NCBI GenBank assembly: GCA_964536985.1
Contig: CAZIBG010000002.1
Location: forward strand, 18,738-82,737
From: an uncultured Candidatus Saccharibacteria bacterium
GTDB lineage: Bacteria; Patescibacteriota; Saccharimonadia; Saccharimonadales; AWTP1-31
Direction: 5' to 3'
DNA length: 64,000 bases
A program made the translations under genes and the position numbers. Every line of letters starts with the position of its first letter. Position 1 is the stretch's first letter. Below, piece by piece: positions 1 through 64,000 of the stretch. The notes below the pieces were generated by a model, which ran no database searches, had not been told where the DNA came from, and saw only the letters and a program-made list of their open reading frames with translations.

Positions 1-942
1 TGAAATAACACTTTTAATCTGAGCAACATGCCCTGTATATAGGCCACCATTCCCTCGCATGATTTCGAATAGATCGTAGTTATGTTTCTGTGGCATGATA
101 GATGATCCCGTAAGAAAATCTGGCGGCAAGGAAAAGTAGTCATACTCGGATGTTGTAAACAACAGCATATCTGCGGCAAACTGACTGGCTAATATCATTA
201 CTGGCTCCAGTACTTGCAGCATTTGCATCTCGAAGAAGCCTCGACTGAGTCCGCAATATATTGGATTAGCTTGAGTTTGGGCGAATCCCAAATAATCTGT
301 CGTTAATTGTCTTTCCGGCACAATTGCTTGCCCCTTAAATCCAAATCCTGAACCTGATCCAAGAGGATTTTGATCTACCATTTTTCGCAATGGAATCAAG
401 AATCCACTTACGTCTTGAAGAGCCTGAGCATACGAATCAAGCCACTCACCTACACTTGTTGGCATAGCCTTTTGCATATGTGTATAGCCTGGCATGTCAT
501 ATCTGCTATTCTCTTTAGCGGCATGCGACAAACTACTTTCAAGAATGTGGATCAGTTGGCTTATTATCTCCAACTGATCCTTCATATACAGACGTAGCAT
601 AACTAAAGACTGGTCATTGCGGCTTCTTAGGAAGTGTACCTTCTTGGCAATATTCCCCGTTTTTTCGATTAAGTACGACTCTAGAAAACTGTGCCCATCC
701 TCGAAGTCTTCGGGTATAGCGAAGCTTTGTGGCAAATCTTGGGCTAACAAATCGAGCTCCTCGACAAGCTTATTGCACTCTTTCTTAGTCAGGATTTCGA
801 TCGCCATCAACATGTTTATGTGCGCTTTGGTTGCGTGTATGTCATAGGCCAGTAGCTTACCATCAACTATGTTATCATTGCCTTTAGTATACCGTTCCAC
901 CAAAGGGTTTATATTGTAGTCACCCCAGATTTTTTTAGTCAT
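1..942 (-). CDS. argH: Argininosuccinate lyase, N-terminal ~314 codons of the copy-1 gene; the 3' end lies beyond the window edge
   Basis: Sequence is identical to 4239..5180 of the complete copy-2 gene. Confidence 0.8.
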   Translation of the reverse strand, partial: MTKKIWGDYNINPLVERYTKGNDNIVDGKLLAYDIHATKAHINMLMAIEILTKKECNKLVEELDLLAQDLPQSFAIPEDFEDGHSFLESYLIEKTGNIAKKVHFLRSRNDQSLVMLRLYMKDQLEIISQLIHILESSLSHAAKENSRYDMPGYTHMQKAMPTSVGEWLDSYAQALQDVSGFLIPLRKMVDQNPLGSGSGFGFKGQAIVPERQLTTDYLGFAQTQANPIYCGLSRGFFEMQMLQVLEPVMILASQFAADMLLFTTSEYDYFSLPPDFLTGSSIMPQKHNYDLFEIMRGNGGLYTGHVAQIKSVIS

Positions 943-1462
943 GAGTATCTCCGGCCGGAAAGTCGTAGGTAAATCTCTTTCTTCCCGCTTCGTTTATCTC
1001 TTCTTTACCCCACATCCAATAGCAACTACTTGTAAATCCCAGCTTCTTTGCAACCGACTGGGAATGAGAGTTAAAAAATCCCGTCACTCCTTGTGCAGCC
1101 GGTTGATCGTTATAGAAACCATCGTCCGTTAGCATCAAAACGAGATCCGTATTAAGTCCCTTGCCTTGCCAATCGGGCAGCGTGGCGCATGAGCCAAGCA
1201 GCAAATAGTGGTGCGATTGCCAACTGTCATGGTTTCGCTTGTCCACTATTTCTTCTACTGATTTAATACTTGCCATGGCGACCACAATACCTTCGATGAC
1301 AGTAATTGCGGTGGCCTTGTTCTCCATCAAACTCTCCACGCTAACCGGCAGCATTTCAGCTTGTTCCTGCGCATACTGCACTATCGGTCCAAAATCCGCC
1401 TCAGTTGGATGCGGAAATTGACCATTTTCTATTATTCCTTGTAACATATATTTCCTTAACAA
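935..1462 (-). CDS. GNAT-family N-acetyltransferase (copy 1); overlaps the argH start and is probably co-transcribed
   Basis: 175 aa with a Q/R-x-x-G-x-G-like motif (LPDWQGKGL). Its 8-bp overlap with the argH start suggests an amino-acid acetyltransferase linked to arginine biosynthesis. Confidence 0.55.
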   Translation of the reverse strand: MLRKYMLQGIIENGQFPHPTEADFGPIVQYAQEQAEMLPVSVESLMENKATAITVIEGIVVAMASIKSVEEIVDKRNHDSWQSHHYLLLGSCATLPDWQGKGLNTDLVLMLTDDGFYNDQPAAQGVTGFFNSHSQSVAKKLGFTSSCYWMWGKEEINEAGRKRFTYDFPAGDTHD

Positions 1463-1468
1463 ATTAAA

Positions 1469-1491
1469 AGCCCCTTATGAACAAAGGGGCT
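1469..1491 (-). terminator. Intrinsic terminator hairpin for the upstream 235-aa gene (copy 1)
   Basis: Stem agcccctt / aaggggct with a 7-nt loop, followed on the minus strand by tttaattt. Confidence 0.5.
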
Positions 1492-1620
1492 GCTAAGGCT
1501 TATATATTTAGAGTAATCTCAAGAGCAGTCCCCGGACATACGGGTGCTGCGGCGGTTCTGTAGGATAGTGAAGTTTGAGATCTTCATAAACACTACGATA
1601 CCATGCTATTACGTTAATGT

Positions 1621-2328
1621 CTACTCTTCTGAGAATAGGTATTTACAAAACTCTGGTCCACGTTCGGAAACACTTGTAATGCTTTCGTCGATAACTACAT
1701 CCACTCCAAATTCGCCAACATCTTTTTTAGCGAACTGTTCTTCGGTTTCATGATGTACGAAAACGGAGTCTCCGTTTTGGCTACTGAAGCCGTTAACTTG
1801 GTTTTCTAGTTCGGCTTTAAGCGCGCAGGATAGTTCCTCTTGGTCGGAATATCTACTATCTGTAATGAAACTCGCTTTTTTTACCTGAACAACATCACCT
1901 ATAAGCTGTAACCGTAATTTGGTGGTGTCTTCGAACTCTTCTGGCTCAAGAGCCCACACTTCGCCAGTTACACCAAATCTAGCACCAGAACTGGTAGTCA
2001 AAATCTTATCGAGAGGCTTATGATCGAACTCCTCAACCACGTCAGCTTTGTCGGCTATTGTCATGGCTTTGCGGATTGTTGGTATTAAGCCAATTGTAAC
2101 GCCTAGAATAACTGGTGCGAGTGCCACGCAAGCAGCTTTCTTGAGCTGCTCACGAGAAGGAGTCCTTCTTTTCTTTTCTATAGGAGCGGCGGCGGCGCGC
2201 TCTGCTAACCAGTCGTTGCGGGCAGATGTCACAAAGCGTTCTAGCTCATGATCGCCAATGCTACGGTAGTTTTGGTCCATGACTAGATCTCTTCCCACAC
2301 CTTTTTTTGCGCTTCTAGTAAATCCCAA
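1621..2328 (-). CDS. Hypothetical membrane-anchored protein (copy 1)
   Basis: 235-aa ORF with a hydrophobic segment (ALAPVILGVTIGLIPTI). No recognisable domain. The start is uncertain because it overlaps the upstream gene by 46 bp. Confidence 0.45.
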   Translation of the reverse strand: MGFTRSAKKGVGRDLVMDQNYRSIGDHELERFVTSARNDWLAERAAAAPIEKKRRTPSREQLKKAACVALAPVILGVTIGLIPTIRKAMTIADKADVVEEFDHKPLDKILTTSSGARFGVTGEVWALEPEEFEDTTKLRLQLIGDVVQVKKASFITDSRYSDQEELSCALKAELENQVNGFSSQNGDSVFVHHETEEQFAKKDVGEFGVDVVIDESITSVSERGPEFCKYLFSEE

Positions 2329-3752
2329 CCGGCCCAGTTTGGCACATCCGCAACAGCAACAAAGACGCCGTCAGGATACGTATTGTCACGTTCTTCTTCT
2401 GCAACACGATACTCCTGATGTACTCCTGTAATTTCTGCACCAGAGCCTCCGGCAACAATTTTGAGTGCTCGCATGAACTCATCCATGCCTCTGTTGTCGA
2501 AATTTAACAAGTCATAGTCTGGCATGCCGTCTTCGCTAAAACCTGAACCGCGGGTGGTCATAGTTAGTATCTGTCGATTCTCTTCGTCAAAATGCAAACG
2601 CACGTAATTGTTGTAGTCGAGTCCGCCAACATTCACATCTAACTCCGGGTAATCTAGCCGGTTTTGACTGATAGAATTATTCAGATATAGACCGTCAACT
2701 TCCGCTATATAGGGGTCGTCGACACTTTTCTTATAGCCAACTTCGTAGCGCGAAAGCATCCTATCTAACACCGTACTTTTTGCTTCTAAGGCCAGATATA
2801 TTGCTTCGTCGGCAATATTATCCTGGTCAACAAGCTGTGCTAGAAGACCCGATAAATAATCGGATGTTCTGTCGCCTAAACCAGGCTTTGAATGGTTAAG
2901 CATGTCTACCAGGGCAGTTATTGTAGGCAAAGTACGTGATTCCAAACTATATGTATCAGAATCTGTTCTTATGCGTCGTGCTGCCTGTGCGGGAGTCATC
3001 GCCCCTCGTGTAGCAGCCTCGGTATATCGATCTTGTTGCTCAGTCTCATCAAAATTAGTTCGCGCCCAAAGGTCAGCAACGTCAGCGGGGTTCAGTGTTA
3101 ATAAATCCATAAATTCATCAATAACAAGATTTCTATTCTTTGGGTCTAGCGGACAGTCTTTTTCAAATTGGCTTATGATATGATCCGTTAAAAGATATTC
3201 AGCGCCATGACTATGACGAGTTGCGTCTTGACCAATATAAATTCCAAAAACTTTATCACCACCAATAGACATCGATCGCTCACCCTCAAGTCCGTCGAAT
3301 GAAATTTGAATAGTGTCAACCTTGATGGCATCTAGAAGTTCGCGGGGCATTTTATCTACAAAGTTAAAAAAGCTTCTGAGTGCATAATCTGCGTCTTCAC
3401 GCTTCTCGCCAGCTAGTGTTCCGATGTTTCTGTCAAAACTGTAGCCGGTAGTTGCAATTCTGCTATTTACGGTTTCGACTAGAGCACCAGTTTCCGCCTC
3501 TTCGCCGAGATCTCCAATACCCAAGCCAACTTCCACGGGTTTTTCGCCGGCAGTCTTTAGATAATCATAGGTTTGGTACGTAAGGGCGTCACGTTCAAGG
3601 GTTGACATACGGCAAGCCACAGCACCAATCGGCTGTGTAGATAGTTCTGGACTTCGGTCGGCGCTGTTTATTGCGCTCTCCGTGGATACAGACGGGATTA
3701 GGCTAAGTGCTGCGATTGTTGCACCGGCACGTAACATATCGATGTTTTTCAT
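2283..3752 (-). CDS. Hypothetical secreted protein (copy 1)
   Basis: 489-aa ORF with an N-terminal signal-peptide-like segment (MKNIDMLRAGATIAALSLIPSVS). No recognisable catalytic motif. Confidence 0.55.
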   Translation of the reverse strand: MKNIDMLRAGATIAALSLIPSVSTESAINSADRSPELSTQPIGAVACRMSTLERDALTYQTYDYLKTAGEKPVEVGLGIGDLGEEAETGALVETVNSRIATTGYSFDRNIGTLAGEKREDADYALRSFFNFVDKMPRELLDAIKVDTIQISFDGLEGERSMSIGGDKVFGIYIGQDATRHSHGAEYLLTDHIISQFEKDCPLDPKNRNLVIDEFMDLLTLNPADVADLWARTNFDETEQQDRYTEAATRGAMTPAQAARRIRTDSDTYSLESRTLPTITALVDMLNHSKPGLGDRTSDYLSGLLAQLVDQDNIADEAIYLALEAKSTVLDRMLSRYEVGYKKSVDDPYIAEVDGLYLNNSISQNRLDYPELDVNVGGLDYNNYVRLHFDEENRQILTMTTRGSGFSEDGMPDYDLLNFDNRGMDEFMRALKIVAGGSGAEITGVHQEYRVAEEERDNTYPDGVFVAVADVPNWAGWDLLEAQKKVWEEI

Positions 3753-3820
3753 AAATTTCCTTCGTGTTATTTTCTGGTAGAGAGGGTCCAGAACACTCAG
3801 GATATGAGAGTTGCTAGTTG

Positions 3821-3870
3821 CCCGGTTACGCTACTGACTCCACAATACTCAAGCGTCCAAATTACGAGTT
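3821..3870. repeat. Conserved ~50-nt leader motif A (copy 1); related copies at 8059..8106 and 8257..8310
   Basis: Shared core ccggttacgctaYtgRctc...aagcgtccaRattac. A short stem acgct/agcgt is retained in all copies while the loop varies. Confidence 0.5.
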
Positions 3871-3986
3871 ATTGCTTCACGGTCTACAACCAAATTGCTT
3901 TGATTAACCACAGCGTACTATGGAAGTTTGTTTGCTGTCAACAAAGTTACATAAAATCTATACTTTTTAGATCTAAAATGTTGTAA

Positions 3987-5180
3987 TTACTGTGCTTCAT
4001 ACTCTTTTTTTATCTTAATATAGGCATCTCTAAATGGTAGACCACTCGCAACAAGGTCGTTAGCCTTTTGCGTTAAATACAAGTCGGGGCTCATGGCTGC
4101 ATCTAATTTTTGCTTGTTCACCACAATAACATCTACAGAATCAGTCCAAACATTTATGGTTGAAGTTAACAATTCCAGTCCCTCTATGAATGGTTTTTTA
4201 GTGAGCTGCAGGTCTCTCTGATAGCCTGATGTTTTCTTTGAAATAACACTTTTAATCTGAGCAACATGCCCTGTATATAGGCCACCATTCCCTCGCATGA
4301 TTTCGAATAGATCGTAGTTATGTTTCTGTGGCATGATAGATGATCCCGTAAGAAAATCTGGCGGCAAGGAAAAGTAGTCATACTCGGATGTTGTAAACAA
4401 CAGCATATCTGCGGCAAACTGACTGGCTAATATCATTACTGGCTCCAGTACTTGCAGCATTTGCATCTCGAAGAAGCCTCGACTGAGTCCGCAATATATT
4501 GGATTAGCTTGAGTTTGGGCGAATCCCAAATAATCTGTCGTTAATTGTCTTTCCGGCACAATTGCTTGCCCCTTAAATCCAAATCCTGAACCTGATCCAA
4601 GAGGATTTTGATCTACCATTTTTCGCAATGGAATCAAGAATCCACTTACGTCTTGAAGAGCCTGAGCATACGAATCAAGCCACTCACCTACACTTGTTGG
4701 CATAGCCTTTTGCATATGTGTATAGCCTGGCATGTCATATCTGCTATTCTCTTTAGCGGCATGCGACAAACTACTTTCAAGAATGTGGATCAGTTGGCTT
4801 ATTATCTCCAACTGATCCTTCATATACAGACGTAGCATAACTAAAGACTGGTCATTGCGGCTTCTTAGGAAGTGTACCTTCTTGGCAATATTCCCCGTTT
4901 TTTCGATTAAGTACGACTCTAGAAAACTGTGCCCATCCTCGAAGTCTTCGGGTATAGCGAAGCTTTGTGGCAAATCTTGGGCTAACAAATCGAGCTCCTC
5001 GACAAGCTTATTGCACTCTTTCTTAGTCAGGATTTCGATCGCCATCAACATGTTTATGTGCGCTTTGGTTGCGTGTATGTCATAGGCCAGTAGCTTACCA
5101 TCAACTATGTTATCATTGCCTTTAGTATACCGTTCCACCAAAGGGTTTATATTGTAGTCACCCCAGATTTTTTTAGTCAT
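3987..5180 (-). CDS. argH: Argininosuccinate lyase (copy 2, complete)
   Basis: 397 aa with the fumarate-lyase family signature GSSIMPQKHN and overall ArgH-like layout. Confidence 0.85.
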   Translation of the reverse strand: MTKKIWGDYNINPLVERYTKGNDNIVDGKLLAYDIHATKAHINMLMAIEILTKKECNKLVEELDLLAQDLPQSFAIPEDFEDGHSFLESYLIEKTGNIAKKVHFLRSRNDQSLVMLRLYMKDQLEIISQLIHILESSLSHAAKENSRYDMPGYTHMQKAMPTSVGEWLDSYAQALQDVSGFLIPLRKMVDQNPLGSGSGFGFKGQAIVPERQLTTDYLGFAQTQANPIYCGLSRGFFEMQMLQVLEPVMILASQFAADMLLFTTSEYDYFSLPPDFLTGSSIMPQKHNYDLFEIMRGNGGLYTGHVAQIKSVISKKTSGYQRDLQLTKKPFIEGLELLTSTINVWTDSVDVIVVNKQKLDAAMSPDLYLTQKANDLVASGLPFRDAYIKIKKEYEAQ

Positions 5181-5700
5181 GAGTATCTCCGGCCGGAAAG
5201 TCGTAGGTAAATCTCTTTCTTCCCGCTTCGTTTATCTCTTCTTTACCCCACATCCAATAGCAACTACTTGTAAATCCCAGCTTCTTTGCAACCGACTGGG
5301 AATGAGAGTTAAAAAATCCCGTCACTCCTTGTGCAGCCGGTTGATCGTTATAGAAACCATCGTCCGTTAGCATCAAAACGAGATCCGTATTAAGTCCCTT
5401 GCCTTGCCAATCGGGCAGCGTGGCGCATGAGCCAAGCAGCAAATAGTGGTGCGATTGCCAACTGTCATGGTTTCGCTTGTCCACTATTTCTTCTACTGAT
5501 TTAATACTTGCCATGGCGACCACAATACCTTCGATGACAGTAATTGCGGTGGCCTTGTTCTCCATCAAACTCTCCACGCTAACCGGCAGCATTTCAGCTT
5601 GTTCCTGCGCATACTGCACTATCGGTCCAAAATCCGCCTCAGTTGGATGCGGAAATTGACCATTTTCTATTATTCCTTGTAACATATATTTCCTTAACAA
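5173..5700 (-). CDS. GNAT-family N-acetyltransferase (copy 2)
   Basis: Identical to 935..1462. Confidence 0.55.
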   Translation of the reverse strand: MLRKYMLQGIIENGQFPHPTEADFGPIVQYAQEQAEMLPVSVESLMENKATAITVIEGIVVAMASIKSVEEIVDKRNHDSWQSHHYLLLGSCATLPDWQGKGLNTDLVLMLTDDGFYNDQPAAQGVTGFFNSHSQSVAKKLGFTSSCYWMWGKEEINEAGRKRFTYDFPAGDTHD

Positions 5701-5706
5701 ATTAAA

Positions 5707-5729
5707 AGCCCCTTATGAACAAAGGGGCT
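5707..5729 (-). terminator. Intrinsic terminator hairpin (copy 2 of 1469..1491)
   Basis: Identical hairpin plus T-run. Confidence 0.5.
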
Positions 5730-5858
5730 GCTAAGGCTTATATATTTAGAGTAATCTCAAGAGCAGTCCCCGGACATACGGGTGCTGCGGCGGTTCTGTA
5801 GGATAGTGAAGTTTGAGATCTTCATAAACACTACGATACCATGCTATTACGTTAATGT

Positions 5859-6566
5859 CTACTCTTCTGAGAATAGGTATTTACAAAACTCTGGTCCACG
5901 TTCGGAAACACTTGTAATGCTTTCGTCGATAACTACATCCACTCCAAATTCGCCAACATCTTTTTTAGCGAACTGTTCTTCGGTTTCATGATGTACGAAA
6001 ACGGAGTCTCCGTTTTGGCTACTGAAGCCGTTAACTTGGTTTTCTAGTTCGGCTTTAAGCGCGCAGGATAGTTCCTCTTGGTCGGAATATCTACTATCTG
6101 TAATGAAACTCGCTTTTTTTACCTGAACAACATCACCTATAAGCTGTAACCGTAATTTGGTGGTGTCTTCGAACTCTTCTGGCTCAAGAGCCCACACTTC
6201 GCCAGTTACACCAAATCTAGCACCAGAACTGGTAGTCAAAATCTTATCGAGAGGCTTATGATCGAACTCCTCAACCACGTCAGCTTTGTCGGCTATTGTC
6301 ATGGCTTTGCGGATTGTTGGTATTAAGCCAATTGTAACGCCTAGAATAACTGGTGCGAGTGCCACGCAAGCAGCTTTCTTGAGCTGCTCACGAGAAGGAG
6401 TCCTTCTTTTCTTTTCTATAGGAGCGGCGGCGGCGCGCTCTGCTAACCAGTCGTTGCGGGCAGATGTCACAAAGCGTTCTAGCTCATGATCGCCAATGCT
6501 ACGGTAGTTTTGGTCCATGACTAGATCTCTTCCCACACCTTTTTTTGCGCTTCTAGTAAATCCCAA
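5859..6566 (-). CDS. Hypothetical membrane-anchored protein (copy 2)
   Basis: Identical to 1621..2328. Confidence 0.45.
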   Translation of the reverse strand: MGFTRSAKKGVGRDLVMDQNYRSIGDHELERFVTSARNDWLAERAAAAPIEKKRRTPSREQLKKAACVALAPVILGVTIGLIPTIRKAMTIADKADVVEEFDHKPLDKILTTSSGARFGVTGEVWALEPEEFEDTTKLRLQLIGDVVQVKKASFITDSRYSDQEELSCALKAELENQVNGFSSQNGDSVFVHHETEEQFAKKDVGEFGVDVVIDESITSVSERGPEFCKYLFSEE

Positions 6567-7990
6567 CCGGCCCAGTTTGGCACATCCGCAACAGCAACAA
6601 AGACGCCGTCAGGATACGTATTGTCACGTTCTTCTTCTGCAACACGATACTCCTGATGTACTCCTGTAATTTCTGCACCAGAGCCTCCGGCAACAATTTT
6701 GAGTGCTCGCATGAACTCATCCATGCCTCTGTTGTCGAAATTTAACAAGTCATAGTCTGGCATGCCGTCTTCGCTAAAACCTGAACCGCGGGTGGTCATA
6801 GTTAGTATCTGTCGATTCTCTTCGTCAAAATGCAAACGCACGTAATTGTTGTAGTCGAGTCCGCCAACATTCACATCTAACTCCGGGTAATCTAGCCGGT
6901 TTTGACTGATAGAATTATTCAGATATAGACCGTCAACTTCCGCTATATAGGGGTCGTCGACACTTTTCTTATAGCCAACTTCGTAGCGCGAAAGCATCCT
7001 ATCTAACACCGTACTTTTTGCTTCTAAGGCCAGATATATTGCTTCGTCGGCAATATTATCCTGGTCAACAAGCTGTGCTAGAAGACCCGATAAATAATCG
7101 GATGTTCTGTCGCCTAAACCAGGCTTTGAATGGTTAAGCATGTCTACCAGGGCAGTTATTGTAGGCAAAGTACGTGATTCCAAACTATATGTATCAGAAT
7201 CTGTTCTTATGCGTCGTGCTGCCTGTGCGGGAGTCATCGCCCCTCGTGTAGCAGCCTCGGTATATCGATCTTGTTGCTCAGTCTCATCAAAATTAGTTCG
7301 CGCCCAAAGGTCAGCAACGTCAGCGGGGTTCAGTGTTAATAAATCCATAAATTCATCAATAACAAGATTTCTATTCTTTGGGTCTAGCGGACAGTCTTTT
7401 TCAAATTGGCTTATGATATGATCCGTTAAAAGATATTCAGCGCCATGACTATGACGAGTTGCGTCTTGACCAATATAAATTCCAAAAACTTTATCACCAC
7501 CAATAGACATCGATCGCTCACCCTCAAGTCCGTCGAATGAAATTTGAATAGTGTCAACCTTGATGGCATCTAGAAGTTCGCGGGGCATTTTATCTACAAA
7601 GTTAAAAAAGCTTCTGAGTGCATAATCTGCGTCTTCACGCTTCTCGCCAGCTAGTGTTCCGATGTTTCTGTCAAAACTGTAGCCGGTAGTTGCAATTCTG
7701 CTATTTACGGTTTCGACTAGAGCACCAGTTTCCGCCTCTTCGCCGAGATCTCCAATACCCAAGCCAACTTCCACGGGTTTTTCGCCGGCAGTCTTTAGAT
7801 AATCATAGGTTTGGTACGTAAGGGCGTCACGTTCAAGGGTTGACATACGGCAAGCCACAGCACCAATCGGCTGTGTAGATAGTTCTGGACTTCGGTCGGC
7901 GCTGTTTATTGCGCTCTCCGTGGATACAGACGGGATTAGGCTAAGTGCTGCGATTGTTGCACCGGCACGTAACATATCGATGTTTTTCAT
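6521..7990 (-). CDS. Hypothetical secreted protein (copy 2)
   Basis: Identical to 2283..3752. Confidence 0.55.
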   Translation of the reverse strand: MKNIDMLRAGATIAALSLIPSVSTESAINSADRSPELSTQPIGAVACRMSTLERDALTYQTYDYLKTAGEKPVEVGLGIGDLGEEAETGALVETVNSRIATTGYSFDRNIGTLAGEKREDADYALRSFFNFVDKMPRELLDAIKVDTIQISFDGLEGERSMSIGGDKVFGIYIGQDATRHSHGAEYLLTDHIISQFEKDCPLDPKNRNLVIDEFMDLLTLNPADVADLWARTNFDETEQQDRYTEAATRGAMTPAQAARRIRTDSDTYSLESRTLPTITALVDMLNHSKPGLGDRTSDYLSGLLAQLVDQDNIADEAIYLALEAKSTVLDRMLSRYEVGYKKSVDDPYIAEVDGLYLNNSISQNRLDYPELDVNVGGLDYNNYVRLHFDEENRQILTMTTRGSGFSEDGMPDYDLLNFDNRGMDEFMRALKIVAGGSGAEITGVHQEYRVAEEERDNTYPDGVFVAVADVPNWAGWDLLEAQKKVWEEI

Positions 7991-8147
7991 AAATTTCCTT
8001 CGTGTTATTTTCTGGTAGAGAGGGTCCAGAACACTCAGGATATGAGAGTTGCTAGTTGCCCGGTTACGCTACTGACTCCACAATACTCAAGCGTCCAAAT
8101 ACGAGTATTGCTTCACGGTCTACAACCAAATTACTTTGATTAGAAAT

Positions 8148-8176
8148 ATAATACGTCTTTGTGGATTGTTTGTCAA
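8148..8176 (-). promoter_or_regulatory. Sigma70-like promoter for the copy-2 secreted-protein gene
   Basis: On the minus strand: TTGACA, 17-bp spacer, TATTAT. It lies right at the duplication boundary, so copy 1 does not have this promoter. Confidence 0.4.
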
Positions 8177-8207
8177 TAATTATGTATCGAATGTATTCAA
8201 TCAAAAA

Positions 8208-8229
8208 CCCCGGACATTTCTGTCCGGGG
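8208..8229 (-). terminator. Rho-independent terminator
   Basis: Perfect hairpin ccccggacatttctgtccgggg followed by ttttt on the minus strand. It lies downstream of the trhO stop. Confidence 0.7.
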
Positions 8230-8256
8230 AAACACCACCAGCTGTCTCTCCTGTCG

Positions 8257-8310
8257 TCCGGTTACGCTATTGGCTCATTCACGTATAAGCGTCCAGATTA
8301 CTACGTGAGT
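8257..8310. repeat. Motif B, related to leader motif A; it lies inside the candidate sRNA unit
   Basis: tccggttacgctattggctcattcacgtataagcgtccagattactacgtgagt, aligned to the A motif. Confidence 0.5.
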
Positions 8311-8385
8311 TCATCGCCTACGACAGAAATTGAGTAGGTGGTTCTTATTTTATATCCTATTGATTAGCGTTGTCAAGTATATGAA

Positions 8386-9273
8386 CTACGCTATATGTGC
8401 GGTTTTATCTGTAGTTTGATGAGAAACACAGTGAGTTTTTTGATCACAGTTATCACATACGAGTACCAGTTTGTTGCAAGAAACTTCGGCGCAGTTGATG
8501 TATCGACTAGTCTTGCCTTGGCAATGAATACAATCACCAATATCTTTTGATTTATCGCTAAAGCGATGTGTCATGCGGTCGTCAAAAATGTGAAGTGCGC
8601 CTTCCCAGAGACCATCATCACCATACTTTTCGCCGTATTTTACGATTCCACCATCTATTTGGTATACCTCTTTAAAGCCACGGTTCTTCATCAGGACACT
8701 AAGGGCTTCACATCGAATACCGCCCGTACAATACGTAACGATTGGCTTGTCCTTGATATCGGCATACTTATCGCCCTCTAATTCTGTTAGGAAATCTCTG
8801 GTAGTTTGGGTGTCAGGCACAACTGCATCTTTAAATTTACCAACTGCGGCTTCATAAGCGTTTCGACCATCGAAGAAGATAACATCGTCGCGTTCATTTA
8901 CTAAGGCATTAACCTGCTCTGGCTTGAGGTGTTTACCGCCACCAACTACGCCTTTATCGTTGACTACTATCTCGTCAGGTGCGCCAAAGCTAACCAGCTC
9001 ATCTCGGACTTTGACGCTGAGCCGCGGGAACTCTCGCCCGTCGCTATCGCTCCACTTATACATGATGCCTTTGAAAATAATTGAGCGATTCATTTCTCGC
9101 TTATATTCGCGGAGGTTTTCTATATCACCACCAAGAGTTCCATTAATACCATGCTTGCTGATAATGATGCGACCTTTTAGCTGAAGCCTGCTGCAAAGCT
9201 CCTTTTGCCAACGCATAGTAATAGCCGCGTCAGCGACAGGCACAAATTTATAGTAAAGGATAACTTTATTCAT
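8386..9273 (-). CDS. trhO: Rhodanese-domain tRNA U34 hydroxylase (TrhO/YceA family)
   Basis: 295 aa. The N-terminus (ILYYKFVPVADA) and a rhodanese CTGGIRCE cysteine loop are typical of the YceA/TrhO family. A tataat box sits 8 nt upstream of the ATG. Confidence 0.7.
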   Translation of the reverse strand: MNKVILYYKFVPVADAAITMRWQKELCSRLQLKGRIIISKHGINGTLGGDIENLREYKREMNRSIIFKGIMYKWSDSDGREFPRLSVKVRDELVSFGAPDEIVVNDKGVVGGGKHLKPEQVNALVNERDDVIFFDGRNAYEAAVGKFKDAVVPDTQTTRDFLTELEGDKYADIKDKPIVTYCTGGIRCEALSVLMKNRGFKEVYQIDGGIVKYGEKYGDDGLWEGALHIFDDRMTHRFSDKSKDIGDCIHCQGKTSRYINCAEVSCNKLVLVCDNCDQKTHCVSHQTTDKTAHIA

Positions 9274-9387
9274 CGACGTTCATTATAGCCTGTCTGAGCT
9301 AACTTGTCATCTGTTATAACAGGGGTTATACTGAATTCAAACAAGTAACGCTAATCTGATTAGCCACGATATTAGCTTAGGATAGCC

Positions 9388-11175
9388 GTGAACCAACCCA
9401 AAAAAGTATCATCAGAAGCAATGGACGAAACGCTTCGTCGATACAACCGCGAGATATTGCTGAACAAACGATTCATGTTCCCAGCTTTTATATTGCCTGG
9501 CGTTGGTGTGGCGCTATCACAGTTTGTCCCAGTACTTTTGGTATCGCATTTGCTACAAATCTACCAGACAACCGGCACAATTGCCCCTCAAAAACTCATT
9601 ATTCAAATTGTACTAATTTATGTCGTTTGGTTCGCCGGTGAGATGGTTTATCGCCTGTCCGAGTACTGCAACGAACAAGGTGCCTACCGTGCCATGAAGC
9701 ACTTGTATAGCCAAGCGATGGAGGAGCTACTCCATAGAGACATGGCATTCTTTAACGACAACTTTGCGGGATCTATCACAAAACGTGCCCTTGATTACGG
9801 CGCAAGTTTTGAGGATTATGCAGATAAAATCGGCAAGAACTTTGCCACGTTTGTCATAACCTTCATTTTCAGTGTCATTGTATTATTCAGATTCTCGCCG
9901 TGGATACCATTAGTTTTATTTGTATTGTTTGCCATTACGCTTCGAGGAAGTTTCTTCTTTTTGCGTAGACGTTTACCGATAGTGTTGCAGCGAAATGCCG
10001 CATACAACGAATCAGCAGGCGTATTAGCGGATGTTGTTGCTAACGTAAACACCGTCAAGACATTCGGAAGCGAAGAACAAGAGCTGTCCCGCTATCGAGA
10101 TACAGTTAAGAAACAGATGGATCTACGTTTGAAGTCGTGGAGATACTGGAACGAACGCCACGATATGTTTGTATCTCCTATGTATGTATTAATCAATGTT
10201 CTTGGCTTATGCCTGGCCATTTATGTTGGTCAGAAATCTACCGTAAATTCTGCAGCTATTTTTGTGACATTTAACTATATAGCCCTTATAACTCGTACTC
10301 TTTGGGAACTTGGTCCAATTTACGTCGGTGTGGAGCGCTCTATAAGTAACGCCGCAGAACACGTCGAGCCACTACTGCATGAATCACGAGTCAACGACTA
10401 TCCGCACGCTGTCGATTTAAAAGTCAAAAACTCGGAGATAGAGTTCAGAAATGTCAGCTTTTATTATGAATCCAAAGCCGATCAAGCCTTATTTAAGAAT
10501 CTCAACCTTACCGTTAAGCCCGGCCAGAAGATTGGTCTAGTTGGACATAGTGGTGGGGGCAAGACAACTATCACTAAACTGCTTCTCCGCTTCATGGATA
10601 TTCAAGGCGGCCAGATACTTATAGACGGTCAAAATGTTGCAAGCGTGACTCAACAGAGTCTGCGTAGAAGCATAGCTTATGTACCACAAGAACCCCTGTT
10701 ATTTCACCGATCCTTGGCCGACAACATCAGTTACGGTAAAAGTGGTGCCTCAAAAAAGGACGTACAAATGGCTGCTAAAAAGTCACACGCCGCAGAATTT
10801 ATCGATCAATTACCCGATGGCTTCGAAACGCTTGTAGGTGAACGAGGAGTCAAGCTGTCTGGCGGCCAGCGGCAACGAATTGCTATTGCTCGGGCAATAC
10901 TAAAAGATGCCCCCATACTAGTACTCGATGAAGCAACCAGCGCCCTGGACAGCGAGAGCGAAATCCTAATCCAGAAAGCACTGTGGCAGCTCATGGAAGG
11001 CCGTACGGCAATTGTCATTGCTCACCGCTTAAGTACCATTCAGAAAATGGACAGAATTATCGTACTCGATCAAGGTCAGATTATCGAGGATGGATCACAT
11101 CAAGAACTCCTTAAAAACAAGGGTAAGTACGCCGAGCTTTGGGCACATCAATCGGGTGGTTTCATAGAAGAATAA
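9388..11175 (+). CDS. ABC exporter, fused TMD-NBD half-transporter (MsbA/type I exporter family)
   Basis: 595 aa with six N-terminal TM helices, Walker A GHSGGGKTT, signature LSGGQRQR and Walker B ILVLDEAT. The start is GTG. Confidence 0.85.
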   Translation: MNQPKKVSSEAMDETLRRYNREILLNKRFMFPAFILPGVGVALSQFVPVLLVSHLLQIYQTTGTIAPQKLIIQIVLIYVVWFAGEMVYRLSEYCNEQGAYRAMKHLYSQAMEELLHRDMAFFNDNFAGSITKRALDYGASFEDYADKIGKNFATFVITFIFSVIVLFRFSPWIPLVLFVLFAITLRGSFFFLRRRLPIVLQRNAAYNESAGVLADVVANVNTVKTFGSEEQELSRYRDTVKKQMDLRLKSWRYWNERHDMFVSPMYVLINVLGLCLAIYVGQKSTVNSAAIFVTFNYIALITRTLWELGPIYVGVERSISNAAEHVEPLLHESRVNDYPHAVDLKVKNSEIEFRNVSFYYESKADQALFKNLNLTVKPGQKIGLVGHSGGGKTTITKLLLRFMDIQGGQILIDGQNVASVTQQSLRRSIAYVPQEPLLFHRSLADNISYGKSGASKKDVQMAAKKSHAAEFIDQLPDGFETLVGERGVKLSGGQRQRIAIARAILKDAPILVLDEATSALDSESEILIQKALWQLMEGRTAIVIAHRLSTIQKMDRIIVLDQGQIIEDGSHQELLKNKGKYAELWAHQSGGFIEE

Positions 11176-11260
11176 TGATTTATTAAATCACCCCTTGTCA
11201 TCAGAGGTACGCTTATGGTAGAGTGTAAAAATCATTATTAACGAAAAGGGCGGCCCAACC

Positions 11261-11320
11261 ATGCACAGCATGAAACAACTATATTCTCCATCAGCGGTCG
11301 CTCACATCGTGACTCGCTAG
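11261..11320 (+). CDS. Candidate 19-aa small ORF (MHSMKQLYSPSAVAHIVTR) in the ABC1-ABC2 intergenic region
   Basis: ATG-to-TAG ORF seen directly in the sequence. It has only a weak RBS and no homology, so it is highly speculative. Confidence 0.15.
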   Translation: MHSMKQLYSPSAVAHIVTR

Positions 11321-11397
11321 TCGAAAACGATAGTAAAAAACTTCAAAACAAAACAATAATACCAAGTTAGAACCACTGCAGCAGGAGGCTGTCAGCT

Positions 11398-13185
11398 ATG
11401 AAAAAAGTTATCGACAATACCAACAGGGAGACATTCCGTCTTTACTGGAAATTCGCATGGAATCATAAATCGTACGTAATTGGCTCTATTATCATGAGTT
11501 CTTTATTCGTACTTTTGTACCGCTATCTGCCGCCCCTAATTGTATCTAAGATTTTGGATAGAATTAATACAGGCGACTTTGTTAAAGGCGACCTTGTGGG
11601 CTCGTTCGGAGCACTCCTATTAAGCTACGCCCTTGTAGTATTCGGCGGCGGCGTACTCGCAGGCCGCGTCTTAAACTATATTGTTTGGAAGCTCGAAATG
11701 AATGTCATGGCCGATATCCACCGACACATCTTTAATCACCTCCTAGAACAGAGCAACAATTTCCATGCTAACCGATTTGGTGGCTCGTTAGTTAGTCAGA
11801 CTAACAAATTTGCAGGTGGATATATAAGGATGTACGACACACTAATCTTTCAAACAATTTCGTTGGTGCTGTCGTTTGTATTTAGTGTAGTTATTCTATA
11901 CCCAAGAGCTCCTGGTGTAGCCCTATTCTTAGTTGTGTTTTCTATCCTGTTTATTGTTATCGCAATTAGCATCACAAAAAAAGTTCGTGAGATGTCTACT
12001 ATTTGGGCGCAAAAACAAACCCGTCAAACGGGCTATCTAGCCGATGCCGTATCCAATGTAATTGCCGTGAAGAGTTTTGCGAGACTAAAGTTTGAGAATA
12101 ATAGATTCATCAAAGCCACTAATGAGACCAGGAAGGCCATGGATGATACGAGAAAAGTAAGCATTAGCCGCGAGCTGGTTTTCTCATCTTCTAATGGGAT
12201 CCTTTTGACTTGCAGTCTTGCTATAGCCGTTGCTGGCGTAGTGTTATACGACTACAACGTTGCTACCGTCTTCTTAGTATTTAGCTATATCGGAATTATT
12301 GCCGAAAACTTGTGGGTTTTCAGTAACCACTCGTTGAAGAATATCAATAATGCACTTGGTGACGCATACGATATGACAAAAATATTAGCTATCACACCGA
12401 GCATACAAGATCCACTCCTGCCGCTTAAGCTTTCTGAAGATAAAGGAAATGTTGATTTCAAGAACATCACATTCACCCATGCCGATAACGACCGAGCCCT
12501 GTTTAATAACTTAAGCCTCAGCATAAAACCGGGTGAAAAGATTGGCCTAGTTGGGCATTCGGGCAGCGGCAAGACAACCATTACTAGCCTGATCCTTCGA
12601 TTCGCAGACTTGGACGCCGGGACAATCGAAGTTGACGGCCAAGATATTTCACAAATTAAACAATCCGACCTACGATCAAAAATAACCTACGTTCCACAAG
12701 AACCCTTAATGTTCCACCGCACCATTGCCGAAAACATAGCATACGGCAATCCAAAAGCCACACAAGAACAAATCACCGCAATCGCCAAGCTGGCTAATGC
12801 TCATGAGTTCATTCATACCCTTCCGCTCGGCTACGATACGTTGGTCGGAGAGAGAGGCGTTAAGCTTTCGGGTGGTCAGCGCCAACGTATCGCCATTGCT
12901 CGAGCAATGATTAAGAACGCACCGATCTTAGTTCTTGACGAGGCGACTAGTGCCCTAGATTCAGAAAGTGAAAAGCTAATCCAGCAAGCACTATGGAAAC
13001 TCATGGAAGGCCGCACGGCAATTGTTATTGCCCATCGTCTAAGTACTATCCAGAAGATGGACAGGATCATAGTACTCGATCGCGGCAAGATACTAGAACA
13101 AGGTACTCACGATCAACTCCTAAAGAACAAAGGCAAGTATGCCGAACTTTGGGCTCACCAATCCGGCGGATTTATAGAGGATTAA
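11398..13185 (+). CDS. ABC exporter half-transporter, paralog of the preceding gene
   Basis: 595 aa. The C-terminal ~110 aa are almost identical to ABC1 at protein level while the DNA is diverged. An AGGAGG RBS lies 9 nt upstream of the ATG. Confidence 0.85.
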   Translation: MKKVIDNTNRETFRLYWKFAWNHKSYVIGSIIMSSLFVLLYRYLPPLIVSKILDRINTGDFVKGDLVGSFGALLLSYALVVFGGGVLAGRVLNYIVWKLEMNVMADIHRHIFNHLLEQSNNFHANRFGGSLVSQTNKFAGGYIRMYDTLIFQTISLVLSFVFSVVILYPRAPGVALFLVVFSILFIVIAISITKKVREMSTIWAQKQTRQTGYLADAVSNVIAVKSFARLKFENNRFIKATNETRKAMDDTRKVSISRELVFSSSNGILLTCSLAIAVAGVVLYDYNVATVFLVFSYIGIIAENLWVFSNHSLKNINNALGDAYDMTKILAITPSIQDPLLPLKLSEDKGNVDFKNITFTHADNDRALFNNLSLSIKPGEKIGLVGHSGSGKTTITSLILRFADLDAGTIEVDGQDISQIKQSDLRSKITYVPQEPLMFHRTIAENIAYGNPKATQEQITAIAKLANAHEFIHTLPLGYDTLVGERGVKLSGGQRQRIAIARAMIKNAPILVLDEATSALDSESEKLIQQALWKLMEGRTAIVIAHRLSTIQKMDRIIVLDRGKILEQGTHDQLLKNKGKYAELWAHQSGGFIED

Positions 13186-13186
13186 T

Positions 13187-14950
13187 ATGAAAAAATTTGA
13201 TAACATGAATGCCTCCAAAAAAGCATTACTGTTCATCATGAAGAAGCATAAACGATTCTTCATAACTGAGACATTGCTAGTTGTCACAGCTACATTGCCG
13301 CTGTCATTAATGACGCTTATTCCGGCACGCATTGCGGGAGCGGTCTTTAGTGGTAACTCAAAGCAATTACTAATAGAGTCTGTGATCTTCTGTTTGCTGG
13401 GATGGATCCACGCCATTTTCTGGAACAAAGCAGATTTGTACTACGTAAAGAATACTTACCCATTGTTCTATGACTTGGGTCAGGAAACATTCGAATATGT
13501 ACTAGATAAAGAATATCCAGCGTTTGTTGCCAGTAGTCCGTCTAAAATGGCACAGTACACCAACGAGCTAAGGGACAACGTCGATCGAATATGGTCGAGC
13601 ATTCACTGGGGATATATAGGCTTTGCATTCCAGGTACCGGCAATCATGATCATTTCGCTCAAGGTAAGTTGGGTTCAATCAGTCATATACCTACTTAGTG
13701 TAATGCTAATGGTAATTGTGTTAGTTCGAAGATCGGCACGACTTAACACTCTTACAGATAAGATGTTCACCCAGGACAGTAATCTAAACTCGGTAGTGAT
13801 TGATTCGCTGACCAACTTTGTTAACGTTAAATCGTTCAATGCCGAGCGTAAAGAGATTGATCAGTACGCCGGTCTAATTGTCACATCTAAAAAGAAGTAT
13901 GACGTGGCCAATACTGCCTACATGATGTTCTGGTTTGCTGCGTCCATAGTGATTCGATTTATCACCTGGCCGCTCATCCTAGCCAGCACATACTTACTGT
14001 TTTCCCGTAAGCAGATTAGCGCTGAACAAGTAGTTCTATCTATATCGGTTCTGATAAGTCTGACTGAATTTGTATGGGGACTTGTAGATCGAATTGCAAA
14101 TGCCAAGAAGAACTTCTCAAAAATGCAGAATGGATACCATTATCTTGCAAAGAACGAACAGATATTTGGTGATGGCAAGTCTAAAAACAAAGATAAAAAA
14201 TCTGCTCCAAGCTTTGAATCTACATTAACGTTGCAAGACTTAAGTTTTGCCTACCCTGACCGACCAGAGGAATTTGTCTTGCAAGACCTAAATCTAACCA
14301 TCAATAAGAATGAGAAAATTGGAATAGTCGGCAAGAGTGGAAGTGGAAAATCTACCCTCGTAAAATTGCTGCTTGGTTTTTACGACTATAGCGAAGGGAG
14401 CATACAGTTAGATGGCCAATCGGCAACAAAGCATGACCTTTCAATGCTCAATTCTTACGTGCCCCAAGACACATCACTGTTCCAGCAAACAATCAGCTAT
14501 AACATAGCCTATGCAAAACAATCAAAAGCAACTGAATCCGAGATTGTTACTGCAGCAAAAAAAGCACATGCCCATGAGTTCATAATGAACCTTAAGGATG
14601 GATATGACACGTTGGTCGGTGAACGTGGTGTGAAGTTGAGTCTTGGACAACGACAGCGAATTGCGATTGCACGAGCCTTTCTAAAGAATTCCGAACTTCT
14701 AATTTTAGATGAAGCAACCAGTGCTCTTGATAGCAAGACGGAAGCCAATATACAAAGTGCCCTAGAGGAACTTTGGCAAGATAAGACTGTTATTGCTATC
14801 GCTCACCGATTGTCGACCCTCAATAATGTTGACCGTATTGTGGTAGTAGATAACGGTAAAATCGTGGAAGTTGGAACAAAAGATCAGCTACTTGCTATGA
14901 ACGGTGTATTCACTTCACTATGGAATCAGCAAAAGAACGGCCTGCTATAA
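13187..14950 (+). CDS. ABC exporter half-transporter (third, more divergent)
   Basis: 587 aa with Walker A GKSGSGKST, LSLGQRQR and ILDEAT. Its start abuts the ABC2 stop, suggesting an operon. Confidence 0.85.
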   Translation: MKKFDNMNASKKALLFIMKKHKRFFITETLLVVTATLPLSLMTLIPARIAGAVFSGNSKQLLIESVIFCLLGWIHAIFWNKADLYYVKNTYPLFYDLGQETFEYVLDKEYPAFVASSPSKMAQYTNELRDNVDRIWSSIHWGYIGFAFQVPAIMIISLKVSWVQSVIYLLSVMLMVIVLVRRSARLNTLTDKMFTQDSNLNSVVIDSLTNFVNVKSFNAERKEIDQYAGLIVTSKKKYDVANTAYMMFWFAASIVIRFITWPLILASTYLLFSRKQISAEQVVLSISVLISLTEFVWGLVDRIANAKKNFSKMQNGYHYLAKNEQIFGDGKSKNKDKKSAPSFESTLTLQDLSFAYPDRPEEFVLQDLNLTINKNEKIGIVGKSGSGKSTLVKLLLGFYDYSEGSIQLDGQSATKHDLSMLNSYVPQDTSLFQQTISYNIAYAKQSKATESEIVTAAKKAHAHEFIMNLKDGYDTLVGERGVKLSLGQRQRIAIARAFLKNSELLILDEATSALDSKTEANIQSALEELWQDKTVIAIAHRLSTLNNVDRIVVVDNGKIVEVGTKDQLLAMNGVFTSLWNQQKNGLL

Positions 14951-14960
14951 GCAGGCCGTT
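14936..14960. terminator. Bidirectional terminator hairpin between the convergent ABC3 and rplY genes
   Basis: Perfect 10-bp stem aacggcctgc / gcaggccgtt with a 5-nt loop. It overlaps the ABC3 stop codon. Confidence 0.65.
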
Positions 14961-14981
14961 CTGGGCGAAATACCTTAGGTA

Positions 14982-15644
14982 TTATTCTTTGGTTTCTTCG
15001 GCTGGTGCGTCGCCACCGTTTGTGGCAGGAACAGCACTGGCGTCGCCTTCGGCTGCTTCTTCGGCTTCAGCTTCTTCTGAAATCTGTGCCTTTGTTTCTT
15101 CGATAACTGCAATTGGATGATCAAGCTCAGTGAGCATTTCAATTCCCTTTGGAAGTACGATGTCGGCAACTGTTAGCTTATCGCCAATTTCAGTTAGTCC
15201 ACTCGCATCTACAGTCAATTCATCGATAAGATCACGCGGAAGTGCTTCGATGTCGACAACATCAAGCTGGCGAATGACCATGAGGCCAGCTTTTTCTGCT
15301 GGAATCTCACCAGTTAGATGGACTGGGACTTCTGTCTGTTGTTTTTCGTCGGCTGCGATTGCATTAAAGACGACGTGTAGAACTGTATGCTTGCGCGGCT
15401 CGAACTCAACATCTTTGATAAGTGCCATGTATTTCTTGGATCCGACAGTTAGGTTAACTGGATGGTGTTTTCCGGCAGACTGGTAAACCTTAACAATATC
15501 GCCAGATTTTGCCATTACATGAACGGAGTCTTTGCCGTGGTCATGGATAACGGCGGGGATCTGTCCACCTGCACGCATTTGATTAAGACCTTTTCCAAGG
15601 ACTTCTCGTTTTTCTAATGCTAAACTAATTTCTTCGCTGCTCAT
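14982..15644 (-). CDS. rplY: 50S ribosomal protein L25 / general stress protein Ctc
   Basis: 220 aa. The N-terminal L25 fold sequence plus an acidic Glu/Ala-rich tail is typical of the Ctc form. Confidence 0.75.
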   Translation of the reverse strand: MSSEEISLALEKREVLGKGLNQMRAGGQIPAVIHDHGKDSVHVMAKSGDIVKVYQSAGKHHPVNLTVGSKKYMALIKDVEFEPRKHTVLHVVFNAIAADEKQQTEVPVHLTGEIPAEKAGLMVIRQLDVVDIEALPRDLIDELTVDASGLTEIGDKLTVADIVLPKGIEMLTELDHPIAVIEETKAQISEEAEAEEAAEGDASAVPATNGGDAPAEETKE

Positions 15645-15718
15645 TCTGTATCCCTTCGTTGATCAATAGCATTCAATATTCGATACATCTAGTATATCAA
15701 AGAAGTTAAGCAGGGCCG

Positions 15719-16411
15719 TTGTCGAATCTACCAACAGAAGTAAGGTACAATGTAGTAATGTTTAATATCGAAAGTATCATATCAGCGGGCGGAATATTTT
15801 TAATCGCGGCAATCATCTTTGCAGAATCAGGGCTTTTGGTTGGATTTTTCCTTCCTGGAGACACCCTACTGTTTGGAGCTGGTCTGGCAGCATCACAAGG
15901 TAAATTCTCTTTGATCTGGCTCATTGTGGCCGTAGTTATCGCCGCAATTGTAGGTGATAATGTTGGTTATAGTATCGGGCGACGAGCTGGACCACGGATC
16001 TTTAAGAAGAAAGATGGAATTTTATTCCGCCAAGAGTACCTGCAAAAGTCCGAAGAGTTTTATGAAAAGCATGGCGGGAAGACAATTATTCTAGCCCGGT
16101 TCACTCCTATTGTTAGAACTTTCGCACCGGTTGTCGCTGGTGCCGGGAAAATGTCCCGCGAAAAGTTCATGTTCTATAACGTCATCGGCGGAGTAGTTTG
16201 GGGTGCCGGGATGTCAATCCTTGGATATGTTATCGGCGCTCGAATACCACACCTAGATAAGTACATCGAGGTTGTCATTTTTGGCGTTATGGCGCTCAGC
16301 ATCCTGCTAGCTTTTGCACACCTCATGAAGGATCCTAAGACTCGAACCATGGTAATCGAAGGCTGTAAATCTTGGCTTCGCAAAATCTTCCTCAATAAAA
16401 AGGTCGACTAG
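15719..16411 (+). CDS. DedA/SNARE-associated family membrane protein
   Basis: DedA motifs (GFFLPGDTLL ... ARFTPIVRTFAPVVAG). The true start is probably Met14, at about 15758. Confidence 0.75.
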   Translation: MSNLPTEVRYNVVMFNIESIISAGGIFLIAAIIFAESGLLVGFFLPGDTLLFGAGLAASQGKFSLIWLIVAVVIAAIVGDNVGYSIGRRAGPRIFKKKDGILFRQEYLQKSEEFYEKHGGKTIILARFTPIVRTFAPVVAGAGKMSREKFMFYNVIGGVVWGAGMSILGYVIGARIPHLDKYIEVVIFGVMALSILLAFAHLMKDPKTRTMVIEGCKSWLRKIFLNKKVD

Positions 16412-16896
16412 GCACTGACTGTATGGGCTGCAGCTAATAGTTGCTGTTTTAGTACAAATTCCACCAGCGGTTCACAGCGACGCATCTGTCCAATGATGTG
16501 CATATTCTCTAGAACTGACTCCTCGGGTACGAACTGACGCAAATCAACCTGGTCAGGCTCAATCTCCAATGCTTCAGGAAGTTCGGTAACTTGGGCAGCT
16601 TCCGTCAGGAAATTAAATATTGTACTGCCACGTACCACCGTTTCGGCATGGGCAAGATACTTGCCTACGGGTCGATACAATCTTGTTAGACGCTGGGCCT
16701 GTTTAGCGGCCGTTGTGCGTGGGTCAAGCATATCAGCCTCTAATGTCGGGAAATCGCGTCCAACAGGTAGATCAATCTGTCTAGAAAGATCATCATCTGC
16801 AAATTGGAAAGTCGCCTTGTGTAGTTCTGGAAATCGCAAGGCGTGCAAAGACAATAGAAATATATGCCCAGCTTCTTGCTCTTTAGTTCCGATCAT
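16408..16896 (-). CDS. Hypothetical protein
   Basis: 162-aa ORF with no recognisable motif. Confidence 0.35.
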   Translation of the reverse strand: MIGTKEQEAGHIFLLSLHALRFPELHKATFQFADDDLSRQIDLPVGRDFPTLEADMLDPRTTAAKQAQRLTRLYRPVGKYLAHAETVVRGSTIFNFLTEAAQVTELPEALEIEPDQVDLRQFVPEESVLENMHIIGQMRRCEPLVEFVLKQQLLAAAHTVSA

Positions 16897-16903
16897 CGAA
16901 ATA

Positions 16904-19747
16904 CTATAACATTTTTTTGAGGAATTGACCAGTGTAGCTAGCAGAAACTTTGGCTACTTCTTTTGGTGTTCCCTCTGCAACAACCTGACCACCGCCAGAT
17001 CCGCCTTCTGGCCCCATATCAATGATGTGGTCAGCGGACTTAATGACATCTAGGTTATGCTCGATTACAACCATGCTGTTTCCGGTGTCTACTAGTGCGT
17101 GCAATACCGTCAGTAACTTGTCGACATCAGCAATATGAAGACCAGTGGTTGGCTCATCCAAAATATACAAAGTTCGTCCTGTGGGACGACGGGAAAGTTC
17201 GGTTGCTAGCTTGATACGCTGTGCTTCGCCACCACTGAGCGTGGTTGCTGGCTGACCAAGCCCAATATACCCAAGTCCTACGTCAACCATTGTCTGAAGC
17301 TTACGAGCGATTGATGGGATGTTATTAAAGAATTCCAGAGCCTGCTCGCAGGTCATTGCTAGTACATCGCTAATGGTCTTGCCCTTGTAGTGAATTTCTA
17401 GTGCTTCGCGGTTATATCGCTTTCCATGGCAAACTTCACATGGCACATAAACATCAGGTAAAAAGTGCATCTCAATTTTGATAATTCCGTCGCCAGCACA
17501 GTTTTCGCAGCGTCCGCCCTTAACATTAAAGCTGAATCGCCCAGCGCTATAACCGCGAAGCTTAGCTTCTGGAACCCCCGCAAACAATTCGCGAATCGGC
17601 GTAAACAAACCTGTGTAGGTGGCCGGGTTACTACGTGGCGTTCGGCCAATTGCCGACTGATCAATAATAATTACTTTGTCCAACTGATCGATACCGGTAA
17701 TCTCGTCATGTCGACCTGGTACGCTACTAGATCGCATCAAGCGAGCGGAAAGTTCTTTGGCTAGGATGTCGTTAATTAAGCTGGACTTGCCCGAACCAGA
17801 AACGCCACTAACGACAACAAGTTTACCGAGTGGGATCTGAACAGTTACATTCTGAAGGTTGTTTTCGCGGGCGTTCTTTATTACTAGCTCTTTGCCGTTT
17901 CCCTTTCGATAGGATTTTGGTGGAGTGATCTGCTTTTCGCCCCGCAGATACTGACCAGTGATACTTTCCTTAGTTTTAGCAACTTCGTCGGGTGTTCCTT
18001 TGGCGACAACGTGACCTCCATGGACACCTGCACCTGGCCCAATATCGAGCAGGTAATCTGCTGTGCGAATAGTCTCTTCGTCATGCTCGACAACGATAAC
18101 GCTGTTTCCGATGTCTCGAAGATGCTTAAGCGTCAAGATTAAACGGTCGTTGTCACGCTGGTGCAAACCAATCGAAGGCTCGTCAAGCACGTACAGCACG
18201 CCTTGAAGTCCAGAACCAATCTGTGTGGCTAAACGGATACGCTGCGCCTCACCACCACTAAGCGTGGCCGCAGAGCGTAGTAAGTTAAGGTAGTTAAGCC
18301 CGACGTCCTGCAAGAACTGTAGACGTGCAGTAATTTCCTTAAAGATCATGGCCGCGATGTGTGATTCTTTTTCGTTAAGCTTAATAGTCTTGAAGTAGGC
18401 GATAGCGTCGTCGATAGATAGTTCACAGATGTCCATGATGGATTTAGTGCCAACGGTTACAGCCAGAACTTCTGGTTTCAGTCGCTTTCCCTTACATGCG
18501 TGACAAGGTCGCTCTTGCATAAATCTTTCGATATCTCGGCGGATAAAATCGCTTTCCGTTTCCTTGTGACGTCGCTCTAAGTTGTTTACAACTCCTTCGT
18601 AGGTTGTTTCAAAATTTCGCCCCAGCCCTAGGCTGACTGAGTATTTTTCGTCGCCCGTTCCATACATCAATAGGTTAAGTTGTTTTTCGGTTAATTCACC
18701 GGTTGGTACATGCAGGCTAAATCCGTAGCGATCGGCAACGGCCTGGAGTTTTTTGGTATACCAGGCGTCGGTATTGATTCGGTTGAATGGACGAATAGCA
18801 CCTTCCGCAATAGTAAGTCGGCCGTTAGGTATAACAAGTTCTGGGTCGACTTCTAGCCGTGAACCTAAACCAGTACAAACCGGGCAAGCACCATGCGGAC
18901 TGTTAAAGCTAAAAGTTCGTGGCTCGAGCTCAGGAATAGTCACTTCTGGGTGGTCGATGCAAGCATACATCAGGCTGTAGCTTGATTCTTCGTTGGTGTC
19001 AGCATTGACAACGCGCAGCTGGCCAGCAGCAATTTCAAGCCCCTGCTCCACCGACTGCGCCAAACGGCCATGACTGTCTTCGTTGTTTACGAGTCGATCC
19101 ACAACCACTTCGATGGTGTGTTTAAACTTCTTATCGAGTTCGGGGAATTCATCCAGTGCATACACTACCCCGTCTACACGAGCGCGCGCAAAGCCAGCAC
19201 GTTGGTACTGTTCGGGAATATGTTCGAAGGCACCTTTTTTATCTATAACTACAGGCGCAAGGATTAGCAAACGAGCATCGTGCGAATGACTAGCCACCTT
19301 ATCAACAATCGCCTGTGTAGTTTGACGCTCTACCGGCTTACCGCAAACTGGACAGTGAGGTATACCAATGCGTGCGAAAAGCAGACGCAGATAGTCATAG
19401 ATTTCGGTTACTGTCGCTACGGTACTTCGTGGATTACGACTGGTAGACTTCTGGTCGATACTGATCGCTGGGCTTAGACCATCGATCTGATCGACGTCTG
19501 GTTTTTCCATTAGTCCTAGGAACTGACGAGCATAACTACTGAGCGATTCTACATAGCGTCGTTGACCTTCGGCGTAAATGGTATCGAACGCCAGGCTAGA
19601 TTTACCCGAACCACTAAGGCCGGTAATAACCACTAACTTACCCCGAGGGATCTGGACATCAATATTCTTGAGGTTATGCTCGCGTGCTCCACGGACATCA
19701 ATAACATCAGTATTTTGAAAAGAAGAATTAGATGGAACATCGCTCAT
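16904..19747 (-). CDS. uvrA: Excinuclease ABC subunit A
   Basis: 947 aa with two ABC ATPase modules ([20 protein letters not shown]), LSGGEAQR signatures and zinc-finger cysteines. Confidence 0.9.
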
Positions 19748-19851
19748 ATACTACCTCTTTGGCCTGTCTTTACTGCTCATTTAGTCAATTAATTATACAT
19801 GTTATCAAAGATGTTGTCACTGATCAGAAACGTACCGTATACTGAGTTCAT

Positions 19852-20667
19852 ATGGCACATGGCAGATACCCGCGAGACGCAGTTCCTCATCCTTTTGAAG
19901 GCTATCCTGCATACGGTGCAATACACGAGGTTCTTCCGGATACGCGTCTAAGGCAGTTTCTGGCTTCATTTAGCGAAATTGCAGATAGTGTTTTTAGAGG
20001 TAACGCCGATGAAGCCCCTGTAGAAGTTAACCCGATACCTGACTACGAACCGGACGAGGAGTTTGAACCAGTCGGTCTACTTCCTGAGGCTCCAACTATT
20101 GCACCCTACGACCCGAGAGTTTTCTATAAAGTGTTTGATCCCGACAGGATGGCAGCTACAGTATTAGAAATGGACCCTGCGCAAAAAATGGCACGGACTT
20201 TACAGCAACTTTTCGAACGTCAAGATTTTGGTGCCGTTGAGCAGGATGCGCGAAATGAGATAGATCGCCACGCACCGGTGTTATTCCCCTCACTCACCTT
20301 TAAAGAAGTGATCGGCGTGGGTCGGCGTATGCCAGGCGTAAATAGTCGCAATGTATACCAGAAATTAGCACTTATCGCTGACACGACATGTAATCTAGAA
20401 ACCCTGGAATTCATGGGTCTCGAACAGGAAAAGCTTATTACAGCTCTCAAGCGACGCTTTAAGCAAGATGTCGCACCATGGTCACTAATACCCCTCGTAC
20501 CTTTTACCATTCTCAAGCGACCCGTCACAAACGAACAGTATGTCGAGATAATTGAGCAAACTAATGCCCTCCTTCATACCACCAATGAGGATGATGAGGC
20601 AATACCTGCACCCTTACATATCGACCTGGAACGTAAACTGAAAATCAGACATAAGTCTAGTCGATAG
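19852..20667 (+). CDS. Hypothetical protein
   Basis: 271-aa ORF with no recognisable domain. The promoter TTGTCA, 18-bp spacer, TATACT ends just before the ATG. Confidence 0.4.
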   Translation: MAHGRYPRDAVPHPFEGYPAYGAIHEVLPDTRLRQFLASFSEIADSVFRGNADEAPVEVNPIPDYEPDEEFEPVGLLPEAPTIAPYDPRVFYKVFDPDRMAATVLEMDPAQKMARTLQQLFERQDFGAVEQDARNEIDRHAPVLFPSLTFKEVIGVGRRMPGVNSRNVYQKLALIADTTCNLETLEFMGLEQEKLITALKRRFKQDVAPWSLIPLVPFTILKRPVTNEQYVEIIEQTNALLHTTNEDDEAIPAPLHIDLERKLKIRHKSSR

Positions 20668-20689
20668 ACTCGCCTTCCCACCCCTGATA

Positions 20690-21550
20690 ATGCATGGTAT
20701 GATTGCTGACATGAAGATCGCGACACAGGGCGTAGCTGGCTCGTTCCATCACCAAGCCACCAATGAGCTATTCGAAGGCCAAGACTATCAAATAATTGAT
20801 GCCGCCACTTTTCGAGACGTCTTCCAAATGGTTAAAGACGGCACCGCTGACTTTGGGGTGGTTGCGGTAGAAAATTCGCTGCACGGTTCGATCAACCCAG
20901 TATACCGATTACTGGCAAGCAAGAAATTGCAGGTCTGCGGAGAACGAAGGCTTCATATCAGCCTGTGTCTTATTGGTCACTCCACTATGACCATCCAGTC
21001 CGTTAATAGCTCTGGGGTGGAAGTCCTTTCGCAACGCGAAGCACTAAGCCAGTGCGAGCAATGGTTCATCGACAATATAGAAAATGCCACCGTAAAAGAG
21101 ATGAACGACACCGCCGAAGCAGTTCGTTTTGTTATGAACGACACTAGCAAGCAAAAAGTAGCTGTCGGCAGTGCTGAGGCCGCGAGATTATACGGAGGCA
21201 CTATTATCGCCGAGCCGATTAATGATGAGCTACAGAATTACACCCGATTTCTTTGCATTACAAAACCAAGTCCACAACCTAAAGATGCCGATCGGACCAG
21301 CATTATTATTAGCGGTGGGTTAGATCGACCCGGTTTACTTCATGATGCTCTTGGGGCTTTTGCCAAAAAAGGTATTAATCTATCTAAGCTAGATAGCCAT
21401 CCGCTACCTGGTAAAGAACGCTCGTACGCCATGTACATTGATTTTGAAGCGCCACTAGAAGACTCGACCACCAAGTCTGTCCTTGAAGAACTAAAAAAAC
21501 AGGGGTGGAATGTCCAAGTACTAGGCTCTTACAAATCCCACAAGCATTAG
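20690..21550 (+). CDS. pheA: Prephenate dehydratase (PDT plus ACT domain)
   Basis: PDT domain start (KIATQGVAGSFHHQA) and a C-terminal ACT-like region. The true start is probably Met9, at about 20714. Confidence 0.7.
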   Translation: MHGMIADMKIATQGVAGSFHHQATNELFEGQDYQIIDAATFRDVFQMVKDGTADFGVVAVENSLHGSINPVYRLLASKKLQVCGERRLHISLCLIGHSTMTIQSVNSSGVEVLSQREALSQCEQWFIDNIENATVKEMNDTAEAVRFVMNDTSKQKVAVGSAEAARLYGGTIIAEPINDELQNYTRFLCITKPSPQPKDADRTSIIISGGLDRPGLLHDALGAFAKKGINLSKLDSHPLPGKERSYAMYIDFEAPLEDSTTKSVLEELKKQGWNVQVLGSYKSHKH

Positions 21551-21592
21551 CGTAATACAATCTTATTGACATAAGCGCAATGATAATGTATA

Positions 21593-21886
21593 ATGCTGAC
21601 AAATTTAGTGGGAGATGTTTGGATGCTGGACTTTATCGTTCTAGGAATCGTACCTGGTACAACTTTTGTCATAACCCTTCGTTGGGTTCTATTAGCTGCG
21701 CTTATACTGTGTGTAATTGCATTAATGTATCTAGAACTAAAGAAACCACGTAAAGCTTCACATTCTCGACGCGTTAGCCATCCTGCAGTTAATCTTGAAG
21801 CAATAAGTACTAACGGTCTACTTGGCATGACATTCTTTTCCCCCGGCCGATTGTCTTGGCTCGACAAAGTCGCTAAAAAAGACTAA
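21593..21886 (+). CDS. Small hypothetical membrane protein
   Basis: Two hydrophobic helices. The start is uncertain. Confidence 0.3.
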   Translation: MLTNLVGDVWMLDFIVLGIVPGTTFVITLRWVLLAALILCVIALMYLELKKPRKASHSRRVSHPAVNLEAISTNGLLGMTFFSPGRLSWLDKVAKKD

Positions 21887-21898
21887 TTTACTGTAGTT

Positions 21899-23362
21899 TT
21901 ACTCGTTATCCAGGTCGCTCGGTACTAGACTTTGCCCGTACAGCGTCAGATCCTCAAGTAGATATTGTTTAGCAGCTGGTAGATCAGGCTGCATGCGTAG
22001 TTCTTCTATTCGCTTAAAATACAGAGCTAGCTTACTGGCATCGCCACCATCGAGTAGTTGCTTTGCGCGATATGATTCCCACTGGCGGCGTTCATCGGGG
22101 TCAAGTTTGCGTGGGAAGTTACGTGCTTTATAAAGTGGCAACAACTCTTTGAGTCGCATATCCTGACACTGATCAATATAGCCACTCAGTTCGCTTGGAG
22201 GTGACTGGCGGATCCGCTCCATAGTTTTTGCATCTCCCTCTCCAACGAATCCATCATATATTTGGCCGTCCACATGTGTGTCTTGTCCGGCGAATCGCTC
22301 GGCTTGTGCGCCGTCCATAATCTCTAGAGCTTCTAATACCTTTTTTGGCCAGTCTGGTATTGCTTTGAGCTTAGTTAAATTTGCTTGTATGGTGGACATG
22401 TCGATCTTAAGTCGTTCCTGTGTTTCAGTATCCTCTTTGATTACCCCAAGTGGTGCTACCGCAGGGCACCGATTATACTTAAGTGACTTAATCGGTAAAC
22501 GAGGCGCATCAGGTGATTGGTCTTCTGGCTTTTGCCACTGCCAAGCCTCGACTAATTGAGCTGGTGTCATATTCGCGAACGGCGTTGGATCATATCGCAG
22601 GTCATAGACCAAAGCACCGTCTTTACGAGCAGTCTCTGCTATCATAACCACTACCGCCGTCTTCTGAGCATCGTTATGATATTTTCCTGATGTATAAACA
22701 AATGGATTTCCTGTTTGCACCAACTGCTGGACTGCTTGCTTGGAGCGCACGCTCAATAGGTAATCGAATAGTTTTGGTTGTTTACTGCGCAACAGCTGTG
22801 CAAGAGATATGGTTGCCAGCACGTCGTTAAGTGCGTCATGCGCGTGGCTATGATCTAAGCCGTTCTGGGCAGTCAAAAGTTCCAGTCGGTTAGTCGGCTT
22901 GCCTTCCGAATCAACTGGCCAGTTTATACCCTCCGGACGTAGTGCCCGTGTCATGCGAACAACGTCTAATAAATCCCACCTGGAACGGTCGTCCTTCCAT
23001 TGCCACTGATATGGATCGTAAAAGTTTCGGTAGTTTAGGGCACGCATAAATTCGTCGTCAAAACGGACTGAGTTATAACCCACAAAGATAGTACCGGGCA
23101 CGGCAATTTCCTGGTGGAAAGTCTGCAAAAAGTCAGCCTCAGTCGTGCCCTCGGCCTGGGTATGCTGCGGCGTTATACCGGTTACCAAAATGGCATCCGG
23201 GTCGGGCAAAACATCTTCTGTAAGGGCAATCAAGATATTATGTGGTTCGCCAATAGGGTTAAGGTCTAGATCCGTGCGCTGTCCGGCGAACTGCATGACT
23301 CGCGATTGTCGAGGCTTAATACCGGAAGTTTCCAGGTCGTAAAAGTAAAATGAATTAGCCAT
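21899..23362 (-). CDS. sbcB: Exodeoxyribonuclease I (DnaQ-like 3'-5' exonuclease)
   Basis: 487 aa. The N-terminus FYFYDLETSGIKPRQSRVMQFAGQRTD matches the Exo I FLFHDYETFG...QFAAIRTD region. Confidence 0.75.
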   Translation of the reverse strand: MANSFYFYDLETSGIKPRQSRVMQFAGQRTDLDLNPIGEPHNILIALTEDVLPDPDAILVTGITPQHTQAEGTTEADFLQTFHQEIAVPGTIFVGYNSVRFDDEFMRALNYRNFYDPYQWQWKDDRSRWDLLDVVRMTRALRPEGINWPVDSEGKPTNRLELLTAQNGLDHSHAHDALNDVLATISLAQLLRSKQPKLFDYLLSVRSKQAVQQLVQTGNPFVYTSGKYHNDAQKTAVVVMIAETARKDGALVYDLRYDPTPFANMTPAQLVEAWQWQKPEDQSPDAPRLPIKSLKYNRCPAVAPLGVIKEDTETQERLKIDMSTIQANLTKLKAIPDWPKKVLEALEIMDGAQAERFAGQDTHVDGQIYDGFVGEGDAKTMERIRQSPPSELSGYIDQCQDMRLKELLPLYKARNFPRKLDPDERRQWESYRAKQLLDGGDASKLALYFKRIEELRMQPDLPAAKQYLLEDLTLYGQSLVPSDLDNE

Positions 23363-24716
23363 GTGTTTGTATGTAACCCTCTATGTTGAATTTGCGCTTC
23401 AACCCATTGTAATTCATATATCGAATACTGCCATAAACGTCACGCTCGAACCAGGGCCGATCATGTACACCAGCCACACTCCACAGAATCCCAACATACC
23501 CGTTAGGATCTCCGCCATCAATGCTGTAAAAGTCGTTGAGCTTTATCAGCGTTCCAACAGCAGTCTGTGCATCTTCCGACCATTCTAAGACTTTCTTAGC
23601 CCAATACATACGCATATAACCATGCATTTTACCGGTTACAGTCAGTTGCTTTTGAGCCGCGTTCCAGGCTGGATCGTGCGTTTGGGCATCGGCAAACTGT
23701 TTGTAGCTATATATAAACTCACGAGGATCCGCAGTGTGCTTGGCCAAAGTATCTTGCGCCCACTGAGCAGCTCCACTCAATTGATCATACATTGGATTGT
23801 AATAACAAAAATTGTCGCTCAGTTCTTTACGGACTATAAGTTCCTCTAGGAACACATCGGCGTCAAGGCGCAGCGACGGTTGTTCACCTACCGCAGATTC
23901 AACCTCTACGGCAATCCGTAACGAAGAGAGCTGCCCAAAGTGCAAGTACGGACTCAACCCACTTACGCCGTCAAGGGAGGGGTCGTTACGATTTTCGTGA
24001 TAACCTGCTAATCTATTGGCTATAAAATCCTTGAGTGCTTTATTGGCAGCAATCTCTCCGCTCTTTAGGGAAAGTTTTTGCCCGTTTGAAGGCACCTTTT
24101 CTAAGAGTTCGTCGATAAGCTCACTAAGCGTAGAAAGATCCTTAACAATACCCGGCCAAACATAGGGATGCTTGATAGCCTGGCCCGGCACAATCAAATA
24201 GTCAGCGATTTTAGCGAGCACCTTAGGGCGAATAGTCCGGGCAGCGTATTCTTGCTTATTACTTAATTCCCACGCAGGAATGACATTATGGGTATCAACA
24301 ACATAAACCGCGCATTGTGCCTGGTCGGCAATAGATTTTTGTAATGCTCGTGGCCCTCGTAAGGGGTTAAAATCAAAATAAATAGCAGCCGGATTTGTGT
24401 GATGAATCATGCCGCCCAAAGTTTGCTTGGGATCACCAATCAAAGCCATAAAAGGAATACTTAACATGTTGAGGTTTTTTTCGACCTCACCTAGTCCTTG
24501 CAGCATCCATCGGTATTGCTCCTGTGAACGATTACCGGTACTTGGGAGTAAGCAGAATACTACAGCCAATGGCAATTTTAGCTGTAAGGCAGTTTGTTGA
24601 GCAGCGAGAAGTGCGTGATTGTCCGCGACACGCTGGTCTCGGCTCATTACATACAGCACGCAATCGCCACTGAGTGGCTTGTCATTAAGTTGTTTTTGAC
24701 GCGTTTGCTGAACCAT
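23355..24716 (-). CDS. phr: Deoxyribodipyrimidine photolyase, class II type
   Basis: The N-terminus VLYVMSRDQRVADNHALLAAQ...LPLAVVFCL closely matches the class II CPD photolyase hallmark V(V)YWMSRDQRVQDNWAL...LPLHVCFCL. Confidence 0.7.
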   Translation of the reverse strand: MVQQTRQKQLNDKPLSGDCVLYVMSRDQRVADNHALLAAQQTALQLKLPLAVVFCLLPSTGNRSQEQYRWMLQGLGEVEKNLNMLSIPFMALIGDPKQTLGGMIHHTNPAAIYFDFNPLRGPRALQKSIADQAQCAVYVVDTHNVIPAWELSNKQEYAARTIRPKVLAKIADYLIVPGQAIKHPYVWPGIVKDLSTLSELIDELLEKVPSNGQKLSLKSGEIAANKALKDFIANRLAGYHENRNDPSLDGVSGLSPYLHFGQLSSLRIAVEVESAVGEQPSLRLDADVFLEELIVRKELSDNFCYYNPMYDQLSGAAQWAQDTLAKHTADPREFIYSYKQFADAQTHDPAWNAAQKQLTVTGKMHGYMRMYWAKKVLEWSEDAQTAVGTLIKLNDFYSIDGGDPNGYVGILWSVAGVHDRPWFERDVYGSIRYMNYNGLKRKFNIEGYIQTHG

Positions 24717-24737
24717 GCAAACAGTGTAGCAGGAACT

Positions 24738-26015
24738 TTAGTACTCTAACGAACCAAGGTCGTTACCGATCACGATCTTCTGTCCGGGAGCAATATCTTG
24801 ACGTCGCAGCTGATGCATAATGCCCATCTTCTTCATAATGTCGCGGAGTCGCTCGGTACCATGTGAACTACCAAAGTCAGTTCGTTCGGCGAATCGTTCG
24901 ATCTTACGACCTGTAACCATAAACTTGTTACCAACTTTTTCGACTTTCCAGCTGTTGAGTGTTTCTGGTAGTTGGATGACGGGAATAACTGGGTTGGCTT
25001 CGATGATTTCCTTCTTTTTGGCGCGATCAGCATCAACCATCTTCTTTACTTCGTATAACATAGGAATGACGGCTTCGCCGCTACTGGCAGAAATAGCAAA
25101 CTGCTTGGTGCCTTTAGGAATGACTTTTTTAAGCTTCTTCTGAATTGATTCGATAATTTCTGCGTCAAGTCCATCGATCTTGTTCAATACCACAACCTGA
25201 GGTCGGGTAGTTAGGTCCACGGAATACTCGGCCAGCTCTTTTTGAATGGTCTGAAAAGCGGCAACAGGATCTTCGTTGTAGGCGTCGATCATATGTATTA
25301 GCACACTAGTGCGCTCGACATGGCGTAAGAATTCAACACCAAGGCCTTTGCCCTTGCTGGCACCCTCTATTAGTCCTGGCACGTCGGCAAGTAGCAAGCT
25401 GTTGCTACTGTCGAGGTCAACGACACCTAAATTAGGGATTAGAGTTGTAAAGGCATAGTTTGCGATTTCTGGACGAGCATTACTGCTACTGGCAAGCAAT
25501 GTTGATTTTCCAGCATTAGGTAATCCAATAATACCGGCGTCGGCGATAACCTTAAGTTCTAGCTTAAGATCAAGTACATCACCACGTTCGCCTTTTTCGG
25601 CGACGCGAGGTGCCTGGCGAGTTGAGGAGATAAAGTGAGCGTTACCAAATCCACCCTTACCACCACGAGCAATGACCATCTGCTGTTGATCGGCGATAAA
25701 GTCGGCTAAGATATCGCCTTCTTCGTTAAGTACAATTGTGCCGACTGGAACTTGAATAGTTAAGTCTTTACCGCTGCGTCCGTGCTTTTTTTGCTTGAAT
25801 CCTGGCTTACCTGGTTCGGCTGAAAGCTCACGGTGATAACGGAAGCTAGCGAGCGTGTTTTGATTCCGGCTGGCGACCATAATAATACTACCGCCATCGC
25901 CACCATCTCCACCATCTGGACCACCACGATCGATAAATTTTTCATGACGAAAACTAACGTATCCGTTACCGCCGTCACCTGCTTTTAGTTTTATCGTCGC
26001 CTGGTCTATGAACAT
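24738..26015 (-). CDS. obg: GTPase Obg/CgtA
   Basis: Glycine-rich Obg fold start (FIDQATIKLKAGDGGNGYVSFRHEKF...GGPDGGDGGDGGS) and a GTPase domain (GLPNAGKSTLL). Confidence 0.9.
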   Translation of the reverse strand: MFIDQATIKLKAGDGGNGYVSFRHEKFIDRGGPDGGDGGDGGSIIMVASRNQNTLASFRYHRELSAEPGKPGFKQKKHGRSGKDLTIQVPVGTIVLNEEGDILADFIADQQQMVIARGGKGGFGNAHFISSTRQAPRVAEKGERGDVLDLKLELKVIADAGIIGLPNAGKSTLLASSSNARPEIANYAFTTLIPNLGVVDLDSSNSLLLADVPGLIEGASKGKGLGVEFLRHVERTSVLIHMIDAYNEDPVAAFQTIQKELAEYSVDLTTRPQVVVLNKIDGLDAEIIESIQKKLKKVIPKGTKQFAISASSGEAVIPMLYEVKKMVDADRAKKKEIIEANPVIPVIQLPETLNSWKVEKVGNKFMVTGRKIERFAERTDFGSSHGTERLRDIMKKMGIMHQLRRQDIAPGQKIVIGNDLGSLEY

Positions 26016-26081
26016 ATCAAATTATTATACAATTTTTACAACAAATCTTCAACGTAGAATTGAATATCTACAGATAGCTCA

Positions 26082-27344
26082 TTAGTAAATGTAGGAATAT
26101 CGGGCCGCGTCTTCAGGAGAAAGTGTCTTAGTACTGCGGACAGCCCAACCGCGAGTGTTCATTTCGGAGACGTTAACACTACCATCTGCATTGACTGATT
26201 CAACATAGCCAACGTGACCGTAATAGTCGCGTGGTGGAGTCCAAATAACCGCACCAGCTTGTGGCGTGTTGCCGACTGCAAACCCAGCACGTGACGCTAA
26301 TGACTTCCAGGTACTGGCGTTACCAAGGTTACTTGGAAGATCTGGGCGTCGAACTTTGACGTACCAAGTACAGTAACCATAGTCGTATCCATTATTGCCA
26401 TATACTGCTCCACCGCCCCATGAAAAACCTGCAGGATTCGCTCGCGCCGATCGTGGTGCCACCGGTGCAGCTATAGAACCATCTCGGATCAAGATATTTC
26501 GACCAACTACAAGGTTAGCGCTCTCTGCATCGTTATCGGCTATGATTTGATCCTTTGTAGCCTTGAACTTGCTAGCAATACTATCGATTGTATCGCCGTC
26601 CTTAACTTTATAAACAACTCCGTTGACGGGAGAAATTAGAATCTTCTTACCAGCCTGGATAGCATCGCCCTGTAGGCCGTTAGACCAGCGAATAGTATCC
26701 GATGTAATGCCAAACTTTGCAGCGATTGACGGTATTGTGTCGCCTTCGACCACTAAGTATTCTTGGATGTCTTTATAGGACTTGAGAGTAGTTGCAACCA
26801 CCTGAGGTTTAGCGACCACCGTATCGTCGGAAGCGGTTACCGCTAGTTGTGCGTTAACGGTATCAGCCTTGTTAACAACTGATGGAGTTTCGGGTAAGTT
26901 AGTCATAAAAGCTACATGCACAGCGATGTCAGCAGAAGAAAGCTGATCCAGAGCATTGGAAGCGACGGTAGAATCTTCCGTAACGACACTATTATTAGCA
27001 GCTACAGGGGCCGTGCCAGGACTACGCATCACAAAAGTAGCCACACCCACGAGCATGACAATATTGGCAACCAAAATGCCATATCTCACGATTCGTTTCT
27101 TGGAACGTGTATTTAAACCGGTTTTGATTTGTTTTTGTGTTTTAGATTGAATCTGTGCGATTTTATCAATCGGACTAGTTTCCACCGTTTTTCTAAAGAT
27201 ACGAATTGTATTCTCCTGGGCTGAAGCCGCAGATCGAGGATGGTTGTTAATTGATATTTTGAGCGATCGACTCACTCTTCTTATTAGTAAACAACCTCGA
27301 TACAGTTTACTTGCTCCATAACAGTGGTAACAGGGGTGGATCAC
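26082..27344 (-). CDS. LysM-domain and CHAP-domain peptidoglycan hydrolase; the start is uncertain
   Basis: Two LysM-like repeats (DTIPSIAAKFG, DTIDSIASKF) and a C-terminal CHAP Cys/His region (CTWYVKV...GHVGYVE). The ORF-track N-terminus is probably over-extended. Confidence 0.65.
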   Translation of the reverse strand: MIHPCYHCYGASKLYRGCLLIRRVSRSLKISINNHPRSAASAQENTIRIFRKTVETSPIDKIAQIQSKTQKQIKTGLNTRSKKRIVRYGILVANIVMLVGVATFVMRSPGTAPVAANNSVVTEDSTVASNALDQLSSADIAVHVAFMTNLPETPSVVNKADTVNAQLAVTASDDTVVAKPQVVATTLKSYKDIQEYLVVEGDTIPSIAAKFGITSDTIRWSNGLQGDAIQAGKKILISPVNGVVYKVKDGDTIDSIASKFKATKDQIIADNDAESANLVVGRNILIRDGSIAAPVAPRSARANPAGFSWGGGAVYGNNGYDYGYCTWYVKVRRPDLPSNLGNASTWKSLASRAGFAVGNTPQAGAVIWTPPRDYYGHVGYVESVNADGSVNVSEMNTRGWAVRSTKTLSPEDAARYSYIY

Positions 27345-27426
27345 CGTAAACTGATACCATTGAGTATATCATATTCTGGTACAGCAACCAAGGTTTTTAT
27401 ATACCAACGACCCCTGTTACGTAAGC

Positions 27427-28476
27427 CTACTGACAGAGTTTTGTGCAATATTTTGCGGTCAGTGCCTCGTGTTCCTCTAGGGTACGGCTAAAGTGAGTTA
27501 CTCCGTCATCCCCAGACACAAAGTACAGCCAATCAGTAGACGCCGGATTTGCAACGGCCTTAAGTGAACTCTCGCTTACATTACTAATGGGACCAGGAGT
27601 TAGCCCTTCGACTAAGTACGTATTGTACGGCGAGTCATAGGTGAGCGAAGGGTCAACGCCGTCTAGTATGGCGCCGTAACTGGCAGTAGCATCAGACTGT
27701 AGTTTTATATCAGAGGATAGACGCTTGAGGAATACTTGTGCCACCTTTGTACGGTCGCCACCGTCGGACACCTCGCGCTCAACAATGGAAGCCAAGATTA
27801 TGGCACGATGAACACTCAGTCCTTGGCTTGCAAATGCTTCACGGATATCTGGAGTTAACCGTTTCTGCATCTCGTCTAGTGAGGCTCGTACAATCTCCTC
27901 AGGGGTAGTGGCAGCAGTCTTTTGAAATGATTCAGGATATAGGTAACCTTCTAGCGATGCATCGACTGGTTTATCAACCAGGGCTGGATGACCGGCATAC
28001 GTTGCTGGGTCTAGGGCTTTCTTGACCGCCTCGGGCTTGAAGCCGCTGTTAACAAGCGTTTGTTCGATCTGGTCAATGCGCTGGGCAGGCTTGATAGTTA
28101 TAAGATTACTGGCCACCTTACCCTCCGTAATTATCTTAACAATATCGGCAACACCCTGGCTGGGTTTAATTGCGTAGGTACCAGCCTGGATTAGGTTCTG
28201 ATAGTTTCTACTGAGCACATATTGTCGGAATGCCCATTCATTACGAATTAGCTTTTTATCATGAAGTAGCTTGGCTACGTCGGATAAGGCAGACCCCGTG
28301 GGTATCGTTATCGTAACGGTCTTCTGGCTGGTACTGACGGCCTGCAAGTTATTGAAGTAGTATCGCCGTGCCAATAAAACACTTCCTAACCCGGCAAGGA
28401 CGATCAGGCAAACAATGGTAATGACTACTTTTGATCGTAATAAAAATCGTGCAGGGTTAGATCTACTCATTACCAT
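27427..28476 (-). CDS. mltG: YceG/MltG-like endolytic murein transglycosylase
   Basis: 349 aa with an N-terminal TM anchor and YceG-like layout. Its position after ruvX is the conserved ruvX-mltG arrangement. Confidence 0.6.
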   Translation of the reverse strand: MVMSRSNPARFLLRSKVVITIVCLIVLAGLGSVLLARRYYFNNLQAVSTSQKTVTITIPTGSALSDVAKLLHDKKLIRNEWAFRQYVLSRNYQNLIQAGTYAIKPSQGVADIVKIITEGKVASNLITIKPAQRIDQIEQTLVNSGFKPEAVKKALDPATYAGHPALVDKPVDASLEGYLYPESFQKTAATTPEEIVRASLDEMQKRLTPDIREAFASQGLSVHRAIILASIVEREVSDGGDRTKVAQVFLKRLSSDIKLQSDATASYGAILDGVDPSLTYDSPYNTYLVEGLTPGPISNVSESSLKAVANPASTDWLYFVSGDDGVTHFSRTLEEHEALTAKYCTKLCQ

Positions 28477-28907
28477 TCCTTCCCTTCGTCTAAGAAATCA
28501 CTCAAGATATAACATGCTGCCAGTGAGTCAATGTCCCCTTTGCTGTAAGGCTTGCCTCGGGCGTCCAACTCATCTTCGGCCTTACTAGAGGTTAGCGCCT
28601 CATCCTGCATGTTTATAGGAATAGTGATGTGCTCAGCCAATGATTCAACAAATCTGAGGATGGCAAGCGTTTGATTAGTTTGCTGACCTTCTAGGCCTCT
28701 CGGCAGCCCTACCACCAGCGCCACAACGTCGTTATCTTTGATGAGCTTAGCGATATCATCGTAGACCGTATCGGTAACGATTAGATGTTCTCGTGGCGAG
28801 GCAATACGAGCTACACGATTCGCCATCGCAACGCCAATTCGTACCGCGCCAACATCAAGCCCCATAACAGCGTCATTATCGGACTTAGGGTTACTTGTCT
28901 TGCCCAT
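28470..28907 (-). CDS. ruvX: Putative pre-16S rRNA nuclease / Holliday junction resolvase-like YqgF (RuvX)
   Basis: 145 aa with the MGLDVGAVRIGVAMAN start typical of YqgF. Confidence 0.75.
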   Translation of the reverse strand: MGKTSNPKSDNDAVMGLDVGAVRIGVAMANRVARIASPREHLIVTDTVYDDIAKLIKDNDVVALVVGLPRGLEGQQTNQTLAILRFVESLAEHITIPINMQDEALTSSKAEDELDARGKPYSKGDIDSLAACYILSDFLDEGKEW

Positions 28908-30645
28908 TGCTTGCTTGTTGGTAGACGATTGTTATTTTCTTAGGGTTGCTCGGTGTCTTATAGACCCAGAATGGACTATAACTGACCTGCACTTCTTTTA
29001 CGCCAGCACGTGCGTTAATTAGTTGCTGTACTTCGCCCTTCTTCTTGCCAGCTATCTGTGTCTTGAGTGAATCTTGCTCTTCCTGAGCACCCGTACTAAC
29101 AGTAGTTTGGATAGAAAGCTTTTGCTGCGTTGGAGATATCTGGTCAGTGGCCTTTATGACTGCATCATCTAGGCCATCATTACTTATAGTCTGCTCTTTG
29201 GTATCGATCTTCTCTTTTGCGCTATCGACGATTATAGACTTTAGGTCGTCTCGATCAACACCCAGTAGCGTGTAGGTGACGATATTGGTAACGGTGATTT
29301 CGGTTGCTTCTGCTCCAACGGTTGGTGATGCAGTGATATTTGCAGGGGTAACAGTAACGGTTTCAGCAATTGCATAAAGTGAATTATCTTTCAGCTGAGT
29401 TGTTAGCTCTTTAATTGCTGCGTCTTTGCTTTTATCGGTAAGCTTTTGAGTTGCAGCGTCGATATCTTCCTGGCTTACAACGGTAACTTCTTTGTTGGTT
29501 CCGCCAGTCATGGAGCTACTATCGTAACCCGCGACATTACTGAACCCGACTACGCTGAAGGTTCGTCCACCGCTGATATTGTATTGGTCTCCTGAATTCT
29601 GAGCTACAACGTTGATGGTAGCAGTTGTGAATGCCGGGAAATCCTGGTTGTTGCATTTGCTGCCAAAAAGAACTCGGATAAAGGTAACGTCTTTCTGCAA
29701 GATAAAGTTAAGTCCTCCCGAGGTGACTATAGTGCCCGAAGGAACGGTGACCGACTCTTTAGAACAATCGGTTAACCTAAGGCTGACGGTGCCTTTTGCT
29801 TGTTCGCCAACATTCTTTTTGCCGGTGGCTGGAACTTTTTCGGCATCAGTTTTCTTTATGCTCTTAGCGGTTGCTGGAACGATCAGTTTTTCTTTATCTA
29901 TCGCTTTAGCGTCTGTGCTGAGCGTTACGGCTACATCAGTACTGACACTGACGCTATCGGTAATAACGGTTATTTTTGCAGTCGGGAGAACAAAGCTCGA
30001 GACATACCAACCTATGAGTAACAAAACTACGAGTCCGCCGCCTACTAACAATTTAGTTCTGAACTGGTTAAAGTCAGGTATCTTGAGCTTCTTATCTTTT
30101 TTGGAAGCCTTTTTGGCAGCAGCTACAGGCGCGGCGGCTTCGAGTTCGGGCTCGTCATCAATGTCTATAGTTTCCTCGAACTGCTGTGACTTAACTGGTT
30201 TTGCAGCTGCGGCACCGGCAAGCTCACCAACAGCTTTTTTGGTATCAAGTTTTTTATCTTCTACAACGTCGGATTCGATATCGTCATCATCTTCGTCAAT
30301 AGCAGTAATATCGTCTACCGAGTCATCAAGCGCAACGTTATCGGACGGGACGTCAGGAGCGGCAGGTACTGTGGGTTTTGACTGCAAGGTCTTGGCTACG
30401 TGTAGCTTTACTGCCCCTGCAAGCGGTAAAAGGCCAGCCTCTGAGGTTATCAGGACAATCTTCTTTTTGTGTGTATCGCCACTTCGCTTGAGCAGCTTCA
30501 TGTTTACAATGCTCTGTAAAACGCTGGCCCGCTTAGGCAACACTAAAGCAACAATCTTGTGTTTGCTTTGAGACACTTTGTCTATGATGCCGGTGATCTC
30601 GTCATCAATGTCGATATAAATAGTGTCTTTGGTCGCTTCTGCCAC
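28891..30645 (-). CDS. Hypothetical acidic low-complexity protein with a single TM segment, sitting where ftsZ would be expected
   Basis: 584 aa with an Asp-rich stretch (DDITAIDEDDDDIESD) and a TM (LLVGGGLVVLLLIGWYV). No GTPase motifs are visible. Confidence 0.5.
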   Translation of the reverse strand: MAEATKDTIYIDIDDEITGIIDKVSQSKHKIVALVLPKRASVLQSIVNMKLLKRSGDTHKKKIVLITSEAGLLPLAGAVKLHVAKTLQSKPTVPAAPDVPSDNVALDDSVDDITAIDEDDDDIESDVVEDKKLDTKKAVGELAGAAAAKPVKSQQFEETIDIDDEPELEAAAPVAAAKKASKKDKKLKIPDFNQFRTKLLVGGGLVVLLLIGWYVSSFVLPTAKITVITDSVSVSTDVAVTLSTDAKAIDKEKLIVPATAKSIKKTDAEKVPATGKKNVGEQAKGTVSLRLTDCSKESVTVPSGTIVTSGGLNFILQKDVTFIRVLFGSKCNNQDFPAFTTATINVVAQNSGDQYNISGGRTFSVVGFSNVAGYDSSSMTGGTNKEVTVVSQEDIDAATQKLTDKSKDAAIKELTTQLKDNSLYAIAETVTVTPANITASPTVGAEATEITVTNIVTYTLLGVDRDDLKSIIVDSAKEKIDTKEQTISNDGLDDAVIKATDQISPTQQKLSIQTTVSTGAQEEQDSLKTQIAGKKKGEVQQLINARAGVKEVQVSYSPFWVYKTPSNPKKITIVYQQASNGQDK

Positions 30646-30660
30646 GTTGATCCCCTGTCG

Positions 30661-31971
30661 TTATACTCTTAGAATTTTATCAATTTTTTGCCGAAATGAC
30701 CCGTCGTCTTTTATCCCGCCATCTTGTTGCATGGTATCTAGGCCAACTCGCAGTAAGCCCATGGCCGTAATAAAAGTGTGATCGGTGACAGTTCCAGTGT
30801 GATCATCGATGCCCACAACGTGACTTGGCTTGATGTGCTGCACTACCGGCTTACGGGTAAAGGGTAGATCAGCATACCAATTGGACGATTCCAGCTGGTG
30901 CATCAACATATCTAGGCTAGAGCCACCACCACATAGCAGTATCCGTCTGGGCAAGTGATCTAGCTGATCAAACTCACCGAGGGCTAGTTCTACGCCGGCC
31001 GTCCAGACATCTAATGTTTTCTGCAGACTCTTTTCGATCACCGGACGCTTGGATTCAGCAACTTTATGAGTCGATAGGCCAAGTTTAAGTTCTTCTGCCG
31101 AAGCAAAGCTGACACCAAGGTCCTTTTCGATACTACGAGTGTAAGCACGTCCGCCAATACCAAACATTTTGGTTCCTTGGACTCCGCCATCATTAATGAC
31201 AGCAATATCGGTAGTACCACCACCAACATCCATTAAGATGGCGCTCATACTGGCATTGGAGTCGTCGCCAATTACTGATCGAGCTACCGCAAATGGCTCT
31301 GCTGCAACGGCCAACAGATCCAGGTCTAACTCTTTGGCGGTTCGCTCTAAGGCGCCGATATGGATCATTGGAGCAAAGGCGGTGTAAAGCTGGACGACCA
31401 CTTCTTTACCCTTGAATCCAACAGGACTAGTTACGGGATAACCGTCGATCTCGATGTTAACAAGCGCACTATTTACTAAACGAATTTCTACGTCTTTACC
31501 ACCAAGTTCCCATGCCAGTTGCTGTTTGGCTCTCTCGCGAGCACGGCCCTGAACCAGGCCAATAATCTTTTCGACTTCGGCGATATCGAGTTCTTTTTCG
31601 GGGTTCTTGCGGTTACAGTGGACGGTCGTGGTCGTACCCTTAACAAGTTCACCAGCGATACCAATAACCGCCGACTTAGTACTAACGCCAGCCTGTTTTT
31701 CGGCCTGACTTAGAGCATCATCACAATTGGCGACTACCGATTGTATATCAGCGATAGCGCCAGCTTGCATATCACTTAATTCCTGATGGGTACGACCGAC
31801 ACCAACAATATCAATGCCGTCGTCAGTAACCCGGCCTATCAGAGCTTTTACAAATTCAGTACCAATATCAAGGGCGACAAGGTACTTGTCGTCATCGTTC
31901 TTGTTACGGCTAGCTTTGGCAGCAACGGTGTTTTTGAGGGTCTTTATTTTATCTAGCATAAGCTGATTCAT
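30661..31971 (-). CDS. ftsA: Cell division protein FtsA (actin-like ATPase)
   Basis: 436 aa with LVALDIGTEFVKAL and ILMDVGGGTTDIAVI motifs characteristic of FtsA. Confidence 0.7.
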   Translation of the reverse strand: MNQLMLDKIKTLKNTVAAKASRNKNDDDKYLVALDIGTEFVKALIGRVTDDGIDIVGVGRTHQELSDMQAGAIADIQSVVANCDDALSQAEKQAGVSTKSAVIGIAGELVKGTTTTVHCNRKNPEKELDIAEVEKIIGLVQGRARERAKQQLAWELGGKDVEIRLVNSALVNIEIDGYPVTSPVGFKGKEVVVQLYTAFAPMIHIGALERTAKELDLDLLAVAAEPFAVARSVIGDDSNASMSAILMDVGGGTTDIAVINDGGVQGTKMFGIGGRAYTRSIEKDLGVSFASAEELKLGLSTHKVAESKRPVIEKSLQKTLDVWTAGVELALGEFDQLDHLPRRILLCGGGSSLDMLMHQLESSNWYADLPFTRKPVVQHIKPSHVVGIDDHTGTVTDHTFITAMGLLRVGLDTMQQDGGIKDDGSFRQKIDKILRV

Positions 31972-32011
31972 TATAGCACTCCTCTCCTTCTCTAAAAAGG
32001 CTTATGGCAAA

Positions 32012-33910
32012 CTAAACAAGTGCTGCCTTGATACGCCTTACACCGGACGAGCTAGCCTCTTCTTTGAGAATCTTGAATTTCTTGCCCTCTTCGAATAACT
32101 GTAGAGAGTGGTCTACGTGTGGACCGCCGCAGATTTCGAAGCTGAATGGCTTTTCGGCTCCATCGGCAATCATCTTATAAACCTTAACCGTGTCGCCATA
32201 GCGATCACCAAATTGACCAAGCGCGCCTAATGGCCCTGTAGCTTCTGCTGTTGGGTACTCTGCCCAGCTAACTTTTAGATCATTTCCGATCTGTTCGTTA
32301 ACAATCGCTTCTACTTGATCGAGTTCTTCACGAGTTACTTTTTGGTCGTGACTAAAGTCAAATCGCAGTCGTTCCTCGGTAATATTACTACCTCGTTGGA
32401 TAACGTGATCGCCGAGTACTTCGCGGAGTGCCTGGTACATAAGGTGTGTTGCCGTGTGATACTTCTTGTGTTGATCCGTTTGGCCACCAAGCCCACCCTT
32501 GAACTGACCCTTGGTAGCCGTCCGCGACATGTCCCGCTGTTTTTTCATATGAGCATCAAATTGCTCACGCCAATCTTCTGCTAGGTCAATCGCCTGCTTT
32601 TCTGCCTCTTCAACACTGAGCTCAACCGGAAAACCATAGGTGTCATATAGCTTAAAGATGAGTTCGCCGTGAATAGATTTGTCTGAGTCCTTGAATAGCT
32701 TTTCAAACTCTCTCAGTCCTTTGGTTAGTGTCTGACGGAATACTTTTTCTTCTTTGCTAAGAGTAGCCATGATTTCGTCTTTTTGAGCTGCAATTTCTGG
32801 AAAATCTTGATGGTATGAATCAAGCACAATAGGAATAGCTAGCTGCATTAGATCTTTTTCAATACCAAGATCAAAGGCGAATCTAATTGCTCGACGCAGT
32901 AGCCGACGCATAACATACCCTTGTTCTTTATTGCTTGGAACAACACCATCAACTGCTAAGAAAACAGCTACACGTAAGTGATCAGCGATAACACGCATGG
33001 CAGCGGTATGGTCGGTATAATCCTTGCCTGTTTCCTTTTGAAGTCCTTCGATTATTGGCCAAAGCAAACTAATTTTAAACATGTCCGGGCTATCGATTGC
33101 AGCAGCGGCAATACGCTCTAGGCCACCACCAAAATCAACGTTCTTGTTTGGTAACTCTTCGAAACCTTTGTCGGTTCGCTTGTAAGTCATAAATACCGAG
33201 TTACCAATTTCCATAAAGCGACCACAGTCACAGTTTGGATGACAATGAGGACCAAAGTCGGTGTTGTGCTCGATCTCGTCGAACATATAAAATACTTCGC
33301 TGTCTGGACCACATGGGTCACCAACAGGAGTGGTCGCTGGCTTTCCGCCTCGGCTCCACCAGTTCTTGGCACCATCATAATAGAAGATACGCTCGCCTTC
33401 GTTGATGCCACGCTTATAGCCGTCTGCTTCTGAGCCAATCATCGCTGGCTGGGCATCGATACCTTTTGCTTTGAAAAGGTCTTGCCAGATTTTAACTGAT
33501 TCATCATCTTTAGGAAGATCGAATTCATCGTCGCCAGCAAAGACCGTTACATAGATTTTATTTGGATCAAGTCCAACTTTTTCGGTCAAGAAGGTGAAGA
33601 ACCATGGCAGTTGCTCGGCCTTAAAATAATCGCCAAAGCTCCAGTTACCAAGCATCTCGAAGAATGTTGTGTGGCGGTTATCGCCAACCTCCTCAATATC
33701 ATCGGCCCGAAAACATGTCTGACTATCAGCCACCCGTGAACCAGCCGGATGAGGCTCGCCTAACAGATACGGAAGTAGTGGCTGCATTCCAGAGCCGGTA
33801 AATAGTGTTGTCGGGTCATTATCGGGTATTAGCTTGGCACGCGGAATGACAACATGTTTGTTTTGTTTGCAAAAATCGAGATAGGCTTTACGGATGTCTT
33901 GAGCGTTCAT
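32012..33910 (-). CDS. alaS: Alanine--tRNA ligase, short form lacking the C-terminal editing and C-Ala region
   Basis: 632 aa. The N-terminal catalytic domain (FTGSGMQPL ... FEMLGNWSFGDYFK) is clear. A tataat box lies 6 nt upstream of the ATG. Confidence 0.85.
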   Translation of the reverse strand: MNAQDIRKAYLDFCKQNKHVVIPRAKLIPDNDPTTLFTGSGMQPLLPYLLGEPHPAGSRVADSQTCFRADDIEEVGDNRHTTFFEMLGNWSFGDYFKAEQLPWFFTFLTEKVGLDPNKIYVTVFAGDDEFDLPKDDESVKIWQDLFKAKGIDAQPAMIGSEADGYKRGINEGERIFYYDGAKNWWSRGGKPATTPVGDPCGPDSEVFYMFDEIEHNTDFGPHCHPNCDCGRFMEIGNSVFMTYKRTDKGFEELPNKNVDFGGGLERIAAAAIDSPDMFKISLLWPIIEGLQKETGKDYTDHTAAMRVIADHLRVAVFLAVDGVVPSNKEQGYVMRRLLRRAIRFAFDLGIEKDLMQLAIPIVLDSYHQDFPEIAAQKDEIMATLSKEEKVFRQTLTKGLREFEKLFKDSDKSIHGELIFKLYDTYGFPVELSVEEAEKQAIDLAEDWREQFDAHMKKQRDMSRTATKGQFKGGLGGQTDQHKKYHTATHLMYQALREVLGDHVIQRGSNITEERLRFDFSHDQKVTREELDQVEAIVNEQIGNDLKVSWAEYPTAEATGPLGALGQFGDRYGDTVKVYKMIADGAEKPFSFEICGGPHVDHSLQLFEEGKKFKILKEEASSSGVRRIKAALV

Positions 33911-34035
33911 GCAGCTATTATAACAGAGGTAGCAGCAGACTCAAGTTGTAACTTAGCTCCTGGGCTTGGCATTCCGTAAAAGAATCATGTGACTGGCACG
34001 CACCCTTAGCGTCTATGGGTGGCAGGCACAGTTAC

Positions 34036-34311
34036 TCACTTTGAGGGCGCTGATGTAACTGCAGTCTCGAGGGTAACTACTATTGGCGGTGCGATCACAA
34101 CTTCTGGCTGAGGGTCGGGTATAAGTAACTTAACCGCCAACGCCGTTGCCGTCACAGCCAAGATCGCTAGACCGGAGCCGACCATTGTCGCAATATATTC
34201 CTGATTATCAGTTGTACCTTTATTCGGCTGGAGGGCCCGTTGATTGACAGGTACATGCTCTCCGCGCCGCCAATTAGACATCATCTCGCCACCTCGGCCT
34301 CTGGGCGCCAT
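34036..34311 (-). CDS. Small hypothetical TM protein; the start is uncertain
   Basis: 91-aa ORF with one TM helix (GSGLAILAVTATALAVKLL). A separate 34-aa ORF with a strong RBS overlaps its 5' end in another frame. Confidence 0.3.
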   Translation of the reverse strand: MAPRGRGGEMMSNWRRGEHVPVNQRALQPNKGTTDNQEYIATMVGSGLAILAVTATALAVKLLIPDPQPEVVIAPPIVVTLETAVTSAPSK

Positions 34312-34378
34312 TAATTCCTGCAGGTATAGCCACTACACCTAGAGTGACTGGTGTTTCTTGTTGTATTTGTTTGCCCAT
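34274..34378 (-). CDS. Candidate 34-aa ORF (MGKQIQQETPVTLGVVAIPAGINGAQRPRWRDDV) with a strong GAAGGAG RBS
   Basis: GAAGGAGataatt precedes the ATG. The ORF lies just downstream, in the minus-strand sense, of 85-bp repeat copy 1. Confidence 0.25.
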   Translation of the reverse strand: MGKQIQQETPVTLGVVAIPAGINGAQRPRWRDDV

Positions 34379-34456
34379 AATTATCTCCTTCAGAGGTTAT
34401 GGAACTCGTCTCCACAAACTAAAATAAACACCTGGTGGTGTATGAGTTTAAGAGGG

Positions 34457-34541
34457 AGAATTCGTCCCGGTTTCGCTACTTGCTCCCCGTGTATCCAAGC
34501 GACCAGATACAGATATACGGATCATTGCATGACTTTACGTC
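34457..34541. repeat. 85-bp exact direct repeat, copy 1 of 2
   Basis: Identical to 37370..37454. It contains the imperfect hairpin ccgtgtatc...gatatacgg. Confidence 0.9.
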
Positions 34542-34661
34542 AATATTTACTATATTACTTTTTTGACATATTGTCTATATACTTATTTATACTTTGACTC
34601 GAAGACCCCGTTCCTGAACAATGATTAATACCACCGATGCAACACAAGGTTGATCTTCATG

Positions 34662-35909
34662 CTATTTTTTGGGAATAGTATCGAAGACCAATGCCGCTTC
34701 TGTTGGCGAAACATATTCATCACCCCTGTTGCATACATATACACTTTGACCGATAGGTTCTACTGTGAGCCACTTCGAGATTTTCTTATTCGTAGTGAAT
34801 ATTGCTACCCGGGATGTATCTACATCTGGACTAAGGTCTAGAACGGAACAGTCTACTGGCAGTAAAGCGTTCATTCCTTCTATGCGTCGGGGGGATTTCC
34901 CTCGTAAATCAGACGCCATCAGGCCAAATTTCGCTGCCTCGGATGGAATATTCTGGGGACTAATATACGCAATAGGTTGCTTGCTACCTTGTTCCAGCGG
35001 GTCAAGCCCTGCAATATCAAGATTCTTTTGCTCGTAAAGTTCTTCTGGACTCGGAGAATTCCATTCGCCAATAACACTGATAGCAGCACTCACCCCATCG
35101 GATCCAAGTTCGGTAGAAGCAGGAAGAAATCCACTGTAGCCCGGTACCGGAAGGGTCAGTGCAATAAGCGTGATTCGCGCTGGCGAGATCACACGACCAA
35201 GACCATTGGGTCCTTCTTTAGTAATAGCTTTTCTAAGCACTTGTAGTGCCTGACGACCAAGCTTTTGGCTGGCGTTAAGAAATTTGTACCTCTTGGTGGT
35301 TTCATAAACTGCACGCTCCGTTAAAGATTCGATGTCCTTAGGTGCAAGGTGAGGAGTCTCGCTTTGACGGGCAAGTGTAGCTGGTTCGATTTTAAGTCCT
35401 TTTGCGTAATTCCAGACTGCTTTGGTAGCCTCCCGTAGCACTGATTCCTCAGGCGCTTCGTCTGTATCATGGGAAAGTGAGACGATAGGAGTGTGATCAC
35501 CGACTTGCCGAATCATAAAGCCGGCCCCAAAGTTTCCACGGTCGGTACGACTAAGCAAATACGAGACAACTTTAGCATCTAACTCATCGTAATAGGTGTT
35601 GAGTCGACGAATTATATAGCGAGTACCATCATCGTTACGAACTTCTGGAAACTCTATTTCTTCGTCGCCATCTAGCAGTTGCCTTCGGGCATCCGGGCTA
35701 GCGCTTAAAGCTGCCTGCGCAATATAAGATAGCGCATCAAAAAGACGCCCCGACATATCCGCCATAGGGTCTTTACTGCCCTCAAGCCCAAGAACATTTT
35801 GCCCCTCCGGATAATCACTTAGTGCCAGCATACGAACCGGCTTACGTGGTTCCGGAATGTGATCGACCGTCTGAACGTCGATAATCTGATTACGTTCCAG
35901 ATAAGCCAT
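34662..35909 (-). CDS. Hypothetical protein (415 aa), last gene of the repeat-bracketed cassette
   Basis: Long intact ORF with no recognisable motif. Confidence 0.5.
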   Translation of the reverse strand: MAYLERNQIIDVQTVDHIPEPRKPVRMLALSDYPEGQNVLGLEGSKDPMADMSGRLFDALSYIAQAALSASPDARRQLLDGDEEIEFPEVRNDDGTRYIIRRLNTYYDELDAKVVSYLLSRTDRGNFGAGFMIRQVGDHTPIVSLSHDTDEAPEESVLREATKAVWNYAKGLKIEPATLARQSETPHLAPKDIESLTERAVYETTKRYKFLNASQKLGRQALQVLRKAITKEGPNGLGRVISPARITLIALTLPVPGYSGFLPASTELGSDGVSAAISVIGEWNSPSPEELYEQKNLDIAGLDPLEQGSKQPIAYISPQNIPSEAAKFGLMASDLRGKSPRRIEGMNALLPVDCSVLDLSPDVDTSRVAIFTTNKKISKWLTVEPIGQSVYVCNRGDEYVSPTEAALVFDTIPKK

Positions 35910-35911
35910 AG

Positions 35912-36616
35912 CTACTTCTTTTCTACACCTTTGGAGCCAGGTTGTTCTGGCGCTAAACTCTGCTTCTCTACCTCTCGCGCTTTACGATATGTAGTGACTC
36001 GCAAATCACCCACTAATGCACCTACAAAAAGCCCCGTTACAACGCCCAGAGCACTTATCCAACGCTGCTTCTTGTCATTATTATGTGAGACGAGTACATC
36101 CTGCGCAGGCGTAGAAGTCTGCTGAAAAGTCTCGGCAGCACTTAGTCCGTTCAACGCAAGTGTATAGCGTTGGATATAATCATAAATATCTAGTTCTTGT
36201 GTACCGCAAGGCTCCCCGGGATAGGTCTTCAGCATTTCCATTTTTTCCGTATCGGGACTAGATGCCAAAGCGCCTCCCGTCACAACTATCTTCAGTTTTG
36301 CTTCGCATGCCTCCGGTAGTTCGTCTCTTAAATCGTTAAGGGTCCTCGTGGCCCTGCTGACACCTGTTGCCGCCATTTCGTCTTTATCAGCCAGATAATT
36401 CTGCAAAGCAGCAGCCTTTTCGGTGGCAACGTGGCTTGCAATTTCAAAACCTCCAGCACTAAATGCCCCAACGAGAAGTAAACCCGCACCATAACCCCGT
36501 ATATTGGCGCCTATTCTAGTAATGCGATCGAACCGTTGCTCATTAAATACTTCCGTTTCTATTGCGGGCTGCGGAGCGGATACCTCGGTTGTTGCAAGAT
36601 GCTCTAATTGTGGCAT
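35912..36616 (-). CDS. Hypothetical membrane protein, paralog A
   Basis: 234 aa with an N-proximal TM, a central Cys pair and a C-proximal TM. It has the same architecture as the adjacent upstream gene. Confidence 0.5.
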   Translation of the reverse strand: MPQLEHLATTEVSAPQPAIETEVFNEQRFDRITRIGANIRGYGAGLLLVGAFSAGGFEIASHVATEKAAALQNYLADKDEMAATGVSRATRTLNDLRDELPEACEAKLKIVVTGGALASSPDTEKMEMLKTYPGEPCGTQELDIYDYIQRYTLALNGLSAAETFQQTSTPAQDVLVSHNNDKKQRWISALGVVTGLFVGALVGDLRVTTYRKAREVEKQSLAPEQPGSKGVEKK

Positions 36617-37317
36617 TACGCTACCTCTTCCGTTGAGTCTGTTATCTGCAGCATTGGCACTTCCGGCAATGCAACACGATGTGCCGGTATGTAAACTCCG
36701 TTTGTGTTTGTGTGGCCGTTTCTATAATTGCGTCGTGAATCTACAGAAGTTCCTATGCCAATAGCAGCGCCAATTCCAGCGCCAATAAGTGATAATGCTT
36801 GAAGTGCCCCTGTGCTGTGATTTGCTTTTTCATCTGCGGCATCAAAGCTAGCCTCCGCTTCCTTAAGTGCAGAACTTTTCTTGGTATTATCAGCGTCCGC
36901 TGAAAGTAAAGGATGCACTTCGGCACGTACGTCCCTGTCAAACTCCCCACATGGTTTTGATGGCAGGTCAATCATGTCCTCAACAACGGTGTTCTCTGGA
37001 GTCCCAAACAATATTCCACGATCAAGGTATAGTTTTAGCGCCAAAAGACAACCCTCTGATGCATCTTCCCGGGCAGTGTCGTAAACACGGCTGGCAAGCT
37101 CCGCTTTTGGACGAGCAGCATTAAGAGCTTGCTTCGCATTACCTCGTGCCGAGTAATCGTTGCTGCTAGCACCCGCTGATACACCAGCTAAAAATCCACC
37201 CGAGATTAAAGCACCTATAGTGACATGTTTAGCTACAATTTTTGTTTGATCTAGAATAGACCGAGTTCTAGATACCTCATAAAACGGCCGAGCTGGCTCA
37301 GCAATACGGTTTCCCAT
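36616..37317 (-). CDS. Hypothetical membrane protein, paralog B
   Basis: 233 aa with matching TM and Cys-pair architecture. Its start overlaps the stop of paralog A. Confidence 0.5.
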   Translation of the reverse strand: MGNRIAEPARPFYEVSRTRSILDQTKIVAKHVTIGALISGGFLAGVSAGASSNDYSARGNAKQALNAARPKAELASRVYDTAREDASEGCLLALKLYLDRGILFGTPENTVVEDMIDLPSKPCGEFDRDVRAEVHPLLSADADNTKKSSALKEAEASFDAADEKANHSTGALQALSLIGAGIGAAIGIGTSVDSRRNYRNGHTNTNGVYIPAHRVALPEVPMLQITDSTEEVA

Positions 37318-37369
37318 AGTTAATACTCCAACTAATATTTATTAGTGGGCGAAATATGCAATTATGCAA

Positions 37370-37454
37370 AGAATTCGTCCCGGTTTCGCTACTTGCTCCC
37401 CGTGTATCCAAGCGACCAGATACAGATATACGGATCATTGCATGACTTTACGTC
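37370..37454. repeat. 85-bp exact direct repeat, copy 2 of 2
   Basis: Identical to 34457..34541. It sits about 50 nt upstream of the cassette's first start codon and is flanked by AT-rich DNA. Confidence 0.9.
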
Positions 37455-37499
37455 TTGTATATATTACTACTTTATTGATTATTCGTCAATAATTATGCT

Positions 37500-38546
37500 T
37501 TATACTAGTATGCCACCACCAAGAACTGCCTGCTGGTCATAAATAACTGCCGATTGCCCAGGAGTTGCAGCGCGAATATCATCTTTAAGCTTAAGATGAA
37601 TATCGTCGCCCTCAATTACAAGCTTTGCGGAAATTAACGGAGCCCTATGGCGAGTTCTGACCTGCACCTCTTGTCCATCTTTTGGAGTAATGTTTATCCA
37701 ATGAATGTCCGTCATGTTAAGCCTGTTAGTCCACAGATTCTTATCGTTAATATCAGTAGTAACGCGCACCTGGTTGGTAGCCATATCTTTACCAATGACG
37801 TAATACGGTAAGCCACCACCGACATCCAGTCCGTGACGCTGACCGATTGTGTAAAAAATAGCCCCGTCATGCTGACCAACTGTTATGCCGTTTTCGTCTA
37901 TAATATCGCCAGGTTTTTGAGGGCCCAATTCGTAGATTAAAAAGTCTTTGATGCCGACCTTGCCCACAAAACAAATGCCCATGCTCTCTTTTTTGGTTGC
38001 CGTTACCAGATTGAACTTTTCTGCCAGTTTGCGAACCTCCGGTTTAGTATAGTCACCAAGAGGAAATAGAGTGTGCTTAAGCGCCTCCTCTGTTACACGG
38101 TAAAGAAAATAGGTCTGGTCTTTGTTCTCGTCTTTAGCTCGCAGTAGCTTACCATCTTTTACCCGAGCATAATGTCCGGTTGCGATTAGGTCTGCACCAT
38201 CCTCTAAGCACATATCAAGGAAGACTTTAAATTTTACCTCCTGATTACACATGATGTCAGGGTTGGGTGTGCGACCTGCCTGATATTCGGCAACCATGTA
38301 GTCAACGACTTTTTGACGGTACTCCTTCTGGAAGTCATACATCTTAAAGGGGATTCCGAGCTGAACGGCGACTCGTTTTGCATCCTGGTAGTCCTCTTTC
38401 CAGGGACAAGGCATGCCAGGGAGGTCCTGACTCCAGTTCTTCATGTATACGCCCGTAACATCATAACCCTGTTCTTTTAACAGGGCAGCGGTAACGGAAC
38501 TATCTACTCCGCCACTGAGGCCGACATATACTTTTTGCTTGTTCAT
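37500..38546 (-). CDS. mnmA: tRNA-specific 2-thiouridylase
   Basis: 348 aa with the PP-loop YVGLSGGVDSSV and MnmA-like layout. A tataat box lies 7 nt upstream of the ATG. Confidence 0.85.
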   Translation of the reverse strand: MNKQKVYVGLSGGVDSSVTAALLKEQGYDVTGVYMKNWSQDLPGMPCPWKEDYQDAKRVAVQLGIPFKMYDFQKEYRQKVVDYMVAEYQAGRTPNPDIMCNQEVKFKVFLDMCLEDGADLIATGHYARVKDGKLLRAKDENKDQTYFLYRVTEEALKHTLFPLGDYTKPEVRKLAEKFNLVTATKKESMGICFVGKVGIKDFLIYELGPQKPGDIIDENGITVGQHDGAIFYTIGQRHGLDVGGGLPYYVIGKDMATNQVRVTTDINDKNLWTNRLNMTDIHWINITPKDGQEVQVRTRHRAPLISAKLVIEGDDIHLKLKDDIRAATPGQSAVIYDQQAVLGGGILV

Positions 38547-38578
38547 TGAAGCTATTATAACAGAGGTGGCAGAAAATA

Positions 38579-39082
38579 TTAAGCCGATGTTGACAAGGCT
38601 TTGGCAAGGGCTGTCTCGCTGCCCTTAAATAATTTCTGAAGGCTAAAATCAAAGGTCTGCGTGGCCGTCCGCACAACACAGCCCCCAGCAATATTGGGCT
38701 GGACACCAACAGATATAAGCGTGTTGGGATGACCGTTGTCGCGGAACCATCGAATGAGCGGTCGAAGCGCCTGCTTGGTGGGGTCGGAGGCAAAACTAAT
38801 CTGGACCACCGGCGCCGTGCGTCGTACAAAATTGAGTTGGCTCGCTAGGCGTTTCCTATCCGATGCCAACAATGGGTTAGTGTCGGTATCCTTGATGATC
38901 TTATTGAGTGATGGACTAGTATAAGGGAGCTTAGAGGCGCTCCGCGAGGCACTTAAAAACTCATCGAGAGCAAAGAGTTCGCGTTGAATCTTCCCAAAGT
39001 CAAGCGGGCTGGCGACCGCATCGGGCAGCAGTAATCCCGGGTCCAATGCCCTTTGAAGTGGACTCTGTTGATTAGAATTCAC
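38579..39082 (-). CDS. Hypothetical protein
   Basis: 167-aa ORF with no recognisable motif. Confidence 0.4.
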   Translation of the reverse strand: MNSNQQSPLQRALDPGLLLPDAVASPLDFGKIQRELFALDEFLSASRSASKLPYTSPSLNKIIKDTDTNPLLASDRKRLASQLNFVRRTAPVVQISFASDPTKQALRPLIRWFRDNGHPNTLISVGVQPNIAGGCVVRTATQTFDFSLQKLFKGSETALAKALSTSA

Positions 39083-39680
39083 GCTTAATGTCCTCGACGA
39101 TTGCCGTTTTGTTTGCTTCTAGGTTATGGAGAATATATTGAATCTGCTCACCGACTTCCATATGAGCGCCAAGAGTTTGTTCGACATGATGAATAACCAC
39201 GTCGGCCATATTCTTCTCGAATCGAGCTAAACGGCGATGCTTCTCTGCCAGAAGTTCTTGATCGAGCTGCTCTGTCATCCGTTTCTGGTAATCCTCTATC
39301 GCTCGGTCCACCTTAGCGAAGGCCTCGGCCATGTGTTGTTGGGCTGCAGCCACAGATTGCTTTTGATCAGTAAATTCGTCCTTAAGAATTTGAGTGGCCT
39401 CTTCCTTAATATGCTCGCTGACGCTATCGCTGATTTTACGGAGATCTTGCTGTAAAAAGGCAGCATTCTGATCCAGGGTATGTTCAAACCGAGCGACGCC
39501 ACGCTCTTGAAGCTTGGTTCTAAATTCATCTGTAAAAAGGTCGGTTCCATTAGTTCCACGGGGGCCACGGCCTCGGCCTTTTGGTCCTAAACGGACGGCA
39601 ACCCAAATAAAAGCCAATAAAATGGCCAGGACGCTGCTAATAAATATTACGAGAAGTGTTAACTGCGTATCCATATCCAC
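39072..39680 (-). CDS. Hypothetical membrane-anchored coiled-coil protein
   Basis: 202 aa with an N-terminal TM, a GPKGRGRGPRG stretch and a long charged helical region. Confidence 0.4.
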   Translation of the reverse strand: MDMDTQLTLLVIFISSVLAILLAFIWVAVRLGPKGRGRGPRGTNGTDLFTDEFRTKLQERGVARFEHTLDQNAAFLQQDLRKISDSVSEHIKEEATQILKDEFTDQKQSVAAAQQHMAEAFAKVDRAIEDYQKRMTEQLDQELLAEKHRRLARFEKNMADVVIHHVEQTLGAHMEVGEQIQYILHNLEANKTAIVEDIKREF

Positions 39681-39721
39681 CCGTTATACTAATGCTTTTA
39701 GTATAGGATAGAATGGCGAAC

Positions 39722-40864
39722 TTAGGAAGTAAGCTCAGCTAATGCGGCAACGGTGGCCCGGACATCCTGCTCCGTAGTAGAGCGACCCATAGTAAAGCGC
39801 AGGCTAGTTTGTGCTTGTTCATCCGTAAGACCAATAGCCTTAAGAACATGTGATGGCTCATCGCTACTGGCGCTACAAGCCGAACCAACGGCGCACATAA
39901 TGCCCCGCTCGTCGAGCTCCATCATCATTCGCTCGTTGTCGGTACCCGGAATTGTAAGGTGGACAATATTAAATAGCCCCGCACCGGGAGCGGTAATTAC
40001 GGCATTGGGCACCTTAACTTCTAGCTCCGTGTAAAATAGCGATCGAAGCGCACTAAGATGTTCTTCCTGGCCACGTCGCATAGCCACTGCTTTTTCCAGA
40101 GCATGACTAAAGCCGACAATACCGGCAACGTTTTCGGTGCCACTTCTTAAGCCAAACTCCTGGCCACCACCGTAAATGAGTGGCTCTAACTCAATCCCGG
40201 TTGCAACATACAGGGCGCCGGACTGCTTTGGGCCGTAGATCTTGCCTCCATTAAGGCTCATCAAATCAATGCCAATCTTCTTGGCTAGTACCGATAGCAA
40301 GTTAGGGGCCTGTGCGGCATCGGTATGTAGATAGAGAGGATTATTATTTTCATTGCTCGACACCCGATTGTCTCGTATTTTAGACAATACGGCATTAATG
40401 CCACTGAAGTGCTGAATGGTGCCGATTTCGTTATTGGCATACATTATACTCACCAACACCACATCGTCCGTCACAAGCTTTGCCAGCTCAATTAAATTTA
40501 CATGGCCATTGGCATCCACCGGAATAACTGCGTGATTATATTGGCGTGCAGCAGCCAGAACAGAATCATGCTCGATTGCTGACACCAGAATTTTACCCTC
40601 AGGATACCTCGCCATAACGCCGTGAATCGCCAAGTTATTAGCTTCGCTGGCACCAGCCGTAAAAACAATTTCTCGGGGGCGAACACCAAGGGCTTTAGCG
40701 GTTCGAGCTCGGGCATCATCAATATCATGACGAATAGACTTTGCCGCCAAATAGGTTGCGCTTGGATTGTAAAATTGATCCGTTAAATACGGCTGCATTG
40801 CTGCCAGAACTCTGCCATCCAACGGTGTTGCAGCGGCGTGATCAAGGTAGATAGATTGGCTCAT
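39722..40864 (-). CDS. Cysteine desulfurase (class V aminotransferase, IscS/NifS-like)
   Basis: 380 aa with a PLP-lysine region (NGGKIYGPK) and active-site cysteine (VGSACSASS). Its position upstream of mnmA fits a sulfur relay. Confidence 0.8.
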   Translation of the reverse strand: MSQSIYLDHAAATPLDGRVLAAMQPYLTDQFYNPSATYLAAKSIRHDIDDARARTAKALGVRPREIVFTAGASEANNLAIHGVMARYPEGKILVSAIEHDSVLAAARQYNHAVIPVDANGHVNLIELAKLVTDDVVLVSIMYANNEIGTIQHFSGINAVLSKIRDNRVSSNENNNPLYLHTDAAQAPNLLSVLAKKIGIDLMSLNGGKIYGPKQSGALYVATGIELEPLIYGGGQEFGLRSGTENVAGIVGFSHALEKAVAMRRGQEEHLSALRSLFYTELEVKVPNAVITAPGAGLFNIVHLTIPGTDNERMMMELDERGIMCAVGSACSASSDEPSHVLKAIGLTDEQAQTSLRFTMGRSTTEQDVRATVAALAELTS

Positions 40865-40872
40865 AGCCGTAA

Positions 40873-41241
40873 TTATACTCGGTTATACAGTTGAGCTTTA
40901 ACGCGCTGACGATACAAAACGGCCGCATCTCGTAGGTGCTGAGCTTCTTCTTCGGTAACAAACTGTTGAGCCATACCATCTTGAGCTTTTAAAATGCCGT
41001 TTGGTCGGACATCATAACGAGTAGTCTTGGTTTTACGCTGGCCTGTAGCGTCATTCCATTCTTCATGCCAAATCCATGTTCGCTCATCTAGGCAAAAGAA
41101 TTCACGTTTACCGCCGTTGGGCATTGGACCAAACAGTGTTCCGCCAATTTGGGCTTCATGTCGAATAAGGTTGCGGTATAGTTCGGCCTGGCGATCTTCC
41201 TGGCTAGTGCCAAGAACAAGTTTTATAAATTTCTGGATCAT
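40873..41241 (-). CDS. Hypothetical protein
   Basis: 122-aa ORF. Confidence 0.35.
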   Translation of the reverse strand: MIQKFIKLVLGTSQEDRQAELYRNLIRHEAQIGGTLFGPMPNGGKREFFCLDERTWIWHEEWNDATGQRKTKTTRYDVRPNGILKAQDGMAQQFVTEEEAQHLRDAAVLYRQRVKAQLYNRV

Positions 41242-41242
41242 A

Positions 41243-41674
41243 CTACACCCCCGCTAAAAAGTCGCCAGGCACAGAAGTTGGACCTTGCTCTGCGTAGAGG
41301 CTAGCCAGGTTACTGCGTACGTCTGTGAGGCTTTGGTCGCCTTCGGCTACAGGTGCCGTCTCTAGTGTAGGCATCTGTGGTGCGACCATCTTTGTCTTTG
41401 GCTCAGCATTAAAGCCTGATGGGTTATCGAAGTTAAGAGTCGGTGATTCAGGTCGGGTAAATTGGGCCATCCGGCCAACTTGCTCAGCGGCTCGTCTAAC
41501 TGCAACTGGATGGGATGAGTTAGGGCTAGCTGGAGCATTGATAAGAACATCAGGGGCTATATCGATAATATGGACTCTTGAATCGACCATTTGTTCTGGT
41601 GAAAGTGGCGCGGCTTCTACTCCTCGGTTTCGAGAAGTGAACGGTGCGGTAATGTAGTCGATTATTTCAAACAT
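41243..41674 (-). CDS. Hypothetical protein
   Basis: 143-aa ORF. It overlaps the tatD start. Confidence 0.35.
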   Translation of the reverse strand: MFEIIDYITAPFTSRNRGVEAAPLSPEQMVDSRVHIIDIAPDVLINAPASPNSSHPVAVRRAAEQVGRMAQFTRPESPTLNFDNPSGFNAEPKTKMVAPQMPTLETAPVAEGDQSLTDVRSNLASLYAEQGPTSVPGDFLAGV

Positions 41675-42483
41675 AGCGTAAATAGTCCCTGGGCATTATT
41701 AGTGGTTGCTCGGGCAAATTCCTCAAACGATTCACTGCGTAAATTGCTTAAAAACTCTGCCGTTACTCTCACATGCTTAGGCTGACAGATTGTACCACGA
41801 AAAGGGCTCGGAGTCAAGAAGGGAGCATCTGTTTCTAGTACGATCTTATCAAGCGGTACAGCTTTGGCTGCATCCAGCTGATCCTGATTCTTAGTAAAGG
41901 TCATAATCCCATTGAGCCCCACAAGCAAGTCACGTTTGAGAATCTGTTCTAGCTCAACCATTCCAGCACTAAAGCTATGGATTACACCCTTGGGTTTAAA
42001 CTCGTCATACAGCGTCCAGAAATCCTGCCAAACACTATCTGTATGGCTCGGATCCACCCCTTTAGCATCCCTAACATGGAAGATAACCGGCAAATTATGT
42101 TCCTGGGCGACCGTTAGCTGAAAACGAAGCATCTTAATCTGATCCTGGCGATCCGAGTGACCATAGTAGTAATCAAGGCCAATCTCGCCCACAGCCACCA
42201 CTTTAGGCTTACTGGCCAAGGAGTGAAATTCTTGAAGGGCATGTTCATCATTAACATAGTGCTTAGCTTCATGGGGATGCAGCCCGATACTCGCCCAAAT
42301 ATGTTCGTGTCGGGCTGCGAATGCGATACCGAGTTTACTATCCTCTAGCGTACAGCCTACGCACAGCAATTTAGTTACCCCATCTGCTTGTGCAGCGGAA
42401 ATAACCTCTTCCGGGTCTAGTTCATAGTCGGAAATGTGTATATGACAATGGGTGTCGAATAGTTCTATTGGCGTACTAGACAT
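41662..42483 (-). CDS. tatD: TatD-family metal-dependent DNase/hydrolase
   Basis: 273 aa with the LFDTHCHIH metal-binding start and TatD layout. Confidence 0.85.
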   Translation of the reverse strand: MSSTPIELFDTHCHIHISDYELDPEEVISAAQADGVTKLLCVGCTLEDSKLGIAFAARHEHIWASIGLHPHEAKHYVNDEHALQEFHSLASKPKVVAVGEIGLDYYYGHSDRQDQIKMLRFQLTVAQEHNLPVIFHVRDAKGVDPSHTDSVWQDFWTLYDEFKPKGVIHSFSAGMVELEQILKRDLLVGLNGIMTFTKNQDQLDAAKAVPLDKIVLETDAPFLTPSPFRGTICQPKHVRVTAEFLSNLRSESFEEFARATTNNAQGLFTLCLK

Positions 42484-42501
42484 AGCATTATTATACCTCG
42501 A

Positions 42502-43956
42502 TTACTTTTCGGCTTTTGGTGCTTTGGTTTCGTGACGAGGGAACAGTGTGCCTTCGCTTGGCCGGATGACACCCTCTTCAAAGATGTGCTTAATCTTGGC
42601 GGCGGTTTCTGGCATGAATGGTTCGAGCATTTCGGCAATCTGCAGCAGGTTGCTGGTTTGGTAGGCTAATATTTCTTGCAAGTGATCGTAGTCACCTTCT
42701 TTGGCGATAGCCCAGGGCTTTTCTTCTTCGATGTACTGGTTTAAGCCACGGATTTGCTCCCAAACGTGATCGAGGGCGCGGTCGAATTTGCAGGCCTCAA
42801 TAGCCTCCCAGTACTGCGCCATGTCATGATTTTGTGGTGGGATTTCACCAATGATTCCCTTTTGATATTGCGTGATCATAGCTGATGTTCGCTGTACGGC
42901 ATTACCTAACTCGTTACCGAGTTCGTTGTTGTAAGCTTTTTCTAGCAAGTCCCAAGAAAAATCTCCGTCTTCGTAACTTGGGATATGTCGCAAGATGTAA
43001 TAGCGGAATACATCGGCACTATATTTCTTAACGATTTCGTCCGGACTAACAACATTGCCGATTGATTTGCTCATTTTACCGCCAGCTATATTGATGAAGC
43101 CGTGTACATACAACTTTTCGGGCAATGGCAAGCCAAGTGCCAACAACATACCCGGCCAAATAGCAGCGTGGAATCGAATAATATCCTTTCCAATCACTTG
43201 GACGTTTGCCGGCCAAAATTTCTTGAAGTCTTCGTGTTCGGGATAGCCAAGTACCGTAATATAATTCATGACCGCTTCAAACCAGACATACATCACCTGA
43301 GTTTTATCGCCGGGAACCGGAATACCCCAGTCTAATTTGCTGGATGGCCTGGAAATACTGATATCATCGAGTCCGTCGACAATGACTTGTAAGATTTCGT
43401 TGCGGCGGGTTTTAGGGATGATTTCGAATGTACCCGCCTGAATGGCAGCCCTAATTTGCTCTGAATAGTTAGAGAGTTTGAAGAAGTAATTCTCTTCCTC
43501 GAGTCGTTCGTATGGCTTTTTGTGGATCGGACATACACCATTGTTGGCCTTGGCTACTGCTTCGGTAACGTATTCTTCACAGCCCGTACAGTACAAACCA
43601 ATGTACTTACTTTTATAGATGTCTTTTTCGAGCTGCTTCCAGATAATCTGGGCACGCTGCATATGGCCTGCGTCGGTTGTACGAATAAAACGGTCGTTAC
43701 TTACGTTGAGTAGCTTGCCAAGATCACGGAACTTTTGACTTTGCTGATCAGCTAAAGCTTTGGGGGTTAGCTTGAGCTCAGCAGCTTTTTCGGCAATCTT
43801 TTGACCGTGTTCATCGGCTCCGGCGGTAAAGATGACTGGCTTGCCCTGCTTTCGTGCAGCACGTGCCAGAACGTCAGCCATGACAAGCTCCATGCCGAAC
43901 CCAATGTGGGGATCGCCGTTAACATATGGAATAGAGGTGGTAATTAAACAATTCAT
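42502..43956 (-). CDS. metG: Methionine--tRNA ligase (short form)
   Basis: 484 aa with HIGH-like PYVNGDPHIGFG and KMSKS motifs. Confidence 0.9.
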   Translation of the reverse strand: MNCLITTSIPYVNGDPHIGFGMELVMADVLARAARKQGKPVIFTAGADEHGQKIAEKAAELKLTPKALADQQSQKFRDLGKLLNVSNDRFIRTTDAGHMQRAQIIWKQLEKDIYKSKYIGLYCTGCEEYVTEAVAKANNGVCPIHKKPYERLEEENYFFKLSNYSEQIRAAIQAGTFEIIPKTRRNEILQVIVDGLDDISISRPSSKLDWGIPVPGDKTQVMYVWFEAVMNYITVLGYPEHEDFKKFWPANVQVIGKDIIRFHAAIWPGMLLALGLPLPEKLYVHGFINIAGGKMSKSIGNVVSPDEIVKKYSADVFRYYILRHIPSYEDGDFSWDLLEKAYNNELGNELGNAVQRTSAMITQYQKGIIGEIPPQNHDMAQYWEAIEACKFDRALDHVWEQIRGLNQYIEEEKPWAIAKEGDYDHLQEILAYQTSNLLQIAEMLEPFMPETAAKIKHIFEEGVIRPSEGTLFPRHETKAPKAEK

Positions 43957-44052
43957 AGATGTATTGTACCTGTCTTAAGTAGTAAATAATAGGAAACTGA
44001 AGAGTAAATAAAAGTATAGCCGGCTACGGCATCAACATCATGTAAGAATGTT

Positions 44053-44784
44053 GTGTTACTTTTCTCATTACAGTTATTATACCATTGTTCTATACTGTTG
44101 TTAATGGCTCTTGATGCACTTGACCGCGAACGACTAGGCAACCTCTATTTTGTAAGTAAAACTTTTGATATAGGGTCGTTTGAACTATCTGCCCACCTCG
44201 ACAATCCTGACCTTCCGCCTTCTCCGTATTACATGCACTTTCCTACACCCAATAAGCCTGGGGCTCTGTATCTTCCTGAGATTCAGGCAACTGCAGGCCG
44301 GCTACTATTCCAGCTCGCTGAGGAGGAAGGTATCACCGGACATATGTTTGCAGGTGTTCCTGAGGGCGCAAACGAAATCGCAAGAAATGCAGCCGAACTT
44401 TGTGGCCCCAATGGCTCTAATCTATTGACGTTCAGTAAGGAGAAGCTCGGGAGACTGGTAATTTTCCATCACATCGAGGGGCATGCCATGCCCGGCGAAA
44501 AAGTCGTAGGAATAGATGACCACACCTCGGGTGGGCGCAATGCCCGACTATTTCAGAGGATGCTAGAAACCGAAATGCGGCTGAAAATGACTCACTTCCT
44601 GAACATCGTTGACCGCGAGCAAGGCGGACGGCAGCGACTAGCCGAGAACGGAGCAACAATGCGCTCCATCTTTACCATTTCCGAACTTTTAAGTCTCGGT
44701 TTAGCTGAAGGTCACCTGACGCAGACTCAGTTTGATGATCTACTGCACTACGTTCGGACTAACCCTATCCCTACCCAGCGCTAG
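44053..44784 (+). CDS. Phosphoribosyltransferase-fold protein (orotate PRTase-like)
   Basis: PRTase PRPP loop VVGIDDHTSGG plus a PyrE-like N region (GSFELSAHLDNPD..SPYY). The true start is probably Met18 at 44104. Confidence 0.5.
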   Translation: MLLFSLQLLYHCSILLLMALDALDRERLGNLYFVSKTFDIGSFELSAHLDNPDLPPSPYYMHFPTPNKPGALYLPEIQATAGRLLFQLAEEEGITGHMFAGVPEGANEIARNAAELCGPNGSNLLTFSKEKLGRLVIFHHIEGHAMPGEKVVGIDDHTSGGRNARLFQRMLETEMRLKMTHFLNIVDREQGGRQRLAENGATMRSIFTISELLSLGLAEGHLTQTQFDDLLHYVRTNPIPTQR

Positions 44785-44949
44785 CTAGATGCCAAAGGCT
44801 ACAGTGTCTGCACCTGTAGGTTTTAAGTTTAGTGCCATGTTGCAGGTCGGCAACAACTGCTGCAGCTTTGGCTTGTTTTTGAGTGTCGAACGCTAATTTC
44901 TCAACACAAGGTTGAACGTCTTCTTGCATATAGCAAGTCTACCACAAGG

Positions 44950-45168
44950 CTACTGACCCGCTGCGGCCGCCGTACCATCTTGGTACCGTTCTGTTTCATC
45001 TATATCGGTGTCGGTAGAAGGATGATCGGGTGGCACTATTACTTGCGGTGCATCATCTGCTGGTCCGGCAGGATTGTCGTCATCATTCTGCGGAATCGGA
45101 ACGACGTGATCGCCACGAGTTTCTTCTAATGCATCATCTACTGAAATGTCTTGTTCGTCTGTACCCAT
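44950..45168 (-). CDS. Small acidic low-complexity hypothetical protein
   Basis: 72-aa Asp/Pro-rich ORF. It is weakly supported. Confidence 0.2.
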   Translation of the reverse strand: MGTDEQDISVDDALEETRGDHVVPIPQNDDDNPAGPADDAPQVIVPPDHPSTDTDIDETERYQDGTAAAAGQ

Positions 45169-45251
45169 GCGATTCTCCTGATTACGTTGTAGTTACAACT
45201 GTAGTGCAGTAAATTGCTTGCGACTATAAGGAATCTAACAGCATGCAGCGA

Positions 45252-46520
45252 TTAATCTTGCAGCAGATAATCGTCGCACAATTTTTTGAAAATAGCGTTT
45301 GTCCAGCCAAATCCAGTCTGACTTGGGTATACACCTTCTACTGGATGCTTATGGGGCTTAACAACGTTGTACTTTTCTAGGAAAACTCCATGCTGCTCGT
45401 ACCAAGCCAAGTTAGTCCGCAGCCATTTACGTGCAATTCGCTCGGCCTCTTCGTGATAGCCGTAGTTCTTGAGCCCTTCGATCACTGCGTAGTGCAGTGG
45501 CGCCCAGCCATTAGGATGAGCCCACTGAGTTTTGAGCGATCCAAAGATACTCATGTCTATCAACGGTCGGGTAGTAGTAGATAGCCCGCCAGAATGTTCG
45601 AACTTCTCAATATTCTTAACCATCCGGGCAGCTTGTTCGTCACTGGCTAGCCCCAACCACATAGGGTAAAAACCTGCTAACGACCAGACGTCTCCACCTT
45701 GGCCTTTGTTGTAGTTGTAGTCAAAGTAAAACCCTCGACGTGTATGCCACATGTACTTGTTTACTTCGTGTTTGCGACTCGCCGCTTTTGCGGACCAATG
45801 CTTTGCTTCTTTTGGATCGTCCAGCTCACCGGCCGCCCAAGCAAAATCGGCCTCGTATTTATACAGTAAAGCGTTGAGATCAACAGGCAGATAGTCTAGA
45901 CACTTTCGTTCAAACCGGGTGGTCATATCCCAGCCACTTTCGGCTTCGGCCATATCATGCAGAACATTAATGTCGTAGTAGCGACTGAGTCCATGATGCA
46001 CTTTATGCCAAAATGGATGGAGTTCACTGGTCCAGACTTCTGTGTATTCCGCCTTAGCAATGTCCATACGTTCTTTTAGCCAAGCTTTGTCTTTGTGGCC
46101 AGTTTCGTAGATAAGCCTGATGTACATGGTCAAGATTGGCGGTTGGGAGTGGCTCATGTGATACATCTGATTTGCATTAGGGATAAATCTAAAACGCTTA
46201 AACAATTGCAAAAGATTCTCTAGCATTCCCTCGGCCATATGTTGGTGCTTGGTACCAACTAGTGCTAGTGAGGTAAAATAACTATCCCAGTAGTACTGTT
46301 CTTTGAGTGTGAACTTTGCTTTTGGATCAGCTGCCGGAACAATATAAGGATAGGGCAGACCAATTACCGTGCCTTGGTCTTCCTTTGCCTGGTGCTCCAG
46401 TACCTTCCAATGATCTTCGATATAATCGAGGGCATGAGCAATGTGTGGAATATCAATATGACCCTGCCTGCCAGCAATTTTTCGGATCAGTTTTTTAGCT
46501 AAGTTCTGTTTAGGAAGCAT
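45252..46520 (-). CDS. Glycoside hydrolase, trehalase-like (six-hairpin fold; GH37/GH63-like)
   Basis: 422 aa with EQYYWDSYF, close to trehalase signature 1 (...YYWDSY). Confidence 0.5.
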   Translation of the reverse strand: MLPKQNLAKKLIRKIAGRQGHIDIPHIAHALDYIEDHWKVLEHQAKEDQGTVIGLPYPYIVPAADPKAKFTLKEQYYWDSYFTSLALVGTKHQHMAEGMLENLLQLFKRFRFIPNANQMYHMSHSQPPILTMYIRLIYETGHKDKAWLKERMDIAKAEYTEVWTSELHPFWHKVHHGLSRYYDINVLHDMAEAESGWDMTTRFERKCLDYLPVDLNALLYKYEADFAWAAGELDDPKEAKHWSAKAASRKHEVNKYMWHTRRGFYFDYNYNKGQGGDVWSLAGFYPMWLGLASDEQAARMVKNIEKFEHSGGLSTTTRPLIDMSIFGSLKTQWAHPNGWAPLHYAVIEGLKNYGYHEEAERIARKWLRTNLAWYEQHGVFLEKYNVVKPHKHPVEGVYPSQTGFGWTNAIFKKLCDDYLLQD

Positions 46521-46560
46521 CCTCTTATGCTAAGCCAATAGCCAGTAAGGAGCAAGTATT

Positions 46561-47184
46561 CTATCCGTGGAATTGCGCTCTGGTTTCGATCCCTCTATCT
46601 GCGATGCGAGCGAGTGTTTGTTGGACCATTGCTTCGAGTCCTAAGCTACCATCAACAGGAATAACAATATCAACCAATTCATCCGCTTCGGAAGGCAAAA
46701 CAAGTTCAGAATGGAGCTTATCAATTGTCTTTAGTGGACCACCGTCACCCCACGAATGCCGAGGTGCAATAAGTGTTTTTGTGTCGATCCATCGCTCCAT
46801 GCGTTCACGAGCAAGCTTAACATCAACTTCTACTGCAAAGGCAACAACAGTAGAATCTGTGTCCTTTGCCCATTGGATTGGGCGCTCAGCACGACCTTCC
46901 GGAGTATTAAAGAAGGCGTCGCATACCACATCCTCGTCTCGCACTAAGGCTTGTATAGTTCTATCGCGTACCGTTCGCTTTACTTCCGCCTTGCAATCCC
47001 GATTGCGTCGAGTTCGATCGGCATATGCTGTCTGCTTGAGCCTATCCTGGGACACCAACACAGCACCAAGGCCATGTGCCACTAAGTCGCCGAATTCTTG
47101 TTCCGTACCTCCAGGCACACCAGCTTTGAAGAATATAACCGGCTCGAATTCTTCGTGACCATCTACTTTATAAATTTTAGGCAT
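46561..47184 (-). CDS. Hypothetical protein with a degenerate P-loop-like motif
   Basis: 207 aa. GVPGGTEQE sits where kinases have GxPGSGKST, so it is probably not an active NTPase. Confidence 0.3.
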   Translation of the reverse strand: MPKIYKVDGHEEFEPVIFFKAGVPGGTEQEFGDLVAHGLGAVLVSQDRLKQTAYADRTRRNRDCKAEVKRTVRDRTIQALVRDEDVVCDAFFNTPEGRAERPIQWAKDTDSTVVAFAVEVDVKLARERMERWIDTKTLIAPRHSWGDGGPLKTIDKLHSELVLPSEADELVDIVIPVDGSLGLEAMVQQTLARIADRGIETRAQFHG

Positions 47185-47225
47185 AAATTATATATTACAC
47201 CATAAATTACAAAATTACGAGAATA

Positions 47226-47906
47226 TTATGTAGCTAAAACTTCACCGGGCTGGAGATACCTAGTGTGGCCAGTGGTGACCTTGTCTGCCAAAGCTCCGAT
47301 AAACGGAGCTGCCACGTCCAGAATAAACGGTTCTCCTCCAGAGTTTGTATAGCGGACCCATTGGTGTCCCGATCGGTCGTTAGGGCTGTCGATTGGTGAG
47401 CGAAAATTTCTATGGATTCGTGGTGTTCCACTTAGAACACCATCTTGTTTAAATAACTCAAGTAATGCTCCAACCGCGAGTGACTGTTCGCGGCAGACAC
47501 CCGTTCCATCATCAATGTACTCAGAGAGCTCGATCTTTGCGTCTTTTGGCATTCGATCCTGCCCATAGGAGCGACGGGCAACCCTTCCCTCAGTAGCCTG
47601 TTCACCCTCTTTGGAGTAACGCATATTGTCGTACACCGTTCGGAATACCGAATCCAAAACGTAATCCCTCTGAAGCATGCCACGAACACTAGCACGTGCC
47701 ATAGCCTCGGCCTTGAGCCTCTGGTAGGCTCGTGGATATTTTATAGGATCAACGACAATTGCCGGGGCATGAACTCGAGGGCCGTACATGTCGATACCAC
47801 CAATGATAGTGGTGTTGCGAGTGATGCGGAGGCGACCACCAAAGTATGGTCCAGGTATGGATGCTGGGGCCGGTGAATATCCCCAATTAAATCGTTGTTC
47901 TGCCAT
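47226..47906 (-). CDS. Hypothetical protein, possibly a transglutaminase-like cysteine protease
   Basis: 226 aa. GVCREQSLAVGALLE ... GHQWVRY ... ILDV resembles the Cys-His-Asp transglutaminase core (GxCRDFA...HAWVEVY). Confidence 0.35.
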   Translation of the reverse strand: MAEQRFNWGYSPAPASIPGPYFGGRLRITRNTTIIGGIDMYGPRVHAPAIVVDPIKYPRAYQRLKAEAMARASVRGMLQRDYVLDSVFRTVYDNMRYSKEGEQATEGRVARRSYGQDRMPKDAKIELSEYIDDGTGVCREQSLAVGALLELFKQDGVLSGTPRIHRNFRSPIDSPNDRSGHQWVRYTNSGGEPFILDVAAPFIGALADKVTTGHTRYLQPGEVLAT

Positions 47907-47954
47907 AATACATATTATAATATATTCTAACCATATTTACAATTTCTCACGTGA

Positions 47955-48470
47955 TTGCAGTGGAGCTGGCGGGTACTCTACGATGATATAATTAAAAATA
48001 TGAAGATCTGTCGTAATTGCAATCAAAACTTCGAGCCAAGCAGTAAGCATCTTGATTGTCCATCATGCAGATACCACCTTTCTAAGAAGGTCCTTTGTCA
48101 TTCGTGTAAAGTACATTTTCATTCTCCAAGATATCAGAACTGCCGCAGTTGTACGACGAAACTTAAGCCAGACTACGGAAAAGGCTCTTATATAAAAAAT
48201 GGCTACAGAATGGTGTTTTCTGCCGAACATCCTAAAGTCAAAGATAAACGCAGTAAGTACATATTCGAACACGTGTTAGTGATGGAGGAACATATTGGCA
48301 GATACTTGCTTGATAGAGAGAACGTGCACCATCTGAACGGTGTCCGTGATGATAACAGATTAAAAAACCTAGAGCTCTGGATAAAAACCCAGCCAAGCGG
48401 GATTCGGGTAGAGGATGCCGTAAACTGGGCGCATGAGATTATCGAAAGATACTCCAAACCTCGAGAATAG
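47955..48470 (+). CDS. HNH endonuclease with an N-terminal Cys4 zinc-finger cluster
   Basis: HNH motif (NVHHLNGVRDDNRLKNLELW) and multiple CxxC pairs. The true start is probably at 48000 (MKICRNC). Confidence 0.7.
   Translation: MQWSWRVLYDDIIKNMKICRNCNQNFEPSSKHLDCPSCRYHLSKKVLCHSCKVHFHSPRYQNCRSCTTKLKPDYGKGSYIKNGYRMVFSAEHPKVKDKRSKYIFEHVLVMEEHIGRYLLDRENVHHLNGVRDDNRLKNLELWIKTQPSGIRVEDAVNWAHEIIERYSKPRE
47958..47974. repeat. Left copy of an imperfect direct repeat flanking the HNH cassette
   Basis: cagTGGAGCTGgCGGgt versus atgTGGAGCTGcCGGtg at 48499..48515, matching at 13 of 15 core positions. Confidence 0.4.
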
Positions 48471-48473
48471 AAA

Positions 48474-48495
48474 AACTCGAGATTACTCTCGAGTT
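48474..48495 (+). terminator. Terminator-like hairpin after the HNH gene
   Basis: Perfect 9-bp stem aactcgaga / tctcgagtt with loop ttac. No strong T-run follows. Confidence 0.45.
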
Positions 48496-48498
48496 CTT

Positions 48499-48515
48499 AT
48501 GGTGGAGCTGCCGGT
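48499..48515. repeat. Right copy of the imperfect direct repeat flanking the HNH cassette; overlaps the tRNA-like fragment
   Basis: See 47958..47974. Confidence 0.4.
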
Positions 48516-48532
48516 GATCGCAACCGGGTCCG
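48500..48532 (-). other. tRNA 3'-end-like fragment (T-arm, acceptor 3' strand and CCA), possibly an integration-site remnant
   Basis: Minus strand reads ccggt-tgcgatc-accgg-cagctcc-a-cca. No matching 5' acceptor strand (ggagctg) lies upstream, and the T-loop is non-canonical. Confidence 0.3.
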
Positions 48533-48952
48533 TCAGTTAACATGGCTCAATGACTACAGGCTTAGTTTGTCTTATATTTCTTTAGCCAAAATGCTAGAGA
48601 CAAACAAAAAACATGCTGGCTGCAGCCCTAAGGCTTAGCTATACGTAGGGGCAACTACGTATAGAGCAATCAGAAGTATATAGCGCTGACACAAAATATC
48701 TGATGTCTCTTGTGAAGCGGCATCCTAATTAAATTAGGCTGCTAGTGCGTAGTCTGCGTTTCGAGCGAAAATTTCTTTTACGCTTGTTAGCAAGTCTGCG
48801 CGAGCTGTAGAATTTTCTGCAACTGTGTTGTTTGATCCAGCTAACGTGTAGATCAATCCGGCCTGCCATTTGAGTCTGTTAAAGTCCAACGTCGAGCTTA
48901 AAATTCAGCCCCATTAAGCAGTATTATATCATAAATTAAGCATTAGTGATAT

Positions 48953-50629
48953 TTAATGAGCGGCTGCAGGTGATTTGTTGTGCAGTTCTTCTAGGTCATG
49001 GGTATGAGGCAGGAAGAAGGAGACACCGAATCCGAGTGCAATAAAGAATCCCATATAGAGTACTGCGGTGCGGGCTGCATCGGCGGAAGCCTGATGAGCA
49101 ATTGCGGTTAGCTCTTTCTGGACAGCTGGTGAAACTGGTGCAGCATTCTTATCCTGACGGATTCCGCTAAGCTCAACTTCTGAGGCAGTAGATGCAACCT
49201 TAGCGGCTAGCGCTGGCTTGGCTGTAGCAGGAATGACGCTACTGTTTGTTACGCCACTAGCTAAGCTACTGGAAAGCGTAGTTAATAGCACGGCACCAAT
49301 TATTGCCGAGCCAAGTGAGGAACCAACTTGTCGAATAGTATTGTTGACTCCTGATGCCTCGCCGGACATATATTCCGGGACTGCGGACAGCGTAAGGTTG
49401 CTTGCCTGAGCCATGACCATTCCCATTCCTAGGCCGAATATAATCATGCCAGGTATAAAGCTAGCAGCCGTAGAGTCGGCAGTGATGGAATAATGCATAA
49501 CGATACTAGCCAGTACGGCAAACACTAATCCAACTTGAATAATACGTTTTGGGACAAACTTTTTTGTTAAAACTGCAGCTGAGAATGGTGCAACAAATAA
49601 CATAGTTAGCGACATAGGAAGCAGTGCTAAACCAGTGTGAAAGGCGTCTAGGTTACGGACCGACTGAAGGAAAACAGGAATGGCAAATATTAAGCCAACC
49701 ATCCCTAGAGATAAGAATGCCATCACCGAAGCACCTGAAGTAAACTGCTTGTTTTGAAAGAGGTGCATCGAGACCAAGGGGGTGCGTCCGTGGTTCTCGG
49801 CATCATTCTGCCACCAACCAAAAAGTACCAATAGCGCCAAACCCAAGGCCATAGCCACAGGCGTCGGTGAAAGTCCAAAAGGTATTGTTCGCCCGAATAC
49901 TTCGAATGGCTTGATGGCACTCCACCAGCCGTAACTTGAAGATTCTATGATGCCATAAACAAAAAGCAGCAGGCCGGTTGCCGACAGGAACACTCCAAGA
50001 AAATCCAGTCGAGCCTTTTCGACTCTGTCTCGGCCTTCTGCGATGAACAACGATCCGAGTAACAATACAACAGCGACTACAATGTTAATCCTGAATGCCC
50101 ATCTCCAGCTGTAGTTAGATGTCAGGAAACCACCTAGAATTGGTCCGATTGCAGAAGATGCGGCAGCAACACCTCCCCATACACCAAATGCTAATGCCCG
50201 ATCACGACCACTATAGTTGGAAATAACCAAGGAGGTAGTAGCTGGAAGCATTAACGCCGCACCAATACCTTCAATAATCGCCTCTCCTGCAATCATCATG
50301 CCTAAGCTATGACTAATGGAAGTAATGAATGACCCGATAGCAAAGATAACAGCTCCCAACATGAACATCTTTTTACGACCAAATAAATCGCCCAACCGTC
50401 CTCCGGTGACTGTCAGCGCGGCAAGAGTTAATGCGTATCCTGCAATAACCCACTGCATACCCTGCAAGTTAGTGTTGAGGTCGTTAACAATTACCCGCAG
50501 TGAAACGTTAAGAACGGTAGTGTCGATAATGATAATCATCATCGCCATGCTCAGTACCGCCAGCGGTATCCATTTTTTGATTCCACTTCGTTTTGGCACA
50601 GTCTCAGTATTTTTTTTGTTTTTTACCAT
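48953..50629 (-). CDS. MFS transporter, 14-TM drug:H+ antiporter (DHA2/EmrB-QacA-like)
   Basis: 558 aa, about 14 hydrophobic helices, MFS motif GRLGDLFGRKK. Confidence 0.8.
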   Translation of the reverse strand: MVKNKKNTETVPKRSGIKKWIPLAVLSMAMMIIIIDTTVLNVSLRVIVNDLNTNLQGMQWVIAGYALTLAALTVTGGRLGDLFGRKKMFMLGAVIFAIGSFITSISHSLGMMIAGEAIIEGIGAALMLPATTSLVISNYSGRDRALAFGVWGGVAAASSAIGPILGGFLTSNYSWRWAFRINIVVAVVLLLGSLFIAEGRDRVEKARLDFLGVFLSATGLLLFVYGIIESSSYGWWSAIKPFEVFGRTIPFGLSPTPVAMALGLALLVLFGWWQNDAENHGRTPLVSMHLFQNKQFTSGASVMAFLSLGMVGLIFAIPVFLQSVRNLDAFHTGLALLPMSLTMLFVAPFSAAVLTKKFVPKRIIQVGLVFAVLASIVMHYSITADSTAASFIPGMIIFGLGMGMVMAQASNLTLSAVPEYMSGEASGVNNTIRQVGSSLGSAIIGAVLLTTLSSSLASGVTNSSVIPATAKPALAAKVASTASEVELSGIRQDKNAAPVSPAVQKELTAIAHQASADAARTAVLYMGFFIALGFGVSFFLPHTHDLEELHNKSPAAAH

Positions 50630-50638
50630 TGGTACTCC

Positions 50639-51103
50639 TTAGTTCGAATCAGTTTGATGGCAGGCACCTGGTCGATCGGATCGACAGGCAGCGCCATGCA
50701 GTATTGTTAGTGTTTCTAGTAGTGCGGCTTGTTGCTTTTCGTTCAACGTACCGAAAACGGGTGCATGGTAACTGTTTAGTACACTCATTGCTTCGTCCGT
50801 TAGTCGTTCGCCCTTTGCAGTTAGTACCGTGATATGTTCACGGCGATTAGCAGGATTAACAGTTGTTTGTAGCATTCCTTGTTCGAGCAATAGCTTTATC
50901 TGACGGCTGATGCTGGCTTCGGTTTGACCCAACTTTTCTGCTATATGCTTTTGCTGGATATTTGGTTTCCACTGGAGCGTCATCATAATCTTAAACTGGC
51001 TAAATCCAATTCCTAAACGTTCTTGTAGAACTTGGTCTGATTGTCGACCAAGAACAAATGCTAGATGATTGAGCAGATAACCAATGTTGTTTGTGGGACG
51101 CAT
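50639..51103 (-). CDS. MarR-family transcriptional regulator
   Basis: 154 aa with a winged-helix region. It sits immediately upstream of the MFS gene. Confidence 0.75.
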   Translation of the reverse strand: MRPTNNIGYLLNHLAFVLGRQSDQVLQERLGIGFSQFKIMMTLQWKPNIQQKHIAEKLGQTEASISRQIKLLLEQGMLQTTVNPANRREHITVLTAKGERLTDEAMSVLNSYHAPVFGTLNEKQQAALLETLTILHGAACRSDRPGACHQTDSN

Positions 51104-51155
51104 AGTTTTGACCTCTACATTCAGCTTACGCTCCGATACTTAACGTGTCAAGTAA

Positions 51156-52526
51156 CTACGGCTTGGCTACGGGATTTGGACCTGAATAGTCAGATCCCAG
51201 TGATTTAAGTCGCTTCATCGGATAGGAGCCGTCGGTACCCAGTACTCCATTCGAACAGTTTTGACCCTTATTAATACAGCCCTTCGTCCAATGCTCCATG
51301 ATCTGATTATTCCAACCACCATACCAGTCGCCATGTAGTGATGTACCATCCGGGACATTAGCCATACGATCAGATGAAAGATGCCAGCCAGAATAATTAA
51401 GGTTACCCGGCCATGATACATGGTAGCTTACTTGCGGCATGATGTACGGATGAGACGGAGGGCAAGCTAACTTACCATTTACACTCGTGAAGTATGAAAG
51501 ATGATCCTTGTGATTGGTCGATGGGTTTTGATCGAGTTGCGTTGAATCGAGCACCGGAGAACCGTTGGCATGGACAGCAACACAAGGTTGAAAATAGATT
51601 ACGGCCATCAACTTAATATCGTATTTATCACAAACGTTGGGATCGCAGTTAGTAGCTTGGTTAGGATTTGGCGGACAACTATCTGGAATCGTTTGCCCCT
51701 CGTAGGTATATACCAGACTGCCCGTGTAGCACTGCCACTGAATACCGTTTTCATTCATCAACGACGGATCAGTATTACCTGTCGCTTTTCCGGCGATCAT
51801 TTTTAGACCTTGCGGCATGATCTTTGTCTGGGCATTAAGATTAGCTGCCGATTTATAATACATAAGAATATCATTAGGAATTACCACCTTATCATTTGCA
51901 TCCTGAACTGCAGGCATCCAATACCCTGTACGATTAGCCTCGTAACCAGCGCATGTTCCACCACCACTATTAACTAAACTACTATCAGTAGTAGAGGCGT
52001 TAGCTTTGGTATTACCCCAGAACATATGTAAATGAGCCTTGCCAACCTGTGGAACCCCGTTAATTGGCGGATAGACAATTGGATCGTCATAGTTAAGGTG
52101 AGAAAACTGGCAGTAGAATCTAAACTGACCCTGTCCGTTGGGCGTGTTATAGCCACCAGAACTTGCATCATAATTACCTCGGTTATCGAGGTTTTGGGTC
52201 ACCACAGCCTCGGAGTCATTGGAGTACTGTGCCGGTCGGGCACCTAATGTGGTATTAATAACAACCCCGCCTAAATCTGTAGGCGTAGCTTTGCCAAACT
52301 TCACCGCCCTACCGCCAGATGCGCCGGGCACTTGCTGTTCAAGTGCAATACTTTCCTGGCCCGACTCAGCCTCAAAGCTGGCCTGATTGGTAGCAGCTTT
52401 AGTAAAGACCAGTAACGCGGTTCCTAAAAGTGCGAATATAATAACTGTCGAAAAACCAATAACCAGACGCTCATGGCGGGCAAACCATTTGCGTAGCTTA
52501 GGATATTGTAATAACGCTCTACTCAT
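51156..52526 (-). CDS. Secreted/anchored hypothetical protein, paralog 1 (DUF1996-like HLHMFWGN / DWYGGW motifs)
   Basis: 456 aa. The N-terminal anchor plus linker are shared with the neighbouring gene, as are C-terminal motifs (FSHLNYDDP, GKAHLHMFWGNT, GYWMPA, GDWYGGW). Confidence 0.5.
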   Translation of the reverse strand: MSRALLQYPKLRKWFARHERLVIGFSTVIIFALLGTALLVFTKAATNQASFEAESGQESIALEQQVPGASGGRAVKFGKATPTDLGGVVINTTLGARPAQYSNDSEAVVTQNLDNRGNYDASSGGYNTPNGQGQFRFYCQFSHLNYDDPIVYPPINGVPQVGKAHLHMFWGNTKANASTTDSSLVNSGGGTCAGYEANRTGYWMPAVQDANDKVVIPNDILMYYKSAANLNAQTKIMPQGLKMIAGKATGNTDPSLMNENGIQWQCYTGSLVYTYEGQTIPDSCPPNPNQATNCDPNVCDKYDIKLMAVIYFQPCVAVHANGSPVLDSTQLDQNPSTNHKDHLSYFTSVNGKLACPPSHPYIMPQVSYHVSWPGNLNYSGWHLSSDRMANVPDGTSLHGDWYGGWNNQIMEHWTKGCINKGQNCSNGVLGTDGSYPMKRLKSLGSDYSGPNPVAKP

Positions 52527-52549
52527 AATACTTATGGTAAGTATAACAT

Positions 52550-54160
52550 CTAGGGCTTACAGTAAGCACCGGACATTGGAGCATTTTGGTTATAGGCGTG
52601 TGTTGGATTCAATGGTATACACAGCTGGCTGTATAGGGAGTTCAGCGAAACTTTGTAGTTAGCGCTATTACCTTGTGTATCATACTGAGGCCGATATTTT
52701 AATGCCCGACCAGGGTAAGGAGTTGCGTTATTTGGTCCACCGTTGCTCAAGTACCCAAAGCCACAGTCTGCAGCTGCACCGCTTGGATCTTTATAGTTAA
52801 CACAGTTGTCGACCCACTCTTTATTGATGTCTTTTTGCCATCCACCCCACCAGTCGGCGTGATGCATGGAGCCGCGTGTTCCAGTTAGTCGCGGCGTTGT
52901 ACCAACAGATGTTTTGTCTACATCCGAAGATAAATACCAGCTGGAAGTGTCCTCGCCGGGCATGACTACATAGTTTATGAAGTACGAGATAGCTGGATAA
53001 AGATCGTTATCACCCGTAGGACCGTTGCCACCATAACGTCCATCACAATTACCGAAGAACCATGAGCCACGATTCACGCCGGATGCACGCCACTGTGTGT
53101 AATCACCATAGTTCGTGTTATTTTTTGGCCAACAGTAGAAGAACTTAATCTCCATTTCTAATACCGTTCGGACATTCGGATATGACCCGCTTTGGCCAAC
53201 ACATGTCGGAATCTCATCCACACCTTTGGGTGTATTAGGTCCTGAAAAGTTATCACTACATTTATAGTTCGCTTCGCCTTGGCCACCGCCATTCTGAATA
53301 GGCACCTCTGCGACTGATGTTGGCATTGGGGAGATGTTGGCCATACCCGGCTTGTAGACCTGGGCGTCCTGAACAGGATTTGGGCCTTTATAGTACACCA
53401 CTACTCGCTCTGGGATTCTGGCATTTCCCTGGCCGTCGATCATTGCAGGCGCCCAGTAACCCGAGCGATTAAGCTCCTGTCCGTTGCAGGTTGATGATCC
53501 TGAATCCTTAAGCGTGTCGTATGTGCTATAAGCGTTTACGTCAGTGTTTCCAAAGAACATATGTAAGTGAGCTTTACCGGGGACGCCGGGGTAAAGCAAT
53601 GGATCGTCATAGGCAAAGTGCGAGAATTCACAAGCTGTTCGATTTTGACCTCCCTCTGGTATCGGGAATGCTTGCTCGGGGTTGCCATTTGGATTATTCA
53701 AGTATGCCGACCGGGGGCCTAACAGCGGAGAATCATTACCAATAGGTAATTGCGACTGAAGCGTATTCTTGTACGCTGAATTATCATGGTTTTTGTTCCT
53801 AATTGTTTGTGACTTAATCATGGCCAAGTTAGTCTGATACCCGTTAACTGCCCCAGCCGCTCCAAAACGAACTGCCTTGCCGCCTGATGCGCCGGGCACT
53901 TGTTGTTCTAATGCAATACTTTCTTGACCTGACTCAGCTTCGAAACTGGCTTGGTTTGTGGCGGCTTTTGTAAACACCAACAAGGAGATGCCGAGCACAA
54001 CGAATACCAGTACACTTGCACCGCCAACCACCTGTCGCTCATGGTGCTGCAGCCATTTAATGGCAGACTTTACGGGAACCCCAAACCGTTTAGTAAAATT
54101 TTGCATATTAGTTATGCCTAGTATATCAGTTATAATCTGGTAATTGATAGCAAATGACAA
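52550..54160 (-). CDS. Secreted/anchored hypothetical protein, paralog 2
   Basis: 536 aa with a shared N-terminal 37-aa stretch and C-terminal motifs (FSHFAYDDP, GKAHLHMFFGNT, GYWAPA, ADWWGGW). The true start is probably internal, at about 54106. Confidence 0.5.
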   Translation of the reverse strand: MSFAINYQIITDILGITNMQNFTKRFGVPVKSAIKWLQHHERQVVGGASVLVFVVLGISLLVFTKAATNQASFEAESGQESIALEQQVPGASGGKAVRFGAAGAVNGYQTNLAMIKSQTIRNKNHDNSAYKNTLQSQLPIGNDSPLLGPRSAYLNNPNGNPEQAFPIPEGGQNRTACEFSHFAYDDPLLYPGVPGKAHLHMFFGNTDVNAYSTYDTLKDSGSSTCNGQELNRSGYWAPAMIDGQGNARIPERVVVYYKGPNPVQDAQVYKPGMANISPMPTSVAEVPIQNGGGQGEANYKCSDNFSGPNTPKGVDEIPTCVGQSGSYPNVRTVLEMEIKFFYCWPKNNTNYGDYTQWRASGVNRGSWFFGNCDGRYGGNGPTGDNDLYPAISYFINYVVMPGEDTSSWYLSSDVDKTSVGTTPRLTGTRGSMHHADWWGGWQKDINKEWVDNCVNYKDPSGAAADCGFGYLSNGGPNNATPYPGRALKYRPQYDTQGNSANYKVSLNSLYSQLCIPLNPTHAYNQNAPMSGAYCKP

Positions 54161-54172
54161 TATGAGGTACCG

Positions 54173-54331
54173 ATGGCCATTAATCCAAAATGTGACATGT
54201 GCGGAAATGAATTAACAGAGTTTGGAGCGATACTACTAAGCCCGCCAGACGACGCTAGCACCGTAAAGAAATTCCATATCTGTGTTAATTGCTATGCTAA
54301 GCTTCTCGAAAAGATGAAGTCAGAAGCCTAA
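54173..54331 (+). CDS. Candidate 52-aa zinc-ribbon protein (not in the ORF track because it is under 60 aa)
   Basis: ATG-to-TAA ORF MAINPKCDMCGNELTEF...HICVNCYAKLLEKMKSEA with two CxxC pairs. Confidence 0.3.
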   Translation: MAINPKCDMCGNELTEFGAILLSPPDDASTVKKFHICVNCYAKLLEKMKSEA

Positions 54332-54333
54332 GG

Positions 54334-55116
54334 CTAGGCATCGGCTTTCTCGTATAGGCTATACCATTGCTGTAGGCTTAGTTCCTGAGGTCGGCAGTTA
54401 GGGTCGATCTGAGCTTTCTCGAGTAGCTCAGTGGCTTCGTCTTTGCTAATACGCAGTCCAGCACTTAGGCTACTGCGGAGCTTTTTGCGTCTTTGTGCGA
54501 AACCGGCTTTGACTACTCGGAAAAACTTTTTGGTATCTAGATCGGGGAATAAAGGCTCTTCCCGGCGGACCAGAGTAATAATCTGGGAGTCTACCTTTGG
54601 AGGAGGAGTAAATAAAATTGCAGGGACAAGCTCCCCTAAACTCGCCTGATAGTAGAGCTGTACGCTTACACTCAATAAGGACATATCACCTGGCTCGGCA
54701 GCAACCCGCTCTGCGACTTCTTTTTGCACCAATAGCGTTATGACAGCTGGTGGATTTAGTGCTTCACTAAGCACTCGGAGTAAATTGCTTGTTAGATAAT
54801 AAGGGATGTTTGCGACAACTTTGTAGCCGGCTGGCAATTCAGAATAGTTATAGGTAAGGCAGTCAGCGTGGATAGTTTGAAGATTTTTACTCGGAACCCT
54901 GCCAGGCAGCTGCCGAGCAAGATCTTGGTCATACTCCAGTGCTATCACTTCTTTTGCGTTGTCTACCAAATACTTAGTTAATGTCCCCAGCCCTGGGCCA
55001 ATTTCGACCACTGTATCCTGATCATTAACCATGCCGGATTGAACCATAGCTACCAAGCTCAGTTCATCATGAAGCCAATGTTGGCCAAGGCTCTTTTTAG
55101 GACGTGTGTCGTACAT
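54334..55116 (-). CDS. rsmA: 16S rRNA (adenine1518/1519-N6)-dimethyltransferase
   Basis: 260 aa with the KSLGQHWL start and SAM-binding VEIGPGLGTLT. Confidence 0.9.
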   Translation of the reverse strand: MYDTRPKKSLGQHWLHDELSLVAMVQSGMVNDQDTVVEIGPGLGTLTKYLVDNAKEVIALEYDQDLARQLPGRVPSKNLQTIHADCLTYNYSELPAGYKVVANIPYYLTSNLLRVLSEALNPPAVITLLVQKEVAERVAAEPGDMSLLSVSVQLYYQASLGELVPAILFTPPPKVDSQIITLVRREEPLFPDLDTKKFFRVVKAGFAQRRKKLRSSLSAGLRISKDEATELLEKAQIDPNCRPQELSLQQWYSLYEKADA

Positions 55117-55165
55117 CAGTACATTCTACCAAAAATGTTGCAAAAAATACAGAAGATGTTCTGGT

Positions 55166-56479
55166 TTACCACCAGTGGTTCACAACCCAAAACTGGTATG
55201 CAGCAGACCAGCTTCCATATCTGCCACGAGCATAACCAGTGCACCACTTAAGCTGGGTAATTGGATTAGAGGCCCAGTCGGCACCAGCACTTGCCATCTT
55301 GTAGCCTGGCGTAGCCTGGCAAAGTCCATAACCAGTTTTTGGAGATGTTGGCGCACCGTGGAATGCCGGACAACCACCATATTCGCCCTGCCACTTAGTA
55401 GGACACCAACCAGATTCACGACCAACAATATAATCGACGGCATAGTATTCGGATGGTGAGATTCCGGCCGCCACCAACCATTCGGCGCGTCCACCAGTTA
55501 CTAATACTTTTGTTCCCTTAGCTACAACCCGGCGAACAGGATTAACGGCGATCACTTCTTGCAGTACTCGGCGCCCTGTCTCTGTACCGTTTTGCAAATC
55601 TAGTTCATAAGTAACGATCTTCTTACCATCTAGTCCTGGGTCTTTTACAACTGTCGATCCAAGAGCTAAGCTGGGGTCGTCTTCGTTGGCGACAGGAGCG
55701 GGAATGACTTCTTCGCTAGTAATAACTTGCTTACCATAGCGGACTACGAATACCTGAAGTCCATCCGTAATTGGCGTTTCTGGTGACGGCTGAATAGTAT
55801 CGCCCTCAATTGTTTTAATGTCCTTTTGTTCAAGCAAATCAGCAACAGTCTTGGCACGACTTCGAACAGATATATTATTTCCGTACAGGTTAACTGTTAC
55901 AGGGGTTGCCCGGTCTACCACAATCTGGTCGCCAATGATCAAAGATTTGTTTGGCGACTCGACAGGAGTTTGTGTTTCTATGCCATCCTCGGGGTACAGT
56001 GTTATACCGGCTTGCTTAATTACCGTTCGGGGTTGCTGGTGGGGGCTTAGGACTGTTGTTGCTCGACCTCCGTCGAGGATTGTTACGGGGCGAGCTTGCT
56101 GGACGGTTATCTTCATATCATCCTCTAGAATCGGCGTATCCAGTTTTGGCGAAACGATGTCCTGGTCGTTTACCGTAATTTCTAGGTTCTTGAGTAAATC
56201 AGAGACTTTTTTAGCACGTGTTGGTACAGTACGCTCTGCCCCATCTACACTAACGGTAACAATTCGGGAATCACTAGCGCCAATTGTCTGAGTATTGCTT
56301 ATAACCAGTCCAACTGCACTAACAAAGACCAATCCAAGAAATGTTAGTACCGGTAAGACAAAGGGGTGGCCTCGAAGAGGATGGGCTCGCTTAAGCTTGC
56401 GACGCCCAATGGCGGTGTACTTACGTGATAGTCGTTTAAGTCTACGCATATATATGCGACCTTGGAGGATAGCGAACAA
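55166..56479 (-). CDS. RpfB-like wall protein: repeated DUF348-like segments, a G5 region and a C-terminal transglycosylase-like domain
   Basis: 437 aa with an N-terminal TM. The C-terminus RESGW...YGLCQATPGYKM...W resembles the Rpf/3D lysozyme-like fold. Confidence 0.45.
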   Translation of the reverse strand: MFAILQGRIYMRRLKRLSRKYTAIGRRKLKRAHPLRGHPFVLPVLTFLGLVFVSAVGLVISNTQTIGASDSRIVTVSVDGAERTVPTRAKKVSDLLKNLEITVNDQDIVSPKLDTPILEDDMKITVQQARPVTILDGGRATTVLSPHQQPRTVIKQAGITLYPEDGIETQTPVESPNKSLIIGDQIVVDRATPVTVNLYGNNISVRSRAKTVADLLEQKDIKTIEGDTIQPSPETPITDGLQVFVVRYGKQVITSEEVIPAPVANEDDPSLALGSTVVKDPGLDGKKIVTYELDLQNGTETGRRVLQEVIAVNPVRRVVAKGTKVLVTGGRAEWLVAAGISPSEYYAVDYIVGRESGWCPTKWQGEYGGCPAFHGAPTSPKTGYGLCQATPGYKMASAGADWASNPITQLKWCTGYARGRYGSWSAAYQFWVVNHWW

Positions 56480-56508
56480 TCCGGACAGTGTTACCCTCGT
56501 TCAGTCAG

Positions 56509-56994
56509 TTATAGTTTATCAAAATTCGAGGTCTTCTTAAAGTGCTTGAGCATCATGATAGTAGTCTTACTCAGAGGAACTGACCTCAATTGGTCGATGG
56601 GCTGCCAAGTGTATTCTGCTATCTCATGCGCTTGCACGCGAACCTGCGGACGAGATTCAAGAGTGGCCGAGTAACCTACGATGTGGGCCGAGAACCCATT
56701 GCTTTGTGAACGGAAATCACCAAGGTAGACTAACTGCTCGGCCTCTAGGATTATACCCGTTTCTTCCGTAACTTCGCGAACTGCTCCGTGCAGGGCAGGC
56801 TCGCGTCGCTTTAGTCCGCCACCGGGAAGTTTCCAACTACCCGTCCCAAGCCAATCCTTTACCAGGAGCACGGCATTGTTTTGGATTATGATAACTCTTG
56901 TACGCGGCGGAGAGACATGAATGACCAACCAAATTCCCGGCCACGTTAGGTAAAAGAACACTTTTCCTGCTAAGCTAAACAATCTGCGCTTCAA
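56509..56994 (-). CDS. NUDIX hydrolase
   Basis: Nudix box GGGLKRREPALHGAVREVTEETGI. Confidence 0.8.
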   Translation of the reverse strand: MKRRLFSLAGKVFFYLTWPGIWLVIHVSPPRTRVIIIQNNAVLLVKDWLGTGSWKLPGGGLKRREPALHGAVREVTEETGIILEAEQLVYLGDFRSQSNGFSAHIVGYSATLESRPQVRVQAHEIAEYTWQPIDQLRSVPLSKTTIMMLKHFKKTSNFDKL

Positions 56995-59195
56995 AGCTTT
57001 TCCAGCGGTGCAAATGCCACGTTAAGTTTTTTAGATCCCTTGCCTTTAAAATAGATAACCGCGCTATCGCCGTCAATCTCCATTACCTGACCCTCACCAA
57101 AAACGGTATGTCTGACAGAATCTCCTTCGTTAAGCTCAACAACATATCTTGGCTCATCACTTACGGGGTGGTTGAATGCATTGGGATCAGGTGCAGATGC
57201 CGTTTGATTATACCGGTCATAGCCATTCATCATAGCCGAATTACTATAGATATCATTATTACCTTTGTCCTGGAATTCGCCGTCTATCTCACTCAGGAAG
57301 CGAGAGGGAGGATTGTGCTGTACGCCGCCGTATAATACTCGGCTACTTGCGTAAAGCATGTGCAGCTCTTCGCGCGCTCTCGTCATGCCGACATAACAAA
57401 GCCTGCGCTCTTCTTCCATTTCGTGCTGATCATAAAGGGCCCGGGAATGGGGAAATATAGTCTCTTCCATTCCTACCATAAAGACTGCGGGGAACTCTAG
57501 ACCTTTGGCCGAGTGAAGCGTCATGAGTGTAACAACGTTGCTTCCAAACTCAACATTGTCTAGATCGCTTACCAGGGCAACTTCTTCTAGGAACCCGTCC
57601 AAACCAACATCCTGGTACTCCTGAGCAACACTAATAAGTTCCTGAACATTCTCTTGGCGTGACTCGCCCTGTGCTGTCCCATCATCCAGAAAATGAAGAT
57701 AATCGATGCGACGTATCAATGAATCAATTAGACCAGCTACGGTTGAGTCGTCTAACACTGCTCGTAAGCTAACCAGCACGTCACCAAGCTCGCTCAGTGC
57801 CTTGCGAGCCTTGGGTGTCACCACCGAGCACTGTTCTGACTGCACAAGCGCCTGATTAAGTGTCAGGCCTTGTGCGGTTTGCCACCCAAAAAAGTTTTCT
57901 AAAGATTTCTTGCCGATACCACGCGCCGGTACGTTGACAATACGTTCAAAGCTGACTCGATCTTCTGGCTGAAAAACTAAACGTAAATAGGCCATTAGAT
58001 CTTTGACCTCTTTGCGATCATAAAATCGCTGACCGCCAACAATGCGGTAAGGGATACCGTAGTGAACAAAGGCTTCTTCTATGGAACGGCTTTGTGCGTT
58101 AGTGCGGTACAGAACGGCAAAGTCTTTATATTGCCGCAATCCACTGTCGACGCCGTTGCGGACACGCCGTACAACGGCTTCGCCTTCGGCTCGTTCGCCG
58201 TTTACTTGGGAAATCTTAACATGTTGACCATCACCCGCGGCTGTCCAGAGTTTCTTATCACTTCGTTGAGCATTCTTGGTAATGATGGCGTGTGCCGCAT
58301 CAAGAATATGTTTGGTACTTCGATAGTTCTGCTCCAATTTAATAACCGTACAGTTTGGATAGTCACTTTCGAACCTTAAGATATTGCGGAAATCTGCTCC
58401 GCGCCAACTATAAATCGATTGCCAGTCATCGCCAACCACTGCCAAGTTGTTATGGTCGGCCGTTAGCAGCTTAACTAACTGATACTGTGCGCTGTTGGTG
58501 TCCTGGTACTCGTCGATCATGATGTACTTAAACTGAGCTTGCCACTTTTCTCGGATCTCTTGATTGTTTTTAAGCATGTTGACGGTCTTAGCAATAAGAT
58601 CATCAAAATCTAATGCCCCTGCATCCTTAAGTGCTTTTTCATAAGCGGGATAGACTTGTGCCGCGGCCATAGCAGCCGGCCCACTGGCAGTACTAGAATA
58701 CTGACTTGGCCCGATCATTTCGTTCTTTGCACTACTGATCATTCCGCTAACCATCCTGGCCGGAAAAAGTTTTTCGTCTATGTGTAATTCTCGACTGGCT
58801 CGCTTAATAGCAGTTTGCCTATCTGATTCATCAAAGATAACAAAAGTTCTAGGTAATCCAGCATACTCGCTATCCTGACGAAGCAAGCGAACACATATAG
58901 AGTGAAATGTCCCCATGTATGGCATAAATGAGCGATTCTGGGCATTCTCGCCCAGTAACTTAGCAACACGCTCACGCATTTCTTTAGCAGCCTTATTGGT
59001 AAAAGTAACCGATAAGATGTTATACGGAGTGGCTTTGTGACTTGAAATAATATGGGCAATACGGTGCGTCAGCACCATAGTTTTACCGCTCCCTGCCCCA
59101 GCCTGAATCAACAGAGGTCCTTCGGTAGTTTGGACGGCACGTTTTTGCTCGGGGTTTAACCCTTCTAGTAGATCTGTTTTTGCTTCAAAAGGCAT
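56991..59195 (-). CDS. pcrA: ATP-dependent DNA helicase PcrA/UvrD (SF1)
   Basis: 734 aa with Walker A AGAGSGKT, DEYQDTN and other UvrD-family motifs. Confidence 0.9.
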   Translation of the reverse strand: MPFEAKTDLLEGLNPEQKRAVQTTEGPLLIQAGAGSGKTMVLTHRIAHIISSHKATPYNILSVTFTNKAAKEMRERVAKLLGENAQNRSFMPYMGTFHSICVRLLRQDSEYAGLPRTFVIFDESDRQTAIKRASRELHIDEKLFPARMVSGMISSAKNEMIGPSQYSSTASGPAAMAAAQVYPAYEKALKDAGALDFDDLIAKTVNMLKNNQEIREKWQAQFKYIMIDEYQDTNSAQYQLVKLLTADHNNLAVVGDDWQSIYSWRGADFRNILRFESDYPNCTVIKLEQNYRSTKHILDAAHAIITKNAQRSDKKLWTAAGDGQHVKISQVNGERAEGEAVVRRVRNGVDSGLRQYKDFAVLYRTNAQSRSIEEAFVHYGIPYRIVGGQRFYDRKEVKDLMAYLRLVFQPEDRVSFERIVNVPARGIGKKSLENFFGWQTAQGLTLNQALVQSEQCSVVTPKARKALSELGDVLVSLRAVLDDSTVAGLIDSLIRRIDYLHFLDDGTAQGESRQENVQELISVAQEYQDVGLDGFLEEVALVSDLDNVEFGSNVVTLMTLHSAKGLEFPAVFMVGMEETIFPHSRALYDQHEMEEERRLCYVGMTRAREELHMLYASSRVLYGGVQHNPPSRFLSEIDGEFQDKGNNDIYSNSAMMNGYDRYNQTASAPDPNAFNHPVSDEPRYVVELNEGDSVRHTVFGEGQVMEIDGDSAVIYFKGKGSKKLNVAFAPLEKL

Positions 59196-59234
59196 CTATC
59201 TATTGTACCTCAGATACCGTCGCAGGCTCTTGGA

Positions 59235-60410
59235 TTATTTGTTCAGCTTGAATGACTTGAGCATCTCGGTCACGCGGGCCAGATCTTGCTCGCTGAGCTT
59301 TGTAGCTTGCAAATCTTTATCGACAATCTTGATGTCTACGTATGCATCTTCGCCAAGTGTAAATGAGGTCAGCCCCAGATAGGCACCCATTTCGGACTTA
59401 CCGATTTCTGGCTTAATTTCTCCCTCTGCAGTGGTCGTCCCCTTTTGTGTGACTTCGATTCCTGCGAGAGTATACGGTTCAGTATCCTTGGAGCCCATGT
59501 ATTGATAGGTGCTCAGATAATAATGAACACTTGATGGCCTTCGGCGGCTTTCCGGGAAATTAGCATCAGGCAGTTGTTCGTAGCTGAGAAGTTTGTATGA
59601 ACTACAGAAGTTGCCAGCTTTAAACGGCACATCTTTGGCCTTTGGCGTACAATCACCGCCTCTGCCACCAGGATTAACATTAAATAACAAACTTTGAGTA
59701 CTATTGATGGCAAACGTTAATGTTCCGAGTATTTCTTTGCTATTAAATTCGCTGAGCTCTTTAGAACTATCCAGCTCAGTCGCTTCCCAATCATAAGCAT
59801 TGGTTACCGAGAAATTACCGACTTTACTGGTATACAGCTTTGAGTCAGTCTTTGCTGCGGGCGAAGTTGCAGCTGGCAGGTCATTTGCTGTCGCTGTTTT
59901 AGCATCATTAGCTGACTTATCTTGATCCTTCTTCCACAAGAAGTAGCCACCAGCCGCAGCAGCGATTAAAAGTATAACCAAGAATATAGCTACGAACTTC
60001 TTCTTACCCTTGCCATGGCTGCCGACGTGCCCAAAGAAAGCCTCTTGATGGCTCAACTTATGCACCGGCTCAGATACATTAGCTGTTTGTGGAGAAGGTG
60101 CAGGAACGGTAGGTATGAGAGCTTCCAACTTTTCTTCAAAATCTGTTACCGGGGCGGGTGGAGCCGTTGGCTCGGCAACTTGTTCTGGTTGAGCTTCTGG
60201 CTCGGGCGCTACAGGTGGGGGTGCGATTGGATTGCTTGGCGCAGCTGGCGCGAACATCGGATCGGATGTAACTGGTTGGTTTGAGGTTATAGTAGATCGA
60301 CTATTCGGAGCAGCTGGTGCGGTTCCGGGTTTACTGATATCAAAAAATCGTTTTGGTCCGTCCATTACTGTTCTCCCCTTTCGGTTTGTAGTCGATATGC
60401 TGCGTCGCAA
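59235..60410 (-). CDS. Hypothetical Pro-rich protein with one TM segment
   Basis: 391 aa with a low-complexity PAPAP region and TM (FVAIFLVILLIAAAAGGYFLW). Confidence 0.45.
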   Translation of the reverse strand: MRRSISTTNRKGRTVMDGPKRFFDISKPGTAPAAPNSRSTITSNQPVTSDPMFAPAAPSNPIAPPPVAPEPEAQPEQVAEPTAPPAPVTDFEEKLEALIPTVPAPSPQTANVSEPVHKLSHQEAFFGHVGSHGKGKKKFVAIFLVILLIAAAAGGYFLWKKDQDKSANDAKTATANDLPAATSPAAKTDSKLYTSKVGNFSVTNAYDWEATELDSSKELSEFNSKEILGTLTFAINSTQSLLFNVNPGGRGGDCTPKAKDVPFKAGNFCSSYKLLSYEQLPDANFPESRRRPSSVHYYLSTYQYMGSKDTEPYTLAGIEVTQKGTTTAEGEIKPEIGKSEMGAYLGLTSFTLGEDAYVDIKIVDKDLQATKLSEQDLARVTEMLKSFKLNK

Positions 60411-61192
60411 ATACCACTAAACTTTTCATAATTTAGACTTGCGCTGCCAATGAGTGCGCCATCACAGCCTTCCAACTCTAGGTATCCCCGTACTATCTGG
60501 TTATCGACACTTCCTCCATATAATAAGCGGAATGCTTTGGCGGCAGATGGACCATACAAGTCTTTAACCTGTGCTCGGATGAAGTTAAGTGTTTCCTGGA
60601 CGTCGCTCGGCTTAGCCAAAGTGCCCCCGAATGTACTGATAGCCCAGACGGGCTCGTAGGCAATAACCAATTCCTTAACTTGTGATGAAGTTACGTTGCT
60701 GAGAGCCGTTACGATCTGGTCGTGCAATACCTGGCGAGTCTCGCCTGCTTTATGTTCAACTTCAGTTTCTCCGATACAAATGATAGGTGTTATATCATTC
60801 CTTAAAGCGGCAGCAACTTTATCACGGACAACTTCGAGCGTTTCTCCAAAGTAAATCCTTCGCTCAGAGTGACCTATAATTACGTAATGCACCAAGTCTT
60901 GCAGCATCGTGAAAGACACTTCGCCCGTAAAAGCACCCTCGTCTTTGTGATATGCATTTTGAGCCGCTAGCCGAAATTTACGGCGGTCAATCTGGACACT
61001 CATCGGTTGCAAAGACAACATGCTTGGAGCTAGTACTAGCTCGATATCTCGACGAATTCGAATACGTTCATGCAGCCGGTGCACGAGCAAGCTGGATTGC
61101 TGCACGTTGAGATGCATTTTCCAATTTCCCACCAAGAGTATTTTTCTATCTGTCATAATGCTTATGTTACACCCAGTATAGAATAGATGCAC
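60365..61192 (-). CDS. tpiA: Triosephosphate isomerase
   Basis: TIM motifs LLVGNWKMH and IAYEPVWAI. The true start is probably Met13 at 61156. Confidence 0.9.
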   Translation of the reverse strand: MHLFYTGCNISIMTDRKILLVGNWKMHLNVQQSSLLVHRLHERIRIRRDIELVLAPSMLSLQPMSVQIDRRKFRLAAQNAYHKDEGAFTGEVSFTMLQDLVHYVIIGHSERRIYFGETLEVVRDKVAAALRNDITPIICIGETEVEHKAGETRQVLHDQIVTALSNVTSSQVKELVIAYEPVWAISTFGGTLAKPSDVQETLNFIRAQVKDLYGPSAAKAFRLLYGGSVDNQIVRGYLELEGCDGALIGSASLNYEKFSGICDAAYRLQTERGEQ

Positions 61193-61208
61193 TAAAGTAG
61201 AAAGTACT

Positions 61209-61934
61209 TTAACTAACGCTATATGAGATACGTAAGGTTTCTGGTCCGGCCTTAATCTTACGAATTACTTCGGGTCCAATATCACGAAGCTTGGCAACAT
61301 GTGTTCCGCCGCATGGTACGCCAAAGTCGCCATATAATACGACTCGGCTTGGCTTGTCCTTTGGCAAGTAGTCGGGCACATGTCTACACAAATTAGCCAT
61401 CTCTTCCTTAGACACAAATTTAATCGTGGTTGATATGTCTCGTTCTTGGATCTCGGCAATTTTATCTGAAAGCTTTTTAATTACGTCATCCTTTTCCTCA
61501 TTCCCCAAGGACCCTAAGTATTCTACGTATGAGCCTTCAGGAAAGTGATAACCCTTGCCCGGAATCCAGTCATATCCTAGTTCGTTAACAGCCATATCGA
61601 GCAAGTGGCCACCAGAGTGGACACGAGTGTTGAGCTCACGTCGCTCACGATCTACACTGCAGGTAACATCTTCGCCGGTCATAAATGGCTGACCCTCGAA
61701 TCGCCCGATGTGATGGACGATCCCTTCTGCAAACCTGACCTCTTCAACTAAAAATTTGGTTGATCCAGCAGTTATGATCCCGGTGTCGTAGGGCTGTCCA
61801 CCACCCTGTGGGTAAAAAACAGTCTGATCAAGAAAAACAACTGTTTTGCCATCTTTTTGCTCGACGGCCTCAACAAACGCCTCGCATTCTAGTTGTTGCA
61901 TATCTTCCATGTACAGTAGTTTGGTGTGTTCCAT
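61209..61934 (-). CDS. alaX: Alanyl-tRNA editing protein AlaX (AlaX-M type, stand-alone editing domain)
   Basis: 241 aa with HSGGHLL and CGGTHV zinc-binding editing-domain motifs. Confidence 0.75.
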   Translation of the reverse strand: MEHTKLLYMEDMQQLECEAFVEAVEQKDGKTVVFLDQTVFYPQGGGQPYDTGIITAGSTKFLVEEVRFAEGIVHHIGRFEGQPFMTGEDVTCSVDRERRELNTRVHSGGHLLDMAVNELGYDWIPGKGYHFPEGSYVEYLGSLGNEEKDDVIKKLSDKIAEIQERDISTTIKFVSKEEMANLCRHVPDYLPKDKPSRVVLYGDFGVPCGGTHVAKLRDIGPEVIRKIKAGPETLRISYSVS

Positions 61935-61982
61935 AGTTTCTCCGTTTGATTAATGTAAGTATACCAGTGCTACACTACTGAT

Positions 61983-62456
61983 ATGAAACCAAACGAATCT
62001 TCAGATATCCACATAAAATCAAGTCGAATAGTATATGGGAGTCGTTTTCTGATTGCGATTTGCATGCTGAGTGTCGCGGGTTATTTCTTTTTCAGAGACA
62101 ACCCTGATTTGTTCTTTGCTGTCATGTATGCAGGTACTGGATTCTTTTTATTAATCGTATCTGCACTGAGTAAACGAGTCTTCGTTAGAAGTAAGGGTGA
62201 AAAATTAATAGTTCAAACCCTAATGACACAACGTGCTGTTGATATCAGCAAACTAACCGATGCTAGCTTTCTGCCGGGTAGAAATGGTGGATTAATAATA
62301 TTGAAGAATTCCGACAATCAAGTACTTAAGATTGTCACTATTTTTAGCAAAATAGACACTGTTGATCTGTTTAGATACTTACAAACCTACGTTACAAAGC
62401 CTGGTGTTGCTCGAAATAGTGCATACGACCAAAGAGTGGCTAAACTCGGTATTTAA
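61983..62456 (+). CDS. Hypothetical membrane protein
   Basis: 157 aa with two N-terminal TM helices. Confidence 0.4.
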   Translation: MKPNESSDIHIKSSRIVYGSRFLIAICMLSVAGYFFFRDNPDLFFAVMYAGTGFFLLIVSALSKRVFVRSKGEKLIVQTLMTQRAVDISKLTDASFLPGRNGGLIILKNSDNQVLKIVTIFSKIDTVDLFRYLQTYVTKPGVARNSAYDQRVAKLGI

Positions 62457-63739
62457 GCGTCTTGGAGCGCTTCGACACCTGGAAGTTTTTTACCGGACAT
62501 CAGTTCAAGGCCTGCACCTCCACCTGTTGAAACGTGATCAAAGCTATCGGTTAACTTACGCGATTCAACGTAACCAACCGTATCGCCTCCGCCCACAACG
62601 CTGAAGGGTCTATGGCCATACGTACCGAGGATTGCGTCGACAAGTATTTCGGTTCCATGGGCGAATGGTCCAACTGGACCGTGCACGGCTTTAGTTTCCG
62701 TAACACCCAATGCGCCGTTCCAGATAACCGTATTTGCTAGCTGTAAGCTTCCTGCAACAAAAGCTCCAGAGAAAGGGCCAATATCCAAAATCATCTCGTC
62801 GGCCTGGATTTGGCTGGCTTTGCGTGGAGGCTTTCCGGGGTAACTTTCGACGTCGGCGATTACATGGGCATCCCAGTCAACAATACGAGTAGTAGTTTTG
62901 GAGTCTATTTTGCTAGAGACAATTCCGTCCTGAGGTAGGTAGAACACAAAGGGTCGCTTCTTAGCCTCTTTGCGGGCGGCGTCCATAATTTCGCGGGCCA
63001 ACGGAAGATCTTCTTTATCTACCAGGCTTTTGCCTACTTCGATTCCTTCGGCAAGCAGAAAGGTGTTAGCCATAGCACCACCAACAATCACAAAGTCAGC
63101 AATGGTTATAAACTTATTGAGGATTCCGATTTTGTCGGCAATCTTAGCGCCTCCGACCACAGCTAGTAGTGGACGCTGAGGCTTAGCCATAACATTGGTA
63201 ATGGTATCTACTTCTTTCTCGAGAAGTAATCCTGCAACGCTTGGCAGGAACTTAGTAACTGCGCTAGTGCTGGCATGCGCTCGGTGCACTACACCAAACC
63301 CATCTTGCACAAATATGTCGGCATAACTTGCCAGCCTTTTAGCGAAGTCAGCGTTATTAGCTTCTTCTTCTGGATGGTACCGGAGGTTTTCTAGCATTAA
63401 GACCTCGCCGGCCTTAAGTTTAGTAGCGGCGATAATAGTGTCGTCCGCTACGCAGTCATCAGCAAATTGCACGGGCACATCGAGTAGCTTAGACAATCGC
63501 TTAGCAACTGGTTTAAGCGAACAGCTTTTGTCGTTTGGCCCCTTAGGTCGTCCAAGATGGCTACAAATAATAACCTTGCAGCCTTGCTTTAATAGATACT
63601 GTACCGTCGGAAGTGACTGAGTAATACGGTAATCGTCGCTAATCGTTCCGTCCGGGTTTACCGGCACATTGTAGTCTGCTCGCAGCAAGACTGTTTTGCC
63701 CTTGATTTCGATGTCACGGATTGTTTTTTTAGTAAACAT
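62453..63739 (-). CDS. pgk: Phosphoglycerate kinase
   Basis: 428 aa with PGK signatures (RADYNVP, SHLGRPKG). Confidence 0.9.
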   Translation of the reverse strand: MFTKKTIRDIEIKGKTVLLRADYNVPVNPDGTISDDYRITQSLPTVQYLLKQGCKVIICSHLGRPKGPNDKSCSLKPVAKRLSKLLDVPVQFADDCVADDTIIAATKLKAGEVLMLENLRYHPEEEANNADFAKRLASYADIFVQDGFGVVHRAHASTSAVTKFLPSVAGLLLEKEVDTITNVMAKPQRPLLAVVGGAKIADKIGILNKFITIADFVIVGGAMANTFLLAEGIEVGKSLVDKEDLPLAREIMDAARKEAKKRPFVFYLPQDGIVSSKIDSKTTTRIVDWDAHVIADVESYPGKPPRKASQIQADEMILDIGPFSGAFVAGSLQLANTVIWNGALGVTETKAVHGPVGPFAHGTEILVDAILGTYGHRPFSVVGGGDTVGYVESRKLTDSFDHVSTGGGAGLELMSGKKLPGVEALQDA

Positions 63740-63784
63740 ATACTTGAATTTTAACCATTAGCGTTTACTTTGACCAGGCCAATC

Positions 63785-63985
63785 TTAAAATGCCGGCCTA
63801 TACCAACCTGCGATTCCAAACACAAAACCACTCGAAACTAAACGCTTTTGAGGCATGCTTAGACAAAATTCACACTGCCCCTCTTCATAGTCTAAATAGC
63901 CAACTCGATAGTAGTAGCCAACTGGCAATGGTATGGTAGTGATCTCCGAGTCATAGCCGTATTTTGTGCGAATCTTTGTATTCAC
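63785..63985 (-). CDS. Small hypothetical ORF near the window edge
   Basis: 66-aa ORF. It is weakly supported and may be spurious. Confidence 0.15.
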   Translation of the reverse strand: MNTKIRTKYGYDSEITTIPLPVGYYYRVGYLDYEEGQCEFCLSMPQKRLVSSGFVFGIAGWYRPAF

Positions 63986-64000
63986 ATTTGAGATTAATGC

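Follow-up and report, generated by a model that had tools for sequence, protein, structure and literature searches.

Duplication, amplification and deletion of bacterial DNA by unequal recombination between short direct repeats are reportedly the subject of classical work by Anderson and Roth and by Reams and Roth. In Salmonella and E. coli, rrn, IS and REP elements are repeats of this sort. Kelley and Salzberg are said to have described, in 2010, false segmental or tandem duplications introduced by assemblers, contig mergers or gap closers. Published cases include lac amplification in E. coli (PMC1428787) and, in P. syringae DC3000, a direct tandem duplication of 165 kb (PMC3916326). Besides, c-di-GMP-II riboswitches are known to occur in tandem, with 59 doublets and 9 triplets reported, most of them ahead of genes for surface-anchor proteins in Paraclostridium and its relatives (PMC9481103). 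A limited literature search returned no paper on riboswitch aptamers as duplication endpoints.

In the window, i.e., the whole 64,000-nt stretch of DNA analyzed here, direct alignment of two units showed that positions 1..3862 are the same, base for base, as 4239..8100 (offset 4238). A 3.9-kb exact repeat cannot be ascribed to chance. Homology stops at 3906/8142, the next bases being A at 3907 and G at 8143, and the two units stand head to tail with nothing intervening and a period of 4238. No difference was found within the 3862 nt and three were found beyond them, copy 1 having an extra T at 3863, a further extra T at 3869/3870, and G at 3897 vs A at 8133 in copy 2. The gene translations of both copies are the same. 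This bears out the sequence-only reading of a ~4.24-kb, four-gene tandem duplication with two 1-bp indels and one substitution near the junction, although its extent of identity (1..3907 with 4239..8145) was slightly overstated. All genes of the duplicated region are on the minus strand:

1..3906, minus strand: copy 1 of the repeated unit, incomplete at the window start; 5' 942 nt of the argH-like gene, GNAT-like gene, g235, g489 and a recombinant leader
4239..8142, minus strand: copy 2 of the repeated unit; argH-like gene (partly outside this interval), GNAT-like gene, g235, g489 and the RS-B leader
3987..5180 and, in copy 1, 1..942 (cut by the window start), minus strand: argH-like lyase (ORF)
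5173..5685 and 935..1447, minus strand: GNAT-like gene (ORF, sub-threshold Pfam match)
5707..5729 and 1469..1491, minus strand: terminator inside the unit, in both copies
5859..6518 and 1621..2280, minus strand: g235, 219-aa membrane protein (ORF)
6521..7990 and 2283..3752, minus strand: g489, 489-aa protein with a signal-peptide-like N-terminus (ORF)
8386..9273, minus strand: trhO-like (UPF0176/rhodanese) gene, stop at 8386 (Pfam PF17773, PF00581, PF12368), forming the unique DNA upstream of the duplication

On the minus strand, ~92 nt at the end of each unit form a c-di-GMP-II riboswitch leader and aptamer, and all three copy differences fall within the aptamer or 1 nt ahead of it. The regulatory elements are listed below, RS_a being the paralogous leader that precedes the next gene, X, in relatives:

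8049..8132, minus strand: RS-B, predicted c-di-GMP-II aptamer ahead of g489 copy 2 (Rfam RF01786, 62.5 bits)
8247..8330, minus strand: RS-A, predicted c-di-GMP-II aptamer upstream, in tandem with RS-B (Rfam RF01786, 61.8 bits)
3811..3896, minus strand: recombinant c-di-GMP-II aptamer of copy 1 (Rfam RF01786, 51.9 bits, E=1.2e-10)
3816..3862, minus strand: exact 47-nt aptamer core common to RS-B and RS_a (alignment A3)
8148..8176, minus strand: P_B, TTGACA-17-TATTAT, driving RS-B (promoter scan and sequence)
3912..3941, minus strand: P', TTGACA-18-TACGCT, weak sigma-70-like, read from the sequence and under the promoter-scan threshold
8347..8376, minus strand: P_A, TTGACA-18-TAAAAT, for RS-A, shortly after the trhO-like stop (promoter scan)
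8208..8229, minus strand: intrinsic terminator of the RS-A expression platform, CCCCGGACAGAAATGTCCGGGG then a T-run (fold z-score -2.9)
3753..3810 and, in copy 2, 7991..8048, minus strand: g489 expression platform, without terminator, ending in the Shine-Dalgarno AAGGA then ATG

Neither the riboswitch at the unit boundary nor that at 8247..8330 had been noticed in the sequence-only reading. With the RF01786 covariance model, RS-A and RS-B scored above the gathering threshold of 53.5 bits. The copy-1 aptamer is made of an RS_a-type 5' half with two extra nucleotides followed by the shared 3' half, and is the same allele as the RS_a of relatives, which scores 52.3 bits. Together, the joint aptamer and the relatives' RS_a score 51.9 to 53.0 bits (E ~1e-9 to 1e-10, full-length 1-84 match), i.e., 0.5 to 1.6 bits short of the threshold, the loss being due to two insertions of 1 nt each, one making a bulge and the other lengthening a loop. 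The RS-B of the window is the allele without the two extra nucleotides, as in the contigs L006 and L012, and the g489 expression platform is identical in both copies. P_B, which had been proposed as a TTGACA-17-TATTAT promoter, was recovered on the minus strand, as is right for g489, and the leader homology between RS-B and RS_a begins about at its predicted transcription start (8142). P' lies in the 79-nt flank after the argH-like stop, a flank identical in the related contigs L004, L009 and L010, and has in common with P_B the -35 hexamer, the same distance and some spacer similarity. RS-A is outside the duplicated unit and is therefore absent ahead of copy 1. The window also holds a second pair of near-identical riboswitch leaders as direct repeats, at 34456 and 37369.

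The leader of copy 1 is chimeric. In alignment A3, the joint upstream of 3862 matches RS_a of L004, L009 and L010 and downstream of 3816 it matches the RS-B platform, so that the window reads as the RS_a leader through ...GGGCAACT, then the RS-B platform. Judging from this alignment, the exchange, or a graph mis-join, must lie somewhere within the 47-nt core. The three copy differences are differences between the paralogues RS_a and RS-B rather than post-duplication mutations; they predate the event, since RS_a has exactly that sequence in L004, L009, L010 and L017. Hence the arbitrary junction formerly placed at 3907/3908 has to be replaced by a recombinant of two pre-existing paralogous riboswitch leaders, and what was taken as a plain argH 3' flank is the native upstream region (with the weak P') and leader of the riboswitch-controlled gene X. 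As a consequence, copy 1 keeps a c-di-GMP-II aptamer and the expression platform of copy 2. The copy-1 secreted-protein gene does lie under different upstream DNA, as had been noted, but aptamer and platform are retained, and only P_B, P_A and RS-A are lost.

Relatives 97.5-98% identical carry the block once, in the order trhO-RS-A-P_B-RS-B-g489-g235-GNAT-argH-like-P'-RS_a-geneX. L009 (11.7 kb) and L010 (13.3 kb), both ~97.5% identical, cover ABC-trhO-RS-A-P_B-RS-B-g489-g235-GNAT-argH-P'-RS_a, diverge from the window sequence at 3816 and then run into gene X; in each, two riboswitch cores lie 4235 nt apart (RS-B and RS_a matching at 90/91 nt), and a third core is found in neither. L004 and L017 show the same argH-RS_a-X side, and L012 the trhO-RS-B-g489 side. 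In the wastewater contig L018, the block is deleted, leaving trhO-RS-A-terminator-P_B-aptamer-X platform-X, which from its sequence reads as the reciprocal deletion recombinant, P_B::aptamer::X-platform. L018 is a MEGAHIT contig (record name k127_10627) found in 2 samples, and if the name gives the final k, it can link both unique sides, 127 being greater than the ~94 nt needed. Its trhO/RS-A flank is 93.9% identical to the window and 95.9% to L009, and its gene X is 99% identical. Copy number is therefore 0, 1 or 2 among relatives. Given the single-copy relatives, the alternative first proposed, recent amplification or assembly artefact, still holds as a strain-specific, apparently recent event or an artefact. 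Gene X is absent from the window. In the window strain, it (P0009) is on an NCBI contig of 101,137 nt, and the contig with the window's g489 (P0003) is also 101,137 nt. Hence the duplication probably lies within the source contig, flanked on either side by unique DNA, and a start of unit 1 ~330 bp before the window is plausible; the source reads would be expected to support two copies.

Unequal homologous recombination within the aptamer repeat is the best explanation, and in our judgment a probable one. The ancestral single-copy locus would have held g489-g235-GNAT-like-argH-like between two paralogous c-di-GMP-II leaders in direct orientation, 4238 nt apart, everything being read on the minus strand. 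RS-B would control g489 through promoter P_B and a platform without terminator, and RS_a the next gene X (a 1035-aa lytic-transglycosylase protein) through the weak P' and a terminator platform, the two leaders, ~92 nt each, differing little between the approximate transcription start and the end of the aptamer. Unequal exchange in the 47-nt identical core, either between sister chromosomes or through a 4238-nt circle excised then re-integrated, would yield the tandem duplication, and the reciprocal event the deletion. The new joint would then consist of P', the RS_a 5' aptamer half, the shared core and the g489 platform. Under these conditions, the dosage of the four genes would be doubled and both g489-g235 copies would still be preceded by a c-di-GMP-II aptamer and an identical platform. 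Copy 1 would be driven by the weak P' and, since the argH-like stop and the leader are not separated by any terminator, by read-through of the upstream GNAT-argH-like transcript, while being deprived of the strong P_B and of the upstream RS-A/terminator gate.

As in rrn, IS or REP duplications, the single-copy unit is bordered by direct repeats, the joint is chimeric, the copies are head to tail and identical, a reciprocal deletion exists, and copy number varies among close strains. Unlike in these, the repeat is a ~92-nt c-di-GMP-II leader and aptamer, only 47 nt of which are perfectly identical in this strain, so that promoters and expression platforms are traded between two riboswitch-controlled genes in the same exchange. 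The arrangement is also in line with the tandems of PMC9481103 in that RS-A and RS-B stand in series ahead of the gene of a probably secreted protein, each as a full aptamer, RS-A having its own terminator platform. It departs from them by the strong promoter P_B between RS-A and RS-B, through which RS-B transcripts can bypass RS-A, by a third near-identical aptamer, RS_a, controlling the next operon 4.2 kb downstream, by RS_a-type bulge and loop insertions with scores just under the Rfam gathering threshold, and by a host that looks like an uncultured, possibly reduced-genome wastewater bacterium and not a clostridium.

It is rather unlikely, though it weighs more than the other alternatives, that the genome has one copy and that an assembler, contig merger or gap closer looped twice through the core, g489 to argH-like, P' and the RS_a 5' half, and the core again. 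This could happen if the repeat node were at least k, or if a co-occurring strain gave k-mers joining an RS_a-like aptamer to the g489 platform. As in false assembly duplications, two perfect adjacent copies meet exactly in a repeat forming a node of the de Bruijn graph, and if one graph edge was walked twice, the 100% identity is guaranteed and carries no information on age. RS-B alleles with the two extra nucleotides were found in the near-identical L008 (99.7%) and L014 (99.55%); the sequence running from 3880 into g489 is therefore also present in single-copy genomes of the L008/L009/L014 type, and a 65-nt shared node in a strain mixture could let the assembler loop. Every resolved relative has one copy or none, and larger-k contigs crossing the riboswitch after argH-like (L004, L009, L010, L017) all enter X, never g489. 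The duplication joint occurs in no independent assembly, no ORF across it is on record, and Logan contigs all break at the shared core, at least 10 of them starting at 3845 and stopping at 3833 or 3851, the node edges expected at k=31. Since one and two copies give the same graph at k=31, the value assumed for Logan contigs, these are uninformative on copy number. Against an artefact, the shared core within one strain is only 47 nt, less than a read length and less than the final k of common metagenome assemblers (55-141), so that no cycle arises in a clonal single-copy sample. The source contig, moreover, seems to extend on both sides, and the contigs with X and g489 have the same length. Unlike false duplications, the joint is cleanly recombinant, with no Ns or ragged overlap, and a clean path that enters, loops twice and exits is not the usual failure mode. 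Finally, L018, with a contig name pointing to k=127, is an independent natural deletion allele using the same repeats, which do therefore recombine.

It is very improbable that the zero-copy arrangement of L018 is ancestral and that the block is a cassette acquired through Campbell-type integration of a 4238-nt one-aptamer circle, twice in the window. The greater divergence of L018 in the trhO/RS-A flank could denote an older lineage, g489 is an orphan (2 clusters only among 5.8 billion proteins), as expected for accessory DNA, and a circle re-integrating at the aptamer gives exactly the observed joint. However, the likeness of P' and P_B suggests an old in situ duplication of promoter and leader, Pfam and NCBIfam searches found no recombinase or mobility gene in the unit, the GC content of the unit is the same as that of its surroundings, and for the window this scenario differs from unequal exchange in the intermediate alone. 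An arbitrary endpoint at 3907/3908 followed by mutation of the copy-1 riboswitch under relaxed or adaptive selection, or a transcript-derived duplication or one made by a site-specific mobile element, is scarcely tenable: the differences do cluster in 45 nt by the joint and homology does begin about at the predicted start of P_B transcripts, but alignments A3 and A5 contradict later mutation, the copy-1 variant being base for base the RS_a leader of L004, L009, L010 and L017, flank to the argH-like stop included, no terminator marks the opposite end of the unit, and no integrase or reverse transcriptase was found in or beside the unit with the same profiles.

The duplication would thus be best explained as an ordinary copy-number change of textbook mechanism mediated by an unusual kind of repeat, unless the assembler looped and the event is an artefact. 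If real, a single population-level locus would show the two parental leaders (P_B::aptamer::g489 platform; P'::aptamer::X platform) along with the two reciprocal products of recombination, the joint of the duplication in the window and that of the deletion in L018. A conserved ~90-nt riboswitch aptamer would then be homology enough to alter the dosage of the operon it flanks, and the same exchange would swap promoters and platforms between two c-di-GMP-regulated genes, one concrete way in which riboswitches would evolve as modules. In annotation, "mutations" that cluster at the edge of a duplication can turn out to be differences between paralogues and, in assembly, repeated aptamers form graph nodes at which assemblies of short k break or loop. 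A more speculative and doubtful proposal is that near-identical riboswitch leaders are maintained in this organism as direct repeats on either side of accessory operons and serve as recombination handles, letting c-di-GMP-controlled cassettes, secreted or cell-surface, vary reversibly in the population between 0, 1, 2 or more copies, with promoters, aptamers and platforms shuffled between genes. The window would in that case be a selected amplification and a natural example of riboswitch module rewiring.

Two of the duplicated genes had been called argH and GNAT, calls to be weakened to argH-like and GNAT-like. The GNAT-like product scored 20.2 bits against PF00583 (gathering score 20.7, E=7e-4) with no NCBIfam match, and its sequence is GNAT-like at best. 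The argH-like product reached 258.2 bits with TIGR00838 in NCBIfam, under the equivalog cut-off of 279.5, over profile positions 23-383 of 455. Its sequence points to a member of the ArgH lyase family of unproven function. At 397 aa, as in relatives, it is without the C-terminal ~70 residues; ASL and delta-crystallin are its closest PDB entries (residues 4-388).

Direct comparison of the window sequence showed that positions 1..3862 and 4239..8100 are 100% identical at an offset of 4238, and a repeat finder and gapped alignment were concordant on this 4238-nt-offset repeat. An exact 3.9-kb repeat cannot have arisen by chance. Beyond 3862/8100, copy 1 departs from copy 2 by two additional T residues, at 3863 and at 3869/3870, and by one substitution, G3897 for A8133; homology stops at 3906/8142, past which the sequences are unrelated. 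The sequence-only reading, in which a near-perfect tandem duplication differed by two 1-bp indels and one substitution, was thus borne out except for its boundary, which was off by a few bases. Indeed, aligning the two units and counting mismatches, as it had proposed, yielded only these three differences, all in the 3863..3897 region and all in the 5' half of a riboswitch aptamer or 1 nt before it. At the SNP positions 6959 and 6626, the window carries a unique intermediate (C,T) haplotype, which says nothing on copy number. All genes of the unit were called on the minus strand, as follows.

Genes and features of the repeated unit
6521..7990 and 2283..3752, minus: g489, with a signal-peptide-like N-terminus
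5859..6518 and 1621..2280, minus: g235, called as 219 aa, with one strongly hydrophobic segment
5729..5707, minus: terminator-like hairpin 3' of g235
170 aa, minus: GNAT-like gene, Pfam 20.2 bits, just below the cut-off
397 aa, minus: argH-like lyase, 258 bits (equivalog cut-off 279.5), without the last ~70 ArgH residues

The argH-like and GNAT-like genes overlap by 8 nt. No Pfam or NCBIfam match was obtained for g489 or g235, and g489 is an orphan, represented by two 90%-identity clusters only among 5.8 billion proteins. Neither relatives of g489 nor the riboswitch core pattern were found in species-representative genomes. The AlphaFold2 model of g489, built from a 7-sequence alignment, had a mean pLDDT of 34.5 and was unusable.

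The edge of the unit is occupied by c-di-GMP-II riboswitch leaders and their promoters.

Leader elements at the two unit edges
8386, minus: stop of the trhO-like gene, first element 5' of copy 2
8376..8347, minus: P_A, promoter of RS-A, between the trhO-like stop and RS-A
8247..8330, minus: RS-A aptamer, c-di-GMP-II, Rfam 61.8 bits
8229..8208, minus: intrinsic terminator of RS-A, between RS-A and P_B
8176..8148, minus: P_B, promoter of RS-B, TTGACA-17-TATTAT, directly before RS-B
8049..8132, minus: RS-B aptamer, c-di-GMP-II, Rfam 62.5 bits
58 nt, minus: g489 expression platform with AAGGA and ATG, from RS-B to g489
3941..3912, minus: P', weak promoter-like site TTGACA-18-TACGCT in the flank after the argH-like gene
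3811..3896, minus: copy-1 aptamer, full-length match in Rfam permissive mode, 51.9 bits, E=1e-10

The TTGACA-17-TATTAT promoter noticed earlier at 8148..8176 is present, on the minus strand and upstream of copy-2 g489. Arrangements of c-di-GMP-II riboswitches in tandem are already known (PMC9481103), and the RS-A/RS-B pair is of this kind. The copy-1 aptamer scored 1.6 bits below the Rfam gathering threshold because of its two 1-nt insertions, which make this allele 2 nt longer, with a bulged A in a stem and a loop of 15 nt vs 14 nt. P' lies at the same distance from its leader as P_B, and the leader homology starts in both paralogues at about the predicted transcription start. In minimum-free-energy folding, the only clear structures were the terminators of RS-A and of RS_a, the leader of gene X; the pseudoknotted aptamer was not recovered and the z-scores of the g489 leaders were insignificant.

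Public metagenome contigs were scanned with a 42-nt aptamer core. Two contigs of relatives, L009 and L010, each contained two cores 4235 nt apart. Both are ~97.5% identical to the window over the ABC/trhO side, RS-B, g489, g235, the GNAT-like and argH-like genes, the 79-nt flank and the second aptamer, and diverge from it at 3816 into an intrinsic terminator followed by gene X (1043 aa). The unit is single-copy in these contigs, which answers the comparison with related genomes suggested by the sequence-only reading, and is bracketed there by the direct leaders RS-B and RS_a, matching at 90/91 nt. The argH-like-RS_a-X side was found again in the ENA contigs L004 and L017, and the trhO-RS-B-g489 side in L012. 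Another contig, L018, runs trhO-RS-A-terminator-P_B-aptamer-RS_a platform/terminator-X-347aa, the 4.2-kb unit being wholly absent. Hence, copy number is 0 in L018, 1 in L009/L010 and 2 in the window. L018 is ENA MEGAHIT contig k127_10627, recorded in two samples of project PRJEB12083 (hospital and wastewater effluent). Its name suggests that the final k was 127; taken at face value, its joint would be read-supported, since 127 exceeds the ~94 nt linking unique DNA across the repeat.

Genes beyond RS_a
L009 6332..9463, predicted left of the window: gene X, ~1035-1043 aa, Thr/Pro-rich linkers, C-terminal SLT/lytic transglycosylase domain
L009 9475..10518, predicted left of the window: uncharacterised 347-aa protein 3' of gene X

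Both genes stand under RS_a with its terminator platform, and in L018 directly behind P_A/RS-A/P_B. Left of the window, the remaining 251 nt of the copy-1 argH-like gene, its 79-nt flank carrying P', and RS_a are predicted, then a platform terminator reading GCGGTTTGGCCCATACGCCAAGCCGC plus a T-run, and gene X (MARGFEQTDG...).

The leader alignment A3 related the copy-1 leader to these arrangements. From the argH-like stop through ...GGGCAACT, the joint leader equals the RS_a leader of L004, L009 and L010, down to the two extra nucleotides and the G/A site; past GGGCAACT it turns into the RS-B platform, AGCAACTCTCATATCC...ATG of g489. The exchange interval, 3862..3816, comprises 47 nt exactly common to RS-B and RS_a in the window strain. 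Since the joint is the RS_a leader with its extra nucleotides, the copy-1 indels and substitution are, judged from this alignment, paralogue differences brought in from RS_a. We propose that unequal homologous recombination between the direct repeats RS-B and RS_a gave the tandem duplication of the window, and that L018 would represent the reciprocal product, in which the unit was deleted and the P_B-aptamer joined to the X platform. Every novel joint (window, L018) falls within one leader repeat, and zero, one and two copies with such joints are, in terms of sequence, the signature of unequal homologous recombination; it is mainly on this ground that a real event is favored.

An assembly artefact, in which the assembler looped through the leader repeat of a single-copy genome, seems unlikely but deserves real weight. 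The RS-B of the near-identical L008 and L014 (also of L009 and L010) natively has the two extra nucleotides, so that single-copy genomes of this type already contain the sequence from 3880 into g489. With such strains mixed in one sample, a shared node of 65 nt would arise, and assemblers working at k <=55 could loop through it; one graph edge walked twice would make the copies perfectly identical by construction. Against this, the deletion joint of L018 lies in the same leader repeat as the window joint. Exact-protein look-ups (g489, argH-like, trhO, GNAT and cluster mates) recovered ~20 contigs, which derive from 10 or more runs. All Logan contigs among them end at the aptamer node, beginning at 3845 (3815 + 30) and stopping at 3833 (3863 - 30), or at 3851 in strains where 3881 is the sole difference between RS-B and RS_a. 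These contigs were presumably built at k=31, for which such node edges are expected, and copies are not countable from them, because a single copy and a pair would then produce identical graphs. Similarly uninformative, a spurious 60-aa ORF across the joint had no exact-protein record. The exact g489 protein (record P0003) and the gene X of the window strain (P0009, 99% identical to the X of L009) are each recorded on an NCBI contig that is 101,137 nt long. Given this equal length, and because X is absent from the 64-kb window, the duplication is probably internal to a 101-kb contig, flanked by trhO and, at its opposite end, by X.

Other origins were rejected: mutation of the copy-1 riboswitch after duplication, as the variant already exists in RS_a of single-copy relatives; retro-duplication from transcription start to terminator, as the other unit end is not at a terminator; and a cassette of integron-like or site-specific type, as no integrase lies in or next to the unit.

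Under unequal recombination between the leaders, the dosage of four genes would be doubled. In both copies, g489-g235 appears to remain behind a c-di-GMP-II aptamer, and the platform is common to the two. For copy 1, the strong P_B and the P_A/RS-A/terminator gate would be swapped for the weak P' and read-through from the GNAT-argH-like genes, since a terminator scan found none between the argH-like stop and the leader. The longer aptamer allele is probably functional, being kept in both leaders of relatives. The window-type RS-B allele (8049..8132) is common to L006 and L012. It differs from the RS-B of L008, L009, L010 and L014, which are 97.5-99.7% identical to the window elsewhere, by three changes within 45 nt, namely two non-adjacent 1-nt deletions and a substitution, which lift the Rfam score from ~53 to 62.5 bits. 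This clustering, in a background that is identical otherwise, might for example reflect gene conversion by a third paralogue. L006 (Logan, SRR25018320) ends at 8080, where a k=31 graph would give 8071, a possible sign of one more leader variant in this sample.

The duplication resembles classical repeat-mediated tandem duplication in mechanism; its unusual feature is the repeat itself, a riboswitch leader with its aptamer. Exchange within it would also reassort the promoters, aptamers and platforms of two genes under c-di-GMP control. A limited literature search returned no description of riboswitch-leader recombination of this sort. A more ambitious and doubtful reading is that such leaders are kept as recombination handles through which cassettes under c-di-GMP control vary in copy number; it is supported by a second identical leader pair.

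Second leader pair
34456..34541 and 37369..37454, minus: c-di-GMP-II(-GAG) leaders, direct repeats 2913 nt apart

By analogy with RS-B/RS_a, whose architecture it resembles, this pair is a candidate for a further copy-number cassette. Identity between its leaders is 100% for ~89 nt, a stretch that starts just past a promoter-like TTGAC and closes with the aptamer; the flanks are unrelated. They bracket a three-gene operon of uncharacterised membrane/secreted proteins (36616..37317, 35912..36616 and 34662..35909), and the leader at 34456..34541 precedes a 91-aa membrane ORF (34036..34311).

Elsewhere in the window, a tmRNA was detected at 48500..48912 (minus strand, Rfam 78.5 bits; not called by ARAGORN), and ARAGORN reported no tRNA genes across the 64 kb. 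The alanine-tRNA ligase (632 aa, PRK01584 type, 32012..33910, minus) and the methionine-tRNA ligase (484 aa, 42502..43956, minus) are both short. Their small size, the orphan secreted proteins and the recovery of relatives from wastewater suggest that the host is an uncultured bacterium whose genome is reduced. Three tandem paralogous ABC exporter genes (595, 595 and 587 aa; ABC_membrane + ABC_tran) occupy 9388..14950 on the plus strand, with a DNA identity of 62-73% (repeat family D1). Besides, a 197-nt direct repeat of 71% identity (52294..52490 / 53862..54058) lies inside the adjacent minus-strand genes 51156..52526 and 52550..54160, which are probably tandem paralogues.

What the first reader, a model, noticed from the sequence alone, without database searches (positions are those of the whole stretch)
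8203..8340. Candidate small RNA: a complete promoter-to-terminator unit immediately downstream of trhO
On the minus strand a near-consensus -35 TTGACA begins about 10 nt after the trhO stop, followed by a ~16-17 bp spacer and an A/T -10 (TATAAA/TAAAAT). About 130 nt later comes a perfect intrinsic terminator (ccccggacagaaatgtccgggg plus TTTTT). The interval has no ORF and contains motif B, which resembles the 5'-leader motif of the downstream mRNA. Either trhO has an unusually long structured 3' UTR, or there is an independent or 3'UTR-derived sRNA.
Basis: partly seen in the sequence, partly recalled or inferred. Interest (0 to 1): 0.55.

Follow-up and report, generated by a model that had tools for sequence, protein, structure and literature searches.

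The report
Stand-alone c-di-GMP-II aptamer RNA after trhO
The "candidate small RNA" is a c-di-GMP-II riboswitch aptamer (a known RNA family) in a Saccharibacteria genome, unusual only in being packaged as its own promoter-to-terminator unit with no gene behind it, next to a second, ordinary copy of the same riboswitch.

Summary
On the minus strand there is a TTGACA-18-TAAAAT promoter (8376..8347), about 120 nt without an ORF, and a 9-bp GC-rich terminator plus U-run (8229..8203).

It is a complete c-di-GMP-II riboswitch aptamer (Rfam RF01786, 8330..8247, 61.8 bits against a gathering score of 53.5). "Motif B" is simply a second copy (8132..8049), which has its own promoter and leads the downstream 489-aa gene.

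The organism is a Candidatus Saccharibacteria (TM7). The same unit sits directly after trhO in seven related species. Three features recur:
- The promoter hexamers are invariant and lie at a fixed distance from the aptamer.
- A covarying 15-20 bp closing helix pairs the predicted 5' end with the stretch just before the terminator.
- The terminator is strong, with no conserved antiterminator.

In one species the next gene is convergent. By contrast, the neighbouring "type B" copies have weak P1 stems and classic terminator/antiterminator platforms.

Best reading: an autonomous RNA of about 140 nt that binds c-di-GMP (a decoy or buffer, like merRNA). The rivals are the first half of a tandem OFF switch and a trhO 3'UTR element. 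It is a known family in a new lineage and an unusual packaging, of moderate interest.

The parts
8347..8376 (-). Unit A promoter: -35 TTGACA (8376..8371), 18-nt spacer, -10 TAAAAT (8352..8347). The predicted start of transcription is about 8342-8340.
   Evidence: The scan scores it 11 of 12. Both hexamers and the spacing are invariant in 7 species. The distance to the trhO stop varies from 9 to 56 nt, but the distance to the aptamer is fixed at 14-17 nt.
8320..8342 (-). 5' strand of the long closing helix (ACCACCUACUCAAUUUCUGUCGU). It consists of P0 at the very 5' end of the predicted transcript plus the aptamer's P1 5' strand.
   Evidence: MFE and centroid structures. Cognate strand pairs are more stable than non-cognate ones across 7 species: -19.3 against -11.6 kcal/mol, permutation p = 0.00025.
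8247..8330 (-). c-di-GMP-II riboswitch aptamer (Rfam RF01786), copy 1 ('type A').
   Evidence: cmscan gives 61.8 bits against a gathering score of 53.5, E = 2e-11, covering the full model 1-84. Covariation of P1, P2, P3 and the pseudoknot is seen in 15 Saccharibacteria aptamers.
8234..8257 (-). 3' strand of the closing helix: the P1 3' strand ACGACAGGAG, then the linker, then GGUGGU, which pairs with the 5' end. The GGUG motif is conserved in all 7 species.
8203..8229 (-). Intrinsic terminator: CCCCGGACA-GAAA-UGUCCGGGG followed by UUUUU. It also ends any read-through from trhO.
   Evidence: A terminator sits at the same position in all 7 species, with different stem sequences in L009, L013, L211 and L219.
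8148..8176 (-). Unit B promoter (TTGACA-17-TATTAT), lying between the unit A terminator and the second aptamer.
   Evidence: The scan scores it 11 of 12. By eye, an orthologous promoter-like sequence (TTGACA followed by an A/T-rich -10) precedes type B aptamers in species that lack unit A, most clearly in L014 (TTGACA-17-TATTAT), and less exactly in L015, L211, L212 and L219.
8049..8132 (-). c-di-GMP-II aptamer, copy 2 ('type B'), in the 5' leader of the 489-aa gene.
   Evidence: cmscan gives 62.5 bits.
6521..7990 (-). The 489-aa orphan protein, with an N-terminus that looks like a signal peptide. It is the first gene of the cassette behind aptamer 2.
   Evidence: ORF list. No Pfam match. Only 2 homologues (98% and 87% identity) among 5.8 billion proteins.
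8386..9273 (-). trhO (UPF0176/rhodanese), the upstream gene. It has no terminator of its own before unit A.

Best explanation
What it is. The region 8376..8203 (minus strand) is an autonomous transcription unit. It should produce a non-coding RNA of about 140 nt. The body of that RNA is a c-di-GMP-II riboswitch-class aptamer.

How it differs from the ordinary riboswitch next to it. The aptamer is held shut by a 15-20 bp closing helix. This helix starts at the predicted 5' end and ends 2-6 nt before a strong intrinsic terminator. No conserved alternative (antiterminator) pairing exists. So the terminator is probably constitutive, and the RNA does not switch a downstream gene.

Most likely function. 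The RNA probably binds c-di-GMP as a free molecule. It would act as a decoy or buffer that competes for the messenger with the cis-acting type B OFF riboswitches encoded beside it. In relatives these type B copies control secreted cell-wall hydrolases; here one controls an orphan secreted-protein cassette. The same terminator also ends trhO transcripts.

Shown: family identity, conservation, the closing helix, the contrast with type B.
Inferred: the start of transcription, constitutive termination.
Speculative: the decoy or buffer role.
For: 1. Family identity. RF01786 scores 61.8 bits against a gathering score of 53.5 over the full model. The pseudoknot ACGC:GCGU is doubly compensated relative to the family consensus GCAC:GUGC. 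It is 100% paired in 15 local aptamers. Across these aptamers, 15 of 19 helix pairs show changes on both sides and 86.9% of cells are paired, with 0 of 500 shuffles as good.

2. Conservation of the unit. Seven distinct units sit right after trhO in related Saccharibacteria: the window, L011, L013, L009 (same as L217), L211, L212 (close to L216) and L219. TTGACA-18-TAAAAT is invariant. The distance from the -10 to the aptamer is 14-17 nt, while the distance from the trhO stop varies from 9 to 56 nt.

3. Closing helix. It has 15-20 bp in every species. Cognate strands average -19.3 kcal/mol against -11.6 for non-cognate pairs (permutation p = 0.00025). Type B P1 stems average only -7.5 kcal/mol and about 10 bp.

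4. No conserved antiterminator. The best partner of the terminator's 5' arm differs between species and is no better than in shuffles. Truncated transcripts keep the closed rod in L011, L009, L211, L212 and L219. As a positive control, in 5 of 6 type B units the terminator arm GGUUUGG maps onto the P1 3' strand.

5. Context. In L009 and L217, two independent assemblies, the next gene is convergent and ends 8 nt after the terminator. In the window, L011, L211, L212 and L219 the following type B aptamer has its own promoter-like sequence.

6. Selection on the fold between near-identical strains. L212 and L216 are 99% identical, and their two differences in P2 both preserve pairing.

7. Precedent. 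merRNA of Bdellovibrio is a c-di-GMP riboswitch inside an sRNA with no downstream ORF, proposed to act as a c-di-GMP sponge (PMC3627812).
Against: - There are no expression data. The start of transcription, the RNA's abundance and the efficiency of termination are all predictions.
- In the window itself, a 9-bp pairing could serve as an antiterminator: AUUUCUGUC of the P1 5' strand with GACAGAAAU in the terminator arm and loop. It is about isoenergetic with the closed form (-34.5 against -33.7 kcal/mol).
- Wherever the downstream context is known, a type B unit follows, immediately in five species and about 2 kb away in L009. That pattern also fits a functional tandem.
- Tandem c-di-GMP-II riboswitches are common elsewhere (PMC9481103).
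- ViennaRNA ignores the pseudoknot, the ligand and folding kinetics.
- I could not show that these bacteria make c-di-GMP.
- L011's aptamer scores below the Rfam threshold (45.3 bits), and L212's has a G-to-U change in the conserved GAG.
Confidence: 0.5

Rival explanations
1. It is the first half of a tandem riboswitch. Unit A would be a transcriptional OFF switch. At low c-di-GMP its read-through continues into the second riboswitch and the 489-aa cassette. This would add a second promoter input and sharpen the response.
For: - A type B unit follows unit A in the window, L011, L211, L212 and L219.
- The window's RNA has a 9-bp potential antiterminator that is isoenergetic with the closed form.
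- 59 doublets and 9 triplets of c-di-GMP-II riboswitches are reported (PMC9481103).
- True tandems with no promoter in between were seen here in metagenome loci L164, L166, L163 and L092.
Against: - A promoter-like sequence lies between the two aptamers: 11 of 12 in the window, and visible by eye in the relatives. Type B works without unit A in L010, L012, L014 and L015.
- The antiterminator is not conserved. It is absent in L011, L009, L211, L212 and L219, and in the window it is no better than in shuffles (p = 0.27).
- The closing helix is about 12 kcal/mol more stable than the type B P1 stems.
- In L009 and L217 the terminator is followed by a convergent gene.
Confidence: 0.25
2. It is mainly the structured 3'UTR and terminator of trhO. 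The aptamer would sit in the trhO 3'UTR, and the hairpin is simply trhO's terminator. Any effect of c-di-GMP would be on the stability of the trhO mRNA.
For: - The unit always lies directly downstream of trhO, on the same strand.
- No other terminator lies between the trhO stop and the unit.
- trhO read-through must therefore contain the aptamer.
Against: - An invariant promoter keeps a fixed distance to the aptamer but a variable distance to the trhO stop.
- The closing helix begins right at the predicted start of transcription.
- Species with similar trhO genes manage without the unit (L010, L012, L014, L015, L016).
Confidence: 0.12
3. It is a base-pairing regulator. It would act either as a trans-acting sRNA, like the terminated SAM riboswitches SreA and SreB of Listeria, or through riboswitch-controlled antisense transcription into a convergent gene, as the L009 layout might suggest.
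For: - Terminated riboswitch transcripts can act in trans (established knowledge; mentioned in PMC3627812).
- c-di-GMP riboswitches have the strongest tendency of any family to lie antisense to genes (152 antisense against 2,554 sense; PMC9943018).
- L009 and L217 have a convergent gene right after the unit.
Against: - Complementarity to the type B platform and start region, or to the trhO start region, is no better than in shuffles, in both the window and L011 (p = 0.43-0.75).
- The convergent layout occurs in only one of seven species.
- Almost the whole RNA is buried in helices, leaving no obvious seed.
Confidence: 0.08
4. It is a decaying relic of a duplicated riboswitch whose gene was lost or replaced. 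It would have no present function beyond terminating trhO.
For: - L011's aptamer scores below the Rfam threshold (45.3 bits).
- L009 has CCGA in place of CCGG, and L212 has UAG in place of GAG.
- This locus rearranges easily: there is a 4,238-bp tandem duplication with its junction inside an aptamer.
Against: - Seven species keep the promoter, the aptamer core, the pseudoknot, the closing helix and the terminator.
- The stem sequences are fully different but still paired.
- Differences between near-identical strains preserve pairing.
Confidence: 0.05

Closest known systems
c-di-GMP-II riboswitch (Rfam RF01786; described in Clostridia, e.g. upstream of pilin, adhesin and group I ribozyme genes in C. 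difficile)
   Same: - The full aptamer is present: P1, P2, P3, the pseudoknot and the conserved core (UGA, GAG, AACCGG).
- It scores above Rfam's curated threshold.
- Its helices covary.
   Different: - There is no adjacent co-oriented ORF and no conserved expression platform.
- P1 is extended to a closing helix of 15-20 bp.
- It has its own promoter and a terminator that looks constitutive.
- The host is a Saccharibacteria (Patescibacteria). No paper in the searchable library links this class to that group.
merRNA of Bdellovibrio bacteriovorus (a c-di-GMP-I riboswitch inside a massively expressed 445-nt sRNA; PMC3627812)
   Same: - It is a c-di-GMP aptamer in a non-coding transcript with no conserved downstream ORF.
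- It was proposed to act as a sponge or store for c-di-GMP.
- Both hosts live on other bacteria. For Saccharibacteria this rests on established knowledge.
   Different: - The aptamer belongs to class II, not class I.
- The RNA is about 140 nt, not 445 nt.
- Its expression level is unknown.
- It sits beside cis-acting riboswitches of the same class.
Tandem c-di-GMP-II riboswitches (59 doublets and 9 triplets, mostly in Paraclostridium; PMC9481103)
   Same: Two aptamers of the same class lie in series upstream of one gene, the first with its own terminator.
   Different: - A promoter-like sequence separates the two copies.
- The first copy lacks a conserved antiterminator.
- True tandems seen here in metagenomes (L164, L166, L092) have no such promoter.
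3'UTR-derived sRNAs with their own promoter that share the mRNA's terminator (e.g. MicL and DapZ in enterobacteria; established knowledge)
   Same: The promoter lies just after the upstream ORF, and the terminator is shared with read-through from trhO.
   Different: Those sRNAs act through a base-pairing seed and Hfq. Here the RNA body is a ligand-binding aptamer and no target complementarity was found.

Membership tests
c-di-GMP-II riboswitch aptamer (RF01786) | The covariance-model score reaches the family's curated gathering score over the full model | tested here: met
   61.8 bits against 53.5, model positions 1-84, E = 2.3e-11. Orthologous type A copies score 61.8 (L013), 55.5 (L009) and 45.3 (L011, below threshold).
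c-di-GMP-II riboswitch aptamer (RF01786) | Helices P1, P2 and P3 supported by covariation | tested here: met
   In 15 aptamers, 86.9% of cells are paired and 15 of 19 pairs change on both sides. No shuffle out of 500 does as well, and slid controls reach only 31-44%.
c-di-GMP-II riboswitch aptamer (RF01786) | Pseudoknot between the P2 loop (UGGNNNC) and the 3' junction (GNGN before AACCG) | tested here: met
   ACGC:GCGU is 100% paired, and one pair covaries (A-U to U-A) in the copies at 34.5 kb and 37.4 kb. It is doubly compensated relative to the family consensus GCAC:GUGC (alignment).
c-di-GMP-II riboswitch aptamer (RF01786) | Binds c-di-GMP selectively | not testable with these tools
   The core nucleotides that are upper-case in the Rfam consensus are present, apart from compensated pairs and a few loop positions. 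Binding needs in-line probing or ITC.
Riboswitch in the functional sense (cis-regulatory leader) | An expression platform whose terminator or RBS pairing competes with the aptamer, upstream of a co-oriented gene | tested here: not met
   There is no conserved antiterminator. The nearest co-oriented ORF has its own promoter and aptamer. In L009 and L217 the next gene is convergent. The window alone has a possible 9-bp antiterminator. Type B units meet this criterion.
Tandem riboswitch (same class, pseudo-cooperative) | Both aptamers lie in one 5'UTR, so the first one gates transcription of the second | tested here: inconclusive
   The order A then B is conserved in 5 species, but a promoter-like sequence lies between them and the terminator looks constitutive.
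Riboswitch-containing sRNA / c-di-GMP sponge (merRNA-like) | A discrete, abundant non-coding transcript that carries the aptamer, with no gene under its control | not testable with these tools
   The architecture fits: own promoter, closed rod, terminator, no ORF. Abundance and the transcript ends need RNA data.
3'UTR-derived sRNA with internal promoter | Shares its terminator with the upstream mRNA, and has a promoter at or after the end of the ORF | tested here: met
   No terminator lies between the trhO stop and the unit, and the promoter is 9-56 nt after the stop. Promoter activity itself is predicted, not measured.

The most novel reading that the evidence does not exclude
Saccharibacteria, which are ultra-small bacteria living on other bacteria, encode a dedicated free-standing c-di-GMP-II aptamer RNA. 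It would titrate the second messenger, setting the threshold at which the neighbouring OFF riboswitches release expression of secreted cell-wall hydrolases and orphan effectors. By my own arithmetic, one molecule in a cell of about 0.01 fL corresponds to roughly 100 nM. A handful of RNA copies could therefore control the whole c-di-GMP pool. If these genomes lack diguanylate cyclases, which I could not test, the RNAs might even sense c-di-GMP coming from the host.
Probability: 0.3. Interest if true: 0.7.

Novelty: new member of a known kind. Interest (0 to 1): 0.4.

Why it matters
The element is not a new RNA family, and any Rfam-based annotation would flag it. Three points still go beyond routine annotation.

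1. c-di-GMP-II riboswitches are dense in this Saccharibacteria lineage. There are at least five in 64 kb. In relatives they sit in front of large peptidoglycan hydrolases. This points to c-di-GMP control of the host-attack or cell-wall machinery in a group whose regulation is almost unknown.

2. The unit after trhO is a conserved natural example of a riboswitch aptamer apparently uncoupled from any gene and locked shut. That is the architecture expected for a ligand decoy or buffer. The only proposed c-di-GMP precedent known to me is merRNA, and its sponge role is still untested.

3. An autonomous copy and a classic switching copy lie side by side. This gives a clean system for testing experimentally whether RNA decoys tune second-messenger thresholds.

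Tried and rejected
- **Coding potential.** There is no minus-strand ORF in the unit. The plus-strand ORFs of 50 and 58 aa overlap covarying helices, so I rejected them.

- **Other Rfam families.** With a lax E-value cut-off the only other hits are noise (Spot_42 at 18.8 bits, anti-hemB at 16.4 bits). They are driven by the terminator.

- **Conserved antiterminator.** I tested duplexes between the terminator arms and the upstream RNA against shuffles, and I folded truncated transcripts. Nothing is conserved for type A. The pairing specific to the window has p = 0.27. The same test did recover the expected platform in type B.

- **Trans-acting base pairing.** Complementarity to the type B platform and start region and to the trhO start region is no better than chance.

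- **RNAalifold on a MAFFT alignment of six units.** It recovered P2, P3 and the terminator but not the closing helix, whose length varies and which MAFFT misaligns. I replaced it with the test of cognate against non-cognate strand pairs.

- **Metagenome pattern scan for more type A units.** They held ordinary leaders and some true tandems, but no additional type A unit.

- **Homologues of the 489-aa target.** Only two exist, both near-identical, so they were useless for comparison.

- **GGDEF, EAL, HD-GYP and PilZ motifs.** I searched the window and about 1 Mb of related loci with regular expressions. No GGDEF motif turned up. The sample is about 13 kb per genome, so this says nothing about the genomes as a whole.

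- **Literature on c-di-GMP or GGDEF proteins in Saccharibacteria.** Nothing relevant was found.

- **Structure paper for ligand contacts.** It is not held in the library.

Full report
**1. The observation**

All coordinates in this section are on the minus strand. The ORF 9273..8386 is trhO, with Pfam UPF0176_N, Rhodanese and Rhodanese_C. Nine bases after its stop codon comes TTGACA (8376..8371). An 18-nt spacer follows, then TAAAAT (8352..8347). The consensus scan scores this promoter 11 of 12.

The hairpin CCCCGGACA-GAAA-TGTCCGGGG (8229..8208) followed by TTTTT is the best terminator-like site in the 2-kb region scanned. No minus-strand ORF lies between the promoter and the terminator.

Within the window alone, the promoter and terminator counts do not stand out from shuffles. 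The evidence that the unit is real comes from other genomes (section 4).

**2. What the interior is**

A scan of the window against Rfam 15 at curated thresholds places a complete c-di-GMP-II riboswitch aptamer (RF01786) at 8330..8247. It scores 61.8 bits against a gathering score of 53.5.

A second aptamer lies at 8132..8049 (62.5 bits), 58 nt upstream of the ATG of the 489-aa ORF.

A third copy at 3896..3811 scores 51.9 bits, just under threshold, because of two single-base insertions. Two more near-identical aptamers lie at 34541..34456 and 37454..37369.

Relative to the family consensus, the pseudoknot GCAC:GUGC has become ACGC:GCGU. Both changed pairs are compensated (alignment).

Between the terminator and aptamer 2 lies a second promoter, TTGACA-17-TATTAT (8176..8148, 11 of 12).

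**3. Organism and local context**

trhO relatives of 65-87% identity all come from Candidatus Saccharibacteria / Saccharimonadales genomes assembled from metagenomes. Strain-level contigs carry an identical unit.

The 489-aa protein behind aptamer 2 has no Pfam domain. It has only two homologues, both near-identical, among 5.8 billion proteins.

Window positions 1..~3860 are 100% identical to 4239..~8098. This is a 4,238-bp tandem duplication of a cassette made of the aptamer, the 489-aa, 235-aa and 175-aa genes, and a lyase gene. The junction of the duplication lies inside the aptamer. In one strain (L007) the cassette is single-copy, and the next aptamer there precedes a 1,038-aa protein with an SLT domain.

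**4. Comparative evidence**

I built a covariance model from the window's aptamers. I searched it over 80 trhO loci from species-representative genomes. I then searched further contigs reached through trhO homologues. Two kinds of unit appear after trhO.

*Type A, the finding.* It occurs in seven distinct sequences: the window, L011, L013, L009 (identical to L217, an independent assembly), L211 (same as L214 and L215), L212 (close to L216) and L219.

- All seven have an invariant TTGACA-18-TAAAAT.
- The promoter lies 9-56 nt from the trhO stop but always 14-17 nt from the aptamer.
- The aptamer follows, then a short linker containing GGUG, then a GC-rich terminator with a U-run. The stem sequences of the terminator differ between species.
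- There is no ORF in any of them.

What follows type A:
- In five species, a type B unit with its own promoter-like sequence.
- In L009 and L217, a convergent 643-aa gene whose stop codon is 8 nt from the terminator. A type B unit follows about 2 kb later.
- In L013, the contig ends.

*Type B.* This type has its own promoter-like sequence, the motif "aatcaaagc", and an aptamer beginning AAUUUGGUUG. Most copies in relatives also have a terminator of the form GCGGUUUGG...CCAAACCGCUUUU. The window's own type B copies and L011's first type B copy lack a recognisable terminator.

Type B alone follows trhO in L010, L012, L014 and L015. There it precedes large proteins with glucosaminidase (L010), amidase_2 plus GDSL (L014) or LysM (L015) domains. 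Type B copies elsewhere precede SLT-domain proteins (L011, L007, and the called genes in L211 and L212).

In a rough trhO tree the species that carry type A cluster together.

*Covariation.* Across 15 aptamers, 86.9% of cells are paired. Fifteen of 19 helix pairs change on both sides. No shuffle out of 500 is as good, and slid controls reach only 31-44%. The pseudoknot is 100% paired. L212 and L216 are 99% identical, and their two differences in P2 both keep pairing.

**5. Is unit A a switch?**

Three computations say probably not.

(a) *The closing helix.* In all seven species the 5' leader, starting 5-7 nt after the -10, pairs with the stretch that ends 2-6 nt before the terminator. This extends P1 to 15-20 bp.
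- Each species' own two strands pair better than strands swapped between species: -19.3 against -11.6 kcal/mol. The cognate pair is best in 5 of 7 rows and 6 of 7 columns (permutation p = 0.00025). So the helix covaries.
- Type B P1 stems reach only -7.5 kcal/mol and about 10 bp. That marginal stability is what a switch needs.

(b) *No conserved antiterminator.* The best partner of the terminator's 5' arm maps to different places in different species and is no better than in shuffles. Transcripts truncated before the 3' arm keep the closed rod and leave the 5' arm free in L011, L009, L211, L212 and L219.
- In type B, by contrast, the arm GGUUUGG maps to the P1 3' strand in 5 of 6 units. Truncated folds there show the antiterminator. 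Type B units with this terminator therefore look like OFF switches.

(c) *The exception is the window itself.* AUUUCUGUC of the P1 5' strand can pair with GACAGAAAU in the terminator arm and loop. The energy is -34.5 kcal/mol, against -33.7 for the closed rod. So a lineage-specific OFF switch cannot be excluded here.

The whole 140-nt RNA folds at -52.3 kcal/mol with a z-score of -4.03.

**6. Mechanism proposed**

*Shown:*
- The aptamer belongs to the c-di-GMP-II family and is under selection.
- A promoter-like and a terminator-like element are conserved at fixed positions around it.
- A covarying helix closes the RNA from its predicted 5' end.
- No gene is attached.

*Inferred:*
- Transcription starts at about 8342-8340 and ends at about 8207-8203, giving an RNA of about 140 nt.
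- trhO read-through ends at the same hairpin.
- Termination is constitutive.

*Speculative:*
- The free RNA binds c-di-GMP and acts as a decoy or buffer for the neighbouring cis-acting copies. This is analogous to the sponge role proposed for Bdellovibrio merRNA (PMC3627812).

I found no complementarity that would suggest base pairing in trans.

**7. Rivals**

- *Tandem OFF riboswitch* (0.25). In favour: the A-then-B order is conserved, the window has a possible antiterminator, and tandem c-di-GMP-II riboswitches are common elsewhere (PMC9481103). I also saw true tandems in L164, L166, L163 and L092.
- *trhO 3'UTR and terminator only* (0.12).
- *Base-pairing or antisense regulator* (0.08). c-di-GMP riboswitches are the family most often found antisense to genes (PMC9943018).
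- *Decaying relic* (0.05).

**8. Comparison with known systems, and novelty**

As an aptamer it is a member of RF01786: the score, the helices, the pseudoknot and the core are all met, and ligand binding is untested. As a riboswitch in the functional sense it fails the test for an expression platform. In working terms it resembles merRNA, or a 3'UTR-type sRNA with its own promoter, more than it resembles a leader.

No paper in the searchable library links c-di-GMP-II with Saccharibacteria. I could not determine whether these genomes encode diguanylate cyclases.

I file it as a new member of a known kind, in a new lineage and with unusual packaging. Interest is moderate (0.4). It would rise to about 0.7 if the decoy role, or sensing of host-derived c-di-GMP, were demonstrated.

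Noticed in passing
window 1..~3860 and 4239..~8098: There is a perfect (100% identical) tandem duplication with a 4,238-bp period. The repeated cassette is the aptamer, the 489-aa, 235-aa and 175-aa (weakly GNAT-like) genes, and a Lyase_1 gene. Identity breaks inside the aptamer's P2, so recombination between riboswitch copies probably produced it. The window's left edge lies inside a repeat unit, so more copies may exist. In strain L007 the cassette is single-copy. In one Logan assembly it forms a separate 4,251-bp contig, close to one repeat period, which suggests the repeat collapsed in assembly.
   Followed up: partly
window 3811..3896 (-): A third c-di-GMP-II aptamer leads the second cassette copy. 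It has two single-base insertions in P2 and its loop, and scores 51.9 bits, just under Rfam's 53.5. A scan at the curated threshold misses it.
   Followed up: yes
window 34456..34541 (-) and 37369..37454 (-): Rfam assigns two near-identical aptamers to the variant family c-di-GMP-II-GAG (46.3 and 45.0 bits). They keep the canonical AACCGG, and their pseudoknot simply covaries (UCGC:GCGA). They look like ordinary c-di-GMP-II copies rather than the variant. They precede a small ORF starting at 34377 and an operon of orphan proteins of 233, 234 and 415 aa with no Pfam match for the two tested.
   Followed up: partly
L010 7090-9651, L014 3131-6043, L015 7152-10262, L011 8957-11839, L007 6347-9463, L211 5428-8469, L212 5776-8715: In related Saccharibacteria the type B c-di-GMP-II riboswitches sit in front of very large (853-1,038 aa) proteins with peptidoglycan-hydrolase or binding domains: SLT, glucosaminidase, amidase_2 plus GDSL, and LysM. 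Most have a predicted OFF-type terminator platform. This suggests that c-di-GMP represses cell-wall-degrading enzymes in these bacteria that live on other bacteria.
   Followed up: partly
window 6521..7990 (-): The 489-aa protein behind aptamer 2 has an N-terminus that looks like a signal peptide. It has no Pfam domain and only two homologues (98% and 87% identity) among 5.8 billion clustered proteins.
   Followed up: partly
window 8203..8376 compared with L011 6908..7085: Between the window and its closest relative with the unit, the promoter is almost identical (29 of 30 bases, including the spacer) and so is the terminator (20 of 22). Yet the P1/closing-helix and P2 stem sequences are completely different. 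I have no explanation for the constraint on the spacer. It could be a regulator's binding site, or the aptamer may have been exchanged by recombination.
   Followed up: no
L164 5151-5341, L166 520-724 (rc), L163, L092 11118-11296: These metagenome contigs from unidentified organisms carry true tandem c-di-GMP-II riboswitches. Each aptamer has its own terminator, with no promoter in between, upstream of one lipoprotein-like ORF. The spacing is 141-168 nt.
   Followed up: partly
window 48500..48912 (-): There is a tmRNA gene (RF00023, 78.5 bits). It is unusually long (413 nt against a 374-position model) and carries a large insertion in the tag-reading-frame region of the alignment.
   Followed up: no
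window 26082..27344 (-): There is a 420-aa protein with LysM and CHAP domains, a cell-wall hydrolase, with no riboswitch detected in front of it. A YceG/MltG-like gene lies nearby at 27427..28476.
   Followed up: no

Follow-up and report, generated by a model that had tools for sequence, protein, structure and literature searches.

What is the exact 85-bp direct repeat that brackets three genes in the genome of an uncultured Saccharibacteria bacterium, a member of a group of ultrasmall epibionts? The repeat lies in a 64-kb contig segment, here called the window (the whole 64,000-nucleotide stretch that was analyzed), and could be read as the footprint of a mobile cassette, as a dispersed element, or as a regulatory leader common to two transcription units. 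Our analysis favors the last reading, to which we assign a probability of about 85%: each copy, read on the minus strand, forms the ligand-binding domain of a class-II c-di-GMP riboswitch at the extreme 5' end of an mRNA, with the copies made identical by recent gene conversion in a modular, recombining locus.

An exact repeat within a minus-strand gene array

The two copies, at 34457–34541 and 37370–37454, match over 85 bp with 0 mismatches, as originally predicted; the 84 letters first written out are completed by an A common to both copies (34457/37370). No match to the repeat appeared in any of 100 dinucleotide-preserving shuffles, and its edges diverge on both sides (G at 34456 versus A at 37369; A at 34542 versus T at 37455). 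Four independent short-read contigs from other samples (L084–L087) break exactly inside the 85 bp, as expected of a true exact repeat. The gene layout around the copies is also as first described, with every ORF on the minus strand (Table 1).

Table 1 Aptamers, leaders, promoter-like sites, and genes of the locus, with further aptamers of the window. E-values refer to the 3.8-kb region on which they were computed; GA, gathering threshold; SD, Shine-Dalgarno.
Feature	Position	Strand	Evidence and remarks
Promoter-like TTGACG-17-TAATAT	37461..37489	-	Consensus scan; aptamer copy 2 begins 7 nt past the end of the -10 hexamer
c-di-GMP-II aptamer copy 2, leader of 233/234/415 operon	37370..37454	-	RF03169 45.0 bits; RF01786 50.9 bits, E=1.7e-9; R1 98.8 bits
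Leader 2, putative expression platform	37318..37369	-	Small hairpins UGCAUAAUUGCA and CUAAUAAAUAUUAG; SD GGAG 9 nt before ATG
233-aa membrane protein	36616-37317	-	Hydrophobic at about aa 27-50 and again at 169-193; intervening loop carries Cys90/Cys123
234-aa paralog of 233-aa protein	35912-36616	-	Two hydrophobic segments; Cys104/Cys137; start overlaps stop of upstream gene
415-aa soluble protein, rare family	34662-35909	-	No Pfam domain; no PDB fold match
Promoter-like TAGACA-17-TATAGT	34549..34577	-	Consensus scan; aptamer copy 1 begins 7 nt past the end of the -10 hexamer
c-di-GMP-II aptamer copy 1, leader of small-ORF unit	34457..34541	-	RF03169 46.3 bits; RF01786 51.3 bits, E=1.3e-9; R1 100 bits
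Leader 1	34379..34456	-	UCUCCCUCUU complementary to SD; terminator-like hairpin; SD AAGGAGA
34-aa ORF	34274-34378	-	Strong SD; stop overlaps ATGATG internal start of next ORF
91-aa single-pass membrane protein	34036-34311	-	81-82 aa if internal ATG is used, as by gene callers in L001/L002
c-di-GMP-II aptamer	8247..8330	-	RF01786 61.8 bits, above GA; counted in same regulon
c-di-GMP-II aptamer	8049..8132	-	RF01786 62.5 bits; own promoter-like TTGACA...TATTAT
Fifth aptamer	3811..3896	-	R1 68.7 bits; copy of 8049-8132 carrying two insertions of a single A (alignment A1)

Both copies have the architecture of c-di-GMP-II aptamers

At the gathering threshold, Rfam reports only the variant model RF03169 (GA 40 bits) for the two copies. 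The canonical model RF01786 falls 2.2–2.6 bits short of its GA of 53.5 bits, an operational criterion rather than a biological one, and the deficit sits in P1, in which non-canonical pairs are flagged by cmscan. In the cmscan alignment, both copies keep all upper-case unpaired positions of the RF01786 consensus (A12, UGA, U.UAU.UGG, GAG, AGU, and AACCG). Departures from the consensus are confined to paired positions and are compensatory: the pseudoknot reads UCGCU/AGCGA in place of GCAC/GUGC, and the P1 closing pair is C-G in place of G-C. Helices P2 (UGC/GCA) and P3 (CCGU.UAUC/GAUA.ACGG) are fully canonical, the latter being the imperfect hairpin ccgtgtatc...gatatacgg noticed earlier, and the 5-bp pseudoknot joins the P3 loop to the 3' joining strand. 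P1 comprises three canonical closing pairs (GUC/GAC) and two or three scattered outer canonical pairs; one aptamer of the same-species contig L001 (L001:71) has a 4-bp P1, CGUC/GACG.

We built our own covariance model, R1. Divergent aptamers, whose 5' halves MAFFT put out of register, were aligned without gaps by padding with N. On 94 aptamers from the window, its relatives, and a metagenome scan, 86.3% of cells are paired, versus 57.7% in shuffles (0/500 reach the observed value), and sliding the partners drops pairing to 31–44%. Covariation is seen family-wide for every helix: P2 is 91% and P3 94% paired, with double-sided changes at 10 of 11 pairs, and the pseudoknot is 98.5% paired, with outer-pair swaps UA/AU (51/32) and UA/CG (52/38). 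The inner P1 pairs are likewise well supported. The aptamer 3' ends sit 52 nt (copy 2) and 78 nt (copy 1) upstream of SD-led ORFs on the same strand. Copies 1 and 2 are thus placed in a known class (Rfam clan CL00127) and represent no new RNA, nor are they a scar left by insertion; we infer that they bind c-di-GMP. The suggestion that a riboswitch-type leader is common to two units is borne out, both copies being coding-strand c-di-GMP-II aptamers with a promoter-like site ahead of them and an ORF behind.

The original prediction would have been refuted by a generic multi-copy repeat, and we considered a REP/MITE-like element with no tie to gene regulation. The 85-mer does occur more than once, adjoining AT-rich DNA, but its exact copies number only two, the five related copies are without exception in coding-strand 5' leaders, and it matches a structured-RNA family with covariation, so that the probability of a generic repeat is close to nil.

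A second question concerns the ligand, since the family reported at the Rfam GA is RF03169, c-di-GMP-II-GAG. The copies could be specificity variants of this type, or could bind something else, such as another cyclic dinucleotide. Both pass the RF03169 GA (46.3 and 45.0 versus 40) and use its pseudoknot spelling, GGUCGC...GCGA; their P1 is unusually short, and motif and domain searches of the 64-kb window revealed no c-di-GMP enzyme (GGDEF, EAL, or HD-GYP). However, the nucleotide that separates the two families by our own reading of the two Rfam consensus lines is canonical: both copies read GCGA-A-ACCG, versus GCGA-G-ACCG in RF03169 and GUGC-A-ACCG in RF01786, and cmscan marks a mismatch at that G. 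In addition, the RF01786 bit score exceeds that of RF03169 (51.3 versus 46.3 for copy 1), the latter stems largely from the common spelling UCGC/GCGA, and of the remaining aptamers in the window two pass the canonical GA and the third is a near-copy of one of them. A change of specificity is therefore unlikely, and the canonical c-di-GMP-II assignment is preferred.

Promoter-like sites, leaders, and proposed switching

The promoter-like sites preceding the two copies would place the predicted +1 at the first aptamer base. Our promoter and terminator scans yield consensus matches at background frequency, and because site counts are not above those in shuffles, it is position that carries the argument. 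The site ahead of copy 2 is 82% similar to the promoter region preceding the 8049–8132 aptamer (repeat family D9).

The two leaders differ in their candidate switching elements. In leader 2, the segment UUCGCCC has two alternative partners, the aptamer 3' end GGGACGAA and, via CCC, the SD, a pairing scheme that is inference only; no clear intrinsic terminator was found downstream of copy 2. Leader 1, which is 98.7% identical to its L001 counterpart, contains a short 5-bp hairpin, ACACC-ACCA-GGUGU, followed by UUUAUUUU at 34428–34441. Constrained folding of copy 2 leaves the SD about 45% unpaired, and 0% once the aptamer is enforced; in L001, which disagrees with the window, the SD is sequestered in both states, so the ON/OFF prediction is inconsistent between the two.

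In the proposed mechanism, one mRNA would carry the 233/234/415-aa operon and the other the 34-aa ORF with the 91-aa membrane protein. Binding of c-di-GMP in the pocket would close the short P1 on its three canonical closing pairs, and this closure would re-pair the downstream leader, altering access to the Shine-Dalgarno site. At copy 1, c-di-GMP may act on the weak terminator instead. Our best guess, held by a slight preference, is that c-di-GMP reduces translation, making the element an OFF switch.

Five aptamers in the window

The original prediction had proposed looking for more copies of the 85-mer and building a covariance model; the window holds five c-di-GMP-II aptamers, the two exact copies and three more, all in coding-strand 5' leaders. 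Downstream of the aptamer at 8247..8330 comes a strong intrinsic terminator, CCCCGGACA-GAAA-UGUCCGGGG-UUUUU, and the aptamer at 8049..8132 precedes an operon encoding 489-, 235-, and 175-aa proteins and a lyase. The fifth aptamer is missed by Rfam at GA.

A recombining island between mnmA and alaS

In related Saccharibacteria (TM7), the gap between mnmA and alaS is a modular island of units, each composed of a promoter, an aptamer, and one or more genes, in which the cargo varies. Relatives carry one to three aptamers at this locus. In L004 the aptamer is followed by a CAP-like protein and in L008 by a 227-aa homolog of the 233-aa protein, while in L208 it precedes CAP, 242-, 211-, and 433-aa proteins, the last three being homologs of the 233-, 234-, and 415-aa proteins. 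L216 has two aptamers, of which one is 100% identical to L001:71, though its mnmA differs by 13% from that of the window. Searches with filters off and with Rfam found no riboswitch upstream of the distant copies of the protein module (L211–L215); the link between riboswitch and module is therefore confined to near relatives of the window.

In L001, the two aptamers (L001:71 and L001:2985) differ at several positions in P1 and P2, each in its own leader, and the window sequence equals L001:2985 except for one base. Because the aptamers differ within this same-species contig, the identity of the two window copies reflects recent gene conversion between paralogous leaders. Between same-species genomes the dS of the cassette genes is 0.30–0.57, about 10-fold above the backbone (alaS, 0.035), and we conclude that the block has been exchanged by recombination and constitutes a strain-variable island.

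This divergence from the backbone could also be expected of a mobile 2.9-kb cassette, inserted or excisable, whose terminal direct repeats or target-site footprints would be the 85-bp copies. The three genes are indeed bracketed by exact repeats, recombination between which could delete them. Yet neither an integrase nor a transposase nor a recombinase is encoded in 34542–37369; each repeat amounts to a full aptamer that looks functional, reads on the coding strand, and has its own promoter-like site ahead of it; the L001 copies are non-identical; and relatives carry differing numbers of aptamers with differing cargo in place of an empty site with one repeat. No empty-site variant, precisely lacking 34542..37369, was present among 80 Saccharibacteria alaS loci. 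The insertion or excision footprint put forward in the original prediction is thus largely refuted and highly improbable. What stands of the cassette idea is that the three genes form a strain-variable, recombining block; the insertion scar does not.

The weak P1 and sub-threshold RF01786 score could also be explained if the aptamers were decaying relics whose regulation was lost in a reduced genome. P1 is mostly non-canonical, and constrained folding found no conserved switch logic for the aptamer type of copies 1 and 2. But between the window and L001, aptamer 1 and its leader are better conserved than the adjacent coding genes (98.8% versus 85–91%), the identical aptamers of L216 and L001 span lineages about 13% apart, the pocket nucleotides are all intact, and the 64-kb window maintains five copies, all of them with a promoter-like site. 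Decay is accordingly very unlikely, and we retain the reading of maintained c-di-GMP-II aptamers in a recombining island.

The cassette encodes a rare protein module

As first described, the 233- and 234-aa proteins are paralogs with a TM-Cys pair-TM layout; both contain a Cys pair along with two hydrophobic segments, and their relationship is distant (26% identity, E=4e-8). Homologs of the 233-aa protein were found in L208 (31%, 9e-22), L008 (25%, 3e-7), and L211/L212. The 415-aa family has 16 representatives among 1.84 billion sequences by exhaustive phmmer; a word-index search returned one match and a profile through the word index one more, while a GTDB genome scan with the protein found nothing.

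The 415-aa protein has no recognizable domain, as originally stated, and its profile matched nothing among PDB sequences. AlphaFold gave no usable model from the single sequence (pLDDT 34.5), and an MSA-based model (pLDDT 71) gave no Foldseek match at E<=0.001 in PDB or BFVD. A START/BPI-like fold was considered and not accepted, its Foldseek matches being weak (E about 0.04–0.5). No cassette protein matched Pfam, NCBIfam, or PADLOC, and well-characterized homologs, which would have counted against the original prediction, appear neither there nor among PDB folds. The cassette proteins are a rare, unannotated module and are under purifying selection.

In the unit led by copy 1, the 34-aa ORF differs from L001 by 8 nonsynonymous and 0 synonymous changes, and it is doubtful that it codes for a peptide. 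The 91-aa protein is 97.8% identical to its L001 counterpart at both nucleotide and amino acid level.

Discussion

The c-di-GMP-II riboswitch class (RF01786) was reportedly described in 2010. Its members are cited as a known class (PMC5737381, PMC9481103), and the window copies share their P1-P2-P3 architecture, the pseudoknot between P3 loop and 3' joining strand, the conserved unpaired nucleotides, and the 5'-UTR position. The genes downstream code for surface or secreted proteins, which is also true of many known examples; at other loci that match the same pattern, the genes include those for PilZ-like proteins, response regulators, and wall-anchored proteins. The window copies depart from the norm in scoring 2–3 bits under GA, in a P1 cut to three canonical closing pairs, and in the pseudoknot spelling UCGCU/AGCGA. 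They differ further in their host, a Saccharibacteria (Patescibacteria) epibiont, and in regulating orphan genes; we found no report of c-di-GMP riboswitches in Saccharibacteria in the literature searched.

In Clostridioides difficile, c-di-GMP riboswitch regulons control surface proteins and pili. By analogy, one second messenger may coordinate several envelope-protein operons of the window through multiple riboswitch copies, although organism and proteins differ. Tandem c-di-GMP-II riboswitches have been reported, as 59 doublets and 9 triplets (PMC9481103). The window doublet 8247–8330/8049–8132, ahead of one operon, resembles these, whereas the 85-bp copies, separated by 2.9 kb, do not share one leader and each stand at the head of a transcription unit of their own.

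The riboswitch is an additional case of a known class, and the regulated protein set is the uncharacterized part. The RNA itself adds little, its class being detected automatically by Rfam, and the earlier view of an undescribed system holds for the proteins only. Five aptamers in 64 kb mark a small set of orphan secreted or membrane proteins as a predicted second-messenger regulon, one unit of which is the fast-recombining island between mnmA and alaS. The aptamer leader is a candidate ligand-responsive element of natural origin that might be adapted for controlled expression in Saccharibacteria, and the aptamer-led genes are a small set of host-interaction candidates open to testing.

The regulation of the transition from motile swarmer cells to host-attached mother cells in Saccharibacteria has been described as completely unknown (PMC11665869). 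We raise, as a speculative possibility, that c-di-GMP, self-made or, given that no cyclase was seen in the window, taken up from the host bacterium, switches the strain-variable island of surface proteins in this lineage through a battery of class-II riboswitches. If so, the CAP-domain lipoprotein, the TM-Cys-Cys-TM paralogs, and their 415-aa partner would constitute a new envelope module that serves either attachment to the host or the transition from swarmer to mother cell.

Two identical c-di-GMP-II aptamers between mnmA and alaS

All genes of the mnmA–alaS neighbourhood lie on the minus strand, and among them an 85-bp sequence (AGAATTCGTC...TTTACGTC) occurs twice without a mismatch, as originally predicted. 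Identity between the copies stops abruptly at either edge, and shuffled sequence gives nothing comparable.

Coordinates of the mnmA–alaS features and of other elements in the window
Feature	Position	Strand	Remark
mnmA	37500-38546	minus	
Promoter-like TTGACG-17-TAATAT	37489-37461	minus	ends 7 nt before first base of copy 2
85-bp repeat, copy 2	37370-37454	minus (aptamer)	
233-aa gene	36616-37317	minus	
234-aa gene	35912-36616	minus	
415-aa gene	34662-35909	minus	
Promoter-like TAGACA-17-TATAGT	34577-34549	minus	ends 7 nt before first base of copy 1
85-bp repeat, copy 1	34457-34541	minus (aptamer)	
Short terminator-like hairpin	34441-34428	minus	after copy 1
34-aa ORF	34274-34378	minus	
91-aa ORF	34036-34311	minus	
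alaS	32012-33910	minus	
26-nt motif	33910-33935; 38547-38572	minus	directly upstream of alaS and mnmA start codons; 92% identical
3862-bp tandem duplication	1-3862; 4239-8100		0 mismatches
Tandem aptamers	8049-8330	minus	198 nt apart
Expanded gene families	9388-14950; 51156-54160		ABC exporters, DUF1996
tmRNA gene	48500-48912	minus	RF00023, 78.5 bits; long insertion versus model in tag-coding region

In a cmscan run against Rfam, both copies, taken in minus-strand orientation, are matched by models of the cyclic-di-GMP class-II riboswitch aptamer. Under the curated thresholds they are reported as the variant RF03169 (c-di-GMP-II-GAG; 46.3 and 45.0 bits, threshold 40); when matches are reported by E-value, the canonical RF01786 ranks first, with 51.3 and 50.9 bits (E ~1e-9), below its threshold of 53.5. 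In the cmscan alignment, helices P2 (UGC/GCA) and P3 (CCGU.UAUC/GAUA.ACGG) are completely paired in both copies, P3 being the imperfect hairpin recognized earlier, and all upper-case unpaired consensus nucleotides are kept (A12, UGA, UAU-UGG, GAG, AGU and AACCG). Departures from the consensus are compensatory, both in the pseudoknot (UCGCU/AGCGA versus GCAC/GUGC) and in P1, where the closing pair is C-G versus G-C; P1 is the weak point of the window copies, with only three canonical closing pairs. At the nucleotide that separates the two Rfam consensus sequences (GCGA-G-ACCG in RF03169, GUGC-A-ACCG in RF01786) the window copies carry the canonical A (GCGA-A-ACCG), and we therefore file them under the canonical class, with c-di-GMP as predicted ligand, taking these consensus sequences as the sole basis. 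The riboswitch put forward in the original prediction was right, as both copies match c-di-GMP-II models and lie in leaders; the 85-bp RNA is a fresh member of an already known class.

A scan of JGI metagenomes with a degenerate core pattern yielded 94 full-length aptamers on contigs of 25–73% G+C. In their alignment, which was fitted to a covariance model built from six aptamers (R1) and is thus biased towards the structure, standard pairs fill 86.3% of pair cells, versus 57.7% in shuffles (0/500 reach the observed value) and 31–44% with slid partners. Pairing amounts to 94% in P3, 91% in P2 and 98.5% in the pseudoknot, where UA/AU (51/32) and UA/CG (52/38) swaps occur. Even with a model-fitted alignment, the aptamer structure is borne out by the slide controls and by the variety of pair types. 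ORFs downstream of other pattern matches include PilZ-like proteins, response regulators and wall-anchored proteins, the usual company of c-di-GMP.

Elsewhere in the window, two canonical c-di-GMP-II aptamers stand in tandem: behind the first come a strong intrinsic terminator, a second promoter-like site (TTGACA...TATTAT) and then the second aptamer, and each aptamer seems to have a separate promoter. The 3862-bp duplication spans a riboswitch-controlled operon (489 aa secreted-like, 235 aa single-TM and 175 aa GNAT-like) and the 3' part of a Lyase_1 gene; its identity stops within the aptamer, whose left copy (3811–3896) has two single-A insertions. The duplication may have arisen very recently or be an assembly artefact.

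Leader architecture and direction of control

The promoter-like sites preceding both copies are consensus matches found at background frequency and are informative by placement only. Copy 2 and the 8049–8132 aptamer are preceded by promoter regions that are 82% similar (repeat family D9), so promoter and aptamer were duplicated as one piece. The ATG of the 233-aa gene (Shine-Dalgarno sequence, SD, GGAG) lies 52 nt beyond the end of copy 2; the distance from copy 1 to the 34-aa ORF (SD AAGGAGA) is 78 nt, with UCUCCCUCUU, complementary to the SD, following the aptamer. When the aptamer is enforced in copy 2, the CCC of UUCGCCC shifts from the aptamer 3' end onto the SD, and the unpaired probability of the SD GG drops from ~0.45 to 0. 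In the leader of the same-species contig L001 the SD is sequestered in both states, and for copy 1 the folding does not clearly favour either direction.

Relatives also have another type of aptamer at this locus (A-type, beginning with ACAGAGCAAUUGC), present in five independent leaders (L004, L008, L208, L154 and L182). All five have a 5' element, ACAGAGCA, that overlaps P1, and a middle element, UGCUCUGU, complementary to the 5' element and also to the SD/start region. A ligand-locked P1 would free the middle element to occlude the SD. The simplest reading of this design is an OFF switch, the direction of control towards which we lean slightly.

The minus-strand motif upstream of alaS and mnmA reads CTGYYACCTCTGTTATAATAGCTKCA then TG; only 6 nt separate the end of its TATAAT from the ATG, a spacing that suggests leaderless mRNAs and a common promoter type.

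A putative envelope-associated cassette of orphan proteins

The 233- and 234-aa proteins are paralogs, each with two glycine-rich hydrophobic segments around a ~120-aa loop with a conserved Cys pair; the 415-aa protein lacks a hydrophobic segment. Compared with L001, the three genes have dN/dS of 0.16, 0.24 and 0.09 and dS of 0.30, 0.43 and 0.57 (alaS, 0.035). By these values the genes are real and under purifying selection, with alleles of much greater age than the backbone; the block is exchanged by recombination. Within the 5' part of the 34-aa ORF (34312–34378, 67 nt) there are eight substitutions relative to L001, all nonsynonymous and none synonymous, and the surrounding 400 nt are 98–100% identical. 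The ORF may encode a rapidly evolving peptide or may be non-coding.

HMMER, run exhaustively against 1.84 billion representatives, recovered only 16 relatives of the 415-aa protein, none with a Pfam domain. In all contexts examined, between one and four small genes without annotation precede it, and several of these are homologs of the 233-aa family; no riboswitch accompanies distant copies of the protein module. The MSA-based AlphaFold model of the 415-aa protein (pLDDT 71) has no significant fold match in PDB or viral structures, and searches of NCBIfam and PADLOC with the cassette proteins, like a search of PDB sequences, returned no matches. The proposal of an undescribed system holds for the proteins only. 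From topology, the Cys pairs and a CAP-lipoprotein partner in relatives, we infer an envelope-associated module.

A modular, probably mosaic island in Saccharibacteria

By alaS, the window belongs to Candidatus Saccharibacteria (best GTDB representative, 88% amino acid identity). The best 80 alaS matches are nearly all named Saccharibacteria, Saccharimonadales/Saccharimonas or Patescibacteria, the rest only "bacterium" or "uncultured bacterium"; among these 80 neighbourhoods, an aptamer lies between mnmA and alaS in L004 and L008 only. Local gene-family expansion in this small genome comprises three tandem paralogous ABC exporter genes (595, 595 and 587 aa; 62–73% nucleotide identity in parts) and two tandem DUF1996 paralogs.

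Reading from mnmA to alaS, an A-type aptamer precedes a CAP/YkwD-like protein in L004; a 227-aa homolog of the 233-aa protein (E=3e-7) and a 100-aa TM protein in L008; and, in L208-L210, a CAP lipoprotein and 242-, 211- and 433-aa proteins homologous to the 233-, 234- and 415-aa proteins (31%, 28% and 43%). L216 carries A and CAP, then a window-type (B) aptamer, 233 and 234, where the contig ends within the 234-aa homolog, before alaS. L001 and the window share the order B, 233, 234, 415, then B and the 34- and 91-aa ORFs. The island is assembled from [promoter, aptamer, gene(s)] units. The earlier idea of an insertion scar was wrong: among the relatives' loci compared, none lacks exactly 34542–37369, and the repeats are aptamers.

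L001 is of the same species as the window (nucleotide identity 99.2% in alaS, 99.5% in an ftsA-like gene and 99.4% in obg). In L001 the two B-type aptamers are not identical, with differences in P1 and P2, and the window sequence is one base from the downstream one; the window's upstream copy was therefore overwritten by gene conversion, the source of the copies' identity. Aptamer 1 with leader 1 is 98.8% identical between window and L001, and the cassette genes 85–91%; between L216 and L001, the B-aptamer (L001:71) is 100% identical and the adjoining 233- and 234-aa genes only 87–92%. The aptamers are thus strongly constrained.

The promoter and B-type aptamer before the 233-aa gene are identical in L001 and L216 (regions L001 1–70 and L216 2209–2363). 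Relative to the window, the L001 backbone is 99% identical, L216 mnmA 86.7%, and the mnmA-side flank of L182 (1–106) 87.7%. Identical promoter-aptamers beside diverged flanks suggest a mosaic island formed by recombination between lineages.

Short-read Logan contigs with an identical cassette (L084-L087) begin within one aptamer, 31 nt from its end, and stop 30 nt into the other. Since assemblies break at the 85-bp repeat, the assembly of riboswitch-flanked islands of this kind is probably incomplete in metagenome bins.

As a group, MAGs of ultra-small bacteria and archaea from groundwater are reported to include diguanylate cyclase genes (PMC9938205); none was seen within the 64-kb window. 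Our literature search found no published mention of c-di-GMP riboswitches in Saccharibacteria, whose life-cycle regulation has been described as unknown (PMC11665869). What makes the locus of interest is a putative c-di-GMP riboswitch regulon, made up of orphan surface proteins, in a lineage that is epibiotic and has a reduced genome.
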